NCBI GenBank assembly: GCA_965263185.1
Contig: OZ253588.1
Span: forward strand, 1,025,454 to 1,089,453
Source of the DNA: Dehalococcoidia bacterium
Lineage (GTDB): Bacteria > Chloroflexota > Dehalococcoidia > Lucifugimonadales > UBA2985
Direction: 5' to 3'
Length of the DNA: 64,000 bases
Shown one piece after another: positions 1 through 64,000 of the stretch; position 1 is the stretch's first letter, and the number at the start of each line of letters is the position of its first letter. Below the pieces are notes generated by a model. That model was not told the origin of the DNA and did not search any database. It worked only from the letters and a program-made list of their open reading frames with translations. A program made the translations under genes and the position numbers.

Positions 1-435
1 TACCACGTCTCTTATGGTCCTGGACGGGTCCTTGATAAAGGCCTGCTCCATCAGGAGAGCTTCCTCCGGGTCGACTGTGTTCTCGTCAGGAACGGCTGAG
101 TCATCCACGTAGCGGGGCGCCATTGCCGCCACTTGCATGGCAAGGTTGTGGACAAGCTCCTTGAACTCAGGCGTCCGGGCCACAAAGTCCGTCTCGCAGT
201 TCACCTCCACAATTGCCCCAACGCGACTCCCTGTGTGGATGTAGCAGTCCACCACTCCCTCCAGGGTCTCCCTGGACGCTTTCTTGGCGGCTGTGGAGAG
301 GCCCTTCTGCCGCAGCAACTCCACCGCCTTCGCAATGTCTCCATCGGCCTCTTCCAGGGCGTTCTTGCAGTCCATGACGCCTGCGCTGGTCTGCTCTCTA
401 AGGTCCTTGATGGCCTCCAGTGATACCCCGGCCAT
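1..435 (-). CDS. tsf: translation elongation factor Ts, 5' part (gene runs off the left edge)
   Basis: Reverse-strand translation from ATG at 435 reads [46 protein letters not shown]...[16 protein letters not shown], the EF-Ts N-terminal UBA-like domain and core block. It starts 3 nt after the rpsB stop, as in the conserved rpsB-tsf operon. It is absent from the ORF track because no stop lies in the window. Confidence 0.9.
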
Positions 436-437
436 TT

Positions 438-1316
438 CTATACAACCCCTTCCGTCAGCCCCTGGGCCGCAGGGGCGTCCGTCCCGTCTGCCTTCGCAGC
501 CATTTCGGAGGCTATTTCCACCATATCCGCCTCATCCGCGACTGCCGCCTCTTCCATTGCCATGTCCTGCAGGGCAGCGGCGGCGCTGGCGAGTTCCCTC
601 CGCCTGTGAGCGCCTTCCATCACGGCATCGGCCATGCGGGCGGTCACCAGGTTGATTGAGCGAATGGCGTCATCGTTGGCGGCGATGGGGTAGTCTATCA
701 GGTCCGGGTCGCCGTCCGTGTCCACCAGGGCGACTATGGGTATACCCATCCGTCGACCCTCTGCCACGGCGATCTTCTCCCGGCCTATGTCTACCACAAA
801 CAGCGCTCCCGGCAGCCGGGTCATCTCCTTCACGCCCCCGAAGTTTCTGTTCAAGCGCTGGACCTCGTCCTCCAGCTTCAGGGCTTCCTTCTTGGTGAGC
901 AGGTTGAAGCCCCCTCGCGCCTTGCGTTCCTCCAGGCGAATCAGGTAGTCTATTCGGCTCTGTATTGAGGAGAAGTTGGTCATCATCCCGCCAAGCCACC
1001 TGTGCTTGACGTAGAACATCCCGCACCTTTTCGCGGCCTGCTCCACGGAGTCCTGGGCCTGCCTCTTGGTCCCGACGAACAGGACGCTCTCTCCCCCTGC
1101 CACCACATCAGAAATAAACTGCTGCGCCCGCTTCAGCAGAAACATGGACTGCTGCAGGTCTATGATGTGTATGCCGTTCCGCTGGGCGAATATGTACTGC
1201 TTCATGCGAGGATGCCATCTCTGGGTCTGATGCCCAAAGTGGACCCCCGCCTCCAGCAAAGACTTCATTGTCAGCGACTCTTGAGGCGGCGCCTCCCGTT
1301 CATCCGATACGACCAT
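438..1316 (-). CDS. rpsB: 30S ribosomal protein S2
   Basis: Universal uS2 blocks: [59 protein letters not shown]. An alternative start is the ATG at 1268 (MKSLLEAG). Confidence 0.95.
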
Positions 1317-1427
1317 ACAACCTGCCTTCCCGCTGCTTCAGTAACAACCTCCCACGATAATGCCCGCCAAGTATATCACACTGAAACGCGAGGGACAATG
1401 CGTTGCGATGTCGGGTAGCGCCTCAGT

Positions 1428-1865
1428 TTGACGGTCTACTGGAAGATAAGCCATTTACCGCCCATGCTATACTTTGGTATCCATGGACGGAGGGCTACGC
1501 TAGTGATTCATGCAGTCAAGCTGGTGATTGTGGGTATATTGCTTGTGGGGGGAGTGATCTTCGGTGTAAGAGATTGGGAAGGTATAACCTATGGAATGAA
1601 AGCTGCTACATTAGCGATGGCGGTAGCTACTACGCTGTTCATTCCTTTTACTTCTAGTCAGGAGGTAGGGTATGTGTTGGGACGATTGAGTGTGGGTATA
1701 CTAGCTTTCTTGTCGGCTTGGAATTGGGTTAGGGGAGAAGCTAATGGTAATGATATTCCACCAATGATAGCATTGATAGTAATATGCATTGTCTTACTCT
1801 TGATGGTCGGGTATGTGCTATTCATGTTGGAGGTTCGGCAAGACGAGAAAAAAGAGACTAGTTGA
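1428..1865 (+). CDS. hypothetical small integral membrane protein
   Basis: 145-aa ORF with about 4 hydrophobic helices (LVIVGILLVGGVIF, ATLAMAVATTLFIPF, LSVGILAFLSAW, ALIVICIVLLLMVGYVLFML). It lies in a visibly AT-richer stretch between rpsB and tRNA-Val. No family recognised; start uncertain. Confidence 0.45.
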   Translation: MTVYWKISHLPPMLYFGIHGRRATLVIHAVKLVIVGILLVGGVIFGVRDWEGITYGMKAATLAMAVATTLFIPFTSSQEVGYVLGRLSVGILAFLSAWNWVRGEANGNDIPPMIALIVICIVLLLMVGYVLFMLEVRQDEKKETS

Positions 1866-2103
1866 GGTGTTTCAGCGCCCGGGATGGGGGCTACTACGAT
1901 GGGCCTATATTCTATTAGGTGTTCCCGTTATTAGTAGTCATCCCTCGCTGTACGTGAGTCAGATTCTATTTTGCACTTCTCTCGGGTCAGGAGATATGAC
2001 TCGGTTGGGCCGGCTGGGATACCGCTCGACCGCCACGCTCCGGGAGCCGTCCCTGGGCCCGATATTCGGCATAAAGGGCGGCGGCGCGGCGTTATCGGAG
2101 GGG

Positions 2104-2180
2104 TGGTGGGCGATAGAGGACTTGAACCTCTGACCTCTTGCGTGTGAAGCAAGCGCTCTAACCAGCTGAGCTAACCGCCC
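2104..2180 (-). tRNA. tRNA-Val (anticodon CAC), CCA encoded
   Basis: Reverse complement GGGCGGTTAGCTCAGCTGGTTAGAGCGCTTGCTTCACACGCAAGAGGTCAGAGGTTCAAGTCCTCTATCGCCCACCA folds as a cloverleaf. It has a 7-bp acceptor stem (one G-U), a GCTC/GAGC D-stem, a CTTGC/GCAAG anticodon stem with loop TTCACAC, and an AGAGG/CCTCT T-stem with loop TTCAAGT. Confidence 0.9.
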
Positions 2181-2371
2181 ACTTCTCGTCTCTGCCGGGA
2201 GCGCTACGCCGAACAGGGACGGATGCGCGCCAGCGCCCCTTTGGCCTGCCGATGCGCTCCCGTGGCGTACTCTGCGCACAAGCTATTCCAGAGTATACAG
2301 TCATGTGGCAAGGCGGGCAAGCGCGGCCCCGCCCTGGTAGTCTCTACGGGCGCTGGTTATGGCGCACGACA

Positions 2372-2471
2372 CCGCTCATATGGTTCGACATACTCACCAC
2401 GAGCGGGGGAGGGAACCCCTTCCGCTCACCCCCGTATCAGGTGCGGGGCAGGCTCTGAGATTGTCGAAGGG
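2372..2471. repeat. cluster of REP-like intergenic repeat units (families shared with 7.1-7.4 kb, 11.0-11.3 kb, 13.09 kb, 23.1 kb)
   Basis: ccgctcatatggttcgacatactcaccacgagcgggggaggg (2372-2413) recurs inverted at 23106-23146 and as variants at 11032-11071 and 7305-7332. tatcaggtgcggggcaggct recurs at about 13092-13112. ctctgagattgtcgaaggg (2453-2471) belongs to the cctgagcctgtcgaagg family at 7151-7368. Confidence 0.7.
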
Positions 2472-2636
2472 CATGGGCGGGAATGGGGTGGCGCTCCAAC
2501 CAACGTTGGCATTACCAACGCACATAGAGTATAACCCCCGCCCCGGCGCTGAATTTTGACGAACTACCGCTTGATGATTTCGGACAGGTAGCATATCATG
2601 TCCATATAAAGCCTGCGCGTATTTAGGAGGTTAGCA

Positions 2637-3044
2637 TTGCCAAAGATGATCCCTGTGCCCAATGATTTGAGCAAGCCATTCTGGGACGCCGTCAACGAGA
2701 AGCGGTTGGTGGTTCAGGACTGCGCTGAGTGCGGCGCGTTGCAGTATCCGCCAAAGCCTGCTTGCATGGACTGCGGCTCGGACAAGCTGGGGTGGAAGGA
2801 GACAAGCGGGCGAGGTCGCATTGCGACGTACATGGTCTCACAGGATACCAGGCTCCAGCGGCGCGTGCCTGACCAACCCTTCAACATTGCGCTGATCTCC
2901 CTGGATGACGACCCCCGTATCAACTTCTACTCCAACCTCCCCGGGGTGCCCGTGAAGGAAGTCCCCATAGGAGCGGCAGTCGAGGTTATATTCGAGGAGA
3001 TCGCCCCCGGACAGCTGATCCACGAGTGGCGCCTGGTTGAATAA
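2637..3044 (+). CDS. DUF35-type Zn-ribbon/OB-fold protein (thiolase partner)
   Basis: Rubredoxin-like CAECG...CMDCG followed by an OB-fold-like C-terminus. It lies directly upstream of a thiolase-like gene, the usual DUF35/SCP-x thiolase pairing. TTG start at 2637, 6 nt after TAGGAGG; alternative ATG at 2646. Confidence 0.8.
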   Translation: MPKMIPVPNDLSKPFWDAVNEKRLVVQDCAECGALQYPPKPACMDCGSDKLGWKETSGRGRIATYMVSQDTRLQRRVPDQPFNIALISLDDDPRINFYSNLPGVPVKEVPIGAAVEVIFEEIAPGQLIHEWRLVE

Positions 3045-3101
3045 CGCCCACATGGGCCGGGATGAAACAGCGCTTATCCGCTATTAGAGAAGAGGTGAAC
3101 C

Positions 3102-4439
3102 ATGACTATGGAAGGTACAGGATGGAGAAGAGACAAGACTGGGCTGGGAGCCTGGCCTCACCAGGGCAAGGTTGCCATTGTGGGATGGGGTCAGTCTCCG
3201 GTTGACCGGCGCTGGGACGGCGTCTCCATGGACAGGATCTTGGGCGCATACGCCATTATGGCGGTCAACCGCGCCCTGGAGGACGCCGGTGTGAAGCCGG
3301 AGGAGGTCGATGGACTCCTCTGCTGCCCGGACAACATGGCGGGCTTCAACGTGGCAGGCCCGTCAGGCCAGTGGGGGCCGTATCGCCCGTACCTGGAGCC
3401 GCCCTACGACTCCGAGGAGGGCATAAGCATCGTAACCAACAAGTGGCTGCTCGGCCAGATGCCGGAGTTGAGCAACGTCACGTACACGCCGGACAACGCG
3501 CCGGCCATTGGCGAGGGGATGGGGTTCGCCGCCCAGGCATGCGCGGAGGGCATGTATCAGATTGGTGTTTACGTCTACACGGCCAACAACCTGGAGGGTC
3601 GATACCGCCGTGGCGGTGACAACGCGGAGGATCACGCCAGGGAGGCCCGCCAGTGGAACACCCCCTGGGGCGCCGCGGGTGGACAGGACGCCCTGCCCCT
3701 TCAGGGCTATTGCGCCAAGTACGGCGTGGAGTGGGACGACATGATGGCTCCGGTCATCATCAATGAGCATAGGAACGGGCTGATGAAGCAGGAGTCCGAC
3801 CTTGAGGGGTGGAGCTTCTACCATCAGAACGGGGCTTCCGGGCTCAGCGTGGAGGACTACGTCAACTCTCGGCCAACCTTCTGGCCCATCAAGATATGGG
3901 ACTGTGACAGGCCGGTCAACTCCGTGGGGGCCTTCGTCTTCACCACCGCCGAGCGAGCCAAGGATATGAAGCAGAAGCCCGTCTACGTGATGAACCACAA
4001 CCAGGGCAACACCGGCAGGCCGCGAAGCAGCCAGATAACGGTGGATGAGCAGGAAGTGGCAAACGCAATGGCGGCCCAGATGGCATACGAGGGCACTGGC
4101 TGGAAACCCTCCGACGTGGACATCTTCAATCCCTACGACGGCTACTCTTGGTTCCTTCCGTTCTTTCTGGAGGCCTTTGAGTGGCAAGGGGTGAAGAAGG
4201 GAGAGGCGAGAGACTTCTTCAACGGCGACATCACCGTAGAGGGCCCGCACCCCTTCGTCTCCGGCGGGGGAAACCTCGGGAACGGACGCACCAGGACCTC
4301 AATGTACATCGACAGCATACAGCAGCTCCGTGGAACGGCCGGCAGGCGGCAGGTCAGCATCAAGGCTGAGACCGCTATCTGCGCCTTTGCTCCCTTTACC
4401 AGCGCGGCCTACCTCTGCCTTTCCACCAGCCCATCGTAG
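3102..4439 (+). CDS. thiolase-like (SCP-x type) protein
   Basis: 445 aa with a thiolase-superfamily layout and a Gly-rich C-terminal block (FVSGGGNLGNGRTRT). Genetic pairing with the DUF35 gene supports the call. Substrate unknown. Confidence 0.7.
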   Translation: MTMEGTGWRRDKTGLGAWPHQGKVAIVGWGQSPVDRRWDGVSMDRILGAYAIMAVNRALEDAGVKPEEVDGLLCCPDNMAGFNVAGPSGQWGPYRPYLEPPYDSEEGISIVTNKWLLGQMPELSNVTYTPDNAPAIGEGMGFAAQACAEGMYQIGVYVYTANNLEGRYRRGGDNAEDHAREARQWNTPWGAAGGQDALPLQGYCAKYGVEWDDMMAPVIINEHRNGLMKQESDLEGWSFYHQNGASGLSVEDYVNSRPTFWPIKIWDCDRPVNSVGAFVFTTAERAKDMKQKPVYVMNHNQGNTGRPRSSQITVDEQEVANAMAAQMAYEGTGWKPSDVDIFNPYDGYSWFLPFFLEAFEWQGVKKGEARDFFNGDITVEGPHPFVSGGGNLGNGRTRTSMYIDSIQQLRGTAGRRQVSIKAETAICAFAPFTSAAYLCLSTSPS

Positions 4440-4567
4440 TCCTGTACAGTGGAGCCTCTGAACCGGCGCTCGATACTACGGAGCGCCGGATGAGGTTCTG
4501 CGCGGAGGACTAGCCTGCCTCTGGCAGGGTCGGTCGTGCTCCACCCGAAGAGGGTCAGAGGCGTTTC

Positions 4568-7102
4568 TTGCCACTAATGGGCAACATACCGGGCTTATCG
4601 GCCAGGCTGGACGTTGCCTTCTGGCTTCAAGCGGCCCTGCTGGTAACGGCCGCGGCGTCGGTGCAGTTCGCCGGGTGGGTGGAAGCGCCTCCTCTTGTAC
4701 TGCTCGCGTTCCTGGGCGCACTGTCGGCTGCCCTTGTGGCCGGCTCCCCGGAGCGTGGACCGGCGCTTCATCTGCGGGCCACGGCGGTGGGAGGGCTCCT
4801 GGCCTACGCCGGAGGCATCTACCTTGCCGATGCCGGCCAATGGCACGAGAAGTTTGGCGCCCTGCATGGCAGCCTATCCGGCTGGTTCTCCGCCGCGCTG
4901 GGCGGGGAAACGACTTCCGACCCACTGCCCTTATCGGTCGGGATAATGGCGCTGACCTGGCTGACGGCGTACCTTACCTCATGGCTCCGCGTCAGGCGCG
5001 GAAACATCTGGGCCACCTTCCTGCTCGCAGGCGCGGCTACGGTGGTCAATCTCACGTACCTGCCGGAGAGCTACACCCCTTATATCCTCGTCTTTCTGTT
5101 CGTCAGCCTCATCGCGCTGGCGCATTCAACCAACCTCAGCAGACTTGCCATGCTGCGAGCCGGAGGCGCCCTCTATTCCGCCTCCGCCGAGCGTCTGTCA
5201 CTGGCTCACGGTCTGTGGCTCAGCGTGGTCATCATAGCCATAACCGCCGTCCTCCCCATTGGGGAATCCCCCGTTTCGCCCCTCGGCTGGTTCTACAACC
5301 CCGTGCATGGAGCCGCGACGGACGACCTCCGGGGCGAGGTCCGCCGGGTGTTCGGCGCGCCCCAAACCGGCGAGCCATACTCCGTCCGGTTCCTGGGGTC
5401 CATCCTCTCTTTGGTCAGGCCGGTGGTTGGCAGCACAGAGCCCATCCTCTTCGCTGAAATCGACTTCGCGGAAGTCGATATTCCCCTGTACTGGTCGGCT
5501 GTAGCCTATGACCAGTACACGTCCAAGGTGTGGAAGGTGCAGAACACGGCCGCGATGTCCCTGCCCGTCCCTGCCACGGAAGATGTGGCCGTGGCAGCGG
5601 ACGACCCGTCCGTAACTGCGACTATCAACTACGAGGTATACATGTACGTGGACGCGCCCTACCTGATGATGGCGGGAGACCCCACAGACGTTAACCCGGA
5701 TGTCCGGCTACAGGCGCCGGCTTCCGGGACGTTCCGGCTGGACCTGGCCGATGAGGAGCGGAACGAGGGCTTGCCGGATGACCTGCAGAGGGTGGCATCG
5801 GCTCTGGCCGCCCCTGCGGGAGACCCGGACCTGGAGCGTATACCCGGTGACCTGCTGGTGGTCAAGGTCATCAAGGAGCCCGGCCCTTCCGGGGACGAGA
5901 CGGCTATCGACGTAGACTCTGCATCTCCCGTTTACGCCTCTGAACTGCAGAGCGCCATAGACGGCCCCGGCGCGACGGTGGGGTTGGAGGTGGTCCGCGC
6001 GCCACTTGAGAGCTCTCCCGTTCTATTCACCGCAATTGGCCCGTTGGGGCTGGGCAACAGCTACAGGGTCTCCTCAGAGGTCATGGTAGCAGGCGAAGAT
6101 ACCCTCCGCAGCGCTTCCCGGGACTACCCGCCGGCGATATCGGACCGCTTTCTCCAGATTCCCCACTCCCTGCCCGACAGGGTGTCCTCGCTTACTTCCG
6201 GGATCGTGTCCGGCGCATCCAACCCCTACGACATAGCCGTAGCCATAGAGACCTACCTGAGAACCCTGACGTACAGTGGCGTTCCCATATCGCTCCCGAA
6301 CGACGCCGACGCGGTTGACTACTTCCTCTTTGAGTCCAGGGAGAGCTACAGCGACTACTTTGCCTCTGCGATGGCGATGATGCTGAGGACCCAGGGGGTA
6401 CCAACCAGGCTGGCGCTGGGGTTTGGGCCTGGAGAAGAGGACGCAGACGGGTTCCTGGTGCGCGATAGCGACAACCACTCCTGGCCGGAGGTCTACTTCC
6501 CGGGCGTGGGATGGGTACCCTTTGAGCCCACGCCCATCTATGATACGCGCCCCAGGGGCGTCGAGTTCCTGGATCAGAGCGCGCAAGCCGTAGCGGAGGA
6601 AGCCGCGGAGTCTTCGTCTGAGGAGGAGCCGCGATCCTCATTGGTCAGGTTCGGGACTCCACTGGGCGCCGGGGGCGTCACGTTTGGCGTCTTCCTGCTC
6701 ACCGGAGTAGCGCTGATGCGTGTCCTCTGGGCCAGGCAGTACGGCCCGCCGCGCTCTGCGCAGACTGCGTACCGGAGAATGCGCCGGTTGGCGGCGTTGC
6801 TGGGCTTCCCATCGCCACTGGCGCAAACGGCGTCCGAGTTCTCCCGCAGCCTCTCCAAGCTGATCCCTGAAGCCGGCTCGGACGTGGAGCTTGTAGCCGG
6901 CGCCTACGTCCGCCAGCGGTACGGGGGCGTAAATCCCACCTCCACGGAGGAGTCGCGCCTTGCATTGTCCTGGCGCCGCATCAAGGAGGCGTTCATGGGT
7001 CGACTCAAGCAGACCGATGTGGAGCCGTCCAACCCCCCTGAGCATACCGGTTGGACAGCTGACGCGGAGTCCGATGGCAGGCCGGGGCACGAGCCGCGCT
7101 GA
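4568..7102 (+). CDS. transglutaminase-like membrane protein (TgpA-like) with Ser at the nucleophile position
   Basis: N-terminal polytopic region. Core block DYFLFESRESYSDYFASAMAMMLRTQGVPTRLALGF...DNHSWPEVYFPGVGWVPFEPT matches the TgpA/transglutaminase core (FLFE.R.G.C..(Y/F)AS...R..GIPAR...H.W.EV...GW...DPT). A C-terminal TM helix follows. Confidence 0.85.
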   Translation: MPLMGNIPGLSARLDVAFWLQAALLVTAAASVQFAGWVEAPPLVLLAFLGALSAALVAGSPERGPALHLRATAVGGLLAYAGGIYLADAGQWHEKFGALHGSLSGWFSAALGGETTSDPLPLSVGIMALTWLTAYLTSWLRVRRGNIWATFLLAGAATVVNLTYLPESYTPYILVFLFVSLIALAHSTNLSRLAMLRAGGALYSASAERLSLAHGLWLSVVIIAITAVLPIGESPVSPLGWFYNPVHGAATDDLRGEVRRVFGAPQTGEPYSVRFLGSILSLVRPVVGSTEPILFAEIDFAEVDIPLYWSAVAYDQYTSKVWKVQNTAAMSLPVPATEDVAVAADDPSVTATINYEVYMYVDAPYLMMAGDPTDVNPDVRLQAPASGTFRLDLADEERNEGLPDDLQRVASALAAPAGDPDLERIPGDLLVVKVIKEPGPSGDETAIDVDSASPVYASELQSAIDGPGATVGLEVVRAPLESSPVLFTAIGPLGLGNSYRVSSEVMVAGEDTLRSASRDYPPAISDRFLQIPHSLPDRVSSLTSGIVSGASNPYDIAVAIETYLRTLTYSGVPISLPNDADAVDYFLFESRESYSDYFASAMAMMLRTQGVPTRLALGFGPGEEDADGFLVRDSDNHSWPEVYFPGVGWVPFEPTPIYDTRPRGVEFLDQSAQAVAEEAAESSSEEEPRSSLVRFGTPLGAGGVTFGVFLLTGVALMRVLWARQYGPPRSAQTAYRRMRRLAALLGFPSPLAQTASEFSRSLSKLIPEAGSDVELVAGAYVRQRYGGVNPTSTEESRLALSWRRIKEAFMGRLKQTDVEPSNPPEHTGWTADAESDGRPGHEPR

Positions 7103-7150
7103 AAGCCCGGTGGAGGTCTGCCGCGGAGGGCGCGTTGCGGCCATTCCTCC

Positions 7151-7368
7151 GTTCGCCCTGAGCCTGTCGAAGGGGTCCCCTTCCCGTTCGTCCTGAGCCT
7201 GTCGAAGGATGCGAGCGGGGCCAGCAATCCACTGTCATTCCTGCCCCGGAGCAGGAATCCAGAAGGGCTGGGCGGGGATGGATGCCCGCGTACGCGGGCA
7301 CGACGTGGTTCGACAGGTTGACCATGAACGGGTTCTACCCGTCCGCTCACCCAGAGCCTGTCGAAGGG
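7151..7368. repeat. REP-like intergenic repeat cluster
   Basis: Three copies of (g)ttcg(c/t)cctgagcctgtcgaagg at 7151-7175, 7187-7209 and 7344-7368. One hairpin unit gtcattcctgc-N6-gcaggaatccag..ggctgggcgg (7233-7277) has a near copy at 11250-11288. One gtggttcgacaggttgaccatgaacggg unit lies at 7305-7332. Confidence 0.75.
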
Positions 7369-7403
7369 CGGCAACGCCGTTTCGCTGCCGCCCGCGTAGC
7401 TTC

Positions 7404-8234
7404 TCACGCCGCGCTTCTGCCCAACCTGCCCTTCTTGACTACCGCCGACACGGCGAACATGGCGGTTGCCACCAGCGCCATCGCAGGGCCGGAGGGAAGG
7501 TCGGCGTGGAACGACAGGTACAGGCCGGCTATGGCCGAGGTTGCGCCGACAAGCGCGCCGTATACCATTACCCCCACAAACCGCCTTGCCAGCATATATC
7601 CGGTTGCGGCGGGAGTAATGAGCATCGCCATAACCAGGACTATGCCGGCAGCCTGAATCCCAATGACTATAACCAGGGCAAGCAGGGCAAGCAGCACGTA
7701 TTCGACGAGCCCCGTCCTGATTCCCACGACCGACGCGCCCACGGGGTCGAAGGTGGTGTACACCAGCTGCCTGTGGAATGCGTACAGCCCGGCCATCACC
7801 AGAGCTGTAAGTCCCAGCGAGACGTATACGTCCGTTTGGGACACTCCCAGCACCTGCCCAAGCAGCAGGTCCTCTATATCAACGTTGATGCCGGTGGCCT
7901 TGGACAGCATTACCAGGCCCAGCGCGAACATGCCCGCAAAGATTATGCCGATAGACGTGTCCTCCGCAATGCCGGTGCGCCTGCTGACGGCGCCCATCAG
8001 CAGGGCGATTGCGATCCCGGCCGGCACGGCGGCGAAGAACGGGCTGATGCCCAGCAGAAACGCAACCACCATGCCGGGCAGCACGGAGTGGGCAAGGGCG
8101 TCGCCCATGAACGCCCGGCCTCGGGTTATAACGTATGCGCCCAGGACCGGGCACATCACCCCCACCAGTACCGAGACCACCAGCGCCCGCGCCATGAAGC
8201 TGTATTGGAACGGCCCAAACAGGAAGTCAGTCAT
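7404..8234 (-). CDS. znuB: metal (Zn/Mn-type) ABC transporter permease
   Basis: ABC-3 family pattern: FQYSFMARAL, GDALAHSVLPG, about 8 TM helices. ATG at 8234 overlaps the upstream ATPase stop by 8 nt. The ORF is open to 8306. Confidence 0.85.
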   Translation of the reverse strand: MTDFLFGPFQYSFMARALVVSVLVGVMCPVLGAYVITRGRAFMGDALAHSVLPGMVVAFLLGISPFFAAVPAGIAIALLMGAVSRRTGIAEDTSIGIIFAGMFALGLVMLSKATGINVDIEDLLLGQVLGVSQTDVYVSLGLTALVMAGLYAFHRQLVYTTFDPVGASVVGIRTGLVEYVLLALLALVIVIGIQAAGIVLVMAMLITPAATGYMLARRFVGVMVYGALVGATSAIAGLYLSFHADLPSGPAMALVATAMFAVSAVVKKGRLGRSAA

Positions 8235-8994
8235 CGCGAGCGCCTCCTGCCGCGTGATAGTGATCGGCCGCAAACTCAATGCCGTGGGAGCCGTAAAGCT
8301 CCTCAAGCACTTCAGGGGTGAACACCTCCTCAGGAGGGCCGCACGCGCAGACGTGGTGGTTTATGCAAAGGCACTGGTCAAAGCGCTGGGCCATGTTCGT
8401 CAGGTCGTGGGTTGCCAGCAGCACCGTCTTGCCCTCGTCCCGCAGGGACTGGAGGACGCCAATGATGTCCTCCTGCGCGCCCACGTCCACGCCACTGAAC
8501 GCCTCGTCCAGCAGAACAATGCTGGCCTCCTGTGCCAGGGCGCGGGCTATGAAGACCCGTTGACGCTGGCCGCCGGACAGCTCCGTTACAAGCGATGAGC
8601 GCTCGTCCCACAGGCCAACCCGCTCCAGGCACTGCCTCGCCATAGCCTTGTCCTTCCTGCCGGGCTGCCGCAGCCACCCCACGCTCCAGTGCCGGCCCAT
8701 GGTTACCACGTCCAGAACTGTGGCCGGAAAGGTCCAGTTGATCCTGTCCCGTTGCGGGACGTAAGCAAGAGACCCCCTTTTGGTAGCTCCTTGGATCTCC
8801 ACCCTGCCGTGGGCTATGGGCAGAGTCCCCGCAATGGCGCCAAAGAGGGTGCTCTTGCCCGCTCCGTTGGGGCCAAGCACTCCCATAAGGGTGCCGGCGC
8901 CCACGCTGAAAGTAACGTCGGTTAGCGCTACGTGACCGCCCCGCACTACGGTCAAGTCCTCTACGGTTATTACCGGCTTGGAGATTGTACCCAT
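8227..8994 (-). CDS. znuC: metal ABC transporter ATP-binding protein
   Basis: Walker A GPNGAGKST, signature LSGGQRQRVFIARAL, Walker B VLLDEAFSGVD, H-loop ATHD. Confidence 0.9.
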   Translation of the reverse strand: MGTISKPVITVEDLTVVRGGHVALTDVTFSVGAGTLMGVLGPNGAGKSTLFGAIAGTLPIAHGRVEIQGATKRGSLAYVPQRDRINWTFPATVLDVVTMGRHWSVGWLRQPGRKDKAMARQCLERVGLWDERSSLVTELSGGQRQRVFIARALAQEASIVLLDEAFSGVDVGAQEDIIGVLQSLRDEGKTVLLATHDLTNMAQRFDQCLCINHHVCACGPPEEVFTPEVLEELYGSHGIEFAADHYHAAGGARDD

Positions 8995-9127
8995 TGTCTT
9001 CTACCCTCCGCGACTACGCTTGAACGCCTGCTGCCTGCACCGAAGGCCGAGAACGGCCTGGGCCTTGGAGCGTTGGGGGAGTGGGACGGTCGGCCAAGCT
9101 AGGACCGCCGGGGCGGGCGGCAGGCGG

Positions 9128-10345
9128 TTACTTCAGCGCATCGACTATCCTTTCTACGTTTGTCCGTACCATGTCCACGTAGGTTGCGGCTTCGCTGTCC
9201 GCAGGGCCCAGGGAGCCGGAGTAGAGCCGGATAAACTTTGCTCCCGTCTCTTCCGCCACTGTGGCTGCCAGGCGTTCGCTGACCATGGTCTCGCCAAAGA
9301 CCGCCGGAGCGCCCTCCTCTTCCACCTCTTCTATCAGCTCCGCCAGATGCTCCGCAGACGGCTCAGTTTCTGTGGTGACGCCCAGAATAACGCCTACCAC
9401 CTCAAACCCGTACCGGTTGGCAAAGTAGCCAAAGCTGTCGTGGGAGGTGAGAAGCAGCCTTCGCTCCTCAGGAACCTGGGCAACCTGCTCCTCCGTCCAT
9501 GCGTGGAGCTGGTCCAGACCGGAGTTGTAGGCCGCGGCGTTGGCGCTGAAGGTGTCGCTGCGGGCCGGGTCCAGGATGGAAAGGCGAGAGGCTATCTCAT
9601 TCACCGCGGTCTTAACGCGTATGGGGTCAAACCAGAAGTGGGGGTCCTCCAAGCCGTGGCCGTGGCCTTCGTGGATTTCCCCGCCTTCGCCGGCAATGGC
9701 TTCTATCTCCTCAATAGCGTCGTCGGTGCCCGTTTGGCCGCCGTCGACTTGGGCCAGCATCGCGCGTATCATTGCGGGCGGTTCGTCCGCGTCCCCATCG
9801 TCCTCGACGTTGGCGAGCAGCTCCCTGACCTCTTCCAGGGCCGCCGCTGGTTCAATCTCGCCCTCCTCCACTTCGTGGACTACGCCGCTTACCGCGTCCA
9901 GCAAGTCCACCTCTCCCGCGTGGCCCTCTGAGAACTCTATGGGGTCTACAAGTTCGCCAAGCTTCACAATGGCCTCCGGGTCTCTCGCAGCGTTCTCCAG
10001 GAGCTCGTGAAGCCAGGACTCCTCCAGTCCCAAGCCAACGCTCAACACCAGGTCTGCGTCTGCGATCCTGGCAATGTCTTTGGCGCCCGGTTGAAAGCTG
10101 TGAGGGTCGGCGCCCGGCGGCGTTATACTGAAGACGTCAACGCTGTCCCTGCCAACGTTCCTGGCCCAGTCGGCCACAATGTTGGACGTGGCAGCCACCT
10201 GAAGGGGCTCAGCCCTCGGGGTGGAAGCGCCCGAAGTTGGCGCGGGGTCTTCTCCCGCGCATGCGGCAACGGCCAAAACGGCGGTAAGGGCAACAGCGTA
10301 TGCCCGGAAGCGAGGCAGGTTTTTGGGAATGTGTCTCAATAACAT
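9128..10345 (-). CDS. znuA: metal ABC transporter substrate-binding lipoprotein (ZnuA/TroA family) with a long acidic/His-containing insert
   Basis: Lipobox LAVAAC. TroA-family blocks: DPHSFQP, DPHFWFDP, SHDSFGYFA. An insert of about 100 aa rich in D/E with HEGHGHG lies between the two lobes (about 9650-9975). Confidence 0.85.
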   Translation of the reverse strand: MLLRHIPKNLPRFRAYAVALTAVLAVAACAGEDPAPTSGASTPRAEPLQVAATSNIVADWARNVGRDSVDVFSITPPGADPHSFQPGAKDIARIADADLVLSVGLGLEESWLHELLENAARDPEAIVKLGELVDPIEFSEGHAGEVDLLDAVSGVVHEVEEGEIEPAAALEEVRELLANVEDDGDADEPPAMIRAMLAQVDGGQTGTDDAIEEIEAIAGEGGEIHEGHGHGLEDPHFWFDPIRVKTAVNEIASRLSILDPARSDTFSANAAAYNSGLDQLHAWTEEQVAQVPEERRLLLTSHDSFGYFANRYGFEVVGVILGVTTETEPSAEHLAELIEEVEEEGAPAVFGETMVSERLAATVAEETGAKFIRLYSGSLGPADSEAATYVDMVRTNVERIVDALK

Positions 10346-10358
10346 TTCAACCTCCTAT

Positions 10359-10388
10359 TGTGAGTGATTGAGATTGAGTATCATCACA
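10359..10388. promoter_or_regulatory. candidate Zur/Fur-type operator upstream of znuA
   Basis: AT-rich imperfect inverted repeat TGTGAGTGAT-TGAGATTGAGT-ATCATCACA lies in the 87-bp spacer between the fur-family gene and znuA. The assignment is by position and symmetry only. Confidence 0.3.
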
Positions 10389-10432
10389 GCTTCAGAAGGC
10401 TCTCGGTTTTTGGTTTCTGGTTCTGGCCCAGC

Positions 10433-10882
10433 CTAGCCGCTCCCGCTGCGTAGGCAGTCGTTGCAGTCTATGTAGAACTCGATGCGGTGCCCAACCACTT
10501 CGCCCTGAATGTCGTCTCCAATTGCCCGCAGGAACCGCTCCACGGTTGCGGCCCGGAACTCGCCAACGGCTCCGCACTTGACGCACACGGTGTGGTGGTG
10601 GTGCTCAACGCGGGACAGGCTGTACACTGGGGCGCCGTTAGCCAGAGCCAGCTTGCAGATGACGCCCGCTCCCAGGAGCAGCTTTATGGTCCTGTAGACC
10701 GTTGCCCTCCCCACGGCGGGCAGCGCTTCGCTGATCTCCTCCACGGTGAAGCCTCCATGCTTCCCTTCCAGGAGGCCGATGATAGCCTGCCGGGGAGCGG
10801 TGGAGCGATACCCATTGTCCTCCAGCACGGCCATAAGGTTGGGGCGGGTGGCTTGAAGCTCGCTCATAATACTTGGTCTCAA
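10433..10882 (-). CDS. zur: Fur-family metalloregulator (probable Zur)
   Basis: Winged-helix block RATVYRTIKLL, HHHH + CxxC (HHHHTVCVKCG) and C-terminal CNDC, typical of the Fur family. It heads a znuACB operon. Alternative start at M6 (10867). Confidence 0.85.
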   Translation of the reverse strand: MRPSIMSELQATRPNLMAVLEDNGYRSTAPRQAIIGLLEGKHGGFTVEEISEALPAVGRATVYRTIKLLLGAGVICKLALANGAPVYSLSRVEHHHHTVCVKCGAVGEFRAATVERFLRAIGDDIQGEVVGHRIEFYIDCNDCLRSGSG

Positions 10883-11031
10883 TAACCTGCAGGCAGATAT
10901 ACGACAGGGGCGGAGTGAATTTGAGACATAGTCTACAATCCGTATGGCTGCTTGTCAACAGGCTGACGGAGCGACTTCCCAACTGTCGTTGCCATGAAAA
11001 CAGACGCTTTACGGGGTTGTCGACCCTTTTC

Positions 11032-11288
11032 CCGCTCATGTGGTTCGACAGGCGCGCCCACGAGTGGGGGAAGGAACTCGGCTGGCCATGAGTGGGGGCA
11101 ACCAACCACCGTCATTCCCGCGGATCCAGAGGGGAGAGGCGGCGGTGGGGCCGCGCGGGTGTTACAGGAGACGCCGCGCAATGCAATAAGGAGCGGTAGG
11201 CCCCTCGGGGTGGTTACTTGGGAGCGCGGCCTCAGGTATTAAGGGTATACCATTCCTGCGGAAGCAGGAATCCAGGGCTGGGGCGGCG
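11032..11288. repeat. REP-like intergenic repeat cluster
   Basis: ccgctcatgtggttcgacaggcgcgcccacgagtggggga (11032-11071), a degenerate gtcattcccgcg unit (about 11109), and cattcctgcggaagcaggaatccagggctggggcgg (11251-11286), which forms an 8-bp hairpin. Confidence 0.7.
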
Positions 11289-11483
11289 CTCACCCTGCGT
11301 CAGCCGTTGATGCCAACAGGCCGGAGAGGGAAGGCGCGCCCCCGCAACTCCTCATATGGCAGATCCTAAGGTTTCCCGATTTTGCTGGTTGCTAACGATC
11401 GACCGGATACGCCAATTCCGGCCAGCGTGCAGGGGACGTCAGCAAGCGCTGCCAACTGAGGTGACTATAAAGAGCCTTTGGTA

Positions 11484-11514
11484 GAAGCAAGCCCCCACTG
11501 GGAGCTTGCTCTTC
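11484..11514 (-). terminator. candidate hairpin terminator after the 448-aa ORF
   Basis: gaagcaagc-N11-gcttgctcttc stem-loop lies 13 nt beyond the stop at 11527. The T-tract is weak. Confidence 0.3.
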
Positions 11515-11526
11515 GGGAGAGTAGAT

Positions 11527-12873
11527 TCAGCATGAGAGGCCGGATGATTCCTCCCAAAATGAACTGCCTTCCTGCTGTCTTGATTCCGCCGCTAGAGCGT
11601 AGCCCTTCAGAATCTCCGCTACCTTCGTGATCTTCTCTTTCTTAATCTGTGTGATCATCAGAAAGACGAAGTCGGCGAGGAATATGGAGTTGAGGCTGCT
11701 CTTTTCTGATGCGTAAGGAACCAACCCGTGGACCGTCGCGTGCCGGTTCGGGATAGGACTTTCTGCGAACTTACTCCGGTCGTTCTCGTCGTCTATATGC
11801 TCGTACAGGTGTTTTTCCAAGGTCTCGTATTCCATTGTGCCAGATGTTAGGTCGTGAAACGAAGATATTGGTAGGTCGTCTACTTTGCTTAGTATCGTTT
11901 CCTTGATGTTGAGTCCACGGTCTACGATTTTTCCGTGCAGTTGCACTCTGGTCGCTCTCTCTATTTCGGCCACCATGGCGCGGGGCACTAGGCGGTACAA
12001 GCCTAGCTCGTGGGCTGAGAGGGCCTGATTCATAGTCTCCTTTGAATCTTGGTCTACGAGGTATCTGCTCGTGGCCAGTTCGATGTCCTTGCGGAATTCA
12101 GTCCATCGCTCCTTGTAATGGGTCATTATTGCCTCGTCCAGGTCTTCTTCGGTGGCATCCTCCAGCACGATTGTTGGCAGGGTGTGATGAATTACCCACC
12201 CAGGTTTCGCCGCCATACGTGCTTTCGTATGAACGAGGGGCGGAAAGGGCCTTAGAATTGGTTCTAGGATTGACTGGAGGTTTTGGCTTATTTCAAGGGA
12301 GAGATTTGGGAACTGCAGTTGATACAGAATCGGTGGTAGAGAATCGAGCACGCTGAGGCTCCTCGTTAATTCTTGGGTGATTCCTCCGAACAGTGTTGGG
12401 AATGCGTCGGCGATGTCGAACCGTAAAGAATCAAAAAGGCGTAGGTTTACGAGCGGCTGAATCAGCGAACCCGAGATTCTTAACCTCGGAAGATCAAAGG
12501 TCTGGATATTTGGTAGCAGTCTGATTCCCTCTAGAGGGGACAACCTGAGATCCGTCTTACGTCCAAGGGTGAAGTCTTCACTTTCGGGGAGCGAACAATC
12601 CGCCGGTGCCTCATCCGGGTTGGCTTCAGTCTCCCCTTCGCGGTCAACCGGTTCCTCTTGGATACCCCAAGGACCACTTCGGCATTCTTCGACCTTGACT
12701 TCGTCGGTTCCAGTGGCCTGGGCTTCGTTGTTCGTGTCTGCTTTCAACTCTCTGGATTTACCCCTTGCAGTTGGATGCATCTGATCTGACCCGATAATTG
12801 TACTACCTGATATCTTATATGAACAAGCGTTTGGTCTTGTCCCATTTTCGGTACCAGTCTGAGTGCAGGTCAA
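11527..12873 (-). CDS. hypothetical protein: acidic disordered N-terminus and helical C-terminal domain with an Rx4H (HEPN-like) motif
   Basis: 448-aa ORF in an AT-richer islet between repeats and nuoN. No family recognised. NRHATVHG is encoded at 11728-11748. Confidence 0.6.
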   Translation of the reverse strand: MTCTQTGTENGTRPNACSYKISGSTIIGSDQMHPTARGKSRELKADTNNEAQATGTDEVKVEECRSGPWGIQEEPVDREGETEANPDEAPADCSLPESEDFTLGRKTDLRLSPLEGIRLLPNIQTFDLPRLRISGSLIQPLVNLRLFDSLRFDIADAFPTLFGGITQELTRSLSVLDSLPPILYQLQFPNLSLEISQNLQSILEPILRPFPPLVHTKARMAAKPGWVIHHTLPTIVLEDATEEDLDEAIMTHYKERWTEFRKDIELATSRYLVDQDSKETMNQALSAHELGLYRLVPRAMVAEIERATRVQLHGKIVDRGLNIKETILSKVDDLPISSFHDLTSGTMEYETLEKHLYEHIDDENDRSKFAESPIPNRHATVHGLVPYASEKSSLNSIFLADFVFLMITQIKKEKITKVAEILKGYALAAESRQQEGSSFWEESSGLSC

Positions 12874-13130
12874 TCCACTTGTGAAGACTCGAACCAGTAG
12901 ACCAGCCTATACAAGGCTAGCTGGCTGGTCCAGATTGGTGCAGAAATTAGGAAATACGACCGATTCCGCTTGCTGCCTCCAAATCGACGGCCCACGAGTA
13001 CCGGAGTTATTGGTGTCGATTGGGAAATATGTATGGACAGGCCCACCACGGGCGGGGAAGGTAATTCTGTGCGTCCCCCATATCAAGTGCGGGGCTAGGC
13101 TACGGGCGGGAGGAGCGTGGCCCTCACGGG

Positions 13131-14564
13131 CTAGGGCAGTATAACCTTGGTGGCGGCCTCAATCGCGCCGACCAGCGGCCCAGGATATATGCCTACGATG
13201 ATAATCCCCGCGAGCATCGCGCCCAGGACGCCCCGGTTGAGCATCGACACGCTCAAGGGAGAGCTCTCGGCGGCGGGCATCATGTACATCTGCTTCATCA
13301 CCATCATGTAGTAGTACAGCGATATGAGGCTGTTGACCATCGCCAGCCCCACCAGCCACAGCAGCCCCCCCTGGGCTGCGGCGGTGAACAGGTAGAACTT
13401 GGTGGTGAATCCTGCGAAGAAGGGAAGCCCCGCCAGGGAGAAGAGGGATGCGGTCAGTACCATCGCCACAAAGGGGGACCTGTGGGCCAGGCCGGCGAAA
13501 TCGGATATATCCTCCTTGTTGGTGGCGTTGTAGAAGACAATCACGCAGAGGAAAACGGCCAGGTTGGTGATCCCGTACCCAACCAGGTGAAGGATAACCC
13601 CGGTGGATGCCAGGGGCGATATGGCCGCCACTCCCATCAGCAGGTATCCCACCTGCCCTACGCTGGAGTAGGCCAACATTCGCTTGATGTTGTGCTGGGC
13701 CAGGGCAACCAGGTTCCCCACCGTCATGGTGAAAGCCGCCAGAACCACCAGGATGACCTGCCAGTCGTCAAAGGCGGGCATGAAGGCCTGGGTGAAGAGC
13801 CTCAGGATAAGCGCGAAGGCGGCGGCCTTGGATCCCACCGCCAGGTAGGCGGTGATCGGCGTAGGAGCGCCTTCGTACACGTCGGGCGCCCACATGTGAA
13901 AGGGAACCGCCGCCACCTTGAACCCCAACCCGGCTATGATGAGGGCCAGGCCCACCATCACCGCGGGGTTCAGCGGCGCAGGATCCATGAGGAGAGCAGC
14001 GTGGATCTCATCGAAGCGCGTTGTGCCCAGCATACCGTAAATCTGGCTGATCCCGTAGAGAAGCAGCGCGGAGGCAAAGGCTCCCAGCAGAATGTACTTG
14101 ACCCCGGCCTCGCTGGGCTTGAGGCCGTGCCTGCCGTAGGAGACCAGGACGTACAGGCTGAAGCTCAAAAGCTCCAGGGAGATGTAGGCCGTCAACAGCT
14201 CCCCGGAGGCGGCCATGAGCATCATCGCCAGAATGGAGAAGAGCAGTATGCCGTAGTACTCTCCGGGACGGCTCAAATGCTTCTTCACGTACTCCACCGA
14301 TGTGAGCACCACCAGCATCCCCATGACCAGGAAGAAGGCCTTGAAGAAGAGGGAGAAGTTGTCTATCAGGAAGAGGCCGTCGTAGAGGTCCGCTTTCTTG
14401 CCCCACAGATACCACAGAGAGAGGACAAGCACCCCCACCAGCCCCGCCAGGCTCAGCGCCGGCAGGTAGCCCTTTCTCTCCCTCGGCAGAAAGAGGTCCA
14501 CGCCAAGGACGCCAAAGGCCACCGCGGTCAGCGTGAACTCGGGGGAGAACAGCCAGAAGTTCAT
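13131..14564 (-). CDS. nuoN: NADH-quinone oxidoreductase subunit N
   Basis: Polytopic ND2-type protein. FHMWAPDVYEGAPTPITAYL block. Last gene of the nuo operon. Confidence 0.9.
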   Translation of the reverse strand: MNFWLFSPEFTLTAVAFGVLGVDLFLPRERKGYLPALSLAGLVGVLVLSLWYLWGKKADLYDGLFLIDNFSLFFKAFFLVMGMLVVLTSVEYVKKHLSRPGEYYGILLFSILAMMLMAASGELLTAYISLELLSFSLYVLVSYGRHGLKPSEAGVKYILLGAFASALLLYGISQIYGMLGTTRFDEIHAALLMDPAPLNPAVMVGLALIIAGLGFKVAAVPFHMWAPDVYEGAPTPITAYLAVGSKAAAFALILRLFTQAFMPAFDDWQVILVVLAAFTMTVGNLVALAQHNIKRMLAYSSVGQVGYLLMGVAAISPLASTGVILHLVGYGITNLAVFLCVIVFYNATNKEDISDFAGLAHRSPFVAMVLTASLFSLAGLPFFAGFTTKFYLFTAAAQGGLLWLVGLAMVNSLISLYYYMMVMKQMYMMPAAESSPLSVSMLNRGVLGAMLAGIIIVGIYPGPLVGAIEAATKVILP

Positions 14565-16063
14565 TACAGACCCGCCACCCTGGCAAGAATGGGCGCTACG
14601 CCGCTATCGATCATGTCCATCCACGGCTTGGGGTACAACCCCACCACCACAAGGAAGAGAACCAGCACTGCCGCGGAGAACCCCTCCAGGCGCTTAAGAT
14701 CCGGCAGTCGCTCCCATCGAGGGTCCAGCGGGCCGAAGAAGACCTTTGCCAGGAGCCTGAGGATGTAGACCGCCGTGATGGCCGCTCCTATGACTCCCAG
14801 GATACCCAGCAGTGGATAGTCTCGGAAGACGCCAATGAACACCATGAGCTCCGCAACGAATCCGCTCAGCCCAGGCAGCCCCAGAGACGCGAGTCCCGCC
14901 ACGGCGAAGAAGGCGGCCGTCAGCCCCATGCGCTTGGTCAAACCCTCCAACACCCATATGTCCCGGACGTGAGTGCGGTCGTATATCGCCCCTACAAGGG
15001 CAAAGAAGAGGGCCGTCATAATGCCGTGAGAGAACATCTGCAGGACGGCGCCGCCCACTCCCACGGCGTTCAGGGTGGCGAAGCCCATGAGGACGTAACC
15101 CATGTGGCTAACGCTGGAGTAGCCGACAACGTACTTCAGGTCCCGCTGTCCCATGGCGGACACGGCGCCGTAGATGACGTTGACCGTGCCCAGAATGATA
15201 AGTACGGGCATCCAGTCCGCCGCTCCCTGGGGCAGCAGGTCGATCCCGACCCGGATGATGCCATAGGCTCCCAGCTTCATAAGCACCCCTGCGTGGAGCA
15301 TACTCACCGCGGTGGGCGCGGCCACATGGCCGTCCGGAGACCACGTATGGAACGGCCACAGGCCCGCCAGGATGCCGAAGCCTATCATAAACATGGGGAA
15401 GAACAGGCGCTGGAAGTCATCGGAGAAGGTCACGTCCCTCAGCATAACCAGCGAGAAGCTCCCGATACCGCCCTCCACGAACACCGCAATGAGGGCCACC
15501 CACACCAGGACGCTGCCGGCCACCAGGTACAGCATCAGCTTCATGGCCCCGTACTCCTTTGGCCTCAGGAAGGAGCCAAAGTCGCTGCTGCTTCCCCATA
15601 CGCCTATGAGCAGGTACATCGGCATAACCGCCATCTCGTAGAAGAAGAAGAAAAAGAAAAGGTCCAGGGATACGAACACCCCGAAGACCCCGGCCACCAG
15701 CAGGAAGAACAGGACGAAGAACTCCTTGGCGCGGTTCTCCACACTCCACGATACGAGGACGCCGGTGAGAGTCACCACGCCGGTCAGGAGTATCATGGGC
15801 ACGGATATGCCGTCCGCCCCAAGGGAGAAAACGACGCCCAGAGAGTCCAGCCACTGCACGTCCCGGACGAACTGATACCCGCCCGCATCGTTGTCATACG
15901 CCAGGAATACGTAGGCAGAGAGGCCCAGCAGCGCCACGGCCACCGCGGCTGAGGTGAGCCTGATGTGATGGAGCCTCTCCCCCGGCAGGAAGGCCAGAAG
16001 TACACCCCACACAAAGGGGATCGCCACCAGGGCCGTAAGCACGTATGAGTCCAGGGTATTCAC
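14564..16063 (-). CDS. nuoM: NADH-quinone oxidoreductase subunit M
   Basis: ND4-type: WPFHTWSPDGHVAAPTAVSMLHAGVLMKLGAYG. Confidence 0.9.
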   Translation of the reverse strand: MNTLDSYVLTALVAIPFVWGVLLAFLPGERLHHIRLTSAAVAVALLGLSAYVFLAYDNDAGGYQFVRDVQWLDSLGVVFSLGADGISVPMILLTGVVTLTGVLVSWSVENRAKEFFVLFFLLVAGVFGVFVSLDLFFFFFFYEMAVMPMYLLIGVWGSSSDFGSFLRPKEYGAMKLMLYLVAGSVLVWVALIAVFVEGGIGSFSLVMLRDVTFSDDFQRLFFPMFMIGFGILAGLWPFHTWSPDGHVAAPTAVSMLHAGVLMKLGAYGIIRVGIDLLPQGAADWMPVLIILGTVNVIYGAVSAMGQRDLKYVVGYSSVSHMGYVLMGFATLNAVGVGGAVLQMFSHGIMTALFFALVGAIYDRTHVRDIWVLEGLTKRMGLTAAFFAVAGLASLGLPGLSGFVAELMVFIGVFRDYPLLGILGVIGAAITAVYILRLLAKVFFGPLDPRWERLPDLKRLEGFSAAVLVLFLVVVGLYPKPWMDMIDSGVAPILARVAGL

Positions 16064-16115
16064 CTCTTACCTATTCGCTCCGCTCTCTCATTGTCGTGTC
16101 CATTTGTGTCTTTCC

Positions 16116-18014
16116 TCACACCAGTGGCAGCGCGACCCACCATATCAACGCCACCACCACCGTTCCAACCGCCATCCACAGAGCGTAGTTGTACACCTTG
16201 CCCGTCTCCAGGTATCGCAGCCTCAATCCGGAGAGGAGCACCGAGCGGCCCGTTCCGTTCACACCCGTATCGTTCAACACAATGCGGTCGAATAGGGCCA
16301 CGAAATCGGCGAACCTCCGCGCAACCCGATCGATGCCCCACTGGTACAGGTCGTCTATGTAGAGCTTGTTGACCAGTACCCTATGCAGGCCGGCAAACCG
16401 CTCCCGCACACGCTCCACCGAAAGCAACCGCCTTGAGTACAGTGCCCAGCCGAGGGCGAACCCTCCAACGGAGAGGGCTACGGATATTGCCATAACGAAT
16501 ACATTTACCTTGTAATGGTGAGGCTCCTCGAAGAACAGCCATGCGCCGAACCCGTCGTAGCCGGGGAACAGGCCGGGGGCCAGCAGCCCTGCGCCAAGGG
16601 CCAGGACGGCCAGGGCTGCCAGGGGCAACGTCATCACCAACGGGGACTCGTGGGCGTGCTCATTCTCCGGCTTCAGGTCGCCCAGCACAACCAGGAACAG
16701 CAGCCGGGCCATGTACAGTGCGCTCAGCAGAGCGGCGACAAGGACCAGTACGAAGAACACAGGCCCCCTCCCGTCCAGCACGGCCACCAGCACCTCATCC
16801 TTGCTGAAGAACCCGCTCAGAGGGGGTATGCCTCCCAGGGCCAGCAGCCCTATGCCGAAGGTAACCGAGGTCACCGGCATCCGCTTCCACAGCCCGCCCA
16901 TCTCACGTATGTCCCTCTTGTCATCGGTGCCGTGGGCTATGCTCCCGGCTCCAAGGAAGAGGAGGGCCTTGGCAAAGGCATGGGCCACCAGGTGGAACAT
17001 GGCCGCGGTGAACCCGAACGACCCGAGGGTCAGCATCATAAGCCCCAGGTGGCTTATGGTGGAGTAGGCCAGCACCCTTTTGAGGTCCGTCATCACCAAG
17101 GCCATAGCCGCCGTAACCAGGGCCGTGACAAGGCCTATCACAGCCACTGTCATCATGGCCGTATCCGACATGACGAACATTGGGAATAGGCGCGCCACCA
17201 GGAACACGCCGGCAACCACCATCGTTGCCGCGTGGATCAGGGCGCTGACCGGCGTGGGGCCTTCCATCGCGTCCGGCAGCCAGACGTGCAGGGGAAACTG
17301 GGCCGACTTGCCCATCGCCCCCATGAAGATGAGCAGGATGGACGTGGTCAGCGTCCCGGAGCTTATGCCGCCCTGCTCCGCTATGTGGAAGATGGCGGAG
17401 ATGTCGAAGGTGCCCGTCTCGTTGAACAGCAACAGGATCCCTATTAGCAGGCCCACGTCGCCTATCCTGGTGGTGATAAAGGCTTTCTTGGCCGCCTCAG
17501 CCGCCGAGCGCCTCTCATACCAGAACCCTATGAGCAGATAGGAGCACACCCCTACCAGTTCCCAGGCTATGTAGAGGAGAAGGAGGTTGTCGGCCAGAAC
17601 CAGGGCCAGCATGGAGGCGGCGAAGAGGGAGTGGACGGCGAAGTACCAGCCAAAGGCCGGCTCACCCTTCATGTAGCCCAGAGAGTACACCTGCACCATC
17701 AGGGCCACAAATGTTACCAGGCCAAGCATTACCACCGATAGCTCATCGATCATTATCCCCCAGGTGAATGTGCTCCCTCCCACGGTGAACCAGTCCACCG
17801 AGAACACGCCCCCCCCCGAGGACAGGAACTCGCTGAGCACGTACCAGAAGACGCCAAACCCCGCCAGGATAGCCAGAGGGGCGAGGAAGGCTCCCCGCCA
17901 CGGAAGGAACCGGCCAAGGAGTACGATAGCCAGAAAGGCAGAGACGCAGAGGGCGGGCGCAAGCCACGCCGACTCGACTCCTGAGATCATCACCGTATCT
18001 GCCTGAAGAAGCAT
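16116..18014 (-). CDS. nuoL: NADH-quinone oxidoreductase subunit L
   Basis: ND5-type: SAQFPLHVWLPDAMEGPTPVSALIHAATMVVAGVFL. 632 aa with a C-terminal lateral-helix region. Confidence 0.9.
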   Translation of the reverse strand: MLLQADTVMISGVESAWLAPALCVSAFLAIVLLGRFLPWRGAFLAPLAILAGFGVFWYVLSEFLSSGGGVFSVDWFTVGGSTFTWGIMIDELSVVMLGLVTFVALMVQVYSLGYMKGEPAFGWYFAVHSLFAASMLALVLADNLLLLYIAWELVGVCSYLLIGFWYERRSAAEAAKKAFITTRIGDVGLLIGILLLFNETGTFDISAIFHIAEQGGISSGTLTTSILLIFMGAMGKSAQFPLHVWLPDAMEGPTPVSALIHAATMVVAGVFLVARLFPMFVMSDTAMMTVAVIGLVTALVTAAMALVMTDLKRVLAYSTISHLGLMMLTLGSFGFTAAMFHLVAHAFAKALLFLGAGSIAHGTDDKRDIREMGGLWKRMPVTSVTFGIGLLALGGIPPLSGFFSKDEVLVAVLDGRGPVFFVLVLVAALLSALYMARLLFLVVLGDLKPENEHAHESPLVMTLPLAALAVLALGAGLLAPGLFPGYDGFGAWLFFEEPHHYKVNVFVMAISVALSVGGFALGWALYSRRLLSVERVRERFAGLHRVLVNKLYIDDLYQWGIDRVARRFADFVALFDRIVLNDTGVNGTGRSVLLSGLRLRYLETGKVYNYALWMAVGTVVVALIWWVALPLV

Positions 18015-18027
18015 GTTTAACGGATAG

Positions 18028-18333
18028 CTACCACTTCATGAGGTCCGCCTCGTCCACGTCCACCGAGGCGCGGTCCCTGAATAACCGCAGGATTATCGCC
18101 ATCGCCAGGCCCACCTCCGCCGCCGCCACGGTGATGACGAATATGGCGATGACCTGGCCGGTGGCCTGCGCCCGCTCGCCGTACGCGGCAAAGGCTATTA
18201 GGTTTACGTTGACTGCGTTGAGCATGAGCTCCAGCGACAGCAGTATGAGCACCGCGCTGCGCCGCGCAAGCACGCCGTATACGCCAATGGAGAACAGGGC
18301 CGCGCTGAGCAGCTGGAAGTGGAGGAGGCTCAC
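18028..18333 (-). CDS. nuoK: NADH-quinone oxidoreductase subunit K
   Basis: 101-aa, 3-TM ND4L-type protein (LSLELMLNAVN) in operon position. Confidence 0.9.
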   Translation of the reverse strand: MSLLHFQLLSAALFSIGVYGVLARRSAVLILLSLELMLNAVNVNLIAFAAYGERAQATGQVIAIFVITVAAAEVGLAMAIILRLFRDRASVDVDEADLMKW

Positions 18334-18821
18334 TCTTCCTCCCTTTCCCTGGCTATGAGTATGGCCCCAATGAGGGCCACAAGCAGCACCAGGGACGCCA
18401 CCTCAAAAGGGACGGCCCACTGAGTGAAGAGGCTCTCCCCCAACTCTTCAAAGCTCACGGAGCTGCGAGTGGTCTCGGAGGGAGCGCCCCTGACCATAGC
18501 CACCGCAAGAAGCGCAAACATCCCCAGGGCTGTCAAAGCAGCTAGGGGCCACTGCGGGTTGTCCCTGATACCCCGGAACTCCTGAACGCGGGTGAGCATT
18601 ATGACGAACAGAATGACTATGGTGATGGCCCCTCCGTAGATGAGCACCTGCACCAGGGCCAGAAACTCCGCCAGAAGAAGCAGGTACAGCCCGGCGATTC
18701 CCACCAGGGACACCAGCAGCAGAAAGGCCGCGTGTACCACGTTGCGAGCCACCACCACGCCTACAGCGCCCCCCAGGCACACGAAGCCCAGAAGATAGAA
18801 CACCGCCAGGGAGAGGCTCAA
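18330..18821 (-). CDS. nuoJ: NADH-quinone oxidoreductase subunit J
   Basis: ND6-type 163-aa membrane protein with 4-nt overlaps to its neighbours. Confidence 0.85.
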   Translation of the reverse strand: MSLSLAVFYLLGFVCLGGAVGVVVARNVVHAAFLLLVSLVGIAGLYLLLLAEFLALVQVLIYGGAITIVILFVIMLTRVQEFRGIRDNPQWPLAALTALGMFALLAVAMVRGAPSETTRSSVSFEELGESLFTQWAVPFEVASLVLLVALIGAILIAREREEE

Positions 18822-19345
18822 TTCCCGGCCTCCACCGTTTCGCCCTCCTTGGCCTTCTTCTCAGCGGCCTCCTTCTGGGCGGCCTCCTTCTGGGCCGTCC
18901 ATCCGGTCTCCTCCTGGTAGCTCCAGCCCATTTCCAACAGCGTCCCCAAGTCTGTGCGGTTGCCGTTGCGAGCGTACTTGCTGAGCTCGTGCTCGTGGCT
19001 CATCTCAATGGCGTCGAAGTTGCACACGTCCACGCAGATCCCGCACACGATGCAGCGTCCCAGGTTTATCTCGAAGCTGTCCACTATCTTCCGGCGGGAG
19101 CTCTTTCCTTCGGCGTGAAGGGGGTTGTCCTTCATCACGGCGGTCATGCACTGTGTGGGGCAGTAGCGCACACAGACCATGCAGCCGGTGCAGTACGGCT
19201 CCTCCACCTTCTGGTCCCACGTGAGGACTGGGAACCCCATGTACCGCTCCTCTATGGGCTTGTGCTCCTTGGGGTACTGGTATGTGACGGGTTTGCGAAT
19301 CAGGGTTGCCAATGTGACCATGAGTCCCTTGAGATTACCCAGCAT
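18818..19345 (-). CDS. nuoI: NADH-quinone oxidoreductase subunit I (2x[4Fe-4S])
   Basis: Two ferredoxin motifs, CTGCMVCVRYCP and CIVCGICVDVCN. The C-terminal Lys/Glu/Ala tail contains a 15-bp tandem repeat (QKEAAQKEAA). Confidence 0.9.
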   Translation of the reverse strand: MLGNLKGLMVTLATLIRKPVTYQYPKEHKPIEERYMGFPVLTWDQKVEEPYCTGCMVCVRYCPTQCMTAVMKDNPLHAEGKSSRRKIVDSFEINLGRCIVCGICVDVCNFDAIEMSHEHELSKYARNGNRTDLGTLLEMGWSYQEETGWTAQKEAAQKEAAEKKAKEGETVEAGN

Positions 19346-20453
19346 TGCGCGCCTCCGGAACGGGCTTGTATATCCGCACAGTGTACTCGGGAGTGGGGCC
19401 TGTCCGCATTATCTTGCTGAGCAACCATATCAGGGCTCCCAGAATGGCAAGCGACATGAGGGTGAGGCTCCAGGCGGGCCAGCCATAGAAGAGGTAGACC
19501 GCCGTGATTACCACGTTGACGAAGGAGAGGGGCACCAGGACCTTCCAGCCCAGGGACATGAGCTGGTCAATACGCAGGCGTGGGTAGGTGCCACGTATCC
19601 AGAATATGAGCAGGATTACCAGATACGTCTTGACCAGGAATACCACAAGGCCCAGGGCGGGGACGTCGCCGGGGACTCCGGGAAAGAGCCATCCTCCCAG
19701 GAACAGCAGGACGGTCAGAGCGGCTATGGCGAATGTGTTGATGTACTCTGCCAGGAAGAAGACAGACCAGTGCGCGCCGCTGTACTCCACAAACGGCCCT
19801 CCCACCACCTCGGACTCCGCCGGGTGTATGTCGAAGGGGGTGCGCCCCAGCTCCGCCAGTCCCGCAATGAAGAATAGTACCAGCCCCAGGGGCTGGATCA
19901 AGGCGTAGACCACGGTGTCCTGGCCGTACACCACCTTCTCCAGGTTCATGGACTGTGCCAGCATAGCCACACCAAGCACCGCCAGTATCAATGGTATCTC
20001 GTAGCTCACCAGCTGCGCCGCGGCGCGGAACCCTCCCAGCACGGCGTACTTGTTGGAGGAGGCCCAGCCCGCGGCCACAAGCCCCACTATGGAGAGGACG
20101 GAGAAGGCGATGATGTAGAAGAGGCCCATGTCCAGGTTCCTGATAACCACGTCCCTGGCAACCGGTATGGTTACCCATATCATAAAGGTGGGGATAAACA
20201 CCGCCAGGGGCGCCACCCAGTACACCACGCGGTCCACCCAGGAGGATAGCAGGTCCTCTTTAGCCATGAGCTTTATGGCATCGGCCACCGGTTGCAGCAG
20301 CCCAAACGGCCCTACGTGCATGGGGCCCATGCGCATCTGTATACGTCCCAGGAACTTCCTCTCGATCCAGGTCAGGGAGAGGACCACTACGGAAAGCGCC
20401 GTCAGCAGGCCCAGCATGGACGCAACCATAATGCCCACATCCAGCGCGCTCAT
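19335..20453 (-). CDS. nuoH: NADH-quinone oxidoreductase subunit H
   Basis: ND1-type: GPFGLLQPVADAIKL, LAELGRTPFDIHPAESEVV. Confidence 0.9.
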   Translation of the reverse strand: MSALDVGIMVASMLGLLTALSVVVLSLTWIERKFLGRIQMRMGPMHVGPFGLLQPVADAIKLMAKEDLLSSWVDRVVYWVAPLAVFIPTFMIWVTIPVARDVVIRNLDMGLFYIIAFSVLSIVGLVAAGWASSNKYAVLGGFRAAAQLVSYEIPLILAVLGVAMLAQSMNLEKVVYGQDTVVYALIQPLGLVLFFIAGLAELGRTPFDIHPAESEVVGGPFVEYSGAHWSVFFLAEYINTFAIAALTVLLFLGGWLFPGVPGDVPALGLVVFLVKTYLVILLIFWIRGTYPRLRIDQLMSLGWKVLVPLSFVNVVITAVYLFYGWPAWSLTLMSLAILGALIWLLSKIMRTGPTPEYTVRIYKPVPEARNAG

Positions 20454-21571
20454 CGGTCAACCTCGCCCAGCACTATGTCCAGGGACCCAAGGATGACCAC
20501 CGCGTCCGCTATGTAGGTATTTGTGAGAAGCTCCTTGATCGCCATCAGGTTGCAGAAGGACGGAGGGCGCACCTTCACCCTGTACGGCCTGTCGGCGCCG
20601 TTGCTCACAAGGTAGACCCCTATCTCGCCGCGGGGGTTCTCGCCTCGCACGTACACCTCTCCCTGAGGTGGACGAAGCACCAACCTTGTTGGAGTGATCG
20701 TCGGCCCGTCCGGCATCTGGTCCAGGGCCTGGTCTATGATGCTCAGCGACTGACGCATCTCCTCCACGCGGACGTAGTACCTGTCCCAGGAGTCGCCCTT
20801 CTCGCCAATCGGTATGCCGAAGTCAAATCTATCGTACACGGAGTAGGGGGCGTCCTTGCGCACGTCCATAGGCACTCCGGAGCCCCGGAGCGTAGGCCCG
20901 CTGACGCCGTAGCTTATTGCCCTCTCAGCGCTGATAACCCCAATCCCCTTGGTGCGCGCCAGGAATATCTCGCTGAAGCTCAGGAGCCGGTCGGCCTCGT
21001 TTATCCCCTGCCGGAGCTCTCGCAGCAGTTCCCTCATGCGCTGGGGGAAGTCCTCCGGCACGTCGCTCTTGACGCCGCCGATGCGTATGTAGTTGTGCAT
21101 CATACGGGCGCCGGTCACCGCCTCAAACATGGACTGTATCTTCTCCCTGTCCCGGAAGGTGTACATGATTGGGGTCATGGCTCCGGCGTCTATGCCGAAC
21201 GTCCCGAAGAACAGTAGATGGCTTGCCACGCGGTTCAACTCGCACAGGATGACCCGGACGTACTCCGCACGCTCCGGCACCTCAAGTCCCATGAGCTTTT
21301 CCACCGCCCTGCAGAAGGCCATCTCGTTGTTGAGATTGCTTATGTAGTCCATCCTGTCAAAGAGGGTGACTATCTGGGCGTATATCTCCCCTTCGCACAG
21401 CTTTTCGGAGCCTCTGTGGAGATAGCCTATGTGCGGCTCCACGTCAACAATGCGCTCCCCGTCCACCATGAGCACCATACGGAAGACGCCGTGTGTGCTG
21501 GGGTGTTGAGGCCCCATGTTCACCATCATCTGGACCGTGTCCAGTTGGTTCTCAGCGTTCACGTCTACCAC
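20450..21571 (-). CDS. nuoD: NADH-quinone oxidoreductase subunit D (49-kDa)
   Basis: NMGPQHPSTHGV, HRGSEKL, C-terminal LGEVDR. Confidence 0.95.
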   Translation of the reverse strand: MVDVNAENQLDTVQMMVNMGPQHPSTHGVFRMVLMVDGERIVDVEPHIGYLHRGSEKLCEGEIYAQIVTLFDRMDYISNLNNEMAFCRAVEKLMGLEVPERAEYVRVILCELNRVASHLLFFGTFGIDAGAMTPIMYTFRDREKIQSMFEAVTGARMMHNYIRIGGVKSDVPEDFPQRMRELLRELRQGINEADRLLSFSEIFLARTKGIGVISAERAISYGVSGPTLRGSGVPMDVRKDAPYSVYDRFDFGIPIGEKGDSWDRYYVRVEEMRQSLSIIDQALDQMPDGPTITPTRLVLRPPQGEVYVRGENPRGEIGVYLVSNGADRPYRVKVRPPSFCNLMAIKELLTNTYIADAVVILGSLDIVLGEVDR

Positions 21572-22080
21572 TCCGTATACTCCGGCATCTCGTAGTTCCT
21601 GCGGCCCGGATACCCCTCAAACCCGTCGTACAGAAGCAGCGGGGCCATGTTGGGATGGCCCTCAAAGGCTACGCCAAACAGGTCGTGGGCCTCCCTCTCG
21701 TACCAGTCGGCCCCCCGCCACACCGATATCACCGACGGCGTAGACGGCTCCTCCGGGGAGAGGTTGGTCTTGAGCGTCATCATGTGTTTCATGGTGGTGC
21801 TGTAGAGGTGATATACCACCTGTAGATGCTCCACGTAGTCCACTACGCATAGACACATAAGGTAGTCGAAGGCAAGCTGGGGGGCCTCCTTGACCGCCGC
21901 GCAGACGGCCGGGACGTCGTTGGAGCTTACGGTGACCGTAACCAGGTCCACCGCCGCCCCTATCTCCGGCTTGAACTCCGCCAGCGCCTCCGGGAGCAAC
22001 AGCTCTAGGGCGAGGCCCTTTTCGTCCAGAGCTACTGGAGCCTGGGGAATCGCCGGCTCCCGCCTATGCCTTTCTACCAC
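21565..22080 (-). CDS. nuoC: NADH-quinone oxidoreductase subunit C (30-kDa)
   Basis: [18 protein letters not shown] block. Separate from nuoD (not fused). Confidence 0.9.
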
Positions 22081-22606
22081 GCTGCTTGGCGTCCTGCATG
22101 ATTTTCTCTTGCAGCTTCAGGATGCCGTCGATCAGGGCCTCCGGCCTGGGCGGGCATCCCGGAACGTAAACGTCCACGGGTATTATGTGGTCAACGCCCA
22201 TCACCACCGAGTAGGAGCGGTAGTAGGGCCCGCCGTTGGTCGCGCAGCTTCCCATAGCTATCACCCACTTGGGCTCCGGCATCTGCTCGTAGAGGATTTT
22301 TATAGGCTCGGCCATCTTCTTCACCACGGTCCCGGCCACAATCATCACGTCCGACTGCCGGGGGGACGGCCAGGTGACTATGCCAAACCTGTCCAGGTCG
22401 TGGTGGGCCATGTAGGTGCTCATCATCTCTATGGCGCAACAGGCCAGCCCAAAGGTCATGGGCCACAGGGACGACTTTCGCGCCATTGCTATAAGCTGCT
22501 CCGACCGGGCGGTGACGACCCCCGGAGCGGCCCTGTTCAGTATACTACGCGGCTCCTGGTTCCCGTCGCCCGTGGTCACTTCCATTGTAGGACCCCCTTC
22601 TTCCAA
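22064..22606 (-). CDS. nuoB: NADH-quinone oxidoreductase subunit B (N2 cluster)
   Basis: [33 protein letters not shown]. Confidence 0.95.
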
Positions 22607-22968
22607 CTGTATATGATGCCAAAGAAGAGGATGCCTATGAACAGTAGCATCTCATAGAACACCGCGTCTATGCTGGTGAGGAAGACAAGGGCCCACGGGA
22701 AGAGAAACACGGCCTCAACGTCAAATATGAGGAACAGGATGGCGAAGATGTAGTACCTCATGTGCAACTGCGACCAAGAGTAGGGGGCGGGAGGGATGCC
22801 ACACTCGTACGACATGTCCTTGATGGCCGTTCGCTTCTTGGGGGAAAGCACGAAGGAGGCGGCGAACATGATCGCCATACCCACAAACCCCACAATGCCT
22901 GCTATCACCACCGCGGTGTAGTTGAGAGTCAACCCTTCAGGCGCCATCTGCAACCCCCAAGGCAACAA
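22576..22968 (-). CDS. nuoA: NADH-quinone oxidoreductase subunit A
   Basis: ND3-type: [18 protein letters not shown]. Alternative start at M8 (22947). Confidence 0.9.
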
Positions 22969-23105
22969 CCCATTGTGGAGCCGTCACCAATAGAATCGAC
23001 AACCGCACTCAGAATATACTACCCATCGGTGGCGGTGTCAATGAAGCTGCGTTGCCGATAGTCTCTACGGGCTCTGGTTATGCCAATGGCGGTTGGCGTA
23101 CCACT

Positions 23106-23146
23106 CCCCTCCCGCTCGTGGCGAGCATGTCGAACCATATGAGCGG
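23106..23146. repeat. REP-like unit, inverted copy of 2372-2413
   Basis: cccctcccgctcgtggcgagcatgtcgaaccatatgagcgg matches the reverse complement of 2372-2413, with 2 substitutions and 1 indel. Confidence 0.75.
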
Positions 23147-23183
23147 TAAGGGGGATTGGCTATGCTACAATGAGCGATAACTC

Positions 23184-23396
23184 TTGAGCAGGATGAAGAA
23201 TATGCAGGAACAACCAAGCCGCCAGACCTATCTTGAACGCGCCATTGCCGACGGCCGTGCCGCCGCGGTCCAGGAAGCTGTAGAGGCAGCTAAATACGGC
23301 TGCCCGGTCTCTAAGGTGCTTAAGGGCAATGCTACCCTGAGCGTCAGTCACCCTGGCGTAGGACCCTTCCCGGAGCCCGGCAAGTGTGTGTCATGA
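23184..23396 (+). pseudogene. C-terminal remnant of an OsmC/Ohr-family peroxiredoxin
   Basis: AVEAAKYGCPVSKVLKGNATLSV matches the C-terminal resolving-Cys block of OsmC-like proteins (A...CPVS.aL.g...i). The N-terminal two-thirds of such a protein are missing. Confidence 0.5.
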
Positions 23397-23629
23397 CAGA
23401 GACGCTGAACGCTGACTGTCAGGAATACGGCGTTCCTAACTGCCTTGAATTACAGATCGTGGGTCAGGCATTATTTTCCTGCTTCCAGCAGCGCGTTCTT
23501 CAGATATTAAACTATCCCGTTTAGGAGAATAGTATCCTAAGCCACGTTGGTGAAGGCGAGGGTATTGCTGACTACAAAAGGACATTCGCTCAGACGGTCT
23601 TTACGGATGGTTTGGTAATGGTTCCAGTG

Positions 23630-23664
23630 AAAAGGCCCCAGGCACAGCATGCCTGGGGCCTTTT
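23630..23664. terminator. bidirectional Rho-independent terminator
   Basis: aaaa-GGCCCCAGGCA-cagca-TGCCTGGGGCC-tttt: a perfect 11-bp GC-rich stem flanked by A4/T4, 40 nt beyond the stop of the DGQHR gene. Confidence 0.8.
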
Positions 23665-23704
23665 GTTACGAACCGAGGCAGAGCCACAGCTTCTTAGTGG
23701 CCCT

Positions 23705-24889
23705 TTATCTGCCTATCGCCTTGAGTATCGTCTCATCGCTCTGGGTCAGTTCCAACCCGGCTAGCTTCTTGAGGTAGGCCCTTAGCTGTATCCTAACCCC
23801 ACTTCTGGGAAGAACCTGATTACCAGAAGTGATAATGCCCTGCCACATAGGAGCATCCCGCCGCCAGTCGTAGGTCTCAGGATGGGTTAAGGCCTTTTTG
23901 ACAACCTGTTGCCAGCCATGTCTCTCTTTCTCCATAGCGGTGGCTATGAATTCTCCGATGCCCGAAACAACTCCAGAGTTCCAGTGCAAATAGCGGCTTC
24001 GTACAGGTGGCACTGACAGCGTGCCGTCAGCTGCCTGCTTCCATTCAGGGAAACATTCTGCCAGGGTGTCCCAGACCTGTAGCAAAAGCTGAACATACTC
24101 GTCCCTTAGACTAGGAGTATCAGTCCGGGAGGTTAGGTTTTCTTGGACCAATCCCGCTGAGTGGGCAGCTGAAATAATGGGGCTACTGGCTTGGTACACT
24201 GCTGCCAAAGTCAGTATGGCTTGCGAACCTGCCGGTACGGCTGAGTTCTCTAGGTCCACGCGGTCCCTTAGCAACTGGGAGCATTCTACGAGGGCTTGGA
24301 CAACCTTGTTTATGGCGTCTCTGTGATTGAAGAGTATGTCTAAGCTTTTCGTGGTCTTTTTGGCAGTTCTGTTGAGATCTGAAAATAGTTGTTGACCATG
24401 ACTAACGCTGGTGTATGGGAATAGTACTATCGTAATGCGTTCGTCAGCCAATTCAGGCGTTTCTTCGACCACCTTTCTTATCGCACCAAAGCGATGTTGA
24501 CCATCTACTATGATTAGGGGGTCTCTCTGATCTAGGGTTAACATCCCAATAAAAGATCCTTCTCCCTCTGGGCTGGCTGGCAACCACTCTATTGGTTTAT
24601 CGATACCATCTCTTCCATAAGTGCAGGTCAATGCGCCAAATCTATAGTCATCCGGGTTATTGCGAATGTACTGAGCGATCTCGGCAAAGCGGCCAGAAGA
24701 GGGAATCCTGTTTTCTCTCTCTTTCGGGGGTAGGTTTCTATCTGTGACCGTCAGATACCTAACCGCCACTGAAAAAGGCAAAGTGATAACGTAGTAGGTG
24801 GTTCCGCCCATTACTCCTTTTAGAGCAGGAGCGGTCATCTTCATTCCAGGGTCTGTCATTTGGCCAAGGGCTTCTTGTAGGGTTGTCAT
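23705..24889 (-). CDS. DGQHR-domain protein (DndB-like, ParB-fold)
   Basis: IIVDGQHRFGAI (the DGQHR signature) followed by QQLFSDLNRTAKKTT (the Q.F.DLN block of DndB-type proteins). 394 aa. AT-richer islet. Confidence 0.8.
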   Translation of the reverse strand: MTTLQEALGQMTDPGMKMTAPALKGVMGGTTYYVITLPFSVAVRYLTVTDRNLPPKERENRIPSSGRFAEIAQYIRNNPDDYRFGALTCTYGRDGIDKPIEWLPASPEGEGSFIGMLTLDQRDPLIIVDGQHRFGAIRKVVEETPELADERITIVLFPYTSVSHGQQLFSDLNRTAKKTTKSLDILFNHRDAINKVVQALVECSQLLRDRVDLENSAVPAGSQAILTLAAVYQASSPIISAAHSAGLVQENLTSRTDTPSLRDEYVQLLLQVWDTLAECFPEWKQAADGTLSVPPVRSRYLHWNSGVVSGIGEFIATAMEKERHGWQQVVKKALTHPETYDWRRDAPMWQGIITSGNQVLPRSGVRIQLRAYLKKLAGLELTQSDETILKAIGR

Positions 24890-24969
24890 TTTGTTCCTCC
24901 TAGTTTTCTATAATCTGAAACGTAAAGCGCACATCGCGCGGTTCAATCTCTCTTATATGAATTTATAAA

Positions 24970-25239
24970 TCATGCCACCTCCTTCAGCCGAGCGGCCACT
25001 ACCTGCAAGGCTCTCTGTAAATTCAAGGTTGAAATCTTAGCAGCAAGTCCACTTAGTGCCTCGGTCAACGTAGGTTCATGCGATTGCTGTTCTATAAGCA
25101 GCGGTTGTAGATTCCCGGCACCTATAGTGGTGTATGTGCCCTTGGGTCTGCTCGTCACTTGAATAATGGGTCTCCATCCACCAAGATCTGGATCACCAAC
25201 TCGGTCAATATAACTCACGTTGTAAGCACTGTCGCTCAT
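24970..25239 (-). CDS. hypothetical 89-aa protein upstream of the DGQHR gene
   Basis: ATG at 25239 is preceded by AGGAG 5 nt upstream. The ORF-track start at 25290 would overlap the promoter palindrome. No family recognised. Confidence 0.5.
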   Translation of the reverse strand: MSDSAYNVSYIDRVGDPDLGGWRPIIQVTSRPKGTYTTIGAGNLQPLLIEQQSHEPTLTEALSGLAAKISTLNLQRALQVVAARLKEVA

Positions 25240-25269
25240 GTACTCCTGCCTTCCTATATTAACTTTTGT

Positions 25270-25313
25270 GTATCGATACTCTATATACAACGTGAAGTAT
25301 ATACTATCGATAC
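25270..25313. promoter_or_regulatory. large palindromic candidate operator
   Basis: GTATCGATACTCTATATAC-aacgtgaa-GTATATACTATCGATAC. The arms are reverse complements apart from one indel and one mismatch. Each contains TATCGATA and a TATA(T/A)AC -10-like hexamer. It lies 31-74 nt upstream of the 89-aa ORF. Confidence 0.5.
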
Positions 25314-25569
25314 AACCATGTCAATAGGTTACGGAGATGATCTGCGGAACTTGGCAAACCGATAGAAGGCAGAAAATACCTATCCTTGGTTGCCAGAGCC
25401 GAAGTGCTGTACCAATGCAGTTTGCCTTTCCTCGAGATGCATCGCTATTGGCTGGACATTGGTATTCCTGACGTGTAGGGTCTAAAGTGCCAAGGGGTTG
25501 GTAATCCCCTCTAATGAGGTAATGTGTAACGCTGGAGTCCCTCAACCATTATCACAATAGGAGAATCCC

Positions 25570-26283
25570 GTGAGCCTTTCAGATGTGAAAGCCCTTACCT
25601 TTGACGTGTTCGGCACGGTGGTTGACTGGCGCAGTAGCCTCATACGTGAGGGCGAGCAGCTTGGGCGTTCCAAGGGCATCGATGTGGACTGGTCGGATTT
25701 CGCCGACAGGTGGCGAGGCGGCTACGGCCCGGCAATGGCTCGCGTGAGAAGCGGGGAACTGCCCTGGACGAACATAGACGCGCTGCATCGCAAGATCCTG
25801 GATGGACTGCTGGAAGAGTTCGGTGTTGCTGGTCTGAGCGAGGAGGAGAAGGACCACTGGAACCGGGTGTGGCACAGGCTAGCGCCCTGGCCGGACTCCG
25901 TGGCCGGGCTGGCGCGGTTGCGCAAGCGCTTCATTGTAGCCACGCTTTCCAACGGTAACGTGGCCCTGCTAACCAACATGGCGAAGCGCTCCGGCCTGCC
26001 GTGGGATTGCATCCTCTCGGCTGAGCTTATGCGGCGCTACAAGCCCGACCCAGAGGCCTATCTGGGCGCCGTGGACCTGCTCGGCCTTCGTCCGGACGAA
26101 GTGATGATGGTAGCGGCCCACAAGGGCGACTTGCGGTCGGCGCAGGCGGTGGGCCTCAAGGCTGCCTTTGTCGCCAGGCCCCATGAGTTCGGCCCGGACC
26201 ACGCCGTGGACACCGCGCCTGAAGCGGATTTCGACGTCAACGCCACGGACATCGAGGACCTGGCGAGCAAGTTGGGCTGCTAG
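25570..26283 (+). CDS. HAD-superfamily hydrolase, haloacid dehalogenase type II-like
   Basis: Motif I FDVFGTVVDW, S/T motif ATLSNGN, motif K (YKPDP), motif IV (VAAHKGDL). GTG start. Confidence 0.75.
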   Translation: MSLSDVKALTFDVFGTVVDWRSSLIREGEQLGRSKGIDVDWSDFADRWRGGYGPAMARVRSGELPWTNIDALHRKILDGLLEEFGVAGLSEEEKDHWNRVWHRLAPWPDSVAGLARLRKRFIVATLSNGNVALLTNMAKRSGLPWDCILSAELMRRYKPDPEAYLGAVDLLGLRPDEVMMVAAHKGDLRSAQAVGLKAAFVARPHEFGPDHAVDTAPEADFDVNATDIEDLASKLGC

Positions 26284-26398
26284 CCAAGTTGCATAATGGT
26301 GGGGCTTGCCTATTTCCAAACTCTTGCCAAGAAATTGACAACAATTGGCGCTCGTGATAGCGTTTACCCACTACCCCTATTGCCTCGGCGGTAGGATC

Positions 26399-26432
26399 GA
26401 GACCACCCATTGAGGTGGTCTCTGTCTTTGTA
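26399..26432 (+). terminator. candidate Rho-independent terminator
   Basis: GAGACCACC-cattg-AGGTGGTCTC followed by tgtctttgt. Confidence 0.5.
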
Positions 26433-26468
26433 AGGGATTAGCGCTTGATCACCAACCCCCCCGCGCTG

Positions 26469-27272
26469 CTAGCTCCGCGTGGCGCGGCCCTTAAGCGCCA
26501 TCAAGGCAAGACCAATGCTGAGTACGCCAATCAGAAGCACGGCGCCAACGCCCCTGAACAGCACTTCCGGCTCCCAACCAACGGTGATCAGCGATCGCAG
26601 CGCCGCCAGCAGGTACGTGACCGGGTTGTAGTCAGCCACCGTTGCCAACCACTCCGTCATCGCTTCCTGGGGCAGGAAAAGAGTTGTCATAAACAGGAAG
26701 GGGAAGAACAGCAGGAAGGTCAGGTTGACCGCCGCGGCGCTCCCGGTCTTCAGGGCGATTGCGTAGGGGAAGCCGGCGAATATGAGGCCCCACAGACCGC
26801 CCAGGAACATGAATACCGCAATGCCAAGGACGCCGGACTCGAATCGGATGCCCACCAGGTAACCCATGATAATGACGGGAATCGTCAGAGCGACCACCAG
26901 CAGGAAGTCGGCCAGCATCAGGCCAAGGAGCAACGCCAGGCGGTTTACCGGCGAGATGACCAGCCGGTCGAAGTAGCCGCTCTGAATGTCTGTTACGACG
27001 GTTATCGCTCGGGATACACCCGTGACGGCAAACAGGATTGCTACGGGTAGCTGGAACGCCTTGTAGTCCAGGCCAGGGATCTGTTCGGCGAAGTCAGCAA
27101 GGGCCCCGATGTTCAGGAAGAAAAATAAGACCGGCACTATCAGTGCGGGAATGGTGACCTCCGGATCTCTGGCTACTGAGCGGGTAGCGCGCTCGGCTAC
27201 GGCGAGGATGTCCCGCAGGAAACCCGCTCTACGAGCTCTGACTGAAGCGGCAGTGGATGCTTGGAATGCCAA
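26469..27272 (-). CDS. ABC-2 type exporter permease
   Basis: 267 aa with 6 TM helices in the ABC-2 layout, downstream of a DrrA-like ATPase. Confidence 0.8.
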   Translation of the reverse strand: MAFQASTAASVRARRAGFLRDILAVAERATRSVARDPEVTIPALIVPVLFFFLNIGALADFAEQIPGLDYKAFQLPVAILFAVTGVSRAITVVTDIQSGYFDRLVISPVNRLALLLGLMLADFLLVVALTIPVIIMGYLVGIRFESGVLGIAVFMFLGGLWGLIFAGFPYAIALKTGSAAAVNLTFLLFFPFLFMTTLFLPQEAMTEWLATVADYNPVTYLLAALRSLITVGWEPEVLFRGVGAVLLIGVLSIGLALMALKGRATRS

Positions 27273-27374
27273 CTCGAACTCCTTATTGATTCAGGCTAAG
27301 CCGGTTTTGTGTGTGGTCGCGATGAATCTGTGTGGTATGCCGTTGCAAAAGAGTAGTTTGCGCTCAACGGAGGC

Positions 27375-28376
27375 TCAATCCGAAGGTTGGTCCTCTTCGG
27401 GTTGCTGGCGGTCGCCTGTATCGTCCTGCAACCGCCCTCCGGTCACATGGAGAAACACGTCGTCCAGGGTGGGAGTGCGCAGGGTCAGCTCCTGGATGGC
27501 GACCCCTCGATGGTCCAGGGCCAACGCAACGGCGCTTATCAGCGCCGCGCCGTTGCCGACGCTTACCGTCAGCTCGTTGCCATGCACCTCCACGCTGTTC
27601 ACCCGGCCTGTGCTCTTGAGCGCATCCACGGCTGCGTCTACGTCGCCGTCTACCTTGGCGATGATGAGGTCTGAGCCGCGGGCCCGCTTCAGCTCCTGGG
27701 GGGTACCCTGGACTGCCAGCCTCCCCCGGCTGATGATGCCGATTCGGTGGGCCAGGGCGTCCGCCTCCTCCAGGTACTGGGTGGTCAGGAAGATGGTGAC
27801 GCCCAGCTTGTCGTTGATGTCTCGCACCTCCTGCCAGACGCGGGAGCGGCTGACCGGGTCCAGGCCGGTGGTCGGCTCGTCCAGGAATAGGACCTCCGGG
27901 TTGTGTATCAGGGCTGCGGCCAGGTCAAGGCGGCGTTTCATACCGCCCGAATACGTGCCTATCAGCCGGTCCATAGCTTCGCCGATGTCCACCAGGTCCG
28001 AGAGGTCGGCGATGCGGCCGTTTATCTGCCTCCGCGACAAGCCGTAAAGCTGGCCCTGAAGCCGCAGCAGCTCTCGCCCCGTCTGCTTGTTGTCCAGGGC
28101 GGCGTCCTGGAGGGCCGCGCCTATCCGCAGTCGCACCTGGACTGGCTGGCGCACGGCGTCGTACCCGGCCACGGTTATGCTGCCGGACGTGGGCGCCAGA
28201 AGCGTGACCAGAATCCGTATGACGGTTGTCTTACCCGCGCCGTTGGGGCCAAGGAACCCGAAAATCTCCCCTTTGCGGACGTTCATGTCCACGCCGTCCA
28301 CGGCCTTCACGACGCCAAAGTGGCGCACAAGCCCTTTCACGGCAATGGCGTGTGTGTTTTCAGACGTGTTGGTCAT
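27375..28376 (-). CDS. ABC exporter ATP-binding protein (DrrA-like)
   Basis: GPNGAGKTT, YSGGMKRRLDLAAAL, LFLDEPTTGLD, TTQYLEEA. Confidence 0.9.
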   Translation of the reverse strand: MTNTSENTHAIAVKGLVRHFGVVKAVDGVDMNVRKGEIFGFLGPNGAGKTTVIRILVTLLAPTSGSITVAGYDAVRQPVQVRLRIGAALQDAALDNKQTGRELLRLQGQLYGLSRRQINGRIADLSDLVDIGEAMDRLIGTYSGGMKRRLDLAAALIHNPEVLFLDEPTTGLDPVSRSRVWQEVRDINDKLGVTIFLTTQYLEEADALAHRIGIISRGRLAVQGTPQELKRARGSDLIIAKVDGDVDAAVDALKSTGRVNSVEVHGNELTVSVGNGAALISAVALALDHRGVAIQELTLRTPTLDDVFLHVTGGRLQDDTGDRQQPEEDQPSD

Positions 28377-28419
28377 TCAGATGCAAGGTTGGAGCGCGCG
28401 TTGGGATTCCGGTCTGCCG

Positions 28420-29505
28420 TTAGTCGAACATCAGGACGGTCCGCGTTACCTCCCCGGCTTTCATGGCGCGGAAGGCCTCGTTGACGTCCTCCAGCCGGCC
28501 CCGGCGGGTGATCATCTCGTCCAGCCTCAAGCGGCCCTGTCTATAGAAGTCGATGAGCCTCGGCATATCCACGCGGAAGCGGTTGGAGCCCATCCCGCTG
28601 CCCTGAATCTTCCGCTCGCCCAGGAACATGCGCCCCTCTATCTCTATCTTCTGGCCTGCGGGTATCATGCCGACGATGGTTGCGGTTCCGCCCGGAATCA
28701 GGCAGTTGAAGGCCTGTTCGGCCGCCGTCTTGAGGCCAATGGCCTCAAAGGAATAGTCCACTCCGCCGCCGGTGAGGCCCATTATAGCGTCCACGGGGTC
28801 GTGAGATGAGGCGTCCACAACGTGGGTGGCGCCCAGGTCCAGGGCGTGGGTGAGCTTGGGTTCCACAACGTCCACGGCGATTATCTGCCTGGCCCCGGCG
28901 ATGCGCGCTCCCTGGACGGCGGCAAGGCCAACGCCCCCCAGGCCAAAGACGGCGACGGTAGACCCCGGCTCGATGCGGGCGGTGTTGATGACCGCGCCCA
29001 CGCCGGTTATTACGCCGCAGCCGATGAGGGCCGCCCGGTCCAGGGGCATATCGTCATCTATTTTGACCAGGGCGTTCTCGTGCACCAGCATCCGCTCCGC
29101 ATAGCTGGAGAGGTTGAACCCTTGTGTGATGGCGGCGCCGCTTCCGGCAAGGCTGAGGCGCGGCGGCTCCCCCTCCAGTCGGCGAGGCCGTTGGGAGCAC
29201 CGGCTGGGATGCCCGGAAAGGCACTGCCGGCAGACGCCACAGAAGACGGACAGGCACGATATGACGTGGTCGCCGGGCCGGATGTAGTCGACCTGCTCTC
29301 CAACCTCCTCCACGATGCCGGCGGCCTCGTGGCCCAGGATGGACGGGGTGACGGTGGGGTACAGCCCTTCCACGTAGTGAAGGTCGCTATGGCAGACGCC
29401 GCTGGCGGCGGTGCGGACTACCACCTCCCGCGCCATTGGCCTGTCCATGTCCACCTCTTCGATGGTCAAGGGAGTGTTGACGGCATGGAATACAGCGGCT
29501 TTCAT
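28420..29505 (-). CDS. zinc-dependent alcohol dehydrogenase (class III-like MDR)
   Basis: GVCHSDLH, GHEAAGIVEEVG, structural-Zn Cys cluster CGVCRQC, GLGGVGLAAVQGA Rossmann motif. Confidence 0.9.
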   Translation of the reverse strand: MKAAVFHAVNTPLTIEEVDMDRPMAREVVVRTAASGVCHSDLHYVEGLYPTVTPSILGHEAAGIVEEVGEQVDYIRPGDHVISCLSVFCGVCRQCLSGHPSRCSQRPRRLEGEPPRLSLAGSGAAITQGFNLSSYAERMLVHENALVKIDDDMPLDRAALIGCGVITGVGAVINTARIEPGSTVAVFGLGGVGLAAVQGARIAGARQIIAVDVVEPKLTHALDLGATHVVDASSHDPVDAIMGLTGGGVDYSFEAIGLKTAAEQAFNCLIPGGTATIVGMIPAGQKIEIEGRMFLGERKIQGSGMGSNRFRVDMPRLIDFYRQGRLRLDEMITRRGRLEDVNEAFRAMKAGEVTRTVLMFD

Positions 29506-29512
29506 GGCACAA

Positions 29513-29585
29513 CCTCACGCTGAGCGAGTTTTGCAGCCCATTATAGCACGACCGGACGGGCGTTTGCGCTAGTCGGCAACTTGGG
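29513..29585. repeat. 73-bp direct repeat, copy 1 (contains the ADH promoter/RBS)
   Basis: cctcacgctgagcgagttttgcAgcccattataGcacgaccggaCgggcgtttgcgctagtcggcaactt. Read on the minus strand it gives TGCTATAAT (29540-29548), then GTGAGG and the ADH ATG. It is repeated at 31857-31930 with 3 substitutions. Confidence 0.85.
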
Positions 29586-29606
29586 GCCTAGTGGGCTGGG
29601 ATTTCC

Positions 29607-30104
29607 TTACCGCCGCGCTCTCATTAGCTCCGGGCAAAGGAAATCTACCTCAATGCCGTGTTGTCGCAACTGAGCGTGGTAAGTCCACCAGTCGGTATCT
29701 GAGGCGTTCAACACCTTTGGCTGAGTCCCGCTTGACAGTGCCACGGCTACAAACTTGCGGTCGCTTCGGTCGAATGAACTGAGGGCAGGGTCGTCCGGGA
29801 ACTCCTCGAAGTCACGGTCTGCGTGATGATTCAAAGGGATTTTTCGGCAGTGCGACGGGTTTGCCTGGTTATCGTGGAGCCACTTGAAGAAAGAGTCACC
29901 AAGCCCAGGCTGTCCAGAGAAGCTGAGCCTTCCTCGGTATTCCTCAAGGATCAGGTTTCCGTCGTCCAAAAGGATCCGACATTCGTCACGGATGTGGCGC
30001 AAACGGCCTATGCACTTGAGTTTGCAATCTGGGCCAGCCTGTTCGGCCCTGCCATTTGCAACGACGGCAACATTGGTGTCCATGACTACCTCCGCCTTCC
30101 CCAT
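29607..30104 (-). CDS. PIN-like domain protein
   Basis: ATG at 30104 lies 2 nt after the ATPase stop (30107-30109). VVMDTNVAVVANG (first acidic residue), ILEEY, FDRSDRKFVAVA and NASDTDWW supply the four acidic positions expected of a PIN-type Mg-nuclease fold. Confidence 0.6.
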   Translation of the reverse strand: MGKAEVVMDTNVAVVANGRAEQAGPDCKLKCIGRLRHIRDECRILLDDGNLILEEYRGRLSFSGQPGLGDSFFKWLHDNQANPSHCRKIPLNHHADRDFEEFPDDPALSSFDRSDRKFVAVALSSGTQPKVLNASDTDWWTYHAQLRQHGIEVDFLCPELMRARR

Positions 30105-30106
30105 GC

Positions 30107-31507
30107 TCACGTAGAATCTCCCTGCCTTTTCAGCGCAGCTTCGCTCATGGCGGCAATCTCGCCGAACTGGTCGCCAAAGAAGTCTTTGGGCCAATTGGAG
30201 ATGTTCCCGTATTGGTCGACCTCAAGCTGGCTGACGCTTGAGCCTCCACTGTCATCTGCCGAGCAGAAATACAGGCCGACATCGTCCTTCTGTATCTCCT
30301 CTTCAGCGATACGACGCTGGAGCCTGCGAAGCAGATGCTCGCTGTGGCTCTCGAACAATACCTGTACATTATGATTCTTCCAGGTATCGATGAAGACATC
30401 GGCCAGGCCGGCCTGAGCAGAGGGATGCAGGTGAATATCGGGCTGCTCCAGAATCACAGTGGAGTGTTGCGGCACGTAGAAGCACAGTGCTAGCACGGGA
30501 ACAATCTGGGATACCCCAAAGCCGACGTCTGTGAGGAGGACTTCGGCTGAATGGGGAGACTTGCGCACCTTGACCTCGAACACCCGCTTGCCTTCAGCAA
30601 GCGCCTCGACTCGAAAGTCGTGAACCAGTCCAAGACGCTTGAGCCAAGCGGCTGCGTATTCGTCTATGGCAAGTTTGCGGGGGTTAGCGGCCCACTGCTT
30701 TAACTGACCTCTTTCTCGTGATGAAAGCAACGCGTCCACCAAAAAACCACCGTCCGTTCCCACATCGCTGGGTTGTACACGCGACCGGGTATAAGTGCGA
30801 AGTGGGGAGATACGGAGGGGGCCGAGGTAGTACAAATCTCGCAAGAGCGATTGCATTTCATGCTCGAGATTACGAAAGAAGAAGTTGTGACTCGAGTACC
30901 CCGAATTCGCCAAGTTTGGAAAGCTGTAAAACTTGGTCGAAGGCGGGAAATTGGTCGAAGGCGGGAAATTGGAGGTCCTAAAAATGTCCCAGTCATTACG
31001 AAATCTCAACTCGTTTGGGAGCGGCGGGGTCAAATGGTAGTCGGATTGGCCAAGATTGCGCCGCATCCCAATCTGCTGATCAGCTATGAGATAGGCCATT
31101 CTTTCCAGTATCAACGATTTCCCAGATCCTATGTTTCCTTCCCGTGACTCAACCTCGAATCCAATGTCGCTGCCTTCGAATATTATTTCCCTTTTAGAGT
31201 AGTCATCTGGTATTGTGAAAAAGGTCTTGGATTTCCAGGCGAGCGAAATCTTTAGATTTCGCGTAGTGTCGTGACCGTACACAACGCTCCCGAAGTCACC
31301 CAGGTCGACGGGTGTTTTTTCATCGCCGAAGTGGAAGACGCTCCCAAGGTCCGGCGAGTCGTCCGTCTGCTTCATCATCAGCAATCCTTGGTAAAGGCTA
31401 GTCTTGCCGGAGCTATTGGGACCAAAGAAGCCGGTGATGGGCTTTAGCGCAATGTCACCGGTGTCCATCCAGGATTTGAAGTTTTCGAGCCGCAACCGTG
31501 TCAACAT
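30107..31507 (-). CDS. ABC/SMC-type AAA ATPase (AAA_21-like, DUF3696-like C-terminus)
   Basis: LRLENFKSW...FFGPNSSGKTS (Walker A), signature-like DVGFGVSQ, Walker B VILEQPDIHLHP, H-loop FESHSEHLLRRLQRRI. The C-terminal block LEVDQYGNISNWPKDFF is, as I recall it, the DUF3696 region. SD GAGGAGG and a TATAAT (31532-31537) lie upstream. Confidence 0.75.
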   Translation of the reverse strand: MLTRLRLENFKSWMDTGDIALKPITGFFGPNSSGKTSLYQGLLMMKQTDDSPDLGSVFHFGDEKTPVDLGDFGSVVYGHDTTRNLKISLAWKSKTFFTIPDDYSKREIIFEGSDIGFEVESREGNIGSGKSLILERMAYLIADQQIGMRRNLGQSDYHLTPPLPNELRFRNDWDIFRTSNFPPSTNFPPSTKFYSFPNLANSGYSSHNFFFRNLEHEMQSLLRDLYYLGPLRISPLRTYTRSRVQPSDVGTDGGFLVDALLSSRERGQLKQWAANPRKLAIDEYAAAWLKRLGLVHDFRVEALAEGKRVFEVKVRKSPHSAEVLLTDVGFGVSQIVPVLALCFYVPQHSTVILEQPDIHLHPSAQAGLADVFIDTWKNHNVQVLFESHSEHLLRRLQRRIAEEEIQKDDVGLYFCSADDSGGSSVSQLEVDQYGNISNWPKDFFGDQFGEIAAMSEAALKRQGDST

Positions 31508-31656
31508 CTCAGAGCCTCCTCATCTAAGGAGATTATATCCATAGATGTGTGCGCATCCTGTCAAGCGCTACGCACCTTGGCCGTTCCGGGTTGGAGCCTT
31601 CCATAGTGGGGCCCGCTGACGATGGCAACACAGCGCTTGCTCTGCCTATTTTATCA

Positions 31657-31847
31657 CCTGCTCCTGTGCGTTGCCGTACGGGGGCAGGTACACCACTCAC
31701 ATCCACTGAGCTTAAGCGCTCCAGTCCACACATCAACGTATGTTCGACTACGGACTCATCGGAGACATGTCCTCAACGGCGCTTGTCGGGACAGACAGCT
31801 CCATCGATTGGCGTTGCTCCCTGCGCCTCGACTCTCCCAGCGGCTTT
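31657..31847 (+). pseudogene. duplicated 5' leader plus first 36 codons of the GH15 gene (fragment)
   Basis: 31657-31847 aligns with 32984-33174 at roughly 85% identity by eye. From the ATG at 31740 it encodes MFDYGLIGDMSSTALVGTDSSIDW, versus MFHYGLIGDMSSAALVGTDGSIDW in the intact gene. Homology ends 9 nt before repeat copy 2. Confidence 0.8.
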
Positions 31848-31856
31848 GATGGCGCG

Positions 31857-31930
31857 CCTCACGCTGAGCGAGTTTTGCGGCCCATTATATCACGACCGGA
31901 TGGGCGTTTGCGCTAGTCGGCAACTTGAGG
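31857..31930. repeat. 73-bp direct repeat, copy 2
   Basis: Same sequence as 29513-29585 with 3 substitutions. It retains an extended -10 (TGATATAAT on the minus strand, 31884-31892) pointing toward the ATPase/PIN pair. Confidence 0.85.
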
Positions 31931-32000
31931 CCGGGGGGCTGTGATTAGCGCCTGGCAGCCTTCATCCCCTTGTCCTCTCAGCGCCCTTGAATCAGGTTCG

Positions 32001-32753
32001 CTATTCGAAGGTGGACGCGTCTTCGCCTACCCACCTGAGGATGATAGCGTTCAGGGCGCCGTCAGCCTTCATCGATGCCAGGGCCTCGTCGAGCTTGCCC
32101 TTCAGGTCGCTGCCCTTGCGGACGCCAATACCGAGACCCCGGTCCAGCAGTATGGATGGGCCCACAATTGCCAACTGGCCCTCGTACTCCGCAACTTTCT
32201 CTACGCCATAGCCGTGGTCCACCAGGACGGCATCCACCTCGCCGTTGAGTACTGTTTCGGCCAAGTCTATCGAGCCGTCGAGCGATACGAAAGGCCTGCC
32301 GAGCTCGGTGAAGTAGTCGGAGTAGATGGTGTTTACGGTTGCCCCAATCGTGCCTTGGACGGCTTCATCGCCCTCGCCGGCCCTCGCCACGTACACAGAA
32401 GGGGTTGGCGGGTAGTACGCTTCTGTGAAGTTGATCAGCTCCTCCCGTTCGGCGGTGATGCTCATGCCGGCGAGGATCGCATCGAACTCTTCCGCCACGA
32501 GGTCGGGAATCATCGTTTCCCACTCGCTCAGGATCCACTCACACTTCAGATCGGCGCGCCGGCACAACTCGTCCCCCAGTTCACGCTCAAGGCCATCTAT
32601 TTCACCATCATCGTTAACGAAGTTGAAGGGATCGTAGTTGCCGTCAGTGGCTATCACCACCGTGTCCGCTCCCCCACATGCGGCCAGCAACGGCATGAGC
32701 ATCACCGCCAGGAGAAGCGCTCTAAGCGTGTGCGTGAACCGGCCTTTCAACAT
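32001..32753 (-). CDS. polar amino-acid ABC transporter substrate-binding lipoprotein (orphan)
   Basis: Signal/lipobox LLAACGG from the ATG at 32753. Family-3 SBP blocks: YDPFNF, FDAILAGMSIT.ER, VDAVLVD. No cognate permease or ATPase is adjacent. Confidence 0.8.
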   Translation of the reverse strand: MLKGRFTHTLRALLLAVMLMPLLAACGGADTVVIATDGNYDPFNFVNDDGEIDGLERELGDELCRRADLKCEWILSEWETMIPDLVAEEFDAILAGMSITAEREELINFTEAYYPPTPSVYVARAGEGDEAVQGTIGATVNTIYSDYFTELGRPFVSLDGSIDLAETVLNGEVDAVLVDHGYGVEKVAEYEGQLAIVGPSILLDRGLGIGVRKGSDLKGKLDEALASMKADGALNAIILRWVGEDASTFE

Positions 32754-33066
32754 CAACCCCCATCTCACTTGAGCGAGTACGCCGGATGCGCAGTTTAGGT
32801 CATTGTCGGGACAATTTGGCGGTCTTACGCATGTGCGTCCCCTCTTGCGAAGGATGATACACGACCGTAAGCAAGACATTCAAGAGCCGCTCCAGAAAGC
32901 CTGCATCGGATGTTGCAGACGGGGCGGAGTCCACATCCGCCCGCTCCCCGCTCGCGAAACGGCGTTGGTGGTTGAGAAATCCCCCTGCTCATTGCGCGTT
33001 GCCGTGCGGGGGTGATACACTCACTCCCATCCACTGAGCTTTAGCGCTCCGGTCCACACACCAACT

Positions 33067-34908
33067 ATGTTCCACTATGGACTCATAGGAGACATGTCCT
33101 CAGCGGCGCTTGTCGGGACAGACGGCTCCATCGACTGGTGCTGCTTCCCGCGTTTCGACTCTCCCAGCGTCTTTGCCGCCATCCTTGACCAGGAGATAGG
33201 CGGACGCTTCCGCATCAGCCCTGTCGGCTTCTGCCTTGACACCCGGCAGAGGTATCTTCACGACACCAACATACTGGAGACCACTTTCACCACAAGCGAC
33301 GGCATAGTCTCCGTCACAGACTTCATGCCCATTATAGAGGATGACGACGACAACCCGGAGACGCCGCCCAATGCCGACGACGAAATCCATCGCATCGTCA
33401 CCTGCCTGTCCGGGGAGGTTGACATGCGCTGCGATTTCCAGCCCAGGCACGACTACGCCCGCTCTCTCCCCGTCTTTCGTCCCATGCGCGGCCGCTCCGG
33501 CAACTCCGCCGTCCAGGCGCGTGGCGGCGGGCAGACCATGACGCTTGCCGCCAGCATCCCTCTCCCCTTTGACGACCGCGGCGTCACCTGCGACTTCACC
33601 CTTGCCAAGGGACAGACCGCCACGTTTGTCCTTGCGTACGGCAGCAGCCGTCCGGCCAGCCTGGAGCGGTATCGCACCGCCGAGAAGCTGGACCAGACCA
33701 GGCGCTACTGGCAGGAGTTGGTGGACAGAATGAACTACGACGGCCTCTGGCGGGACTCCGTAGTGCGCTCCTTCCTGGCGCTTCACCTTATGATGTACCG
33801 TTACACAGGGGCCATAGTCGCCGCGCCCACCACCAGCCTGCCGGAGACCATCGGAGGCTCGCGCAACTGGGACTACCGCTTCTCGTGGCTGCGCGACTCC
33901 AGCTTCACCGTCGATATTCTCTACCGGCTGGGGGACGACTACGGGGCCGACCGCTACATCAACTGGCTGCTGGAGCAGTGTCAGCTGAGCCGCCGTAAAA
34001 CCCGCATCGTCTACGGCATAACAGCCAGGTCATCGCTCAGGGAGTACACGCTCGACCACCTGCGCGGGTACGAGGACTCCCGTCCCGTCCGCATCGGCAA
34101 CGCCGCTGAACGGCATCTTCAGATGGACGTTTTCGGAGAGGTCATCATCTCCATACACTCCCTGCTTCTGCTCTACGGAGAGATATCGGCGGAAGCCTGG
34201 GAGATGGTCCACTCCCTGGCCGAAACCGTTATGGGCAACTGGCGTCGGAAGGACCGCGGCGTCTGGGAGGTCCGGGGCGAGCAACAGCACTTCGTGTATT
34301 CCAAGGTAATGTGCTGGGCCGGTCTCCAACGCGCCTCCCACATCGCAGACATCTTGGGTCACAAGCAACTGGCCGGCCGATGGTCCCGGACCGCAGAGCG
34401 CATCAAGGCAGAGGTACTGGATTCAGGATGGACATCCACCAAACAGGCCTTCCGGCAGCGATATGAAGACGACGCTCTGGATGCCTCAAACCTGGTCATC
34501 CCCTTCCTGGGCCTGTTGCCGCGCGACGACCCCCGCATCCTGCAAAACCTGGATGCCATCGAACGGGAGTTGGCCGACGGCCCAATGGTCTGGCGATACC
34601 TCCCGGAGGAGACGGACGACGGCCTGAGAGGCCAGCCCGAGGGCGCCTTCACCCTGCTCAGCTTCTGGCTAATCGGAAACCTCATATACACCGGCCAGAC
34701 CGACCGCGCCTTGGACTATTTCCACGAGATGATCACCAAGCGTGCCAACCACCTGGGCCTCTTCGCCGAAATGTTCGATCCGGCTACAGACCGGCAGCTG
34801 GGCAACTTCCCCCAGGGATACTCGCACATCGGCCTGATCCATTCCGCCCTGAACCTCTCCGGCTTCATCGCCAATACCGCCACCAGGCGCAGGCACCGCC
34901 CCCATTAG
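33067..34908 (+). CDS. glycoside hydrolase family 15 (glucoamylase/trehalase-like)
   Basis: N-terminal YGLIGDMSSAALVGTDGSIDWCCFPRFDSPSVFAAILD and catalytic-domain blocks AAPTTSLPE..GG.RNWDYRFSWLRDS and FSEM-type FAEMFD are characteristic of bacterial GH15 enzymes. Confidence 0.85.
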   Translation: MFHYGLIGDMSSAALVGTDGSIDWCCFPRFDSPSVFAAILDQEIGGRFRISPVGFCLDTRQRYLHDTNILETTFTTSDGIVSVTDFMPIIEDDDDNPETPPNADDEIHRIVTCLSGEVDMRCDFQPRHDYARSLPVFRPMRGRSGNSAVQARGGGQTMTLAASIPLPFDDRGVTCDFTLAKGQTATFVLAYGSSRPASLERYRTAEKLDQTRRYWQELVDRMNYDGLWRDSVVRSFLALHLMMYRYTGAIVAAPTTSLPETIGGSRNWDYRFSWLRDSSFTVDILYRLGDDYGADRYINWLLEQCQLSRRKTRIVYGITARSSLREYTLDHLRGYEDSRPVRIGNAAERHLQMDVFGEVIISIHSLLLLYGEISAEAWEMVHSLAETVMGNWRRKDRGVWEVRGEQQHFVYSKVMCWAGLQRASHIADILGHKQLAGRWSRTAERIKAEVLDSGWTSTKQAFRQRYEDDALDASNLVIPFLGLLPRDDPRILQNLDAIERELADGPMVWRYLPEETDDGLRGQPEGAFTLLSFWLIGNLIYTGQTDRALDYFHEMITKRANHLGLFAEMFDPATDRQLGNFPQGYSHIGLIHSALNLSGFIANTATRRRHRPH

Positions 34909-34964
34909 CCGAGCCACCCTTGCGGATGCCAACGACCGCCTACCGTTGTACCTAGATTCCCGCT

Positions 34965-35190
34965 TTCGCAGACCTTTGCGTAACTCTGGGCGCAACGCTG
35001 TGAAGAGACGCTCCAACTGTCATTCCGAACGGAGCGGAGAGGAGTGAGGAATCTAAAGGCTTTCATCCCCCACGAGGGTCCTGTGGCCGGAATCTTCCCA
35101 TGACTACGGCGCAATGTTTTAGATTCCTCGCTGCGCTCGGAATGACATCAAATGGAGGGTTTGGGCAGGTTACGCAAGGGTCTCCCTCCG
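34965..35190. repeat. inverted pair of REP/MITE-like units forming a long imperfect palindrome
   Basis: gtcattccgaacggagcggagaggagtgaggaatctaaa (35019-35057) faces tttagattcctcgctgcgctcggaatgac (35117-35146). The outer arms gacctttgcgtaac (about 34971) and gttacgcaagggtc (about 35169) are also complementary. Confidence 0.7.
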
Positions 35191-35270
35191 AGAGTGTCTC
35201 CAGAAGGGGGAGAGGGGCCTCCATGTGGAAACAGGGAGCAGGGGGCTATCCCCCAGAGGCGGTCGCCCCT

Positions 35271-36176
35271 CTAACGCAGGTCCAGGCTTATGTCCATCGC
35301 CATCACCGAGTGGGTAAGAGCGCCCACGGATATCAGGTCCACCCCTGTCTCGGCGACGGCTCTGACGGTCTCCAGGTTGATGCCCCCGGACGCCTCCAGA
35401 AGGCGCCTGCCCTCCGTCAGTGTCACCACCTGCCTCATCTCTTCCGGAGACATATTGTCCAGCAGAATCACGTCGGCGCCGGCTTCCAGCGCCTCCCTGG
35501 CTTCGTCTATGGACTCCACCTCTATCTCCACCCTCAGGGTGTGCGGCGAGTTCTCCCTGGCAAGGCTCACTATCTCCACCAGCCCAAGCCCCCGCGCGCG
35601 CAGGGCGGCGATGTGGTTGTCCTTGATGAGGATGCCGTCGGCCAGGTTGTAGCGATGGTTGTGGCCCCCTCCCATTCGCACGGCGTACTTCTCCAACTGC
35701 CGTATCCCAGGCACGGTCTTGCGGGTATCGACGATACGGGCCTTTGTGCCCTGCGCCGCCTTCACGTACATGGACGTTGCAGTCGCAATGCCGCTGAGGC
35801 GCTGGAGGAAGTTGAGGGCCACCCGCTCACCCTTGAGGATGCCTGCGATGCTTCCCTCCACCTCCGCCACCACCACGCCGGGCGATACCTCGGAGCCATC
35901 GGCTATCAGCGTGCGGGTCTCCACGTCGGGGTTGGCGTGGCGAAAGACCTCCAGCGCGACCTCAACGCCGGCGATGACGCCCGCGGCCTTGACGACTATC
36001 GACCCCAGCCCGCGGATGTCCGGCGGTATGAGGGCGTCGGTGGTGACGTCGCCTGGCCCCAGGTCCTCCTCCAGAGCCCCGGCGACGATGGCCATTACCG
36101 AAGACGTGATTTCAAGCATCTCAGTAGCCTGCCTTTTGGAGAGTCCCTGTTTCTCCCCAGCCAGATATTCCTCCAA
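35271..36176 (-). CDS. nadC: nicotinate-nucleotide pyrophosphorylase (carboxylating)
   Basis: GDVTT, KDNHI, VEVEVES..EA.EA...GADVILLDNM, ASGGI, ISVGALTHS. The start may be an internal Met. Confidence 0.9.
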   Translation of the reverse strand: MEEYLAGEKQGLSKRQATEMLEITSSVMAIVAGALEEDLGPGDVTTDALIPPDIRGLGSIVVKAAGVIAGVEVALEVFRHANPDVETRTLIADGSEVSPGVVVAEVEGSIAGILKGERVALNFLQRLSGIATATSMYVKAAQGTKARIVDTRKTVPGIRQLEKYAVRMGGGHNHRYNLADGILIKDNHIAALRARGLGLVEIVSLARENSPHTLRVEIEVESIDEAREALEAGADVILLDNMSPEEMRQVVTLTEGRRLLEASGGINLETVRAVAETGVDLISVGALTHSVMAMDISLDLR

Positions 36177-36252
36177 GGAGAAAGAGACCGCAAGGCCATC
36201 AGAAAAACTTCAGGCCTGTTCGCTTGGCCGACCTGTAGTCACTTTAGCGCCC

Positions 36253-37458
36253 CTACACCTCTTGCAGCATTCGCTCCAGGGCTATGCGGGCATAGTTGGC
36301 CGTCTCGTCGTCCACGGTGATGCGGTTCATCACCTCGCCGTCCAGCAGACGCTCCAGCGACCATAGCAGGTAGGCCGGGTGGGTGCGGTACATGGTGGAG
36401 CAGGGGCAGACCACGGAGTCTAGGCAGAAGATCAGCTTGTCAGGGTTCTCCCATGCGAGCCGGTTGACCAGGCTTATCTCTGTTCCCACGGCCCACTTGC
36501 TCCCGGAAGGCGCTTCATTGATGGTCTTGATGATGAACTCCGTTGAGCCGTCGCAGTCGGCGGCCTGCACCACGTCCATCACACACTCCGGATGCACCAC
36601 CACGTTTATGTCCGGGTAGGCGGCCCGCGCCTTCTGTATCTGGGCGACGCTGAACCTGGTATGCACCGAGCAGTGGCCCTGCCACAGGATTACCCTGGAC
36701 TTCCGCAGCGCCTCCGGCGTACTGCCTCCCAGGGGCTTGAAGGGGTTCCACAAGACCATCTCATCCAGGGGCACGCCCATCTTGATGCCGGTGTTGCGGC
36801 CCAGGTGCTGGTCCGGGAAGAACACTATCCGCTCCCCTCGCTCAAAGGCCCACTTGTACACGGCGGGGGCGTTGCTGGACGTGCAGACAATGCCGTTGTT
36901 GCGCCCGCAGAGGGACTTGATGGCGGCGGTGGAGTTCATGTAGGTGATCGGGATTACCCCGCCCTCGCCAAGGACCTCCATCAGGTCGTCCCAGCAGTCC
37001 AGCACGTCGTCGGTGCGGGCCATGTCGGACATGGAGCAGCCGGCGGTTATGTTGGGCAGGATCACCTTCTGGTGTGGCGCGCTCAGGATGTCCGCCGTCT
37101 CAGCCATGAAGTGGACGCCGCAGAAGACGATGAACTCGGCCAGTGGCTGCGCGGCCGCCTGCTGCGACAGCTTCAGGGAGTCGCCCCGGAAGTCGGCGAA
37201 CTGGACTATCTCGTCACGCTGGTAGTGATGGCCCAGGATGACCAAGCGGCTGCCCAGGGTATCCCTGGCCTGCCGGATGCGACGCTCCAACTCAGCGCCG
37301 CCCATGTAGTGGTACTCCGCCGGGATACTCTGCCAGCTGACCACGGCGGCGAACTCCTCCGCCAGCGGTTTCACGTCCAGCGGCTCACCGATGCGACAGA
37401 ACGCGGATTGCTCCGTTTCCGTCAGTGGTATATACGGAAGTTTCTCTGTTATAGGCAT
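36253..37458 (-). CDS. nadA: quinolinate synthase
   Basis: LGHHYQRDE, GVHFMAETA, GCSMSDMA, PDQHLGRN, HCSVH, VVHPEC, CPCSTMYR. Confidence 0.9.
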   Translation of the reverse strand: MPITEKLPYIPLTETEQSAFCRIGEPLDVKPLAEEFAAVVSWQSIPAEYHYMGGAELERRIRQARDTLGSRLVILGHHYQRDEIVQFADFRGDSLKLSQQAAAQPLAEFIVFCGVHFMAETADILSAPHQKVILPNITAGCSMSDMARTDDVLDCWDDLMEVLGEGGVIPITYMNSTAAIKSLCGRNNGIVCTSSNAPAVYKWAFERGERIVFFPDQHLGRNTGIKMGVPLDEMVLWNPFKPLGGSTPEALRKSRVILWQGHCSVHTRFSVAQIQKARAAYPDINVVVHPECVMDVVQAADCDGSTEFIIKTINEAPSGSKWAVGTEISLVNRLAWENPDKLIFCLDSVVCPCSTMYRTHPAYLLWSLERLLDGEVMNRITVDDETANYARIALERMLQEV

Positions 37459-37496
37459 GTTAATATCCCCCCAACTACATTATACGCCATTAAGGG

Positions 37497-38795
37497 TCAG
37501 TTAGACAAAGCCCCCTGTAGAGACCAGGGGCCGGTCTTGCTGATGCGGACCTGGGCCAGCTCTCCAAGGAGGTCGGCCTCATGCGGGAAGAACACCAGCT
37601 TGTCGCTGCGAGTCCGTCCCTGCCATTGCCCTTTGTTGTGGCCGTCAACCAGCGCTTCCACCGTCCGCCCCAGAAGCCCGGAGTTGATTTCCGCGACGAT
37701 TCCCTCCTGGAGCTCCTCGATGGCCTGAAGCCTGGCCTTCTTCTCGTGGTCTGGAACGTCGTCCTCCATCCTGCGGGCGGCAATGGTGCCCGGCCTGGTG
37801 GAGTAGGCGGCCGCGTGCACCTTGTCGAACCTGACGTCCCGGATGATGTCAAGAGTGGCTTGAAACTGCTCGTCCGTCTCGCCCGGAAAGCCGACTATTA
37901 CGTCCGTGCTCATGGAGACGTCCGGGACGGCGGCGCGTATCCTGTCGACCAGCCGGAGGTAGTCGTCTCTGGTGTAGCTGCGGCGCATGTTCAGCAGGAC
38001 TTCGTCGTCCCCGGCCTGGAAGGGCAGGTTGAAGTGCTCGCATACCTTGGGGGAGTCCGCGACCGCTTGGATGATGCGGTCGCTCATAAAGCGAGGGTGA
38101 GAGGTGAGGAAGCGGATGCGCTCAAGGCCCTCGATGGGGTGTACCGCTTCCAGGAGGTCGGCTAGGTCTGGCCTGTCCGGCAGGTCGTGGCCGTAGGCGT
38201 CCACCGTCTGGCCGAGCAGGGTGACCTCCCTGACGCCTCGCTGCGCCAGTAGCTCCACCTCTCGCACCACGTCCTCCACAGGGCGGCTCTGCTGCCTGCC
38301 GCGCCGGTAGGGGATGATGCAGAAGGAGCAGAACTCATCGCAGCCGTGGATTATGGGCACGTAGGTTGTGACGTGCGGCTTGACGGGAGCCAGGTTTTGC
38401 AGGCAACCCTCCACGTCCATGCCAAACCGCTCGCCAAGCAGGTCGATGAGAGGCCCGTACTGCTGCGGCGCCATGAACACGTCCACGTATGGGTAGCGAC
38501 GCTCAAGGTCGCCGGTCTTTGGCCCCACCATGCAACCCATGAGGGCGACTATTCGCTCAGGGTCTCGCTGCTTGAGGGGCTTGAGGGAGGTTATCATGCC
38601 CGTTACCTTGTCCTCGGCGCTCTGCCGCACCACGCAGCTGTTGAGAACTATGACGCCGGCCTCTTTGGGCGATGCGCTCTCCCGGAAGCCAAGGCCGTGC
38701 AGCGCGCCGGCCAAGCGTTCAGAGTCTGCCTTGTTCATCTGGCAGCCGATGGTCCAGATATAGTAACTGTTAGCGTCCACCTGGGCTCCTGGCAA
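37497..38795 (-). CDS. miaB: tRNA methylthiotransferase (MiaB family)
   Basis: UPF0004 N-domain TIGCQMNKADSE, radical-SAM CDEFCSFC, C-terminal TRAM domain (VEALVDG...ISKTGPWSLQG). Confidence 0.85.
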   Translation of the reverse strand: MPGAQVDANSYYIWTIGCQMNKADSERLAGALHGLGFRESASPKEAGVIVLNSCVVRQSAEDKVTGMITSLKPLKQRDPERIVALMGCMVGPKTGDLERRYPYVDVFMAPQQYGPLIDLLGERFGMDVEGCLQNLAPVKPHVTTYVPIIHGCDEFCSFCIIPYRRGRQQSRPVEDVVREVELLAQRGVREVTLLGQTVDAYGHDLPDRPDLADLLEAVHPIEGLERIRFLTSHPRFMSDRIIQAVADSPKVCEHFNLPFQAGDDEVLLNMRRSYTRDDYLRLVDRIRAAVPDVSMSTDVIVGFPGETDEQFQATLDIIRDVRFDKVHAAAYSTRPGTIAARRMEDDVPDHEKKARLQAIEELQEGIVAEINSGLLGRTVEALVDGHNKGQWQGRTRSDKLVFFPHEADLLGELAQVRISKTGPWSLQGALSN

Positions 38796-39632
38796 CTGCT
38801 ATGTTCCTTGGCTATTGGTCATTGGTGAGAAGGTGGCGGAGGAAATGTCCATCGAATAAGCGCCGTTTTGGCTATAGAATCCGATCCGCCCGATTGCCTA
38901 TCCCACAAATTATCCCACGCCCTTGACTCGGCAAGACTATTTTATGAGTAGGCATTAGTTAGAGGGACTCTAGGGAGTATTCATAGATTATATCAGATGG
39001 GCATGCGGGCTACAATGGTCTGTATGCGGGCGCGCAGCAGTTCCCCGCCGCCGTTCATAAACCTCCTGAGTTGACTAAAGGGTACATATGGCGCACGTCC
39101 TCTAGGCGTGAAACGCCGTCCTGGACGGCATCGATGGCCCGGATTCCGAGATTCGCCGGACTCTCAGGAACGGCCAGGGACGATTTATGCCGCCGCCGGA
39201 GCGCGTGAGTGTGCCTGAGCGCGGGGCGCGTGGGAATATGTCCGACACCGACTCATCCTGAATGAGTTAGATGATTGATGGCAGAAGATTCTTGAGCAGC
39301 AGTTTCCAAGAACTGCCAGGAGAAAAGGACCGTCCAGAGGCGGCTCCCCACTGGAGAGTAGTATCCACCCGGGAGGCCCGGGTAAGAATCGGACTCGCCC
39401 TACACGACCTGGACCATCGCCCAGGTCGTCGATGATCTTTTGCGCCGCGTTTTCGGCGCCCCCCGCGTGCTGCGATATAATATAAGAGGGAAATGAAACT
39501 GAGGCCAAAAATAACAGACAGAGGGTACACTGCAATTCGTTATTATCGGTGTATCTGTGTCGCCACATGGGATTTTATGATATGATGAATGTCCTGTGTC
39601 GGAAAATAGCCGCTCGAAAAGGAGAACGTCCT

Positions 39633-40442
39633 GTGCCGCAACGCCAGAGACCCAGGCTCAAGCGGATCCCCATAACGTGCGACTGGTGCGGCTCCACCGC
39701 TCTCAAGCTTTACCCGTCGCGGGAGAGCGTCCGGCAGCAGCTCTCGCCCTATCACTTCTGCAGCTCGACGTGTCAACGCGATCACTGGGAGGCGCGGCGG
39801 AAAGCCGAGTGGGTTGCCGAGTCATACCCATGCCGTCAGTGCGGCGCTACTCTCACCACCCAGCAGGCCCCCGGCCGGCGGCGGGACTACTGCTCAGCCG
39901 CGTGCAAGCAGAAGGCGGCTCGGGAGCGGTTACGGCGGAATCCTGCCGGCGCGGTGGTGGTGGCGCGGCAGAGATTCCAGGAGGCATGGCGCCAGACGGT
40001 GAAAGCCATGAACCAGTGGGTAGGGTTCGACGCGCATGGAGCGCCAGTGGGAAAGGCCTACCGCCAGGCTGCGCTTGTCCACAATACCGAAGGAGTCACC
40101 GAAGAGGAGAAGATGGAGGCCGTCGTACGCATTTCCAAAGCGATCAGAGGCCTAGATGGTCCGCAGTATGTGGGAGAGCCGTCCAGGTATCGTGCTTCAG
40201 GTGGGGTGTGGCAGGAGTGGTGGAATTGGTGGCTGGAGGGCCGGAGGCAGCGCTGGCGCTTCTACGACGATCACCTTGCCGCGGCCCAGGCGGCCACGGC
40301 GGAACTGCGCAAGCGAGAGAGAGTCGCCGCACGTCGGGCCGAAACGGCGAGGCTACGCCGGGCCGCGGCACGCGACCACGTAGAAGACTCTACGGGGTCC
40401 GTTGGGTTCTCCCCTGCGGACCTGGAGCTGAGGCCCGGGTAA
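39633..40442 (+). CDS. hypothetical Arg-rich protein with two Zn-ribbon-like Cys4 units
   Basis: CDWCGS...FCSSTC and CRQCGA...YCSAAC. GTG at 39633 lies 8 nt after AAAGGAG. The ORF is open from 39549. It is GC-rich inside AT-rich flanks. An overlapping 308-aa ORF in another frame was judged a shadow. Confidence 0.45.
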   Translation: MPQRQRPRLKRIPITCDWCGSTALKLYPSRESVRQQLSPYHFCSSTCQRDHWEARRKAEWVAESYPCRQCGATLTTQQAPGRRRDYCSAACKQKAARERLRRNPAGAVVVARQRFQEAWRQTVKAMNQWVGFDAHGAPVGKAYRQAALVHNTEGVTEEEKMEAVVRISKAIRGLDGPQYVGEPSRYRASGGVWQEWWNWWLEGRRQRWRFYDDHLAAAQAATAELRKRERVAARRAETARLRRAAARDHVEDSTGSVGFSPADLELRPG

Positions 40443-40880
40443 AAACATTACTTTTTAGCGGTCAGAATCTGCAGGGGTTTTCCGTGCCTGAAACGCCCGC
40501 TGTTTTCAGCCAACCTTTTTAGCGAATATATATCCGCGCGTGAGACGCAGTTTTCATCTCTACTCCGCGTTTCAAAGCCTACCCACCGCATGCGCTGTTC
40601 TCTGTAACAGTCGAAGTGTTGTCTTGCAGGTCAAAGGGAGTTGCAGGCTCAAACAATCCAACGGTGAAGACACCACAATAGGGCCTTTAGGAAGCTCATC
40701 AGACGTCCATCCAACCCGTGATCTATATGCTCTCGCAGTGTCCCAATTTTGCTGGTTGCCAACACTGGGTGGCAGTCTCTAGGCAATCAGAAATACTCGC
40801 GGCGGGAATCATTCTGATCCAAGATAGGAGAGAACTCTACTAAGTGCTTAGTCAGGTATCAATACTATTTCCATTCGGAA

Positions 40881-43409
40881 CTAATCCTCATAACCCAGCT
40901 CCTTTGCCCGTTGAAAGTCTTCGGCTGCTCCTTCTGCATCGCCCATCTTCTCTCTGGTCACGCCTCGAACCTGATATGCTATGGCACTTTTCGGTTCACT
41001 CTCAACCGAAGAGTTGAAATCGGCCAATGCCAAGGCAAATTCCCCCCTCGCCGCATGAGCGTAACCACGGAACCGGTAGACGAGCGAATTGTCGGGCGCA
41101 AGCCGAATTGTAATGTCGTAGTCGGCAATAGCCCTGTCGAAATCGAGCTTCTGGCGATACGCCATTCCTCTGCCAAAATAGGAGGGTATGTGTTCCGGAT
41201 CCAGCTTAAGAGCTTCGTTGTAATCGGCAATTGCCAAATCGTATTCGCCGTTGAATCGAAGGCAATCTCCTCTACATCGACGTGCGTCTACGTGGCTTGG
41301 TTCTAGTCGTAAAGCCTCGTCAAAGTCCGCGATGGCTAGTTCCAGCTCATCCCGTTCGCCATAAGCCATCCCGCGATGGTGGTAAGCCATGGCGTTGTTG
41401 GCACCAAGAAGAATCGCCCTTGTTGTATCGGAAACCACCCTATCAAAGTTGTTCATGTAACCATGGACAACCCCGCGCAATTGGTATGCAGCGGAATTGC
41501 CCGGGGTAAGCTTAATTGCTTCGTCCAGGTCTGAAATTGCTCGTACATTGTCTTCCTTTTCGAAGAAGGCCAATGCCCTGTACATGTATGCCGCGGCATT
41601 GTTGGGATTGCGCCTCAAGGAGGCACTGAGAGCAGCCATGTCTAGCTTGTCGCCCTTCTTCATGTCTAATGAGGGCAACTCCGCAATTGCCGCATTCACC
41701 AACTCTGATAGCTGTTCCAACTCTTCAGCGAATCCCATATGGCGCGCCATCTTGCTGTAGAGGTTCGACTTTGACCTGTCACCAGCCAGCAATCCGGTGA
41801 CGGCTGTGGCAACTACCACTGGTGGGGCGTCTGGATTCAACCTCAGGGCAGACTCGAAGGTTTCCAGAGATTCTTGGAACCTTCCCAATTGACGTAAGGC
41901 CACCGCCATTGCTTGGTAGTAGTATGCATCAAGGGAACCGCGTTCCGGGGCAACGCCTTGCAGATGCTCAACGGCTTCCCGTTCCCGGCCGGCCATGAGC
42001 AATATCCATCCGATTTCAGTCCAAGGAAGAAGCCAGTTTGGGTCCAACTTTGCGGCGAGCCAGCACTCCTCTAGACCTTCTTCGACCAAGGCCGCATCGC
42101 CTCTCTTGGCGCCTATGCCCCCCTTGACCGATCCCAAGGTGAAATGGTTTGCAGGGTCCAACAGGTCCAGTTCGGCCGCCTTGGTAACCTCGGCTAGAGC
42201 CTCGGGCATTTTCCCTTGTATTTGTAGCTCCATAGATCGCTCGTAGTGGGCGTAGGCTTCAGGTTTGCTTACATCCCAGCCCTTGAGAAGTCCACCTTCG
42301 GTTTCTTGGATCAGGGCATCAACTTCTCCCCGATGAACCTGATAGTTGACGGCTATCACCCTCCTTATCCAGTCCGAGCCCACCGCGACTAGGTCCTCTT
42401 TCCACTCACTATCCGACTCCCTCTCGGCCAATTCAGACAAGACCGGCTCTGAATACAGGGAGCCTGCACCATGAGCTAGTATGTCGGCGAAAGCAGCGTG
42501 GTGGGATTCCGTATCTAAGTGGACTTTTAAGCTGTCGTACACAAGAGTAGCGTAATTGCGCAAATGCTGAACTATCTCTGTGACGACTTCGGTTCCTATG
42601 TAGCCTGCCAGGGCAACGGCGATATCGCTGGCCCAATAGAGCCGTCTCAGTTCGCGGAGTACACGTGTGCGTTCGTGAGAGTCACCCTCCTTGGCTAATG
42701 CCTTGGCTATGTTCCTCAGGTTCTTACTCGATGGCCGCGAGCCCCGGTACACCCACGCTTCCACAGTGTTTTTGTCCACTACCATCTTACAGGAGAAATC
42801 CCAAAGAGAGGGGATTCCCGCTTCGGAGCGCATACTATCGAGATATTTGCCCCTGCGGTCAATTTCGACCCAGTCCAGAAAATTGAGAGCGATTGGTTCG
42901 GAACCGCTGAGGCGCATCTGAGCCGCGACTCTCAGCGCCAGGTCGACAGCAGCAAGCCTCGCATAGATCCTCCAAACGTTGGGTAAGTGGCTTGGGAACA
43001 CGCGCGGCATCCTGGGCCGAAGCAGAGATCTCAACCGGTCCCACTTCACCGCATGGTGATCGAGTATGGTGGTCAGCGCTTGTACAGTGGATGAAGCGCC
43101 ATCTCCATCGCTTGTACTTGTGCCCACCCCTTGTTCGACTAGGGTTTCCGCTATAGCCTTGATAATCTCAGTACGGCTGGACTCCTTCACTCTGTCTTCC
43201 AAATACCCTGAGAAATAGCGGCTGGCTGTCTTTGATTGGAGCTTTGGATGTTCTATACCCAAAGTCTTTACCAACTGCCCCAATATCTGGCCGCTGGTCG
43301 GCAGCTGCGGGGCAACTTCTCTTTCCAATACTTCGTCCGTACCTTCGCTGGTTTTGCTTTCCGACATTTCACTCCCTACGTGGTTCATTCTACCAGTCAT
43401 AGGAACCAC
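40881..43409 (-). CDS. HTH (XRE-like) + TPR repeat protein, coupled to pVip
   Basis: The C-terminal ~400 aa contain about 10 TPR units (e.g. AYMYRALAFFEKEDNVRAISDLDEAIKLTP, AMAYHHRGMAYGERDELELAIADFDEALRLEP, SYFGRGMAYRQKLDFDRAIADYDITIRLAP). The N-terminal half has an XRE-like stretch, VDKNTVEAWVYRGSRPSSKNLRNIAKALA. No P-loop. Candidate starts: 43409 (GTG), 43400, 43388. Confidence 0.75.
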   Translation of the reverse strand: MVPMTGRMNHVGSEMSESKTSEGTDEVLEREVAPQLPTSGQILGQLVKTLGIEHPKLQSKTASRYFSGYLEDRVKESSRTEIIKAIAETLVEQGVGTSTSDGDGASSTVQALTTILDHHAVKWDRLRSLLRPRMPRVFPSHLPNVWRIYARLAAVDLALRVAAQMRLSGSEPIALNFLDWVEIDRRGKYLDSMRSEAGIPSLWDFSCKMVVDKNTVEAWVYRGSRPSSKNLRNIAKALAKEGDSHERTRVLRELRRLYWASDIAVALAGYIGTEVVTEIVQHLRNYATLVYDSLKVHLDTESHHAAFADILAHGAGSLYSEPVLSELAERESDSEWKEDLVAVGSDWIRRVIAVNYQVHRGEVDALIQETEGGLLKGWDVSKPEAYAHYERSMELQIQGKMPEALAEVTKAAELDLLDPANHFTLGSVKGGIGAKRGDAALVEEGLEECWLAAKLDPNWLLPWTEIGWILLMAGREREAVEHLQGVAPERGSLDAYYYQAMAVALRQLGRFQESLETFESALRLNPDAPPVVVATAVTGLLAGDRSKSNLYSKMARHMGFAEELEQLSELVNAAIAELPSLDMKKGDKLDMAALSASLRRNPNNAAAYMYRALAFFEKEDNVRAISDLDEAIKLTPGNSAAYQLRGVVHGYMNNFDRVVSDTTRAILLGANNAMAYHHRGMAYGERDELELAIADFDEALRLEPSHVDARRCRGDCLRFNGEYDLAIADYNEALKLDPEHIPSYFGRGMAYRQKLDFDRAIADYDITIRLAPDNSLVYRFRGYAHAARGEFALALADFNSSVESEPKSAIAYQVRGVTREKMGDAEGAAEDFQRAKELGYED

Positions 43410-44259
43410 CTCTCGACAGGAATTTCTCAGGAGCTATCGAGATGTCACGGAGCGCCTCCTCTACTCCAACCTCCAGGATAGGTCGGCTGTAGATGTGAGT
43501 TCCGGAAACGTTGTCGAAGAACCTCCCAGCGGGGTCTACCATGACGTAGCTTCCCGTCATCAGGTCGTTGCTCTCCGGCACCACTACGATTCCAGTCATC
43601 TCGACTCGCCTGCACTGTTGGACGTACCGCTGAAATTCACCATCTGAAACTATATGCTCTCCAATTCCCGCGTCGTTCTGCCCCTTGACAGGGAGCACCT
43701 GGAAGAGCTTCCATCTCTCTGGGCGAGCCTTCACTATGAAATCGGTGAGGTCTTCCCCCAAGTTGCTTTGCGTCACCACGGTGTTGACCTTTATGCGAAC
43801 ACCGGATTGCTTGAGTATTTCGACTACACACAGGTAATCTTCTTTACTCATGGGGCCGTGTCTAGTAGTCCTGCCAATACCCACGAGTGTGTCCCTGTCC
43901 ACGGAATCAATGCTCAACGCAATCCAGGCGAGGCTTCCTTTGACGCTCTCCAGCCATTCCCCTGTAGTCCGGCTCCCATTGGTCACCACCGATGTGGTGA
44001 GTCCTAACTCCTTCGCCCGCCGGATCAGGTCAGGCAGCCAGGGACACAGGGTCGGCTCGCCACCGGCGAAGTTAATCTTTTGGAAGCCGGCCCCTGAAAG
44101 AGACTCTACAACTAGGATGCAATCCTCACGTCCGAGATGTCCCTTGGGCAGAAACTGCGGCTCAATATCCTGGAAGGTAGCGAAGCAGAACTTACATCTC
44201 ATATTGCAGGCCTTCCACAGGTGGTAGTTGACGGACGGAATCTCGTTGACTATGCTCAT
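43390..44259 (-). CDS. prokaryotic viperin (radical-SAM ddhNTP synthase homologue)
   Basis: SVNYHLWKACNMRCKFCF (CxxxCxxC), KINFAGGEP, RWKLFQVLPVKGQN, VPESNDLMTGSYVMVD, ILEVGVEEAL, FLSRGGSYDW. These are co-linear with the viperin/RSAD2 blocks as I recall them. ATG at 44259 follows AGGAGAGAA. The ORF is open to 44295. Confidence 0.85.
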   Translation of the reverse strand: MSIVNEIPSVNYHLWKACNMRCKFCFATFQDIEPQFLPKGHLGREDCILVVESLSGAGFQKINFAGGEPTLCPWLPDLIRRAKELGLTTSVVTNGSRTTGEWLESVKGSLAWIALSIDSVDRDTLVGIGRTTRHGPMSKEDYLCVVEILKQSGVRIKVNTVVTQSNLGEDLTDFIVKARPERWKLFQVLPVKGQNDAGIGEHIVSDGEFQRYVQQCRRVEMTGIVVVPESNDLMTGSYVMVDPAGRFFDNVSGTHIYSRPILEVGVEEALRDISIAPEKFLSRGGSYDW

Positions 44260-44462
44260 TTCTCTCCTCGGATATCTGTTGCTTTTGCACCGCATATCCC
44301 TATGGTATGGAGCCTATCCCCCGCTCACTACCCTACTTTGGTGGACAATTTGCATTTCGAACCCCCTATTTCTGTGATGAGGGGACGAGTTAATCGGGCC
44401 TCGCTACCGACTCACAGAGCGATCACGCGGGGATGTAGTCACGCTCGATTATGGCGTAGAAT

Positions 44463-47400
44463 ATGGCTATGCCAGTAACCACAACAAAGCTGACCACGGC
44501 AGTCGAGCAGTACTTCGCCGACCTCCGGCTCATACGGGCGTCCGGCGGCGCTACCGGTGAGCGGTCGTACTACCCGGCGCTGACCAACCTGCTTAACGCC
44601 GTAGGCAGCACTCTCAGGCCCCAGGTGTTCTGCGTAGGCGAGCTTGCCGAGCAGGGCGCGGGCCACCCCGACTTCGGCCTCTACGCGAGACGGCAGGTGC
44701 AGCGGGGAACTCCGCGCCCCGGCCAAGTCCCCGAACGCGGAGTCGTGGAGGTCAAGCCCGCCGGTGACGACGCCTGGTTGACGGCGGACAGCGACCAGGT
44801 GAGCCGCTACTGGGGTCGGTACAGGCTCGTGCTGGTCACCAACACCCGCGACTTCGTGCTGGTGGGCGAGGACGCGCAGGGCAACCCCGTTAAGCTGGAG
44901 ACCTTCCGTCTTGCCGACTCGGAGCAGGCGTTTCACTCCCGGCTGGAGACGCCCCGGTCCTTTGCCCGCGCCATGGGCGCGGGCCTGGGCGAGTACCTTT
45001 GCCGTGCGCTGTCCCACAGCGCGTCGATAGTCGAACCCAAGGACCTGGCATGGCTCATGGCGTCCTACGCGCGGGACGGCCTGGCGCGGGTGGAGGCTGC
45101 GGGCGACGCCCCATCCCTCCATGCCGTCCGCTCCGCCCTTGAGGAGGCGCTGGGCGTGCGCTTCGAGGGTGATAAGGGCGCGGCCTTCTTCCGCTCAACC
45201 CTGGTGCAGACCCTCTTCTACGGCGTCTTCTCCGCGTGGGTGCTCTGGGCCCGCCAGACGACGCCGCCCGCAGGCCCGTTCAACTGGCACGACGCCGTAT
45301 GGCACCTGAGAGCGCCCGTCCTCCGAGCCCTCTTCCAGCAGCTGTCCTCGCCCTCACAGCTACAGCCACTGGGACTGGTCGAGCTGCTGGACTGGACTGC
45401 GGCGGCCCTGGACCGTGTCGACCGCGGTGCCTTCTTCGACCGCTTCGACGCAGGCGAGGCCGTGCCGTACTTCTACGAGCCGTTCCTGGAGGCCTTCGAC
45501 CCCGAGCTTCGCAAGCAGCTTGGCGTCTGGTACACGCCCGCCGAGGTGGTGCGCTACATGGTCGCTCGCGTCGACATGGCGCTGAAGGAGGACCTGGGCA
45601 TCGCCGACGGCCTGGCGGCCGACAACGTCTACGTCCTTGACCCCTGCTGCGGCACCGGGACGTACCTTGCCGAGGTTCTGCGACGCATCGCCGCAAATCT
45701 CCAGGGCAAGGGCCTGGGCGCTCTCACCGGAGCGCAGGTGAAGCGGGCGGCCACCCAAAGGGTGTTCGGGTTCGAGATCATGCCTGCGCCCTTCGTCGTC
45801 TCCCATCTACAGGTTGGACTGACCATGCAGGCGCTGGACGCTCCCCTGTCCGATGACGAGACGGAGCGCGCCGGGGTGTACCTCACCAACGCCCTCACCG
45901 GCTGGGAGCCCAGCGTGCAGAAGCCGCTGCCCTTCCCGGAGCTGGAGGAGGAGCGCGACCGCGCCGATAGGGTGAAGCAGGATACGCCGGTCCTGGTCAT
46001 CCTGGGCAATCCGCCCTACAACGGCTATGCGGGCATGGCTGTCGAAGAAGAGCGGGAGCTCTCCACGGCCTATCGGACCACCAAGCAGGTGCGGCGTCCG
46101 GAGGGCCAGGGGCTGAACGACCTGTACGTGCGATTCTTCCGCATGGCAGAGCGTCGCATTGCCGAGAAGACGGGCCGGGGCGTGGTCTGCTTCATCTCCA
46201 ACTACTCCTGGCTGGACGGCCTCTCCTTCACGGGCATGAGGGAGCGCTACCTGGAGGCCTTTGACGTTATCCGTATAGACAACCTCAACGGCGACAAGTA
46301 CAAGACGGGCAAGACGACTCCCGGTGGCGCGCCGGACCCAAGCATCTTCTCCATGCCGGGCGATCCGGTGGGCATCCAGGTGGGTACAGCGATTACGACC
46401 CTGGTGCGCAAGGCTGACCACCAGCCCGCCAAAGAGGTCGGCTTCCGGCATCTGTGGGGACAGACAAAGCTCTCCGACCTGACGGCGACCGCCGAAGTGG
46501 GACCGGATGAGCTTTACGACAGCGTTGAGCCGAGCTTGCCTTTGGGGTTGCCGTTCGCTCCCGTCACTGTCAGCGCTCGATGGGCGGATTGGCCCGCGCT
46601 GCCAGACCTGTTCCAGATGTACTTCCCCGGGGTGCAGACGAGCAGAGACACGTTCCTATCGGACGTTGACATTGACCGGCTAGAGCGTCGTATAGCGGAC
46701 TACTTCAACCCTAACGTTAGCCATGAAGAGATTGCTCGGCGCTATCCTTCAGCGATGAACTCTACGGCAAACTATAAGGCTATTCCAGTTCGAGATGCAT
46801 TGCTTAACCGGGGCAACTCCGAAGACACAGGTGTCTTGCGCTTCGACTTTCGGCCATTTGACAAAAGATGGCTGTATTGGGATGGGCAACATGGCTTACT
46901 CAATCGTCCACGCCCTGAATACAAACCTCATGTATTCAAGGGGAACATAGCATTGGTTTCTCAACAGAAGCCTCGTCGAGAATGGTCTCCGCCCCAAGTG
47001 ATTGCTGCGTTGGGTTGCTACGACCTGATGGACCGTAATGCTTCATGCTTCCCTCTATGGCTCCACGAAGAGGGCATGGCACTTGACGGCGGCGGAGAGC
47101 AGCGCCGCCCCAACCTGTCGGACGCGGCCCAACGCTACCTTGACCGCCTAAGCCTGGGAGTGGAGGACCTGTTCCACCACGTCCTCGCCGTGCTGCACGA
47201 CCCATCCTACAGGGAGGCCAACGCCGGCGCCCTCAGGATGGAGTGGCCCCGCATCCCGCTGCCGGGCTGGCCGGACGGCGATACTTCGGGAGCGGCTGAA
47301 GAGCTGGCGGCATCGGCGGCGCGGGGACTGGAGCTTGCCGCGCTGCTTGACTCGGAGACGCCCGTTGCTGGCGTCACGACCGGCGCGCTGCGGTCGGAGA

Positions 47401-47810
47401 TGGCCGCGATCGCCGTGCCCTCAACCACGGACGGCGGCAACATGGCCGGTGACGACTTCTCGCTGACGGCTGGCTGGGGACACTTCGGGCAGGGCGAGGC
47501 TGTCATGCCGGGCCAGGGCAGAGCCGTCGAGCGCCCGTACACCGCGGAGGAGCGCGCCGCGCTGGGCACATCGGCAGACGCGCTTGGCAGCGCCACTTTC
47601 GACATCCACCTCAACGACCGCGCCTACTGGCGCAACGTCCCGTCGGCGGTCTGGAGCTACAAGCTCGGCGGATACCAGGTTCTCAAGAAGTGGCTCTCCT
47701 ACCGCGAGCGCGGCGTCCTGAACAGACCGCTGCGACCGGAGGAGGCGCAGCACTTCACGGACACCGCGAGGAGGATTGCGGGGATACTGCGGCTGGTGGG
47801 GGAGGGGTGA
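44463..47810 (+). CDS. single-chain PD-(D/E)xK + N6-adenine DNA methyltransferase + type-ISP-like C-terminal TRD (type IIG/IIL-like, no helicase)
   Basis: N-terminus: GHPDFGLY...GVVEVKP (D...ExK). Motif I VLDPCCGTGTYL. Motif IV ILGNPPYNGY. FISNYSWLDGLSFTGMRE block. C-terminus VWSYKLGGYQVLKKWLSYRE as in type ISP specificity domains. Confidence 0.75.
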   Translation: MAMPVTTTKLTTAVEQYFADLRLIRASGGATGERSYYPALTNLLNAVGSTLRPQVFCVGELAEQGAGHPDFGLYARRQVQRGTPRPGQVPERGVVEVKPAGDDAWLTADSDQVSRYWGRYRLVLVTNTRDFVLVGEDAQGNPVKLETFRLADSEQAFHSRLETPRSFARAMGAGLGEYLCRALSHSASIVEPKDLAWLMASYARDGLARVEAAGDAPSLHAVRSALEEALGVRFEGDKGAAFFRSTLVQTLFYGVFSAWVLWARQTTPPAGPFNWHDAVWHLRAPVLRALFQQLSSPSQLQPLGLVELLDWTAAALDRVDRGAFFDRFDAGEAVPYFYEPFLEAFDPELRKQLGVWYTPAEVVRYMVARVDMALKEDLGIADGLAADNVYVLDPCCGTGTYLAEVLRRIAANLQGKGLGALTGAQVKRAATQRVFGFEIMPAPFVVSHLQVGLTMQALDAPLSDDETERAGVYLTNALTGWEPSVQKPLPFPELEEERDRADRVKQDTPVLVILGNPPYNGYAGMAVEEERELSTAYRTTKQVRRPEGQGLNDLYVRFFRMAERRIAEKTGRGVVCFISNYSWLDGLSFTGMRERYLEAFDVIRIDNLNGDKYKTGKTTPGGAPDPSIFSMPGDPVGIQVGTAITTLVRKADHQPAKEVGFRHLWGQTKLSDLTATAEVGPDELYDSVEPSLPLGLPFAPVTVSARWADWPALPDLFQMYFPGVQTSRDTFLSDVDIDRLERRIADYFNPNVSHEEIARRYPSAMNSTANYKAIPVRDALLNRGNSEDTGVLRFDFRPFDKRWLYWDGQHGLLNRPRPEYKPHVFKGNIALVSQQKPRREWSPPQVIAALGCYDLMDRNASCFPLWLHEEGMALDGGGEQRRPNLSDAAQRYLDRLSLGVEDLFHHVLAVLHDPSYREANAGALRMEWPRIPLPGWPDGDTSGAAEELAASAARGLELAALLDSETPVAGVTTGALRSEMAAIAVPSTTDGGNMAGDDFSLTAGWGHFGQGEAVMPGQGRAVERPYTAEERAALGTSADALGSATFDIHLNDRAYWRNVPSAVWSYKLGGYQVLKKWLSYRERGVLNRPLRPEEAQHFTDTARRIAGILRLVGEG

Positions 47811-47815
47811 AACGC

Positions 47816-48895
47816 ATGCCCAAGTCTAGCGTCTTCTGGTTCGCGCTCTCAGCGGTAGTACTGCTGTCAGTGGGCCTTTGGCTCATTTGGTGGCAATGGG
47901 ACTGGTTGCACCCCGAAGCGTCGACAACCGTGTCGAACAGCGAAACACTTAGGAACGTAGGACTTCTGCTTGGAGGCGCACTCGCCTTTGTTTTTGCCGG
48001 GTGGCGTGCTTGGGTCGCGGAGCGCCAGGCCAGCGCAGCGCAGGCCCAGGCTGCTACGGCGCAGGCTCAGGCAGATATTGCGCAACAGCAAGTTGAAACC
48101 GCCCAGCAGGGCTTACTCAATGAGCGATATCAACGTGGGGCGGAAATGCTCGGCAGCCCGGTGCTCTCGGTGCGTCTGGGAGGAATTTATGCCCTGGGAC
48201 GTCTCGCTGAGGAATACTCAGAGCTATATCATGTGCAAGTCATGCAGATCTTCTGCGCGTTCGTGCGTAACCCGGTCGAGATAAACGGCATTAGGGAATT
48301 GACACCGATAGAAACTGGGCCGCCTCACGGTGTTCCACCGCCTCTAAGGGAAGATGTTCAGGCCATCATGGATGCAATCGGCGTTCGTAGTGGGAATCAT
48401 CTTGAGATTGAGGGAAAGGCTAGATTTCGCCTGAATCTGAGTGGCAGTGACCTAAGAGGAGCTACGCTTATAGGTGCGAATCTTACCAGCGCAATTTGGG
48501 AGTATCCTTCAGGGCTATCAACGGCGGAGTCCTTAGCCTATGACAAATACACAGACCTTTCTAGCGCAAAACTGTGCTCGGCAAGATTGGCGTTTGCGGA
48601 GTTGCAGAAGGCGATGCTAACTGGTGCATGCCTGTGCAATGCATGGATTGCCAGGACGGATTTCTCAGAGGCTCATTTCGCAGAAGCAAATCTGCACGGA
48701 GCACTTTCTTGGGGCCCAATCCTCTCAGGCGCTACCTTCTCAATTGGCATCCTGTCTGCGAAGGGTATAAGACAATGGGATTTAGATTCATGTGAGGCCG
48801 CGCCGGAAAAACTCCCAGTTTTAGCTGGGGTTCATGACGTTGGAACGGGTGCGCCCCTGGTGTGGAGTGGGAAATCGCTTATTGAGCAAAGTTAG
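47816..48895 (+). CDS. membrane-anchored pentapeptide-repeat protein
   Basis: ATG lies 5 nt after the methyltransferase stop. Two N-terminal TM helices, a Q/A coiled coil (AQAQAATAQAQADIAQQQVETAQQ), RLGGIYALGRLAEE helical repeats, then pentapeptide runs (NLSGSDLRGATLIGANLTSA, ARLAFAELQKAMLTGACLCNAWIARTDFSEAHFAEANLHGA). Confidence 0.75.
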   Translation: MPKSSVFWFALSAVVLLSVGLWLIWWQWDWLHPEASTTVSNSETLRNVGLLLGGALAFVFAGWRAWVAERQASAAQAQAATAQAQADIAQQQVETAQQGLLNERYQRGAEMLGSPVLSVRLGGIYALGRLAEEYSELYHVQVMQIFCAFVRNPVEINGIRELTPIETGPPHGVPPPLREDVQAIMDAIGVRSGNHLEIEGKARFRLNLSGSDLRGATLIGANLTSAIWEYPSGLSTAESLAYDKYTDLSSAKLCSARLAFAELQKAMLTGACLCNAWIARTDFSEAHFAEANLHGALSWGPILSGATFSIGILSAKGIRQWDLDSCEAAPEKLPVLAGVHDVGTGAPLVWSGKSLIEQS

Positions 48896-48937
48896 TCACT
48901 ATTCGAGCGAATGGGCACCCGTCCAGTTTCCATGTCC

Positions 48938-49333
48938 CTATGGGATTGACGGGTCGCTGGATATAGCCGCCAATGCCTGGTCGAAGGTCTTGATCTCCCG
49001 GACACCCCTCCGCTGGCAACTGGCCAGGTGGCAGAGGTCCCGGGCTTGCAGGCTGGGATACTGCTCGTGGAGCTGCCGAGCCAGGGCTACGTCGGCCTCT
49101 TCCAGCGGCCAAACTTCAACTGCGGCGCTCGCTATCAACTCTAGCGTCGCATCGAAGGTTTGCAACCTTCCGGTGGGCAGGTATACATGGGCCAGTTCCT
49201 GCATCACCTCTGCTGAAGTGCATAGGGGCGCGCCACTCCGGTTGGCTTCGACGAAGAAGCGCTGGGCCGTGGTCTGGAGCGCATGAGGGCGTCCTACCGC
49301 GTAGATGAAGACGTTTGTGTCTACGAATATCAC
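48938..49333 (-). CDS. vapC: PIN-domain toxin VapC
   Basis: MIFVDTNVFIY, EVMQEL, ARDLCHLA, FDQAL (four acidic PIN positions). 4-nt overlap with the upstream antitoxin. Confidence 0.85.
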   Translation of the reverse strand: MIFVDTNVFIYAVGRPHALQTTAQRFFVEANRSGAPLCTSAEVMQELAHVYLPTGRLQTFDATLELIASAAVEVWPLEEADVALARQLHEQYPSLQARDLCHLASCQRRGVREIKTFDQALAAISSDPSIP

Positions 49334-49605
49334 GTTGCAGCCACGCCTCGTCCACGTGACTCGCTCATGACGCGCAAGTGCTCACTCCAGTCCGGCTCCG
49401 TCTCCGGACCTTCCAACGCGGCGCATGACCTGAAGAATTCCTTCACGTCTTCCGGGGACTCGAACAGATTGACGCTCTGGCGCGTTTCAAGGCGCTCATG
49501 GGCGGCCGCTCGCAGCCAGGCGCTGAGGGACATACCCTCCCGCCTTGCTTGGTGAACAAAGCGGTCTCGGTCCTCGTCAGGCATTACCAACTGCACTCTG
49601 GCCAT
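49330..49605 (-). CDS. vapB: RHH/CopG-type antitoxin VapB
   Basis: 91 aa. The beta-strand-helix-helix N-terminus RVQLVMPDEDRDRFVHQARREGMSLSAWLRAAA is typical of ribbon-helix-helix antitoxins. Confidence 0.75.
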   Translation of the reverse strand: MARVQLVMPDEDRDRFVHQARREGMSLSAWLRAAAHERLETRQSVNLFESPEDVKEFFRSCAALEGPETEPDWSEHLRVMSESRGRGVAAT

Positions 49606-49894
49606 GTCGCCCTCCGGTCGGGTTAGGGTGTATGTGTAATATCGTTACACATCTGCTTGTCCAGAGTCAAGTGGATTGTTTGCGTTTTAGGGGGGAAGGT
49701 CACAGAGAGATCAGGGGTCGGATGGAGGTACGGTAGGCTCCCTTAACGCCCTGTTGTAGTGTCTACGGTTATCGATAGTCTGGGGGACGCTAAAACTGGG
49801 GTCTAAAAGGGCAGTCCACGATCTTAATTTGGCCTCTAACCTGTCCAGCTAATGGGGTCCACCTCAGTGTGACCAATGGCTGGAGAATCTCGAG

Positions 49895-51450
49895 CTAGGA
49901 GTCTGTCCGAGAAACACGGTTGGCGAGTGGTTTGGGGTATAATGGGGCCAGTCCAGTAGCGGGGAGTTGTTGATGAGGAAGACCTACCTTCCCTACGAAC
50001 CCGACCAGCAGTTGCTGTTGCCGGCGGCATTGCAGGAGTGGCTGCCTGACGACCATCTGGCGTACTTCATATCCGACGTGGTGGACCAGTTGGACATATC
50101 GGAGGTCACCGCTCGCTACGAGCGGGAACGGCGTGGCGGGCCGCCGTATCATCCACGGATGATGGTCAAGGCGCTGCTGTATGGCTACTGCGTCGGGGTG
50201 GCGTCCTCACGCCGCATCGCCCAGCGTCTCCACGAGGACATCGCCTTCAGGGTGTTGGCGGCGAACAACACACCGGACTTCCGGACCATCTCCGACTTTC
50301 GCAAGGGTAATCTGGATGCGCTGTCGGGCCTGTTCGTACAGGTACTGGCGTTGTGCCAGAAGGCGGGACTGGTGAAGCTGGGGCACGTGGCGCTGGACGG
50401 CACGAAGGTCAAGGCCAACGCTTCCAAACACAAGGCGATGAGTTATGGACGGATGAAGGAGAGGGAAGCGGAGGTGGCGGAGTTGCTGGAGCGAGCCCGG
50501 GAAGTGGACGATGAGGAAGACCGGCGGTACGGCAAAGACAAGCGTGGAGATGAGTTGCCGGAGTAATTGGCCTTTCGAGAGGGTCGGTTGGAGAAGATAC
50601 GGGAAGCCATGGCGGCGCTGGAAGCCGAGGCGCAGGCTGAGGCCGAACGGGCCGAGGCCGAAGGTGGTAAGCGCCCGGGTGCGCCCGATGACAAGGCCCA
50701 GCGCAACTTCACCGATACCGAGTCGCGCATCATCCCCGCGCCTGGAGGAAAGGACTTCCTGCAAGCGTACAACTGTCAGGCGGTGGTGGACAGCGCTCAC
50801 CAGGTAATCGTGGCGGCGCGGGCCACCAACCGGACTTCGGATAAGCGACAGGCTGCGGCGATGATGGAGGAGACCATCGACAACGTCGGCGCAGTCCCCA
50901 GGGAAGTATCCGCCGATGCCGGCTACTACTCGGCAAAGGCGGTTGAAGGTCTCTACAGGCTGTGCGTGGACCCGTTGGTTGCGCCGGAGCAGACCTGCCA
51001 CGGCCGGGTTGTGCCACCTGCGCCCCGAGGACGCATACCCAGCCATCTGTCTTCCAGGGACCGGATGCGACGGAAGTTACAGACCAGGCGGGGTCGGCAG
51101 CGCTACGCTTTGCGGATGCAAACTGTGGAGCCGGTATTCGGCCAGATCAAGCAGGGCCGGGGGTTCCGGCAGTTCCTGCTGCGGGGACTGGAGAAGGTGA
51201 ACGGCGAATGGTCGCTGATCTGCACGGGCCACAACCTGCTCAAACTGTTCCGCTTTGGGGTCAATCTGCACAGGAAAGCGCGGGCCGATGGGCCAGCCCA
51301 ACGCATCAGGAACTTTTGCCGAGGTAGTGAGCACGGCGCTATTCGCAAAGCTATCTGGGGACTGGCCGGGGCAACCGGCACAATTAGTTGTCGCAATCCA
51401 TTGTCGCAAACCCGCAAGCGCCGTTAGACAATCCTCGGACGGGCTGCTAG
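49895..51450 (+). mobile_element. IS1182-family insertion sequence
   Basis: Imperfect terminal inverted repeats ctaggagtctgtccgagaa (49895-) and the reverse complement of ttctcggacgggctgctag-type sequence (-51450), about 16/20 matching. They enclose a single transposase reading frame. Confidence 0.65.
49967..51427 (+). pseudogene. IS1182-family DDE transposase interrupted by one in-frame TAA
   Basis: The two track ORFs (49967-50566, 50567-51427) are in the same frame, separated only by TAA at 50564-50566. N-terminus: YHPRMMVKALLYGYCVGVASSRRIAQRL...DFRTISDFRK. C-terminus: ADAGYYS...VEPVFGQIKQGRGFRQFLLRGLEKVNGEWSLICTGHNLLKL. Confidence 0.8.
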
Positions 51451-51749
51451 GGCTGATTGAGTGATAAACAGCGCGGTTTGACAATGAGAATTGTTGCCGC
51501 AAATCAACGCCTGTACCTAGGTAGGTATGATACCGGCCAGCTCGTAAGACTACAGAAATCGCTATCTCTCACACAGTCACCAAGGCGGAGCATCAGCGAG
51601 CTCTCCATATCAGTCTGGCCGCCTCGATTCACTCTCAAATTCAATTAACGAGGCAACATGTATTGACAGGTCGATTAACATTCTCCACAAGGCATGTGGT
51701 GTCGAAAAGTGTCGGAACAGCACTCTCTTCCCTCATTGACTCCAGAGGC

Positions 51750-51895
51750 GCGGCTGGTCTTCACCCCGAAAACTGGTCCAGTCGGAGTGTCAGTCTTGTG
51801 GGATGATCACCCACAAGAAGGAGGGGCATTTCTTGAAGAGTTCCCGCCATACGTCGGAGCAGATGGCCTTCGCTCTGGACGGCAGTTTGTACGCC
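51750..51895 (+). mobile_element. decayed IS3-family 5' end fragment (copy A)
   Basis: agtcttgtgggatgatcac...aggaggggc followed by an orfA N-terminus-like KSSRHTSEQMAFAL. Homologous to the inverted copy at 53521-53620 + 55329-55375. Confidence 0.55.
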
Positions 51896-52431
51896 TTCGC
51901 CGATCCGCAAGGAAGATAGCCATTCTCTACGACGGCCGTTGATGGCCTGAGATAATCCGCCGCGGTTGAATCGCCGTGTACTTTGTGTGCGGATGCGAAT
52001 ACAATCGATCTGCATGACCTATTCTGAGCTCATGAGGAGGCCCAAGCACTCTGGGACGAGTGGGAGCGGTTGTCACTGGAGGCTGAGAGCATCGATATAC
52101 GGCCAAATGGGCTCAAGGACGACCGAGCAGGCTGAATGGTGAACTTGCCGCTACAAGGGAGGACCAGGTAGTACCAAGGACGGCGTATCAGGAACGTTGA
52201 TTGGCGTCGATGAATCCAATAATGAGCTGGCTCTCGAGGAAAGCACGATTGCATTTGAAGCAGAACCGGAGGTCGAACAAAACAGAAACTCCTATGATCT
52301 GGGCGATAAGTGGGACGATGAGCGTATCACAAGAGCGGTGGATGAGCGTGCATTTGCTATAGTAGTGGATGGAGTGATCACGAAGTTGTATTCAACTTCA
52401 TGAACCCAGGGAGTCCGTAAAGGAGGGCGTC

Positions 52432-53322
52432 GTGCCTGTAGAGCAGAAGGCAGAGGCGATGGAGCGCATAGCGTCGCAGTCACAGGAAGTTGAGTGGCTG
52501 GGTAGCGGGTATGGGGGCGGGGCGGCCGTGGAGGGTCCCGTGTGGTGGAAGGAGGGAGGATACCTCTTATTCAGCGACATCGGCAGTAACCAGAGGCTGA
52601 AATGGGCGCCTGGCGACGGCATCACCGTGTTCCAAGAGCCGACCAACAACGCAAACGGCCTCACTCGCGATCCACAGGGGAGGCTGATCGCCTGCGAACA
52701 CGGAGCACGCCGCGTGACCCGGCAGGAACCCGACGGCAGCGCTACGGTGGTGGCCAACAACTATCAGGGTAGGCGGCTGAACCGCCCCAACGACGTGGTG
52801 GTAAAGTCCGACGGGAGCATATACTTCAGCGACCCGGGAGCGCCAGACCCGAACCTGGACCTAGACTTCGCGGGCGTATACCGAGTTTCCCAGGACCTGG
52901 GGATGCTGACCCTGCTGGCCCGAGACTTCGTCATGCCCAATGGACTGGCCTTTTCCCCTGACGAAGGCATCCTATACATAAACGACTCCCGCCGTGGGCA
53001 TGTACGGGCCTTCGACGTCCAGGCCAACGGCACGCTTGCCCTGGGGACCGACCGTGTCTTCGCAGATCTGAGAGGCGAGCGTCCTGGAGTGCCTGACGGC
53101 ATGAAGGCCGATGTTGAGGGTAATGTGTATTGCGGTGGGTCTGGGGGCATATGGGTCTTCGACTCCTCAGGCAACCATTTGGGAGTCATCGTTCACGGGG
53201 CGGCGGCTACAACCAACATGGCCTGGGGAGACGAAGACTGGAGGACCCTGTATTTCACCACTCGTGATAGCCTGGGAAGGGTCCGGTTAGGCATACCGGG
53301 TATACCAGTGCCGGCGACCTAA
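52432..53322 (+). CDS. SMP-30/gluconolactonase/LRE-family beta-propeller
   Basis: EGPVWW, LLFSDI, NGLTRDPQGRL, NRPNDVVV.SDGSIYFSDP, PNGLAFSPDE..LYI.DS, PDGMK.D..GNVY. GTG start after AAAGGAGGG. Confidence 0.85.
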   Translation: MPVEQKAEAMERIASQSQEVEWLGSGYGGGAAVEGPVWWKEGGYLLFSDIGSNQRLKWAPGDGITVFQEPTNNANGLTRDPQGRLIACEHGARRVTRQEPDGSATVVANNYQGRRLNRPNDVVVKSDGSIYFSDPGAPDPNLDLDFAGVYRVSQDLGMLTLLARDFVMPNGLAFSPDEGILYINDSRRGHVRAFDVQANGTLALGTDRVFADLRGERPGVPDGMKADVEGNVYCGGSGGIWVFDSSGNHLGVIVHGAAATTNMAWGDEDWRTLYFTTRDSLGRVRLGIPGIPVPAT

Positions 53323-53399
53323 ACAAATCGGTCACACCTTCATCTGCAGAAGCGACTATTGGGCTCTGCGGGCGCATAGACGGCTAGCGTGGAGCCGGG

Positions 53400-53620
53400 G
53401 GTATTTTCCGCGACTCCAATGTTTTGCGTGACCTCTATCCGACCTCCATCTTCTCTATGCAGGCATCCAGGAGACTGTATGTCTCTCCGGTTTGGGATAC
53501 GTCTCAAATGTTCAACCAGCCTGCCTGAGCGCATAGGCGATCTGCTCCGCCGTGTACCGGGAACTCTTCCTCTTCATGGAATGCCCCTCCTTCCAATTTG
53601 TGATCATCCCACAAGACTAA
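53400..53620 (-). mobile_element. decayed IS3-family fragment (copy B, orfA N-terminus), split by IS1380 copy 1
   Basis: The minus strand encodes MKRKSSRYTAEQIAYALRQAG then a stop, with frame-shifted continuation. The rest of its 5' end resumes at 55329-55375. Confidence 0.55.
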
Positions 53621-55328
53621 TCCCGAATCCACCGAAGGACACGGATGGGCGGCGTGAGGACCGGAGAAGGGGGATGAGAGAGCTACAGGGGAGATGGCCT
53701 GGGCTCGATTGGGGTAGATGGGAGGTCGGCGGAGGGACTTCAGTCACCGCACAGGCCCCCAATGGCCGTCTGCGGGAGCTGGGATGCGCGGGGGATGGCA
53801 AGAGAATAGGCAGCAGGGAACTCCCGCGGAGCTGGTTGGTGCGAGTTGGCGGGGACGTTGGGTCAGTGGCGGAGGGCGCCGTCAGGCTGGGAGTGGAATG
53901 GCTCGCAGCCGGGCCAGGGCGCGACTGAACTGGGTATCCCAGGGCCAGCGCCGGGGAAGATGCAGGGTCAATCGGCGTGCCGAGCGAGTGAGCCGTCCGG
54001 CCAAGGCGAAGACCCGTCGTCTGAGGGTCTTGGTGGTCACGATCTGCTCACCCAGGCCGATGCGGGCTGTCCAGCGGGCCAGGTTGTGTGCCATCACCTG
54101 TACCGCCAGCCAGGCTCCGTTGGCGGCGAAGCGGCCGGACGGCATGTGGTTCAGTCCGACACCGTACTTGAGGTCGCGTATCGCATTCTCGATCTCGGCG
54201 TGACGGCGATGATCAGCCTCCAGTTCGAGCATCTCCCCATCGCGGTCGGTGATGAAGCCGTGATAGCTGTAGGTGGCGAAGAGGGCCAACTGGGAACCGG
54301 GCGTGGGTTTCACCCGCCGGACGATGAGCCGCACCGGCGCGGCGTCGGGCTCACTCTGGAAGGGGATATAGGTGGTCTCTGCCACATCGGCGGCGCCGTC
54401 CATCCAGTAGGGAATGGGAGTCCAGTCCTCTTCTGGTATGGCCTCGATGACATTGTGCAGGCTTTTGTGCTGGCGGATGGTGATGGAGAAGCGGACATCC
54501 ATCTTGCGGCAGACGGATACCACGCTATGAGCGTAGAAGCCGCTGTCGGCCCGCATCGTGAGTTGTCCCCTGGCCCCGGCGTAGCGCACCCGCCCCACCG
54601 TCTCACGCAGGAAGTGGGCGGCGCCGCGGGCGGTGTTGGCCCGGCCCTCGCGCAGCCGGGCCATCAGCACGTCTCCGGTTCCGGCGGCGACGGCCAGCAG
54701 CGGGTGATAGCCCCGCTGACCGGTGTAACCATGGTGGCGCGCCCCTTCCTTGGCCAGTCCATAGGTCTCGCAGATGGTGGAGTCCAGGTCGATGGTCAGG
54801 GGCCCGTCGCCGGGTCCGGCCCCGGCAGCCCAGGCCCGTGCCAGCAACTCCCGGCTAACCCGGTCCAGTTGGCGGACATGGCCCCACCTGAAGCTGCGCA
54901 GGAAGGCGCCCAGGGTGGAGGGAGCCTTAGCCGTGAAACCGAGAACGCGGGCGGTCCCGCCGGCGCGTAGCACATCGGCGTCGTCGATGCAGTCGCCACC
55001 GGCCAACGCGGAGGCCACCAGCGTCATCATCTTGTCACCGGTGTTGGCTCTGCCTTTTGCATGGCCCAGGTCCAGGTGCCGGTCAACCAGTTGGGGCAGG
55101 CCAAGGCGCAGGGCCAGGGTGGACGGAAGAATCAGCCCGGCATTGGCCACCAGGCGGTGATCATCGAAGGCGATGCGGATGCGGTCGGGTTGGTGGCGTG
55201 GTAGCATCTATTGGGTGCTCCTTTTCCGGGACTGGTTTGCTGTTACAAAACCATTATCCCAGATTCAGAGGAGCACCCTTTGGCCACTTCAGGACGCTGA
55301 CCCGACGCCCTCCTTCGGTGGATTCGGG
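53621..55328 (-). mobile_element. IS1380-family insertion sequence, copy 1 (complete)
   Basis: Perfect 18-bp terminal inverted repeats CCCGAATCCACCGAAGGA (53622-53639, and reverse complement at 55311-55328). CTAA lies on both flanks (53617-53620 and 55329-55332). Confidence 0.85.
53882..55207 (-). CDS. IS1380-family DDE transposase
   Basis: 441 aa. DLDSTICETYG...GYTGQRGYHPLL, MRADSGFY, HAEIENAIRDLKYGVGLNHMPSGRFAANGAWL: the IS1380/DDE_Tnp_1-assoc pattern. Confidence 0.85.
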   Translation of the reverse strand: MLPRHQPDRIRIAFDDHRLVANAGLILPSTLALRLGLPQLVDRHLDLGHAKGRANTGDKMMTLVASALAGGDCIDDADVLRAGGTARVLGFTAKAPSTLGAFLRSFRWGHVRQLDRVSRELLARAWAAGAGPGDGPLTIDLDSTICETYGLAKEGARHHGYTGQRGYHPLLAVAAGTGDVLMARLREGRANTARGAAHFLRETVGRVRYAGARGQLTMRADSGFYAHSVVSVCRKMDVRFSITIRQHKSLHNVIEAIPEEDWTPIPYWMDGAADVAETTYIPFQSEPDAAPVRLIVRRVKPTPGSQLALFATYSYHGFITDRDGEMLELEADHRRHAEIENAIRDLKYGVGLNHMPSGRFAANGAWLAVQVMAHNLARWTARIGLGEQIVTTKTLRRRVFALAGRLTRSARRLTLHLPRRWPWDTQFSRALARLRAIPLPA

Positions 55329-56074
55329 CTAACACTTAGGCTGGACCAAGATTCGGGGTGAGGACCACTTGCGTCTCCACCCCAACGGCTAGGCCAAGGA
55401 CTTCCAGCGCCCAGACTCCCCTGGCCTGGGCGTTGGTGGAAGCGCCGGGCTGGGGGGCAAGCTATCCCGGTTTCTCGCTCCATCTACCCCCGGTTGGGAG
55501 CTATACGAACTTCAAGGCATCGACTCCTATGTGGGCGAAGTAGTAGGCGATGGAGTAACGCTTACATTTGACTACGGCAGGGACTCGTGGACTCTGAAAC
55601 AACGTGAAGATATGGCGCATCTCCATACTGTGACCTACGAGACCATCGGTGGCGTCGAGGCTAAGCTGATTGCGCCCACGGGCGACTCCGGCGGCTATAC
55701 CGGCGTATACTTCGCCAAGCTGGATAGCGCTAACCTCAACCTTGTCGGGAAAGACTTGACGCCAGCGCAGCGGCAGGTGGCCTTGACCATCTTCAGGAGC
55801 GTCCGCAGCCTCGGTCAGCAACGGTAGCGTCTCCGGGCCTACGGGACCACCCTCCAGCCGGAAGCCGGAGCCCCCTACAACGTCCCTCTTTGAGGAGCGC
55901 TCAGCGTGGAGCAGGGATGGGAGTAGGAATCGGTCGGCGCGGGATGCTGACGGCTCCATAACCTGGGGGTTGCCACAGATCTTGTGGCGACCCTCCACTG
56001 GCTCCTCCATCTATGAGGGTTTTCCTGTTGCCCAAGATCATCGCCGCGCCTCCCGGTCCTGCGCCATTAGACAG

Positions 56075-56104
56075 TTGACGGACAGAACGGGCGTTCTCTA
56101 TAAT
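56075..56104 (+). promoter_or_regulatory. sigma-70-type promoter with an embedded LexA (Cheo-type) box
   Basis: TTGACG (56075-56080), 18-nt spacer, TATAAT (56099-56104). The spacer contains the perfect palindrome AGAAC-GGGC-GTTCT (56084-56097), i.e. GAAC-N4-GTTC. It lies 42 nt upstream of the imuB TTG start. Confidence 0.7.
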
Positions 56105-56145
56105 GCACTCCCATACCACCACACCCATGCGCCGCGGGAGGAGCC

Positions 56146-57591
56146 TTGAAGGTAGCCTGTGTGCTCGTCACCCACCTGAGGGCCAAGGTCGAGCTGAGAC
56201 GACAGCCACACCTGAGAGACAGGCCCGCCGTCATCGTCGACCGCTCCGGGGGAAGGCCCCTGGTCGTCGACCGCTTCCCGTCCGCCACTGGGGTGGCTGC
56301 GGGTATGACCCTTGAGCAGGCCATGTCCCGCCACGTAAGCGCCATCGTCCTGGACGCGGACGAGCCATCCTACCGTGGCGCGTTCAACAGGATGCTCGCC
56401 TCTCTGCAGGGTGTCAGCGACCGGGTTGAGAGGTCGGACCTGGGCGCGGCCTACGTTCGCTTGGACGGCCTGGAGGACATGTACGGCGGCGAGGCCAGGC
56501 TGGTCACAGCCCTGCTGAACTGCGTCCCCCAGGACATGGGGCCGCGGGTGGGCGTTGCTGGCGCCAAGTTCCCCGCCCTGGTCGCGGCCCTGTCCAGCAC
56601 GCCCCTTGGGGCGACCAGGGTTCCCGCCGATGCCGTGTCCTTCCTCGCGCCCCGCTCCCTCGACCTCCTTCCCATCGCTTCGACGGTGAAGGCGGCCATG
56701 CGCCGCTTCGGCCTCCACACCATGGGAGAGGTGGCCGCCATGAGCAGGGACATGCTCGCGGAGCAGTTCGGGCCTGCCGGCGGTAGGGCATGGGACCTCT
56801 CCCACGGCATCGACAACAGCCCCCTCGTTCCCCTGAAGCATGAGGAGACCGTGGTCGAGCGCGCGTCCCTCCCCTTCTCATCCACATCCATGCCCCTCCT
56901 CCTGGCGGCGGTGGACACCCTCCTGAGGAGGGCCTACTCCCGACCCCGGATGCGGGGCCGGTACGCAGGCAGCGCATCCCTGGAGTGCGTGCTGGATCGG
57001 GCATCCCCCTGGGAGAAGTCGTTCCACTTTAAGCAGAGCGCGGGAAGCTCTGCGCGGGCGTACTTCATTATCAGCAACCGCCTGGAGACCGACCACCCAC
57101 AAGCGCCGGTGGAGGAGGTGTCCCTGGCCCTGTCTGACCTCACGGGAGAATCAGGAATTCAGATGGGACTTCTGCCGGACGTTCGTGATAGCAGGGAGCG
57201 GCGCCTTGTAGAGATGGAGAGGCAGCTCCAGGCCCGCACGGGAGGCGTCAGCGTCCTGCGCCGGGTGGCGAAGGTGGCCCCCGGGCACCCCGCTCCTGAG
57301 ATGCGCTCCGTGCAGGTCCCTGTGGACTCGCGGGGAAGAGAGGGTTTCAAGCCCATATCCACTCCTATTGCCATTGAGGTCCGGGAAGGGCCGAATGGAG
57401 AGCCTATAGAAGTGCGTCTTGGAGGGCGCTGGCTCTCTGTAGAGAGCGTCGAGGACGCGTGGAGCTTCGACCTGTGGTGGATGCCCCGTCCTCTTACCCG
57501 CACCTACTACCGGGTGAGCCGCGAGGACGGACGGCTGCTCACCATGTTCCTGGACCACATGGACGGCTGCTGGTACCGGCAAACGGCCTGA
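56146..57591 (+). CDS. imuB: ImuB-type Y-family polymerase-like protein
   Basis: 481 aa with Y-family fold blocks (VAGAKFPALVAA, LP.....A.RRFGLHTMGEVAAM) but no N-terminal D..FY..VE catalytic acidic motif. It lies directly upstream of dnaE2. TTG start after GGGAGGAG. Confidence 0.75.
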   Translation: MKVACVLVTHLRAKVELRRQPHLRDRPAVIVDRSGGRPLVVDRFPSATGVAAGMTLEQAMSRHVSAIVLDADEPSYRGAFNRMLASLQGVSDRVERSDLGAAYVRLDGLEDMYGGEARLVTALLNCVPQDMGPRVGVAGAKFPALVAALSSTPLGATRVPADAVSFLAPRSLDLLPIASTVKAAMRRFGLHTMGEVAAMSRDMLAEQFGPAGGRAWDLSHGIDNSPLVPLKHEETVVERASLPFSSTSMPLLLAAVDTLLRRAYSRPRMRGRYAGSASLECVLDRASPWEKSFHFKQSAGSSARAYFIISNRLETDHPQAPVEEVSLALSDLTGESGIQMGLLPDVRDSRERRLVEMERQLQARTGGVSVLRRVAKVAPGHPAPEMRSVQVPVDSRGREGFKPISTPIAIEVREGPNGEPIEVRLGGRWLSVESVEDAWSFDLWWMPRPLTRTYYRVSREDGRLLTMFLDHMDGCWYRQTA

Positions 57592-57607
57592 GACCTGGGA
57601 TCATGCC

Positions 57608-60600
57608 GTGACCGCCGGGTACGTCGAGCTTCACGCCAAGAGCTTCTACTCCTTCGGGATGGGAGCGTCCCACGTCCACGAGCTCCTGTCCAAGGCGGTG
57701 GAGTTGGGGTATCCCGCGCTGGCCCTCACCGACGCCAACCTGTGCGGGGCCCTGGAGTTCGCGCGCCTGGCCGGCAGCCTGGGCATACAGCCGATAACCG
57801 GCGGCGAACTGACCCTGATGGACGGCTCAAGGCTCGTGACATTGGCCAGGACACGGGAAGGGTACGCCAACATCTCCCGCCTCTTCACCCTGGCCAACTC
57901 AGTGGACCGCAGGAAGCCCAGGCTCGACCCTGCCCACCTGCGGGAGTACGCTGGCGGCGTTGTCCTGCTCACCGGCGGGCGGGGAGGGCCTCTCGCGAGG
58001 CTCCTGTCGGACGGCCGACGGAAGGAGGCCAGGAGGCTTCTCAGGGACTACCTGGAGTGGTACGGAGCGGGGTCGGTGTATGTGGAGCTGCAGCAGAACT
58101 TCCTACATGGGGACACGGAGCGCAACCGTGAGTCGGCGAGGCTAGCCGCTGAGGTCGGCGTTCCCGTTGTGGCGACCAACGACGCCCTCTACCACTCGCC
58201 GGAAAGGCACAGGCTCCAGCATGCCCTGGTCGCAGCCGGTCGAAACGCCACCATCGACCAAGCCCTGCCCTTCATCAGCCCCAACCACCACCTGCATCTG
58301 AAGTCGCCCGAGCGGATGGCCCATATCTTCCGGGACTGCCCGGAGGCCCTCGCCAACACCCTGAGGGTAGCTGAGCGTTGCTCCTTCAACCTGTCCACGG
58401 ACCTTGGCTACATCCTGCCCGATCCCGCCGTGCCGAAGGGGTACACCGCCGACACCTACCTGAGACGGCTTTGCATGGAGGCGGTGATGAGACGCTACGG
58501 CTCCATATCGAAGCGTGTGGAGGAGCGCCTGGAGGAGGAGTTCTGCTTGATAAGTAGGCACCACATGGCCGGCTTCCTCCTACTCTACCGGGAAATAGTC
58601 CTCATCGCCCAGGGTATCATGGAGGAGAGGGGGCTGACTCACCCGGAGACCCCTTTGGAGGAGAGGCCGCCCGGCAGGGGCCGGGGCTCCTCGGTGGCCT
58701 TGCTGACGGGTTACCTCATCGGCATAAGCCATGTGGATCCCCTGAGGTGGAACCTTACCCTGGAGCGCTTCATCTCCGAGGACACCTCACTCCTGCCAGA
58801 CATAGACCTGGACTTCCCTCGCGGCCTCAGGGACGAGCTGATACAGAGGGTACACCGTCGATTCGGGCCCGACCATGCTGTCCTGGTGGGGGCCATAGCC
58901 ACCTACTCGGTGAAGGGCATCATACAGGATATTGGCAAGGCCCTGGGGTTACCGAAGGAGGATCTCAGACTCCTCTCCAGACAGGTCCACTCCCACGACG
59001 GCGCGGACCTGCGGGAGGAGATGCTGGGGCTTCCCGCCTTCAGGGACCGGGTGGACGCCCCCGGCTGGCGTGACCTCCTGGAGATGGCGCCCCAGCTGAT
59101 GCACGCTCCCAGGAGCCTGGGGCAGCATGTCGGGGGCATGGTGCTGAGCCACGCCCCCATCTCCGGCATGGTCCCGGTGCGAGAGGGAGCCATGCCGGGC
59201 CGCTACATAATGGACTGGAACAAGGACAGCGTGGCCGACGCCAACTTTGCCAAGATAGACCTCCTCTCCCTGCCGGTGCTGGACCAGCTTGAGGAGGCGC
59301 TGGACCTGGTGGAGGGGCGCGAGGGGAAAAGGCCAGACCTGGCTCTTCTGGACCCGGAGGACTCCGAGGTGTACGACATGATCAACGAGGGCCGCTCCAA
59401 GGGCGTCTTCCTGCTCCAGTCTCCAGCCCAGCTGAAGATGGCGCAGCGCCTCAGGTCCCGATGCCTCCTGGACCTAGCCTACCAGGTGGCTCTCATACGG
59501 CCCGGCGTCGGCGTCCAGGGCAGCGCGGTCTCCCAGTTCGTGGAGCGGTACAGGCACGGGGTCACCTGGGAGTACGACCACCCACTGGAGAGGCGCGCCC
59601 TGGAGCGGGGCTGCGGCATAATCGTGTGGCAGGAGCAGGTGGTGCAGCTCATCATGGACGTGGCGGGTATGACGGCGGCCCAGGCCGATGAGATCAGGCG
59701 TGCCTTCTCCAGACCCAACGCCGACCACTTGGTCGCCATGCACCGGCAGAGGTTCATGGTTGCGGCTCTGGGGAACGGCGTGCCGGAGGAGGTCGCAGTA
59801 AAGATATTCGACAAGATCAACGGCCACTACATGTTCCCGGAGTCCCACTCCCACGCCTTCGCCGTCACCGCATACCAGGCCGCGTGGCTCAAGCGGTACC
59901 ACCCACTGGAGTTCTTTGTGACCCTGGTGAACAACCAGCCAATGGGCTTCTACCCCATGGAGACCATCAAGCAGGACGCTAGACGATTCGGCGTGGTCTT
60001 CTTCAACCCCTGCGTGAACCGCAGCCAGGCGAGGTGCATCCCCGACGGGGGCTATCTCCTGCTGGGCCTTGGCATCGTAAAGGACGTGGGCGAGGAGTCG
60101 GCCGGGGCGATAGTAGAGGAGAGGTATAGGCACGGCCCCTACACTACTCCGGCAGACCTGGTGAGGCGCACTGGTCTGAAGCCCCAGGCCGCGCTGTCGC
60201 TGGTCATGGCGGGCGCCTTCGACGGCCTCAACCCCAACCGACGCGAGGCGCTGTGGGAGGCCGGTCTATCCACAAGACCCTCCAGGAGCGGGCAGAGGGC
60301 TTTCCCGGCCTCGGTGGAGCAGGGCGTACCGGAGCTGGCCGACTTCACCTCCTTCGAAAGGATGGCGGGTGAGTACGGGGTCATGGGCATATACCCCAGG
60401 GGGCATCTTATGGAGTTCGTGAGGCCCCGGCTGAGCGCCGATGTGCTGCCGGCGTCTGCGGTGGAGAGCATGGATGAGGGCCGGGAGGTCATGGTGGCGG
60501 GCTGGCCCGTCGCCAGGCAGCATCCAAGGGGCAAGGAAGGGACGGTGTTCGTGACCATTGAGGATGAGACTGGGGACGCGCAGCTCATACTGTGGCCCAA

Positions 60601-60754
60601 GGTCTTCGCCCGATGCCGCAGGGAGCTGGGGAGCCAGGTGATACTGGTCCGGGGCGTGGTGTCCCAGTGGGACGGCACAACCAACATCGTAGTCTCGGAC
60701 GTGCAGCGTGTAGATACCGGCGTTCCCATGCCGGACGTTCACGATTGGCGTTGA
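57608..60754 (+). CDS. dnaE2: error-prone DNA polymerase III alpha paralogue DnaE2 (ImuC)
   Basis: PHP domain YVELHAKSFYSFGMGASHVHEL...LALTDANLCGA. Pol III alpha core IDLDFP, GMHAAG-type region, and a C-terminal OB domain. 1048 aa, the typical DnaE2 size, and paired with imuB. Confidence 0.85.
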   Translation: MTAGYVELHAKSFYSFGMGASHVHELLSKAVELGYPALALTDANLCGALEFARLAGSLGIQPITGGELTLMDGSRLVTLARTREGYANISRLFTLANSVDRRKPRLDPAHLREYAGGVVLLTGGRGGPLARLLSDGRRKEARRLLRDYLEWYGAGSVYVELQQNFLHGDTERNRESARLAAEVGVPVVATNDALYHSPERHRLQHALVAAGRNATIDQALPFISPNHHLHLKSPERMAHIFRDCPEALANTLRVAERCSFNLSTDLGYILPDPAVPKGYTADTYLRRLCMEAVMRRYGSISKRVEERLEEEFCLISRHHMAGFLLLYREIVLIAQGIMEERGLTHPETPLEERPPGRGRGSSVALLTGYLIGISHVDPLRWNLTLERFISEDTSLLPDIDLDFPRGLRDELIQRVHRRFGPDHAVLVGAIATYSVKGIIQDIGKALGLPKEDLRLLSRQVHSHDGADLREEMLGLPAFRDRVDAPGWRDLLEMAPQLMHAPRSLGQHVGGMVLSHAPISGMVPVREGAMPGRYIMDWNKDSVADANFAKIDLLSLPVLDQLEEALDLVEGREGKRPDLALLDPEDSEVYDMINEGRSKGVFLLQSPAQLKMAQRLRSRCLLDLAYQVALIRPGVGVQGSAVSQFVERYRHGVTWEYDHPLERRALERGCGIIVWQEQVVQLIMDVAGMTAAQADEIRRAFSRPNADHLVAMHRQRFMVAALGNGVPEEVAVKIFDKINGHYMFPESHSHAFAVTAYQAAWLKRYHPLEFFVTLVNNQPMGFYPMETIKQDARRFGVVFFNPCVNRSQARCIPDGGYLLLGLGIVKDVGEESAGAIVEERYRHGPYTTPADLVRRTGLKPQAALSLVMAGAFDGLNPNRREALWEAGLSTRPSRSGQRAFPASVEQGVPELADFTSFERMAGEYGVMGIYPRGHLMEFVRPRLSADVLPASAVESMDEGREVMVAGWPVARQHPRGKEGTVFVTIEDETGDAQLILWPKVFARCRRELGSQVILVRGVVSQWDGTTNIVVSDVQRVDTGVPMPDVHDWR

Positions 60755-61039
60755 AGGGAGACAGGCTGAGGCAGCAATTGTCTAAGTGATAAGAACAGCC
60801 TTTGGGAGGGATAGTCCGAGGGAATGCCGGAGAGACTCCAGCCAGAGGCAGAAAAAAATAAATCACCATTGCGATAGAGGGGGGAACACGGCTCTGGCAG
60901 GATTGAGGCTTCTGAGACGTTAGTTGCAGTGGTAAGGCCAACAGGGAAAGCGCCTGCCCGGAGGAACTATTGGCCGCCGAGCACATCAAGGGGCGGTTCG
61001 ATGCAATTGGCTATTCGGCACAGATCCAGTCATTTCCTC

Positions 61040-61143
61040 AGTCCTAGAGAGCTGGCGGCGGGACTTGAATGAGGTCAGACCCCACAGCTCGTTGAAAGGC
61101 AGGCCGCCAAAGGAGTATGCTGAAGCGGTAGCTGCACTCCACT
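61040..61143 (+). mobile_element. C-terminal remnant of an IS3-family integrase-type transposase (orfB)
   Basis: Encodes WRRDLNEVRPHSSLKGRPPKEYAEAVAALH then a stop, the conserved YN..RPHS.L....P tail of IS3 OrfB. No upstream catalytic domain remains. Confidence 0.6.
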
Positions 61144-61273
61144 AGCCTCTGATACTAATAACGGGGTAAGGTCAAGGATGCAGCATTTTCAGGTGCTGGA
61201 GGTTCCCTTTGGCAGGTCTTTCTGCATCCACTCGTCGAGTGAATAGAAGATTGACTGAGACTGGAGAGTCAAC

Positions 61274-62194
61274 ATGCGTGACGTCTACGACGTAGTCATC
61301 ATAGGTGGAGGCACAACCGGGCTTAGCGCCTGCATTTACACCCTTCGATCCGGCCTGAGCGCCCTTCTCGTTGAAGGGACCGTCTTCGGCGGGCAGATCA
61401 TCAACGCTGATACCATAGAAAACTTTCCAGGCTTTCCGCAGGGTATCACTGGGCCGGACCTGGTAGCTGCTCTCCAGGAGCAGGCGTCAAATTTGGGAGT
61501 GGAGTATGGATTTGGCCAGGTGCAAGCGCTAGATGTCCAAGCTCAGCCAATGGCCGTTCACACCGAAAGCGATGAGTTCCTGGCTAGATCTGTCATCATC
61601 GCAACCGGCGGTGAGCGGAACAAACTGGAAATACCCGGCGAAGAAGAATTCGAAGGACGCGGCGTTTCCAGTTGCGCTACGTGCGATGGCTATTTCTTTG
61701 CAGATAGGGAAGTGGCGGTTATCGGAGGGGGTGACACTGCGCTCGACGAGGGCCTCTACCTAACTGAGATATGCAGCAAGGTCACGTTGGTGCACAGGCG
61801 GGATCGACTCACGGGCAGCAAGATTCTTCAGGAACGCGCCCTCCAGAATCCCAAGTTGGATATCTGTTACAGTACGGTAGTTGAGTCAATCTACGGTGAG
61901 GATGTCGTTCAGGGCATCGTGCTACGCGATTTGGGGACAGATCAGGCGAAAGAGCTGCCAACTGCCGGGGTATTCATATGCGTTGGATATCACCCCAACA
62001 CCCGCCCATTCCACGGCACAATCCCCATGGATGACGGAGGGCACATAAAGGTGGACCTAGAGATGGCCACAGAAGTCCCGGGTGTGTTCGCCGCCGGAGA
62101 TTGCCGATGGCGCTCGGCCCGTCAACTGGGCAGTGGCGCAGGTGACGGAATCACGGCTGCTCTGTCCGCCTACGCCTATCTGAACGGTAGCTAA
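61274..62194 (+). CDS. trxB: thioredoxin-disulfide reductase
   Basis: FAD motif VVIIGGGTTG, redox-active CATCDG, NADPH motif VIGGGDTALDEG, C-terminal FAAGD. Confidence 0.9.
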   Translation: MRDVYDVVIIGGGTTGLSACIYTLRSGLSALLVEGTVFGGQIINADTIENFPGFPQGITGPDLVAALQEQASNLGVEYGFGQVQALDVQAQPMAVHTESDEFLARSVIIATGGERNKLEIPGEEEFEGRGVSSCATCDGYFFADREVAVIGGGDTALDEGLYLTEICSKVTLVHRRDRLTGSKILQERALQNPKLDICYSTVVESIYGEDVVQGIVLRDLGTDQAKELPTAGVFICVGYHPNTRPFHGTIPMDDGGHIKVDLEMATEVPGVFAAGDCRWRSARQLGSGAGDGITAALSAYAYLNGS

Positions 62195-62291
62195 TCTATG
62201 ACTTCCTGTTTCCCTTGACACCTGTTCACCCTCAGCTATAATCAAGCTAGTCCACCGTGGTTATCTGGAAATACCTTCCGAGGGAGGTCTG

Positions 62292-63362
62292 GTGACTACA
62301 AAGGCGCTTCAATCGGCTCAGTACGAAGTGGATAGCGTCGCAGACGCTATAGAGTTCTACTACGAAAAAGGTTGGACCGACGGCCTCCCGGTCGTTCCTC
62401 CAACCGAGGAGAAGGTTCGGGCTTTCCTTGCAGCAGCGGGACTTGAGCCTGACGCTGTCATAGGGACTTACGAAACTCGAAAACGCGTGGTAACGGCCGA
62501 GAAGGTCGCTATCAATTCAGTAATGGCGGGCTGCCTCCCTGAGTACTTCCCGGTGGTGCTAGCCATTATGGAACCAATACTGGATCCGCGATTCAATCTC
62601 CACGTCCCGAATTCCACCACCGGAGGAGCTGCTCTTGGATTCATCGTGAATGGCCCGATTCGGGACAAGCTGGGTATGAACTACCGAGGCAACGTTTTGG
62701 GACCAGGAAATCGCGCCAACTCCACGATCGGTCGGGCCGTAAGACTCTGTCAGATCAACATCCTTGGCTCCTTGGCGGGCGCCGGAACAGAGGATCCTCT
62801 CGGACGTCCGGTATTCGACAGGGCGACTATCGGACAACCTGGCAAGTATGTCGGCTATCACATTGTAGAAAACGAGGACGATTTCCCATCATTGCTCCCG
62901 GTACACGTTGAACAAGGATTCAGCCGAGACCAGAGCGCCGTCACCGTATTCTCCACGGGTGGCCACGTGCAGATTTCAGCCCATTCCGAAGATTCCGCCC
63001 AGAAGATAGCTGACACGGTTGCCAGGCACCTTGTAGGCAGCGGAAGACTGGTCGCGTCTGGAGGCTTTTGCATTCTGGTGATTCCCACCGAGAACACAGG
63101 CTACCTCGTTAAGGACGGCTGGTCTAAAGCCGACTTTCGACAGGCGGTGTTCGAGGGAACCAAGCGTACAGCAGAATCGCTAATGGCTCAAGGCTGGCCG
63201 GTTCGAGGAGGGAGCGCCGCGGAAACCAGCCATCAGACGATGGCCGTTACGGGAAGCGCCGATGACATTTATGTTGTGACCGCAGGTGGGCCGGCTGGAG
63301 GATTCATTCACTACATGTTGCCCTACGGTGGATCAGTTATGACACGCGAGATCAGATCTTAG
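62292..63362 (+). CDS. conserved-looking hypothetical protein
   Basis: 356-aa GC-typical ORF starting at GTG after GAGGGAGG. The N-terminal block FYYEKGWTDGLPVVPPTEE looks like a conserved motif, but I cannot name the family. The stop TAG abuts IS1380 copy 2. Confidence 0.6.
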   Translation: MTTKALQSAQYEVDSVADAIEFYYEKGWTDGLPVVPPTEEKVRAFLAAAGLEPDAVIGTYETRKRVVTAEKVAINSVMAGCLPEYFPVVLAIMEPILDPRFNLHVPNSTTGGAALGFIVNGPIRDKLGMNYRGNVLGPGNRANSTIGRAVRLCQINILGSLAGAGTEDPLGRPVFDRATIGQPGKYVGYHIVENEDDFPSLLPVHVEQGFSRDQSAVTVFSTGGHVQISAHSEDSAQKIADTVARHLVGSGRLVASGGFCILVIPTENTGYLVKDGWSKADFRQAVFEGTKRTAESLMAQGWPVRGGSAAETSHQTMAVTGSADDIYVVTAGGPAGGFIHYMLPYGGSVMTREIRS

Positions 63363-64000
63363 CCCGAATCCACCGAAGGACACGGATGGGCGGCGTGAGG
63401 ACCGGAGAAGGGGGATGAGAGAGCTACAGGGGAGATGGCCTGGGCTCGATTGGGGTAGATGGGAGGTCGGCGGAGGGACTTCAGTCACCGCACAGGCCCC
63501 CAATGGCCGTCTGCGGGAGCTGGGATGCGGGGGATGGCAAGAGAATAGGCAGCAGGGAACTCCCGCGGAGCTGGTTGGTGCGAGTTGGCGGGGACGTTGG
63601 GTCAGTGGCGGAGGGCGCCGTCAGGCTGGGAGTGGAATGGCTCGCAGCCGGGCCAGGGCGCGACTGAACTGGGTATCCCAGGGCCAGCGCCGGGGAAGAT
63701 GCAGGGTCAATCGGCGTGCCGAGCGAGTGAGCCGTCCGGCCAAGGCGAAGACCCGTCGTCTGAGGGTCTTGGTGGTCACGATCTGCTCACCCAGGCCGAT
63801 GCGGGCTGTCCAGCGGGCCAGGTTGTGTGCCATCACCTGTACCGCCAGCCAGGCTCCGTTGGCGGCGAAGCGGCCGGACGGCATGTGGTTCAGTCCGACA
63901 CCGTACTTGAGGTCGCGTATCGCATTCTCGATCTCGGCGTGACGGCGATGATCAGCCTCCAGTTCGAGCATCTCCCCATCGCGGTCGGTGATGAAGCCGT
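63363..64000 (-). mobile_element. IS1380-family insertion sequence, copy 2 (partial, runs off the window)
   Basis: 63363-64000 is identical to 53622-54261 except for a 2-nt (cg) indel at copy-1 position about 53789. Same orientation as copy 1. It contains the 3' part of the transposase gene (63621-64000, minus strand). Confidence 0.9.

Follow-up and report, generated by a model that had tools for sequence, protein, structure and literature searches.

A predicted single-chain, DrdV-like Type IIL restriction-modification enzyme encoded beside a prokaryotic viperin in a Dehalococcoidia bacterium

We describe a gene whose product is most probably (probability about 0.85) a self-contained, ATP-independent, single-polypeptide restriction-modification (RM) enzyme of the DrdV-like Type IIL (alias Type IIG/IIS), with the activity predicted. 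The gene lies in a 64,000-nucleotide stretch of contig OZ253588.1 from a Dehalococcoidia bacterium, referred to here as the window (Table 1). Its open reading frame encodes 1115 amino acids, and the probable start is the second ATG (44469), which yields a protein of 1113 amino acids beginning with MPVTT; the database copy (P0001) and homologues start there as well. Two Type IIG profiles of PADLOC (REase_MTase_IIG), which are derived from REBASE, match the protein at residues 16–523 (E = 3e-89) and 15–934 (E = 2e-77), and Pfam places Type_ISP_C at residues 715–1083 (E = 3e-46) along with N6_Mtase and Eco57I. The order of domains is a PD-(D/E)xK endonuclease, a helical connector, a gamma-class N6-adenine methyltransferase, and a target recognition domain (TRD). 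A motif scan of the entire protein found neither a Walker A ([GA]x4GK[ST]) nor a DE[x][DH] motif, and Pfam detected no helicase domain.

These results bear out the preliminary description of this gene, which had read the protein as a PD-(D/E)xK nuclease joined to a gamma-class m6A methyltransferase and a TRD of the Type ISP kind, with no motor domain. All of the motifs on which that reading drew were located, namely GHPDFGLY (67–74), GVVEVKP (93–99), VLDPCCGTGTYL (391–402), NPPY (516–519), and WSYKLGGYQVLKKWLSYRE (1064–1082). Its likening of the protein to an MmeI-like IIG/IIL enzyme built on a Type ISP methyltransferase/TRD chassis was apt, although this layout is already known as the described architecture of DrdV. 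The gene thus adds to an enzyme class that has been described before, and matters little as such. Family members have already been caught by annotation pipelines, but under a misleading name, as NCBI calls them "type ISP restriction/modification enzyme".

Table 1. Features of the RM gene and its neighbours, in coordinates of the window.
Feature	Coordinates	Strand	Basis
Predicted single-chain Type IIL/IIG restriction-modification gene	44463..47810	+	ORF; PADLOC REase_MTase_IIG; DrdV top PDB match (sequence, fold)
N-terminal PD-(D/E)xK endonuclease domain, residues 1–165, catalytic E33, D70, E96, K98	44463..44957	+	AF2 domain model, Foldseek, conservation
Helical connector, residues 166–335	44958..45467	+	AF2 model, Foldseek alignment to DrdV
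Gamma-class N6-adenine DNA methyltransferase domain, residues 336–650	45468..46412	+	Pfam N6_Mtase, Eco57I; alignment to DrdV, LlaGI, LlaBIII
Hypervariable TRD half, residues 651–880	46413..47102	+	Entropy, paralogue identity, metagenome depth
Conserved C-terminal TRD part, residues 881–1115 including GGYQVLKKWLSYRE, and stop codon	47103..47810	+	Pfam Type_ISP_C to residue 1083; DrdV C-terminus alignment
TAGAAT, -10-like hexamer, candidate own promoter of the RM gene	44457..44462	+	6 nt upstream of ATG 44469; recurs in relatives
Prokaryotic viperin (pVip)	43390..44295, probable start 44259	-	NF038283, PADLOC
Membrane pentapeptide-repeat gene, 359 aa, possible accessory	47816..48895	+	Pfam Pentapeptide, E = 4e-12

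The closest protein of known structure is DrdV, a Type IIL/IIG enzyme from Deinococcus (PDB 7LO5/7LVV). By sequence, 7lo5 was the best PDB match both with the single protein (E = 1e-37) and with a family profile (E = 7e-69). By fold, a full-length AF2 model (pLDDT 77.5) had DrdV as its top Foldseek match (E = 1e-31, ~1200 aligned columns), followed by LlaBIII, LlaGI, BpuSI, PglX, and MmeI. DrdV has the same four-part order and likewise lacks an ATPase; the two proteins are ~20% identical overall, and their nuclease domains are alike at the level of fold only. The RM protein is 86 residues longer than DrdV and has a longer insert between β2 and β3 (D70-x25-E96, as compared to D64-x14-E79 in DrdV), and therefore its oligomerisation geometry and cut distance may differ from those of DrdV.

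The N-terminal domain was modelled by AF2 with a pLDDT of 89.5 and has an α-β-β-β-α-β topology. The top seven Foldseek matches to this model were all to the endonuclease domain of DrdV (E = 1.7e-5, TMt 0.69), with nothing else at E < 1e-3. Similarity of the nuclease to DrdV was not detectable by sequence alone: the PDB search with the single protein reached the N-terminus of no structure, and the corresponding stretch of the family-profile match had an i-E of 440. This nonsignificant match is nevertheless collinear and pairs E25 and D64 of DrdV with E33 and D70. The question of fold was settled because the domain was modelled and then searched by fold. The active-site residues E33, D70, E96, and K98 correspond to E25, D64, E79, and K81 of DrdV, and are invariant across 118 close sequences and 92–100% conserved among 38 diverse ones. 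Two of the checks put forward in the preliminary description, on the fold of the N-terminus and on the conservation of its D/E/K residues among homologues, hence came out in favour of a nuclease. The region following the nuclease (~164–353, H164–H353) is entirely helical in the AF2 model, and the full-length Foldseek alignment runs collinear with DrdV here; a helical connector is also part of DrdV (bioRxiv 10.1101/2021.01.06.425610).

The methyltransferase has motif I (DPCCGTG, 393–399) upstream of motif IV (NPPY), with the TRD C-terminal to both. D393, G397, and N516–Y519 are invariant in the 118 close sequences and 92–100% conserved in diverse relatives, and as judged from the sequence, the motifs for catalysis and for SAM binding are both intact and conserved.

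The TRD is divided into a variable and a conserved part. Sequence entropy among 117 close homologues peaks at residues 651–880, and paralogues within one genome are just 52–59% identical here as compared to 89–97% in the methyltransferase. Metagenome depth drops to the level of the flanks at 46517–47017, within the hypervariable TRD. Residues 1069–1081, located toward the C-terminus, are invariant in the homologue alignment. The AF2 model is of low confidence at residues 913–948 of the TRD (pLDDT < 50). S727, A773, R815, D854, and R858 are the equivalents of the base-contact residues of DrdV, and the columns at these positions have discrete alternative residues among close relatives. As the differences between close relatives lie mainly in 651–880, the segment holding these equivalents, specificities within the family are probably diversifying. 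Likewise, the recognition sequence of this enzyme is probably unlike that of its close relatives, since variation is concentrated at TRD positions that read bases in DrdV.

Altering a few TRD contact residues alters specificity in the MmeI family, and a series of the same kind served to decode and re-engineer the specificity of that family. The near-identical enzymes of the present family, which vary mainly at equivalents of DrdV base contacts, provide a large natural series and a resource for specificity engineering, and family sequences together with long-read methylomes could yield a recognition code for the DrdV/Type ISP TRD.

By analogy with DrdV (bioRxiv 10.1101/2021.01.06.425610), the methyltransferase and TRD would bind to a short, asymmetric sequence in which one adenine is flipped out, and on host DNA this adenine would be methylated, on one strand. 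Cleavage, as extrapolated from DrdV, would take place at a fixed distance and require several sites in trans.

The RM family is very large. Our comparison of loci covered the best 80 of at least 538 genome loci, and protein searches scored the first 8000 word-sharing candidates each, such that family sizes are lower bounds. Members occur in many phyla, seemingly in sponge microbiomes. The family appears to extend over eight or more phyla of bacteria that seem to be sponge-associated, at 71–85% identity and with several TRD-diversified copies per genome. Because it crosses phyla and is present in many copies in one kind of community, the family can serve to mark horizontal gene flow between symbionts that live together.

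The neighbours of the RM gene in the window are pVip, a TPR protein, a pentapeptide-repeat protein, and an IS element. The sole neighbour conserved across loci is the downstream pentapeptide gene, and this in a minority only: a full-length homologue follows the RM gene directly in 16 of the 80 loci compared (the best of at least 538), in several of these with an ATGA overlap, and likewise in three of the eight nearest relatives (L100, L105, and L107). In the window, the pentapeptide gene starts 6 nt past the RM stop codon. The encoded protein has two transmembrane helices, a coiled coil, and pentapeptide repeats, with the repeat domain predicted to face the cytoplasm. The two genes might form a functional cassette. 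The repeat protein, possibly a DNA mimic located on the cytoplasmic side of the membrane, would in that case tether the nuclease, restrain it, or license it. The spacing of the genes and the recurrence of their arrangement speak for such a cassette, as do the metagenome loci L090/L091 and L092, in which an RM homologue precedes the pentapeptide homologue. However, ~75–80% of the RM loci examined have no pentapeptide gene, and pentapeptide homologues also occur without this RM gene, beside other methylases and helicases. The GC content at third codon positions (GC3) is 0.54 for the pentapeptide gene as compared to 0.81 for the RM gene. The pentapeptide protein is 32–47% identical where the RM protein is 72–89% identical, indicating that the two do not co-evolve tightly. 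DUF4238 takes the same slot in otherwise similar contexts, and PADLOC gave no match for the pentapeptide protein.

We consequently regard the cassette as rather improbable. We are equally tentative in suggesting that the translationally coupled pentapeptide protein is an accessory of the Type IIL family, whose DNA-mimicking β-helix could keep the enzyme at the membrane or dampen its nuclease activity. If it is an accessory, then the position behind the RM gene would be one at which accessories are exchanged, given that some loci of otherwise similar context have a pentapeptide gene there and others DUF4238. We treat the recurrent membrane pentapeptide-repeat neighbour as a candidate accessory gene. 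An exclusive partnership with the RM protein was rejected, as among non-redundant metagenome loci with enough flank, the RM gene is directly upstream of the pentapeptide gene only in L090/L091 and L092. In L099, the N-terminus of an RM protein is encoded just downstream of the pentapeptide homologue instead. Our literature searches for pentapeptide-repeat proteins tied to RM or defence, and for PF18135/Type_ISP_C, found nothing relevant.

On the other side of the RM gene, the prokaryotic viperin is recognized by NF038283 (viperin_w_prok; 305 bits, cut-off 180) and by the pVip profile of PADLOC (E = 4e-88), and has the radical-SAM CxxxCxxC motif as CNMRCKFC. Its probable start is an ATG with GAGGAG 5 nt upstream, which leaves an intergenic region of 203 bp (44260–44462) to the RM open reading frame. 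The divergent orientation and the shared region of ~200 bp noted in the preliminary description were thus found, but its proposal that RM and pVip are co-regulated was not supported. According to this proposal, an intergenic promoter region is shared by the RM gene and the divergent pVip-TPR operon, which together constitute a co-regulated defence module with two arms. Besides the divergent arrangement itself, the proposal draws on the contig of the closest relative (L100), which has the same arrangement with pVip 83%, RM 89%, and the intergenic region ~84% identical. Shared descent of one island accounts for this recurrence just as well. Viperin adjoins the RM gene in only this one of 87 related loci (80 of which are the best of at least 538): it is absent within 8 kb in all 80 species-representative loci, which come from many phyla, and from the other seven of the eight nearest metagenomic relatives. 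The GC3 of the RM gene resembles that of housekeeping genes and differs from that of pVip (0.66) and of the TPR gene (0.58), which indicates separate histories. In addition, the RM gene has, over its conserved parts, a metagenome depth ~100 times that of pVip.

The boundaries of shared DNA also argue against co-regulation. Similarity to other RM loci at the DNA level reaches no further than 37 bp before the RM start (44426 at the earliest) and usually stops at the RM stop codon. Within this short upstream segment, the hexamer TAGAAT accompanies the RM gene at fixed spacing into unrelated contexts, with identical spacing in five loci (L001, L002, L004, L008, and L100) that have different upstream genes. 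We infer from these sequences that TAGAAT is a candidate promoter of the RM gene, the transcript of which would possibly be leaderless. A search of the intergenic region for an operator found only weak, imperfect inverted repeats of 13–17 nt, of chance-level quality, and a sigma-70 scan of the surrounding 9 kb (40500–49500) gave six sites as compared to 3.2 ± 2.1 in shuffled sequence, which is not above expectation. We consider a co-regulated module to be improbable by a wide margin, and the adjacency of viperin looks like a defence-island neighbourhood rather than a functional pairing. The RM gene appears to pass from genome to genome on its own, with at most ~40 bp of upstream DNA, and to land in defence islands, and viperin would be a fellow occupant of such an island and not a partner.

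Single-chain RM genes sometimes decay into methyltransferase-only forms, and the protein might by this token have a dead nuclease and serve solely as an orphan or regulatory m6A methyltransferase. Nothing specific to this protein favours such decay, which we judge very unlikely given that its four active-site residues are intact, with no variation among close relatives and hardly any among distant ones, and given that the constraint on the nuclease domain is almost as strong as that on the methyltransferase.

The relationship of the DrdV-like enzyme to Type ISP enzymes, noted for DrdV itself (bioRxiv 10.1101/2021.01.06.425610), is confined to part of the chain. LlaGI and LlaBIII are single polypeptides with a homologous methyltransferase and TRD (Type_ISP_C; profile E = 6e-57 and 1e-54), and their matches cover only these domains of the RM protein. 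They additionally have an Mrr-like nuclease, a RecA-like SF2 ATPase of ~500 amino acids, and a coupler, and cleave after ATP-driven translocation and collision. We therefore rejected assignment to the Type ISP class, as the RM protein has the Type_ISP_C TRD and gamma-class methyltransferase but lacks the RecA-like SF2 ATPase and the coupler. PglX/BrxX of BREX (PDB 8C45, 9EWZ) has a related gamma-class methyltransferase and TRD scaffold (Foldseek E = 3e-9, rank 12) but, unlike the RM protein, no nuclease domain, and acts with BrxA, BrxB, BrxC, PglZ, and BrxL. BREX was likewise rejected: none of brxA, brxB, brxC, pglZ, or brxL is located beside the RM gene, and the PglX profile of PADLOC matched with an E-value of only 1e-5. 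That the protein is a true Type ISP enzyme with its translocase in trans, or the methyltransferase subunit of a multigene system such as BREX, is suggested by the NCBI family name, the homology to LlaGI and LlaBIII, and the weak similarity to PglX, but is extremely improbable, as ATPase domain and motifs are absent, no helicase or BREX gene adjoins the RM gene in the window or is conserved beside it in the best 80 of at least 538 loci, the N-terminal nuclease matches that of DrdV, and the entire chain aligns end to end with DrdV.

MmeI and its family, and BpuSI (Type IIL/IIG; PDB 5HR4 and 3S1S), share their functional logic and domain order with the RM protein but belong to other sequence families. 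Among the MmeI-specific Pfam models (MmeI_N, _hel, _Mtase, _TRD, and _C), only MmeI_Mtase matched the RM protein, at 18.1 bits and thus below its cut-off of 27. The Foldseek E-values were 2e-10 for BpuSI and 1e-7 for MmeI (rank 41), as compared to that for DrdV given above. The N-terminal PD-ExK motif of MmeI likewise begins with a D70.

The RM gene, which encodes the single-chain restriction-modification enzyme, occupies the open reading frame claimed for it in the preliminary description, and all the motifs quoted there are found in its product. As judged from sequence, the second ATG (44469; 1113 amino acids) is a more probable translation start than 44463, because the 1113-amino acid database copy and homologues ('MP.TT...') begin there. 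Pfam places a Type_ISP_C domain at residues 715-1083 (E = 3e-46), along with N6_Mtase and Eco57I matches. A regular-expression scan of the protein found no Walker A or DEAD/DEAH-type motif and Pfam found no helicase domain in it, bearing out the proposal of an enzyme lacking a helicase motor.

By sequence and by predicted fold, DrdV is the best solved relative of the RM protein. In a sequence search of the PDB, the best match was 7lo5 (1029 amino acids; labeled 'cryoEM structure DrdV-DNA complex' in the fold-search library), giving E = 1e-37 when the protein was searched alone and 7e-69 when a profile built from 38 diverse relatives was used. [quoted passage not shown] A full-length AlphaFold2 model (61-sequence alignment, pLDDT 77.5, pTM 0.72) likewise retrieved DrdV first in Foldseek (E = 1e-31), over ~1200 columns and essentially the entire 1016-residue chain, followed by LlaBIII (6e-25), LlaGI (2e-23), BpuSI (2e-10), PglX (3e-9), and MmeI (1e-7). 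Two REBASE-derived 'REase_MTase_IIG' profiles of PADLOC match residues 15-934 (PDLC03631, E = 2e-77) and 16-523 (PDLC03610, E = 3e-89), so the N-terminus already falls within a recognized Type IIG family. The RM protein is a DrdV-like Type IIL enzyme, a kind already known; that it has four domains, carries intact catalytic and SAM motifs, and lacks an ATPase is established. The earlier idea of a Type ISP chassis without the motor was right as to architecture and agrees with the DrdV layout.

Features of the window and motifs of the RM protein
Feature	Position	Strand	Details
HEC-03 A/B candidate defence pair	29607-31507	-	PADLOC: HEC-03B, E = 5e-129; HEC-03A, E = 2e-41
842-aa protein gene	40881-43409	-	C-terminal half consists of TPR repeats
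pVip gene (prokaryotic viperin)	43390-44295	-	probable start, ATG at 44259, preceded by GAGGAG
TAGAAT hexamer	44457-44462		6 nt 5' of ATG 44469; hexamer through ATG, 44457-44471
RM gene	44463-47810	+	1115 aa
GHPDFGLY	residues 67-74		RM protein
GVVEVKP	residues 93-99		RM protein
VLDPCCGTGTYL	residues 391-402		RM protein
NPPY	residues 516-519		RM protein
WSYKLGGYQVLKKWLSYRE	residues 1064-1082		RM protein
Pentapeptide-repeat gene	47816-48895	+	359 aa; start lies 6 nt past the RM stop
IS element	49967-51427	+	split: DUF772 ORF and DDE_Tnp_1 ORF
Second IS transposase	53882-55207	-	
Mutagenesis cassette	56146-60754	+	ImuB-like (IMS family) gene, then DnaE2-type error-prone DNA polymerase III alpha gene

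The nuclease domain was modeled alone because sequence searches reached the N-terminus of no structure. The model of residues 1-170 (pLDDT 89.5, pTM 0.84) matched solely the DrdV endonuclease domain, in seven chains, at E < 1e-3; the best match had E = 1.7e-5, probability 1.00, and a TM score of 0.69 on the isolated DrdV domain chain. Weak matches to another putative restriction endonuclease and to HsdR nuclease domains came next. The modeled domain has the order alpha-alpha-beta-beta-beta-alpha-beta, with E33 on the second helix, P69-D70 starting beta2, and E96-x-K98 on beta3, which puts the predicted active site in its canonical place. In DrdV the active site consists of E25, D64, E79, and K81, and mutation of K81 abolishes catalysis (bioRxiv 10.1101/2021.01.06.425610). 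The RM residues E33, D70, E96, and K98 correspond to these; a weak, collinear N-terminal profile alignment pairs E25 and D64 with E33 and D70. All four are conserved at 92-100% among 38 diverse full-length representatives (38-64% identity), are invariant or nearly so in the 61-sequence mixed alignment, and are invariant, together with D393, G397, and N516-Y519, in 118 close sequences. The N-terminal domain thus models as a DrdV-type endonuclease rather than a non-nuclease fold and its D/E/K residues are conserved among homologues, leaving the proposed nuclease unrefuted on both counts.

By analogy with DrdV, the methyltransferase-TRD cleft would bind a short asymmetric site with one adenine flipped, and methylation of that single strand would protect host sites. 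Unmodified DNA with multiple sites would recruit more site-bound molecules, and two nuclease domains would dimerize on the partner's DNA to cut at a fixed distance without ATP (bioRxiv 10.1101/2021.01.06.425610).

Among 117 homologues (76-89% identity), variability peaks at residues ~651-880, where mean column entropy is 0.77-1.74 bits, as against 0.07-0.67 in the methyltransferase. Five residues of the DrdV TRD contact bases, N673, R721, Y764, D803, and K807 (bioRxiv 10.1101/2021.01.06.425610), and align pairwise with S727, A773, R815, D854, and R858, respectively. Four of these five columns offer discrete alternatives (S/N/G/K; R/E/D; D/N/H/K; R/G/W/S/F) and lie at the 84th-94th percentile of variability. 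Three paralogues on one Dehalococcoidia chromosome (L001, L004, and L008) share 89-97% identity in the methyltransferase but only 52-59% in the variable TRD segment. Across four metagenome runs, contig depth was 1000-5000 over the conserved parts of the RM gene, 4-50 over the flanks, and 6-27 over the variable TRD bin (46517-47017). Together, entropy, contact columns, paralogue divergence, and depth indicate that the community harbors many copies of this family, each with a TRD of its own.

A search with just the N-terminal 335 residues gives 2036 relatives (E <= 0.001) among representatives of 50%-identity clusters; family counts are lower bounds, each of the two word-indexed protein searches having scored its first 8000 candidates. 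In NCBI annotation, members go under 'type ISP restriction/modification enzyme' or 'N-6 DNA methylase'. The former name is misleading for this family, because the defining ATPase is absent; P0274, P0298, P0321, and other homologues of ~1150 amino acids carry it with no motor, apparently through the Type_ISP_C domain. At least 538 loci in species-representative genomes encode a relative. The best 80, with 71-85% full-length identity, come from Dehalococcoidia and other Chloroflexota, Binatia, Bryobacterales and other Acidobacteriota, Latescibacterota, 'Entotheonella', Alphaproteobacteria, Gammaproteobacteria, Gemmatimonadota, and Nitrospirales. At least eight phyla are represented among these MAGs, a single chromosome carrying as many as three copies (OZ244718.1), and window segments 44513-46516 and 47018-48019 have ~100x the depth of the genome's flanks in the four metagenome runs. 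Cross-phylum occurrence and depth point to extensive horizontal spread inside one community type, apparently sponge microbiomes. One related record is titled 'Spongia_Bin9', and contigs recovered with a pentapeptide-repeat profile, some also carrying an RM homologue, have the prefixes MKWU, LXNI, and LXNJ of sponge metagenome projects; RM systems are reported to be enriched in sponge symbionts (PMC5099237, PMC5649159). The window itself is presumably of sponge origin. At two loci (L012 and L015) the RM frame stops ~800 bp early (at ~10541 and ~10496) while tblastn similarity runs on to the C-terminus, reflecting either frameshifted pseudogenes or indel errors of long-read assembly.

The divergent neighbour is a prokaryotic viperin (pVip by PADLOC; NCBIfam NF038283, 305 bits, cut-off 180), and its probable start leaves an intergenic region of 203 bp. 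The preliminary description took this arrangement to suggest co-regulation. No pVip homologue occurs within 8 kb of the RM gene at any of the best 80 loci, and clustering of all their flanking ORFs gave no widely conserved neighbour. A divergent pVip accompanies one of the eight nearest metagenomic relatives (87-94% identity), the closest (P0002, 89%), with pVip 83% identical and intergenic DNA ~84% identical apart from a 25-nt indel. The other seven adjoin genes for RecQ or other helicases, PIN toxins, ThsB-TIR, AIPR, or recombinases. The RM gene has a GC3 of 0.81, like the housekeeping genes (0.81-0.86); the values for the pVip, TPR, and pentapeptide genes are 0.66, 0.58, and 0.54, respectively. 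Nucleotide similarity with other RM loci begins no earlier than 44426. TAGAAT recurs 6 nt before the ATG in L001, L002, L004, and L008, where the upstream genes are unrelated, suggesting a compact promoter of the RM gene's own. This spacing of hexamer and ATG, kept in the nearest relatives, suggests a possibly leaderless transcript and a true gene start at 44469. Thus, of the earlier interpretation the architecture stands and co-regulation is unsupported; the pairing is best read as one defence island common to two close lineages. Of more interest as leads are the copies with diversified TRDs in different phyla and the membrane pentapeptide-repeat gene that recurs beside the RM gene.

In the pentapeptide-repeat protein, two N-terminal hydrophobic (TM) helices are followed by a Q/A-rich coiled coil and a conserved 'LLNERYQRGAEMLG...VRLGGIYAL' block; then come the pentapeptide repeats, which vary in number, and a conserved 'GLTQ.QLD...PPKL.GVLDA.TGK.L.W.G' tail. 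PADLOC gave no match for this protein. Full-length homologues (32-47% identical) directly follow the RM gene at 16 of the best 80 loci, where stop and start overlap as ATGA in several cases, and in three of the eight nearest relatives (L002, L006, L009, L010, L014, L017, L019, L025, L027, L028, L035, L048, L057, L059, L073, L079, L100, L105, and L107), roughly one related locus in five. Identity is 32-47% for the pentapeptide protein where it is 72-89% for the RM protein, and GC3 is much lower (0.54 versus 0.81). A metagenome profile scan found 19 loci encoding homologues. Where flanks sufficed, the RM gene lay directly upstream in L090/L091 and L092, and an RM N-terminus just downstream in L099; the remainder adjoin genes for N6_N4 methylase, HsdM, UvrD-like or AAA_30 helicases, or a trypsin-like protease. 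Metagenome contigs L101 and L107 share RecQ upstream and a PIN/RHH pair then a giant helicase downstream, yet directly after the RM gene L101 has DUF4238 (7201-8049) and L107 the pentapeptide gene (7339-8469), which suggests that this slot is an exchangeable accessory position. The pentapeptide gene looks like a recurrent, non-obligatory accessory or defence-island gene.

The local island spans ~39 to 51.5 kb and comprises two unassigned ORFs, TPR-pVip (-), RM-pentapeptide (+), and the first IS element, its right-hand boundary. Housekeeping genes flank it: GH15, NadA, and a MiaB-like radical SAM gene lie at one end, an SMP-30-like gene at the other. That IS element is extremely abundant in the source community, as metagenome contig depth over it reaches ~20,000. 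pVip (43390-44259) is translationally coupled to the 842-amino acid protein, whose ATG ('MTGRMNH') overlaps the final codons of viperin; neither Pfam nor PADLOC has a family matching the N-terminal ~430 residues of this protein. No nucleotide kinase gene adjoins pVip, though its best PADLOC viperin profile is of the kinase-fusion type. Elsewhere in the window, the HEC-03B gene encodes an AAA_15/AAA_21 plus DUF3696 ATPase.
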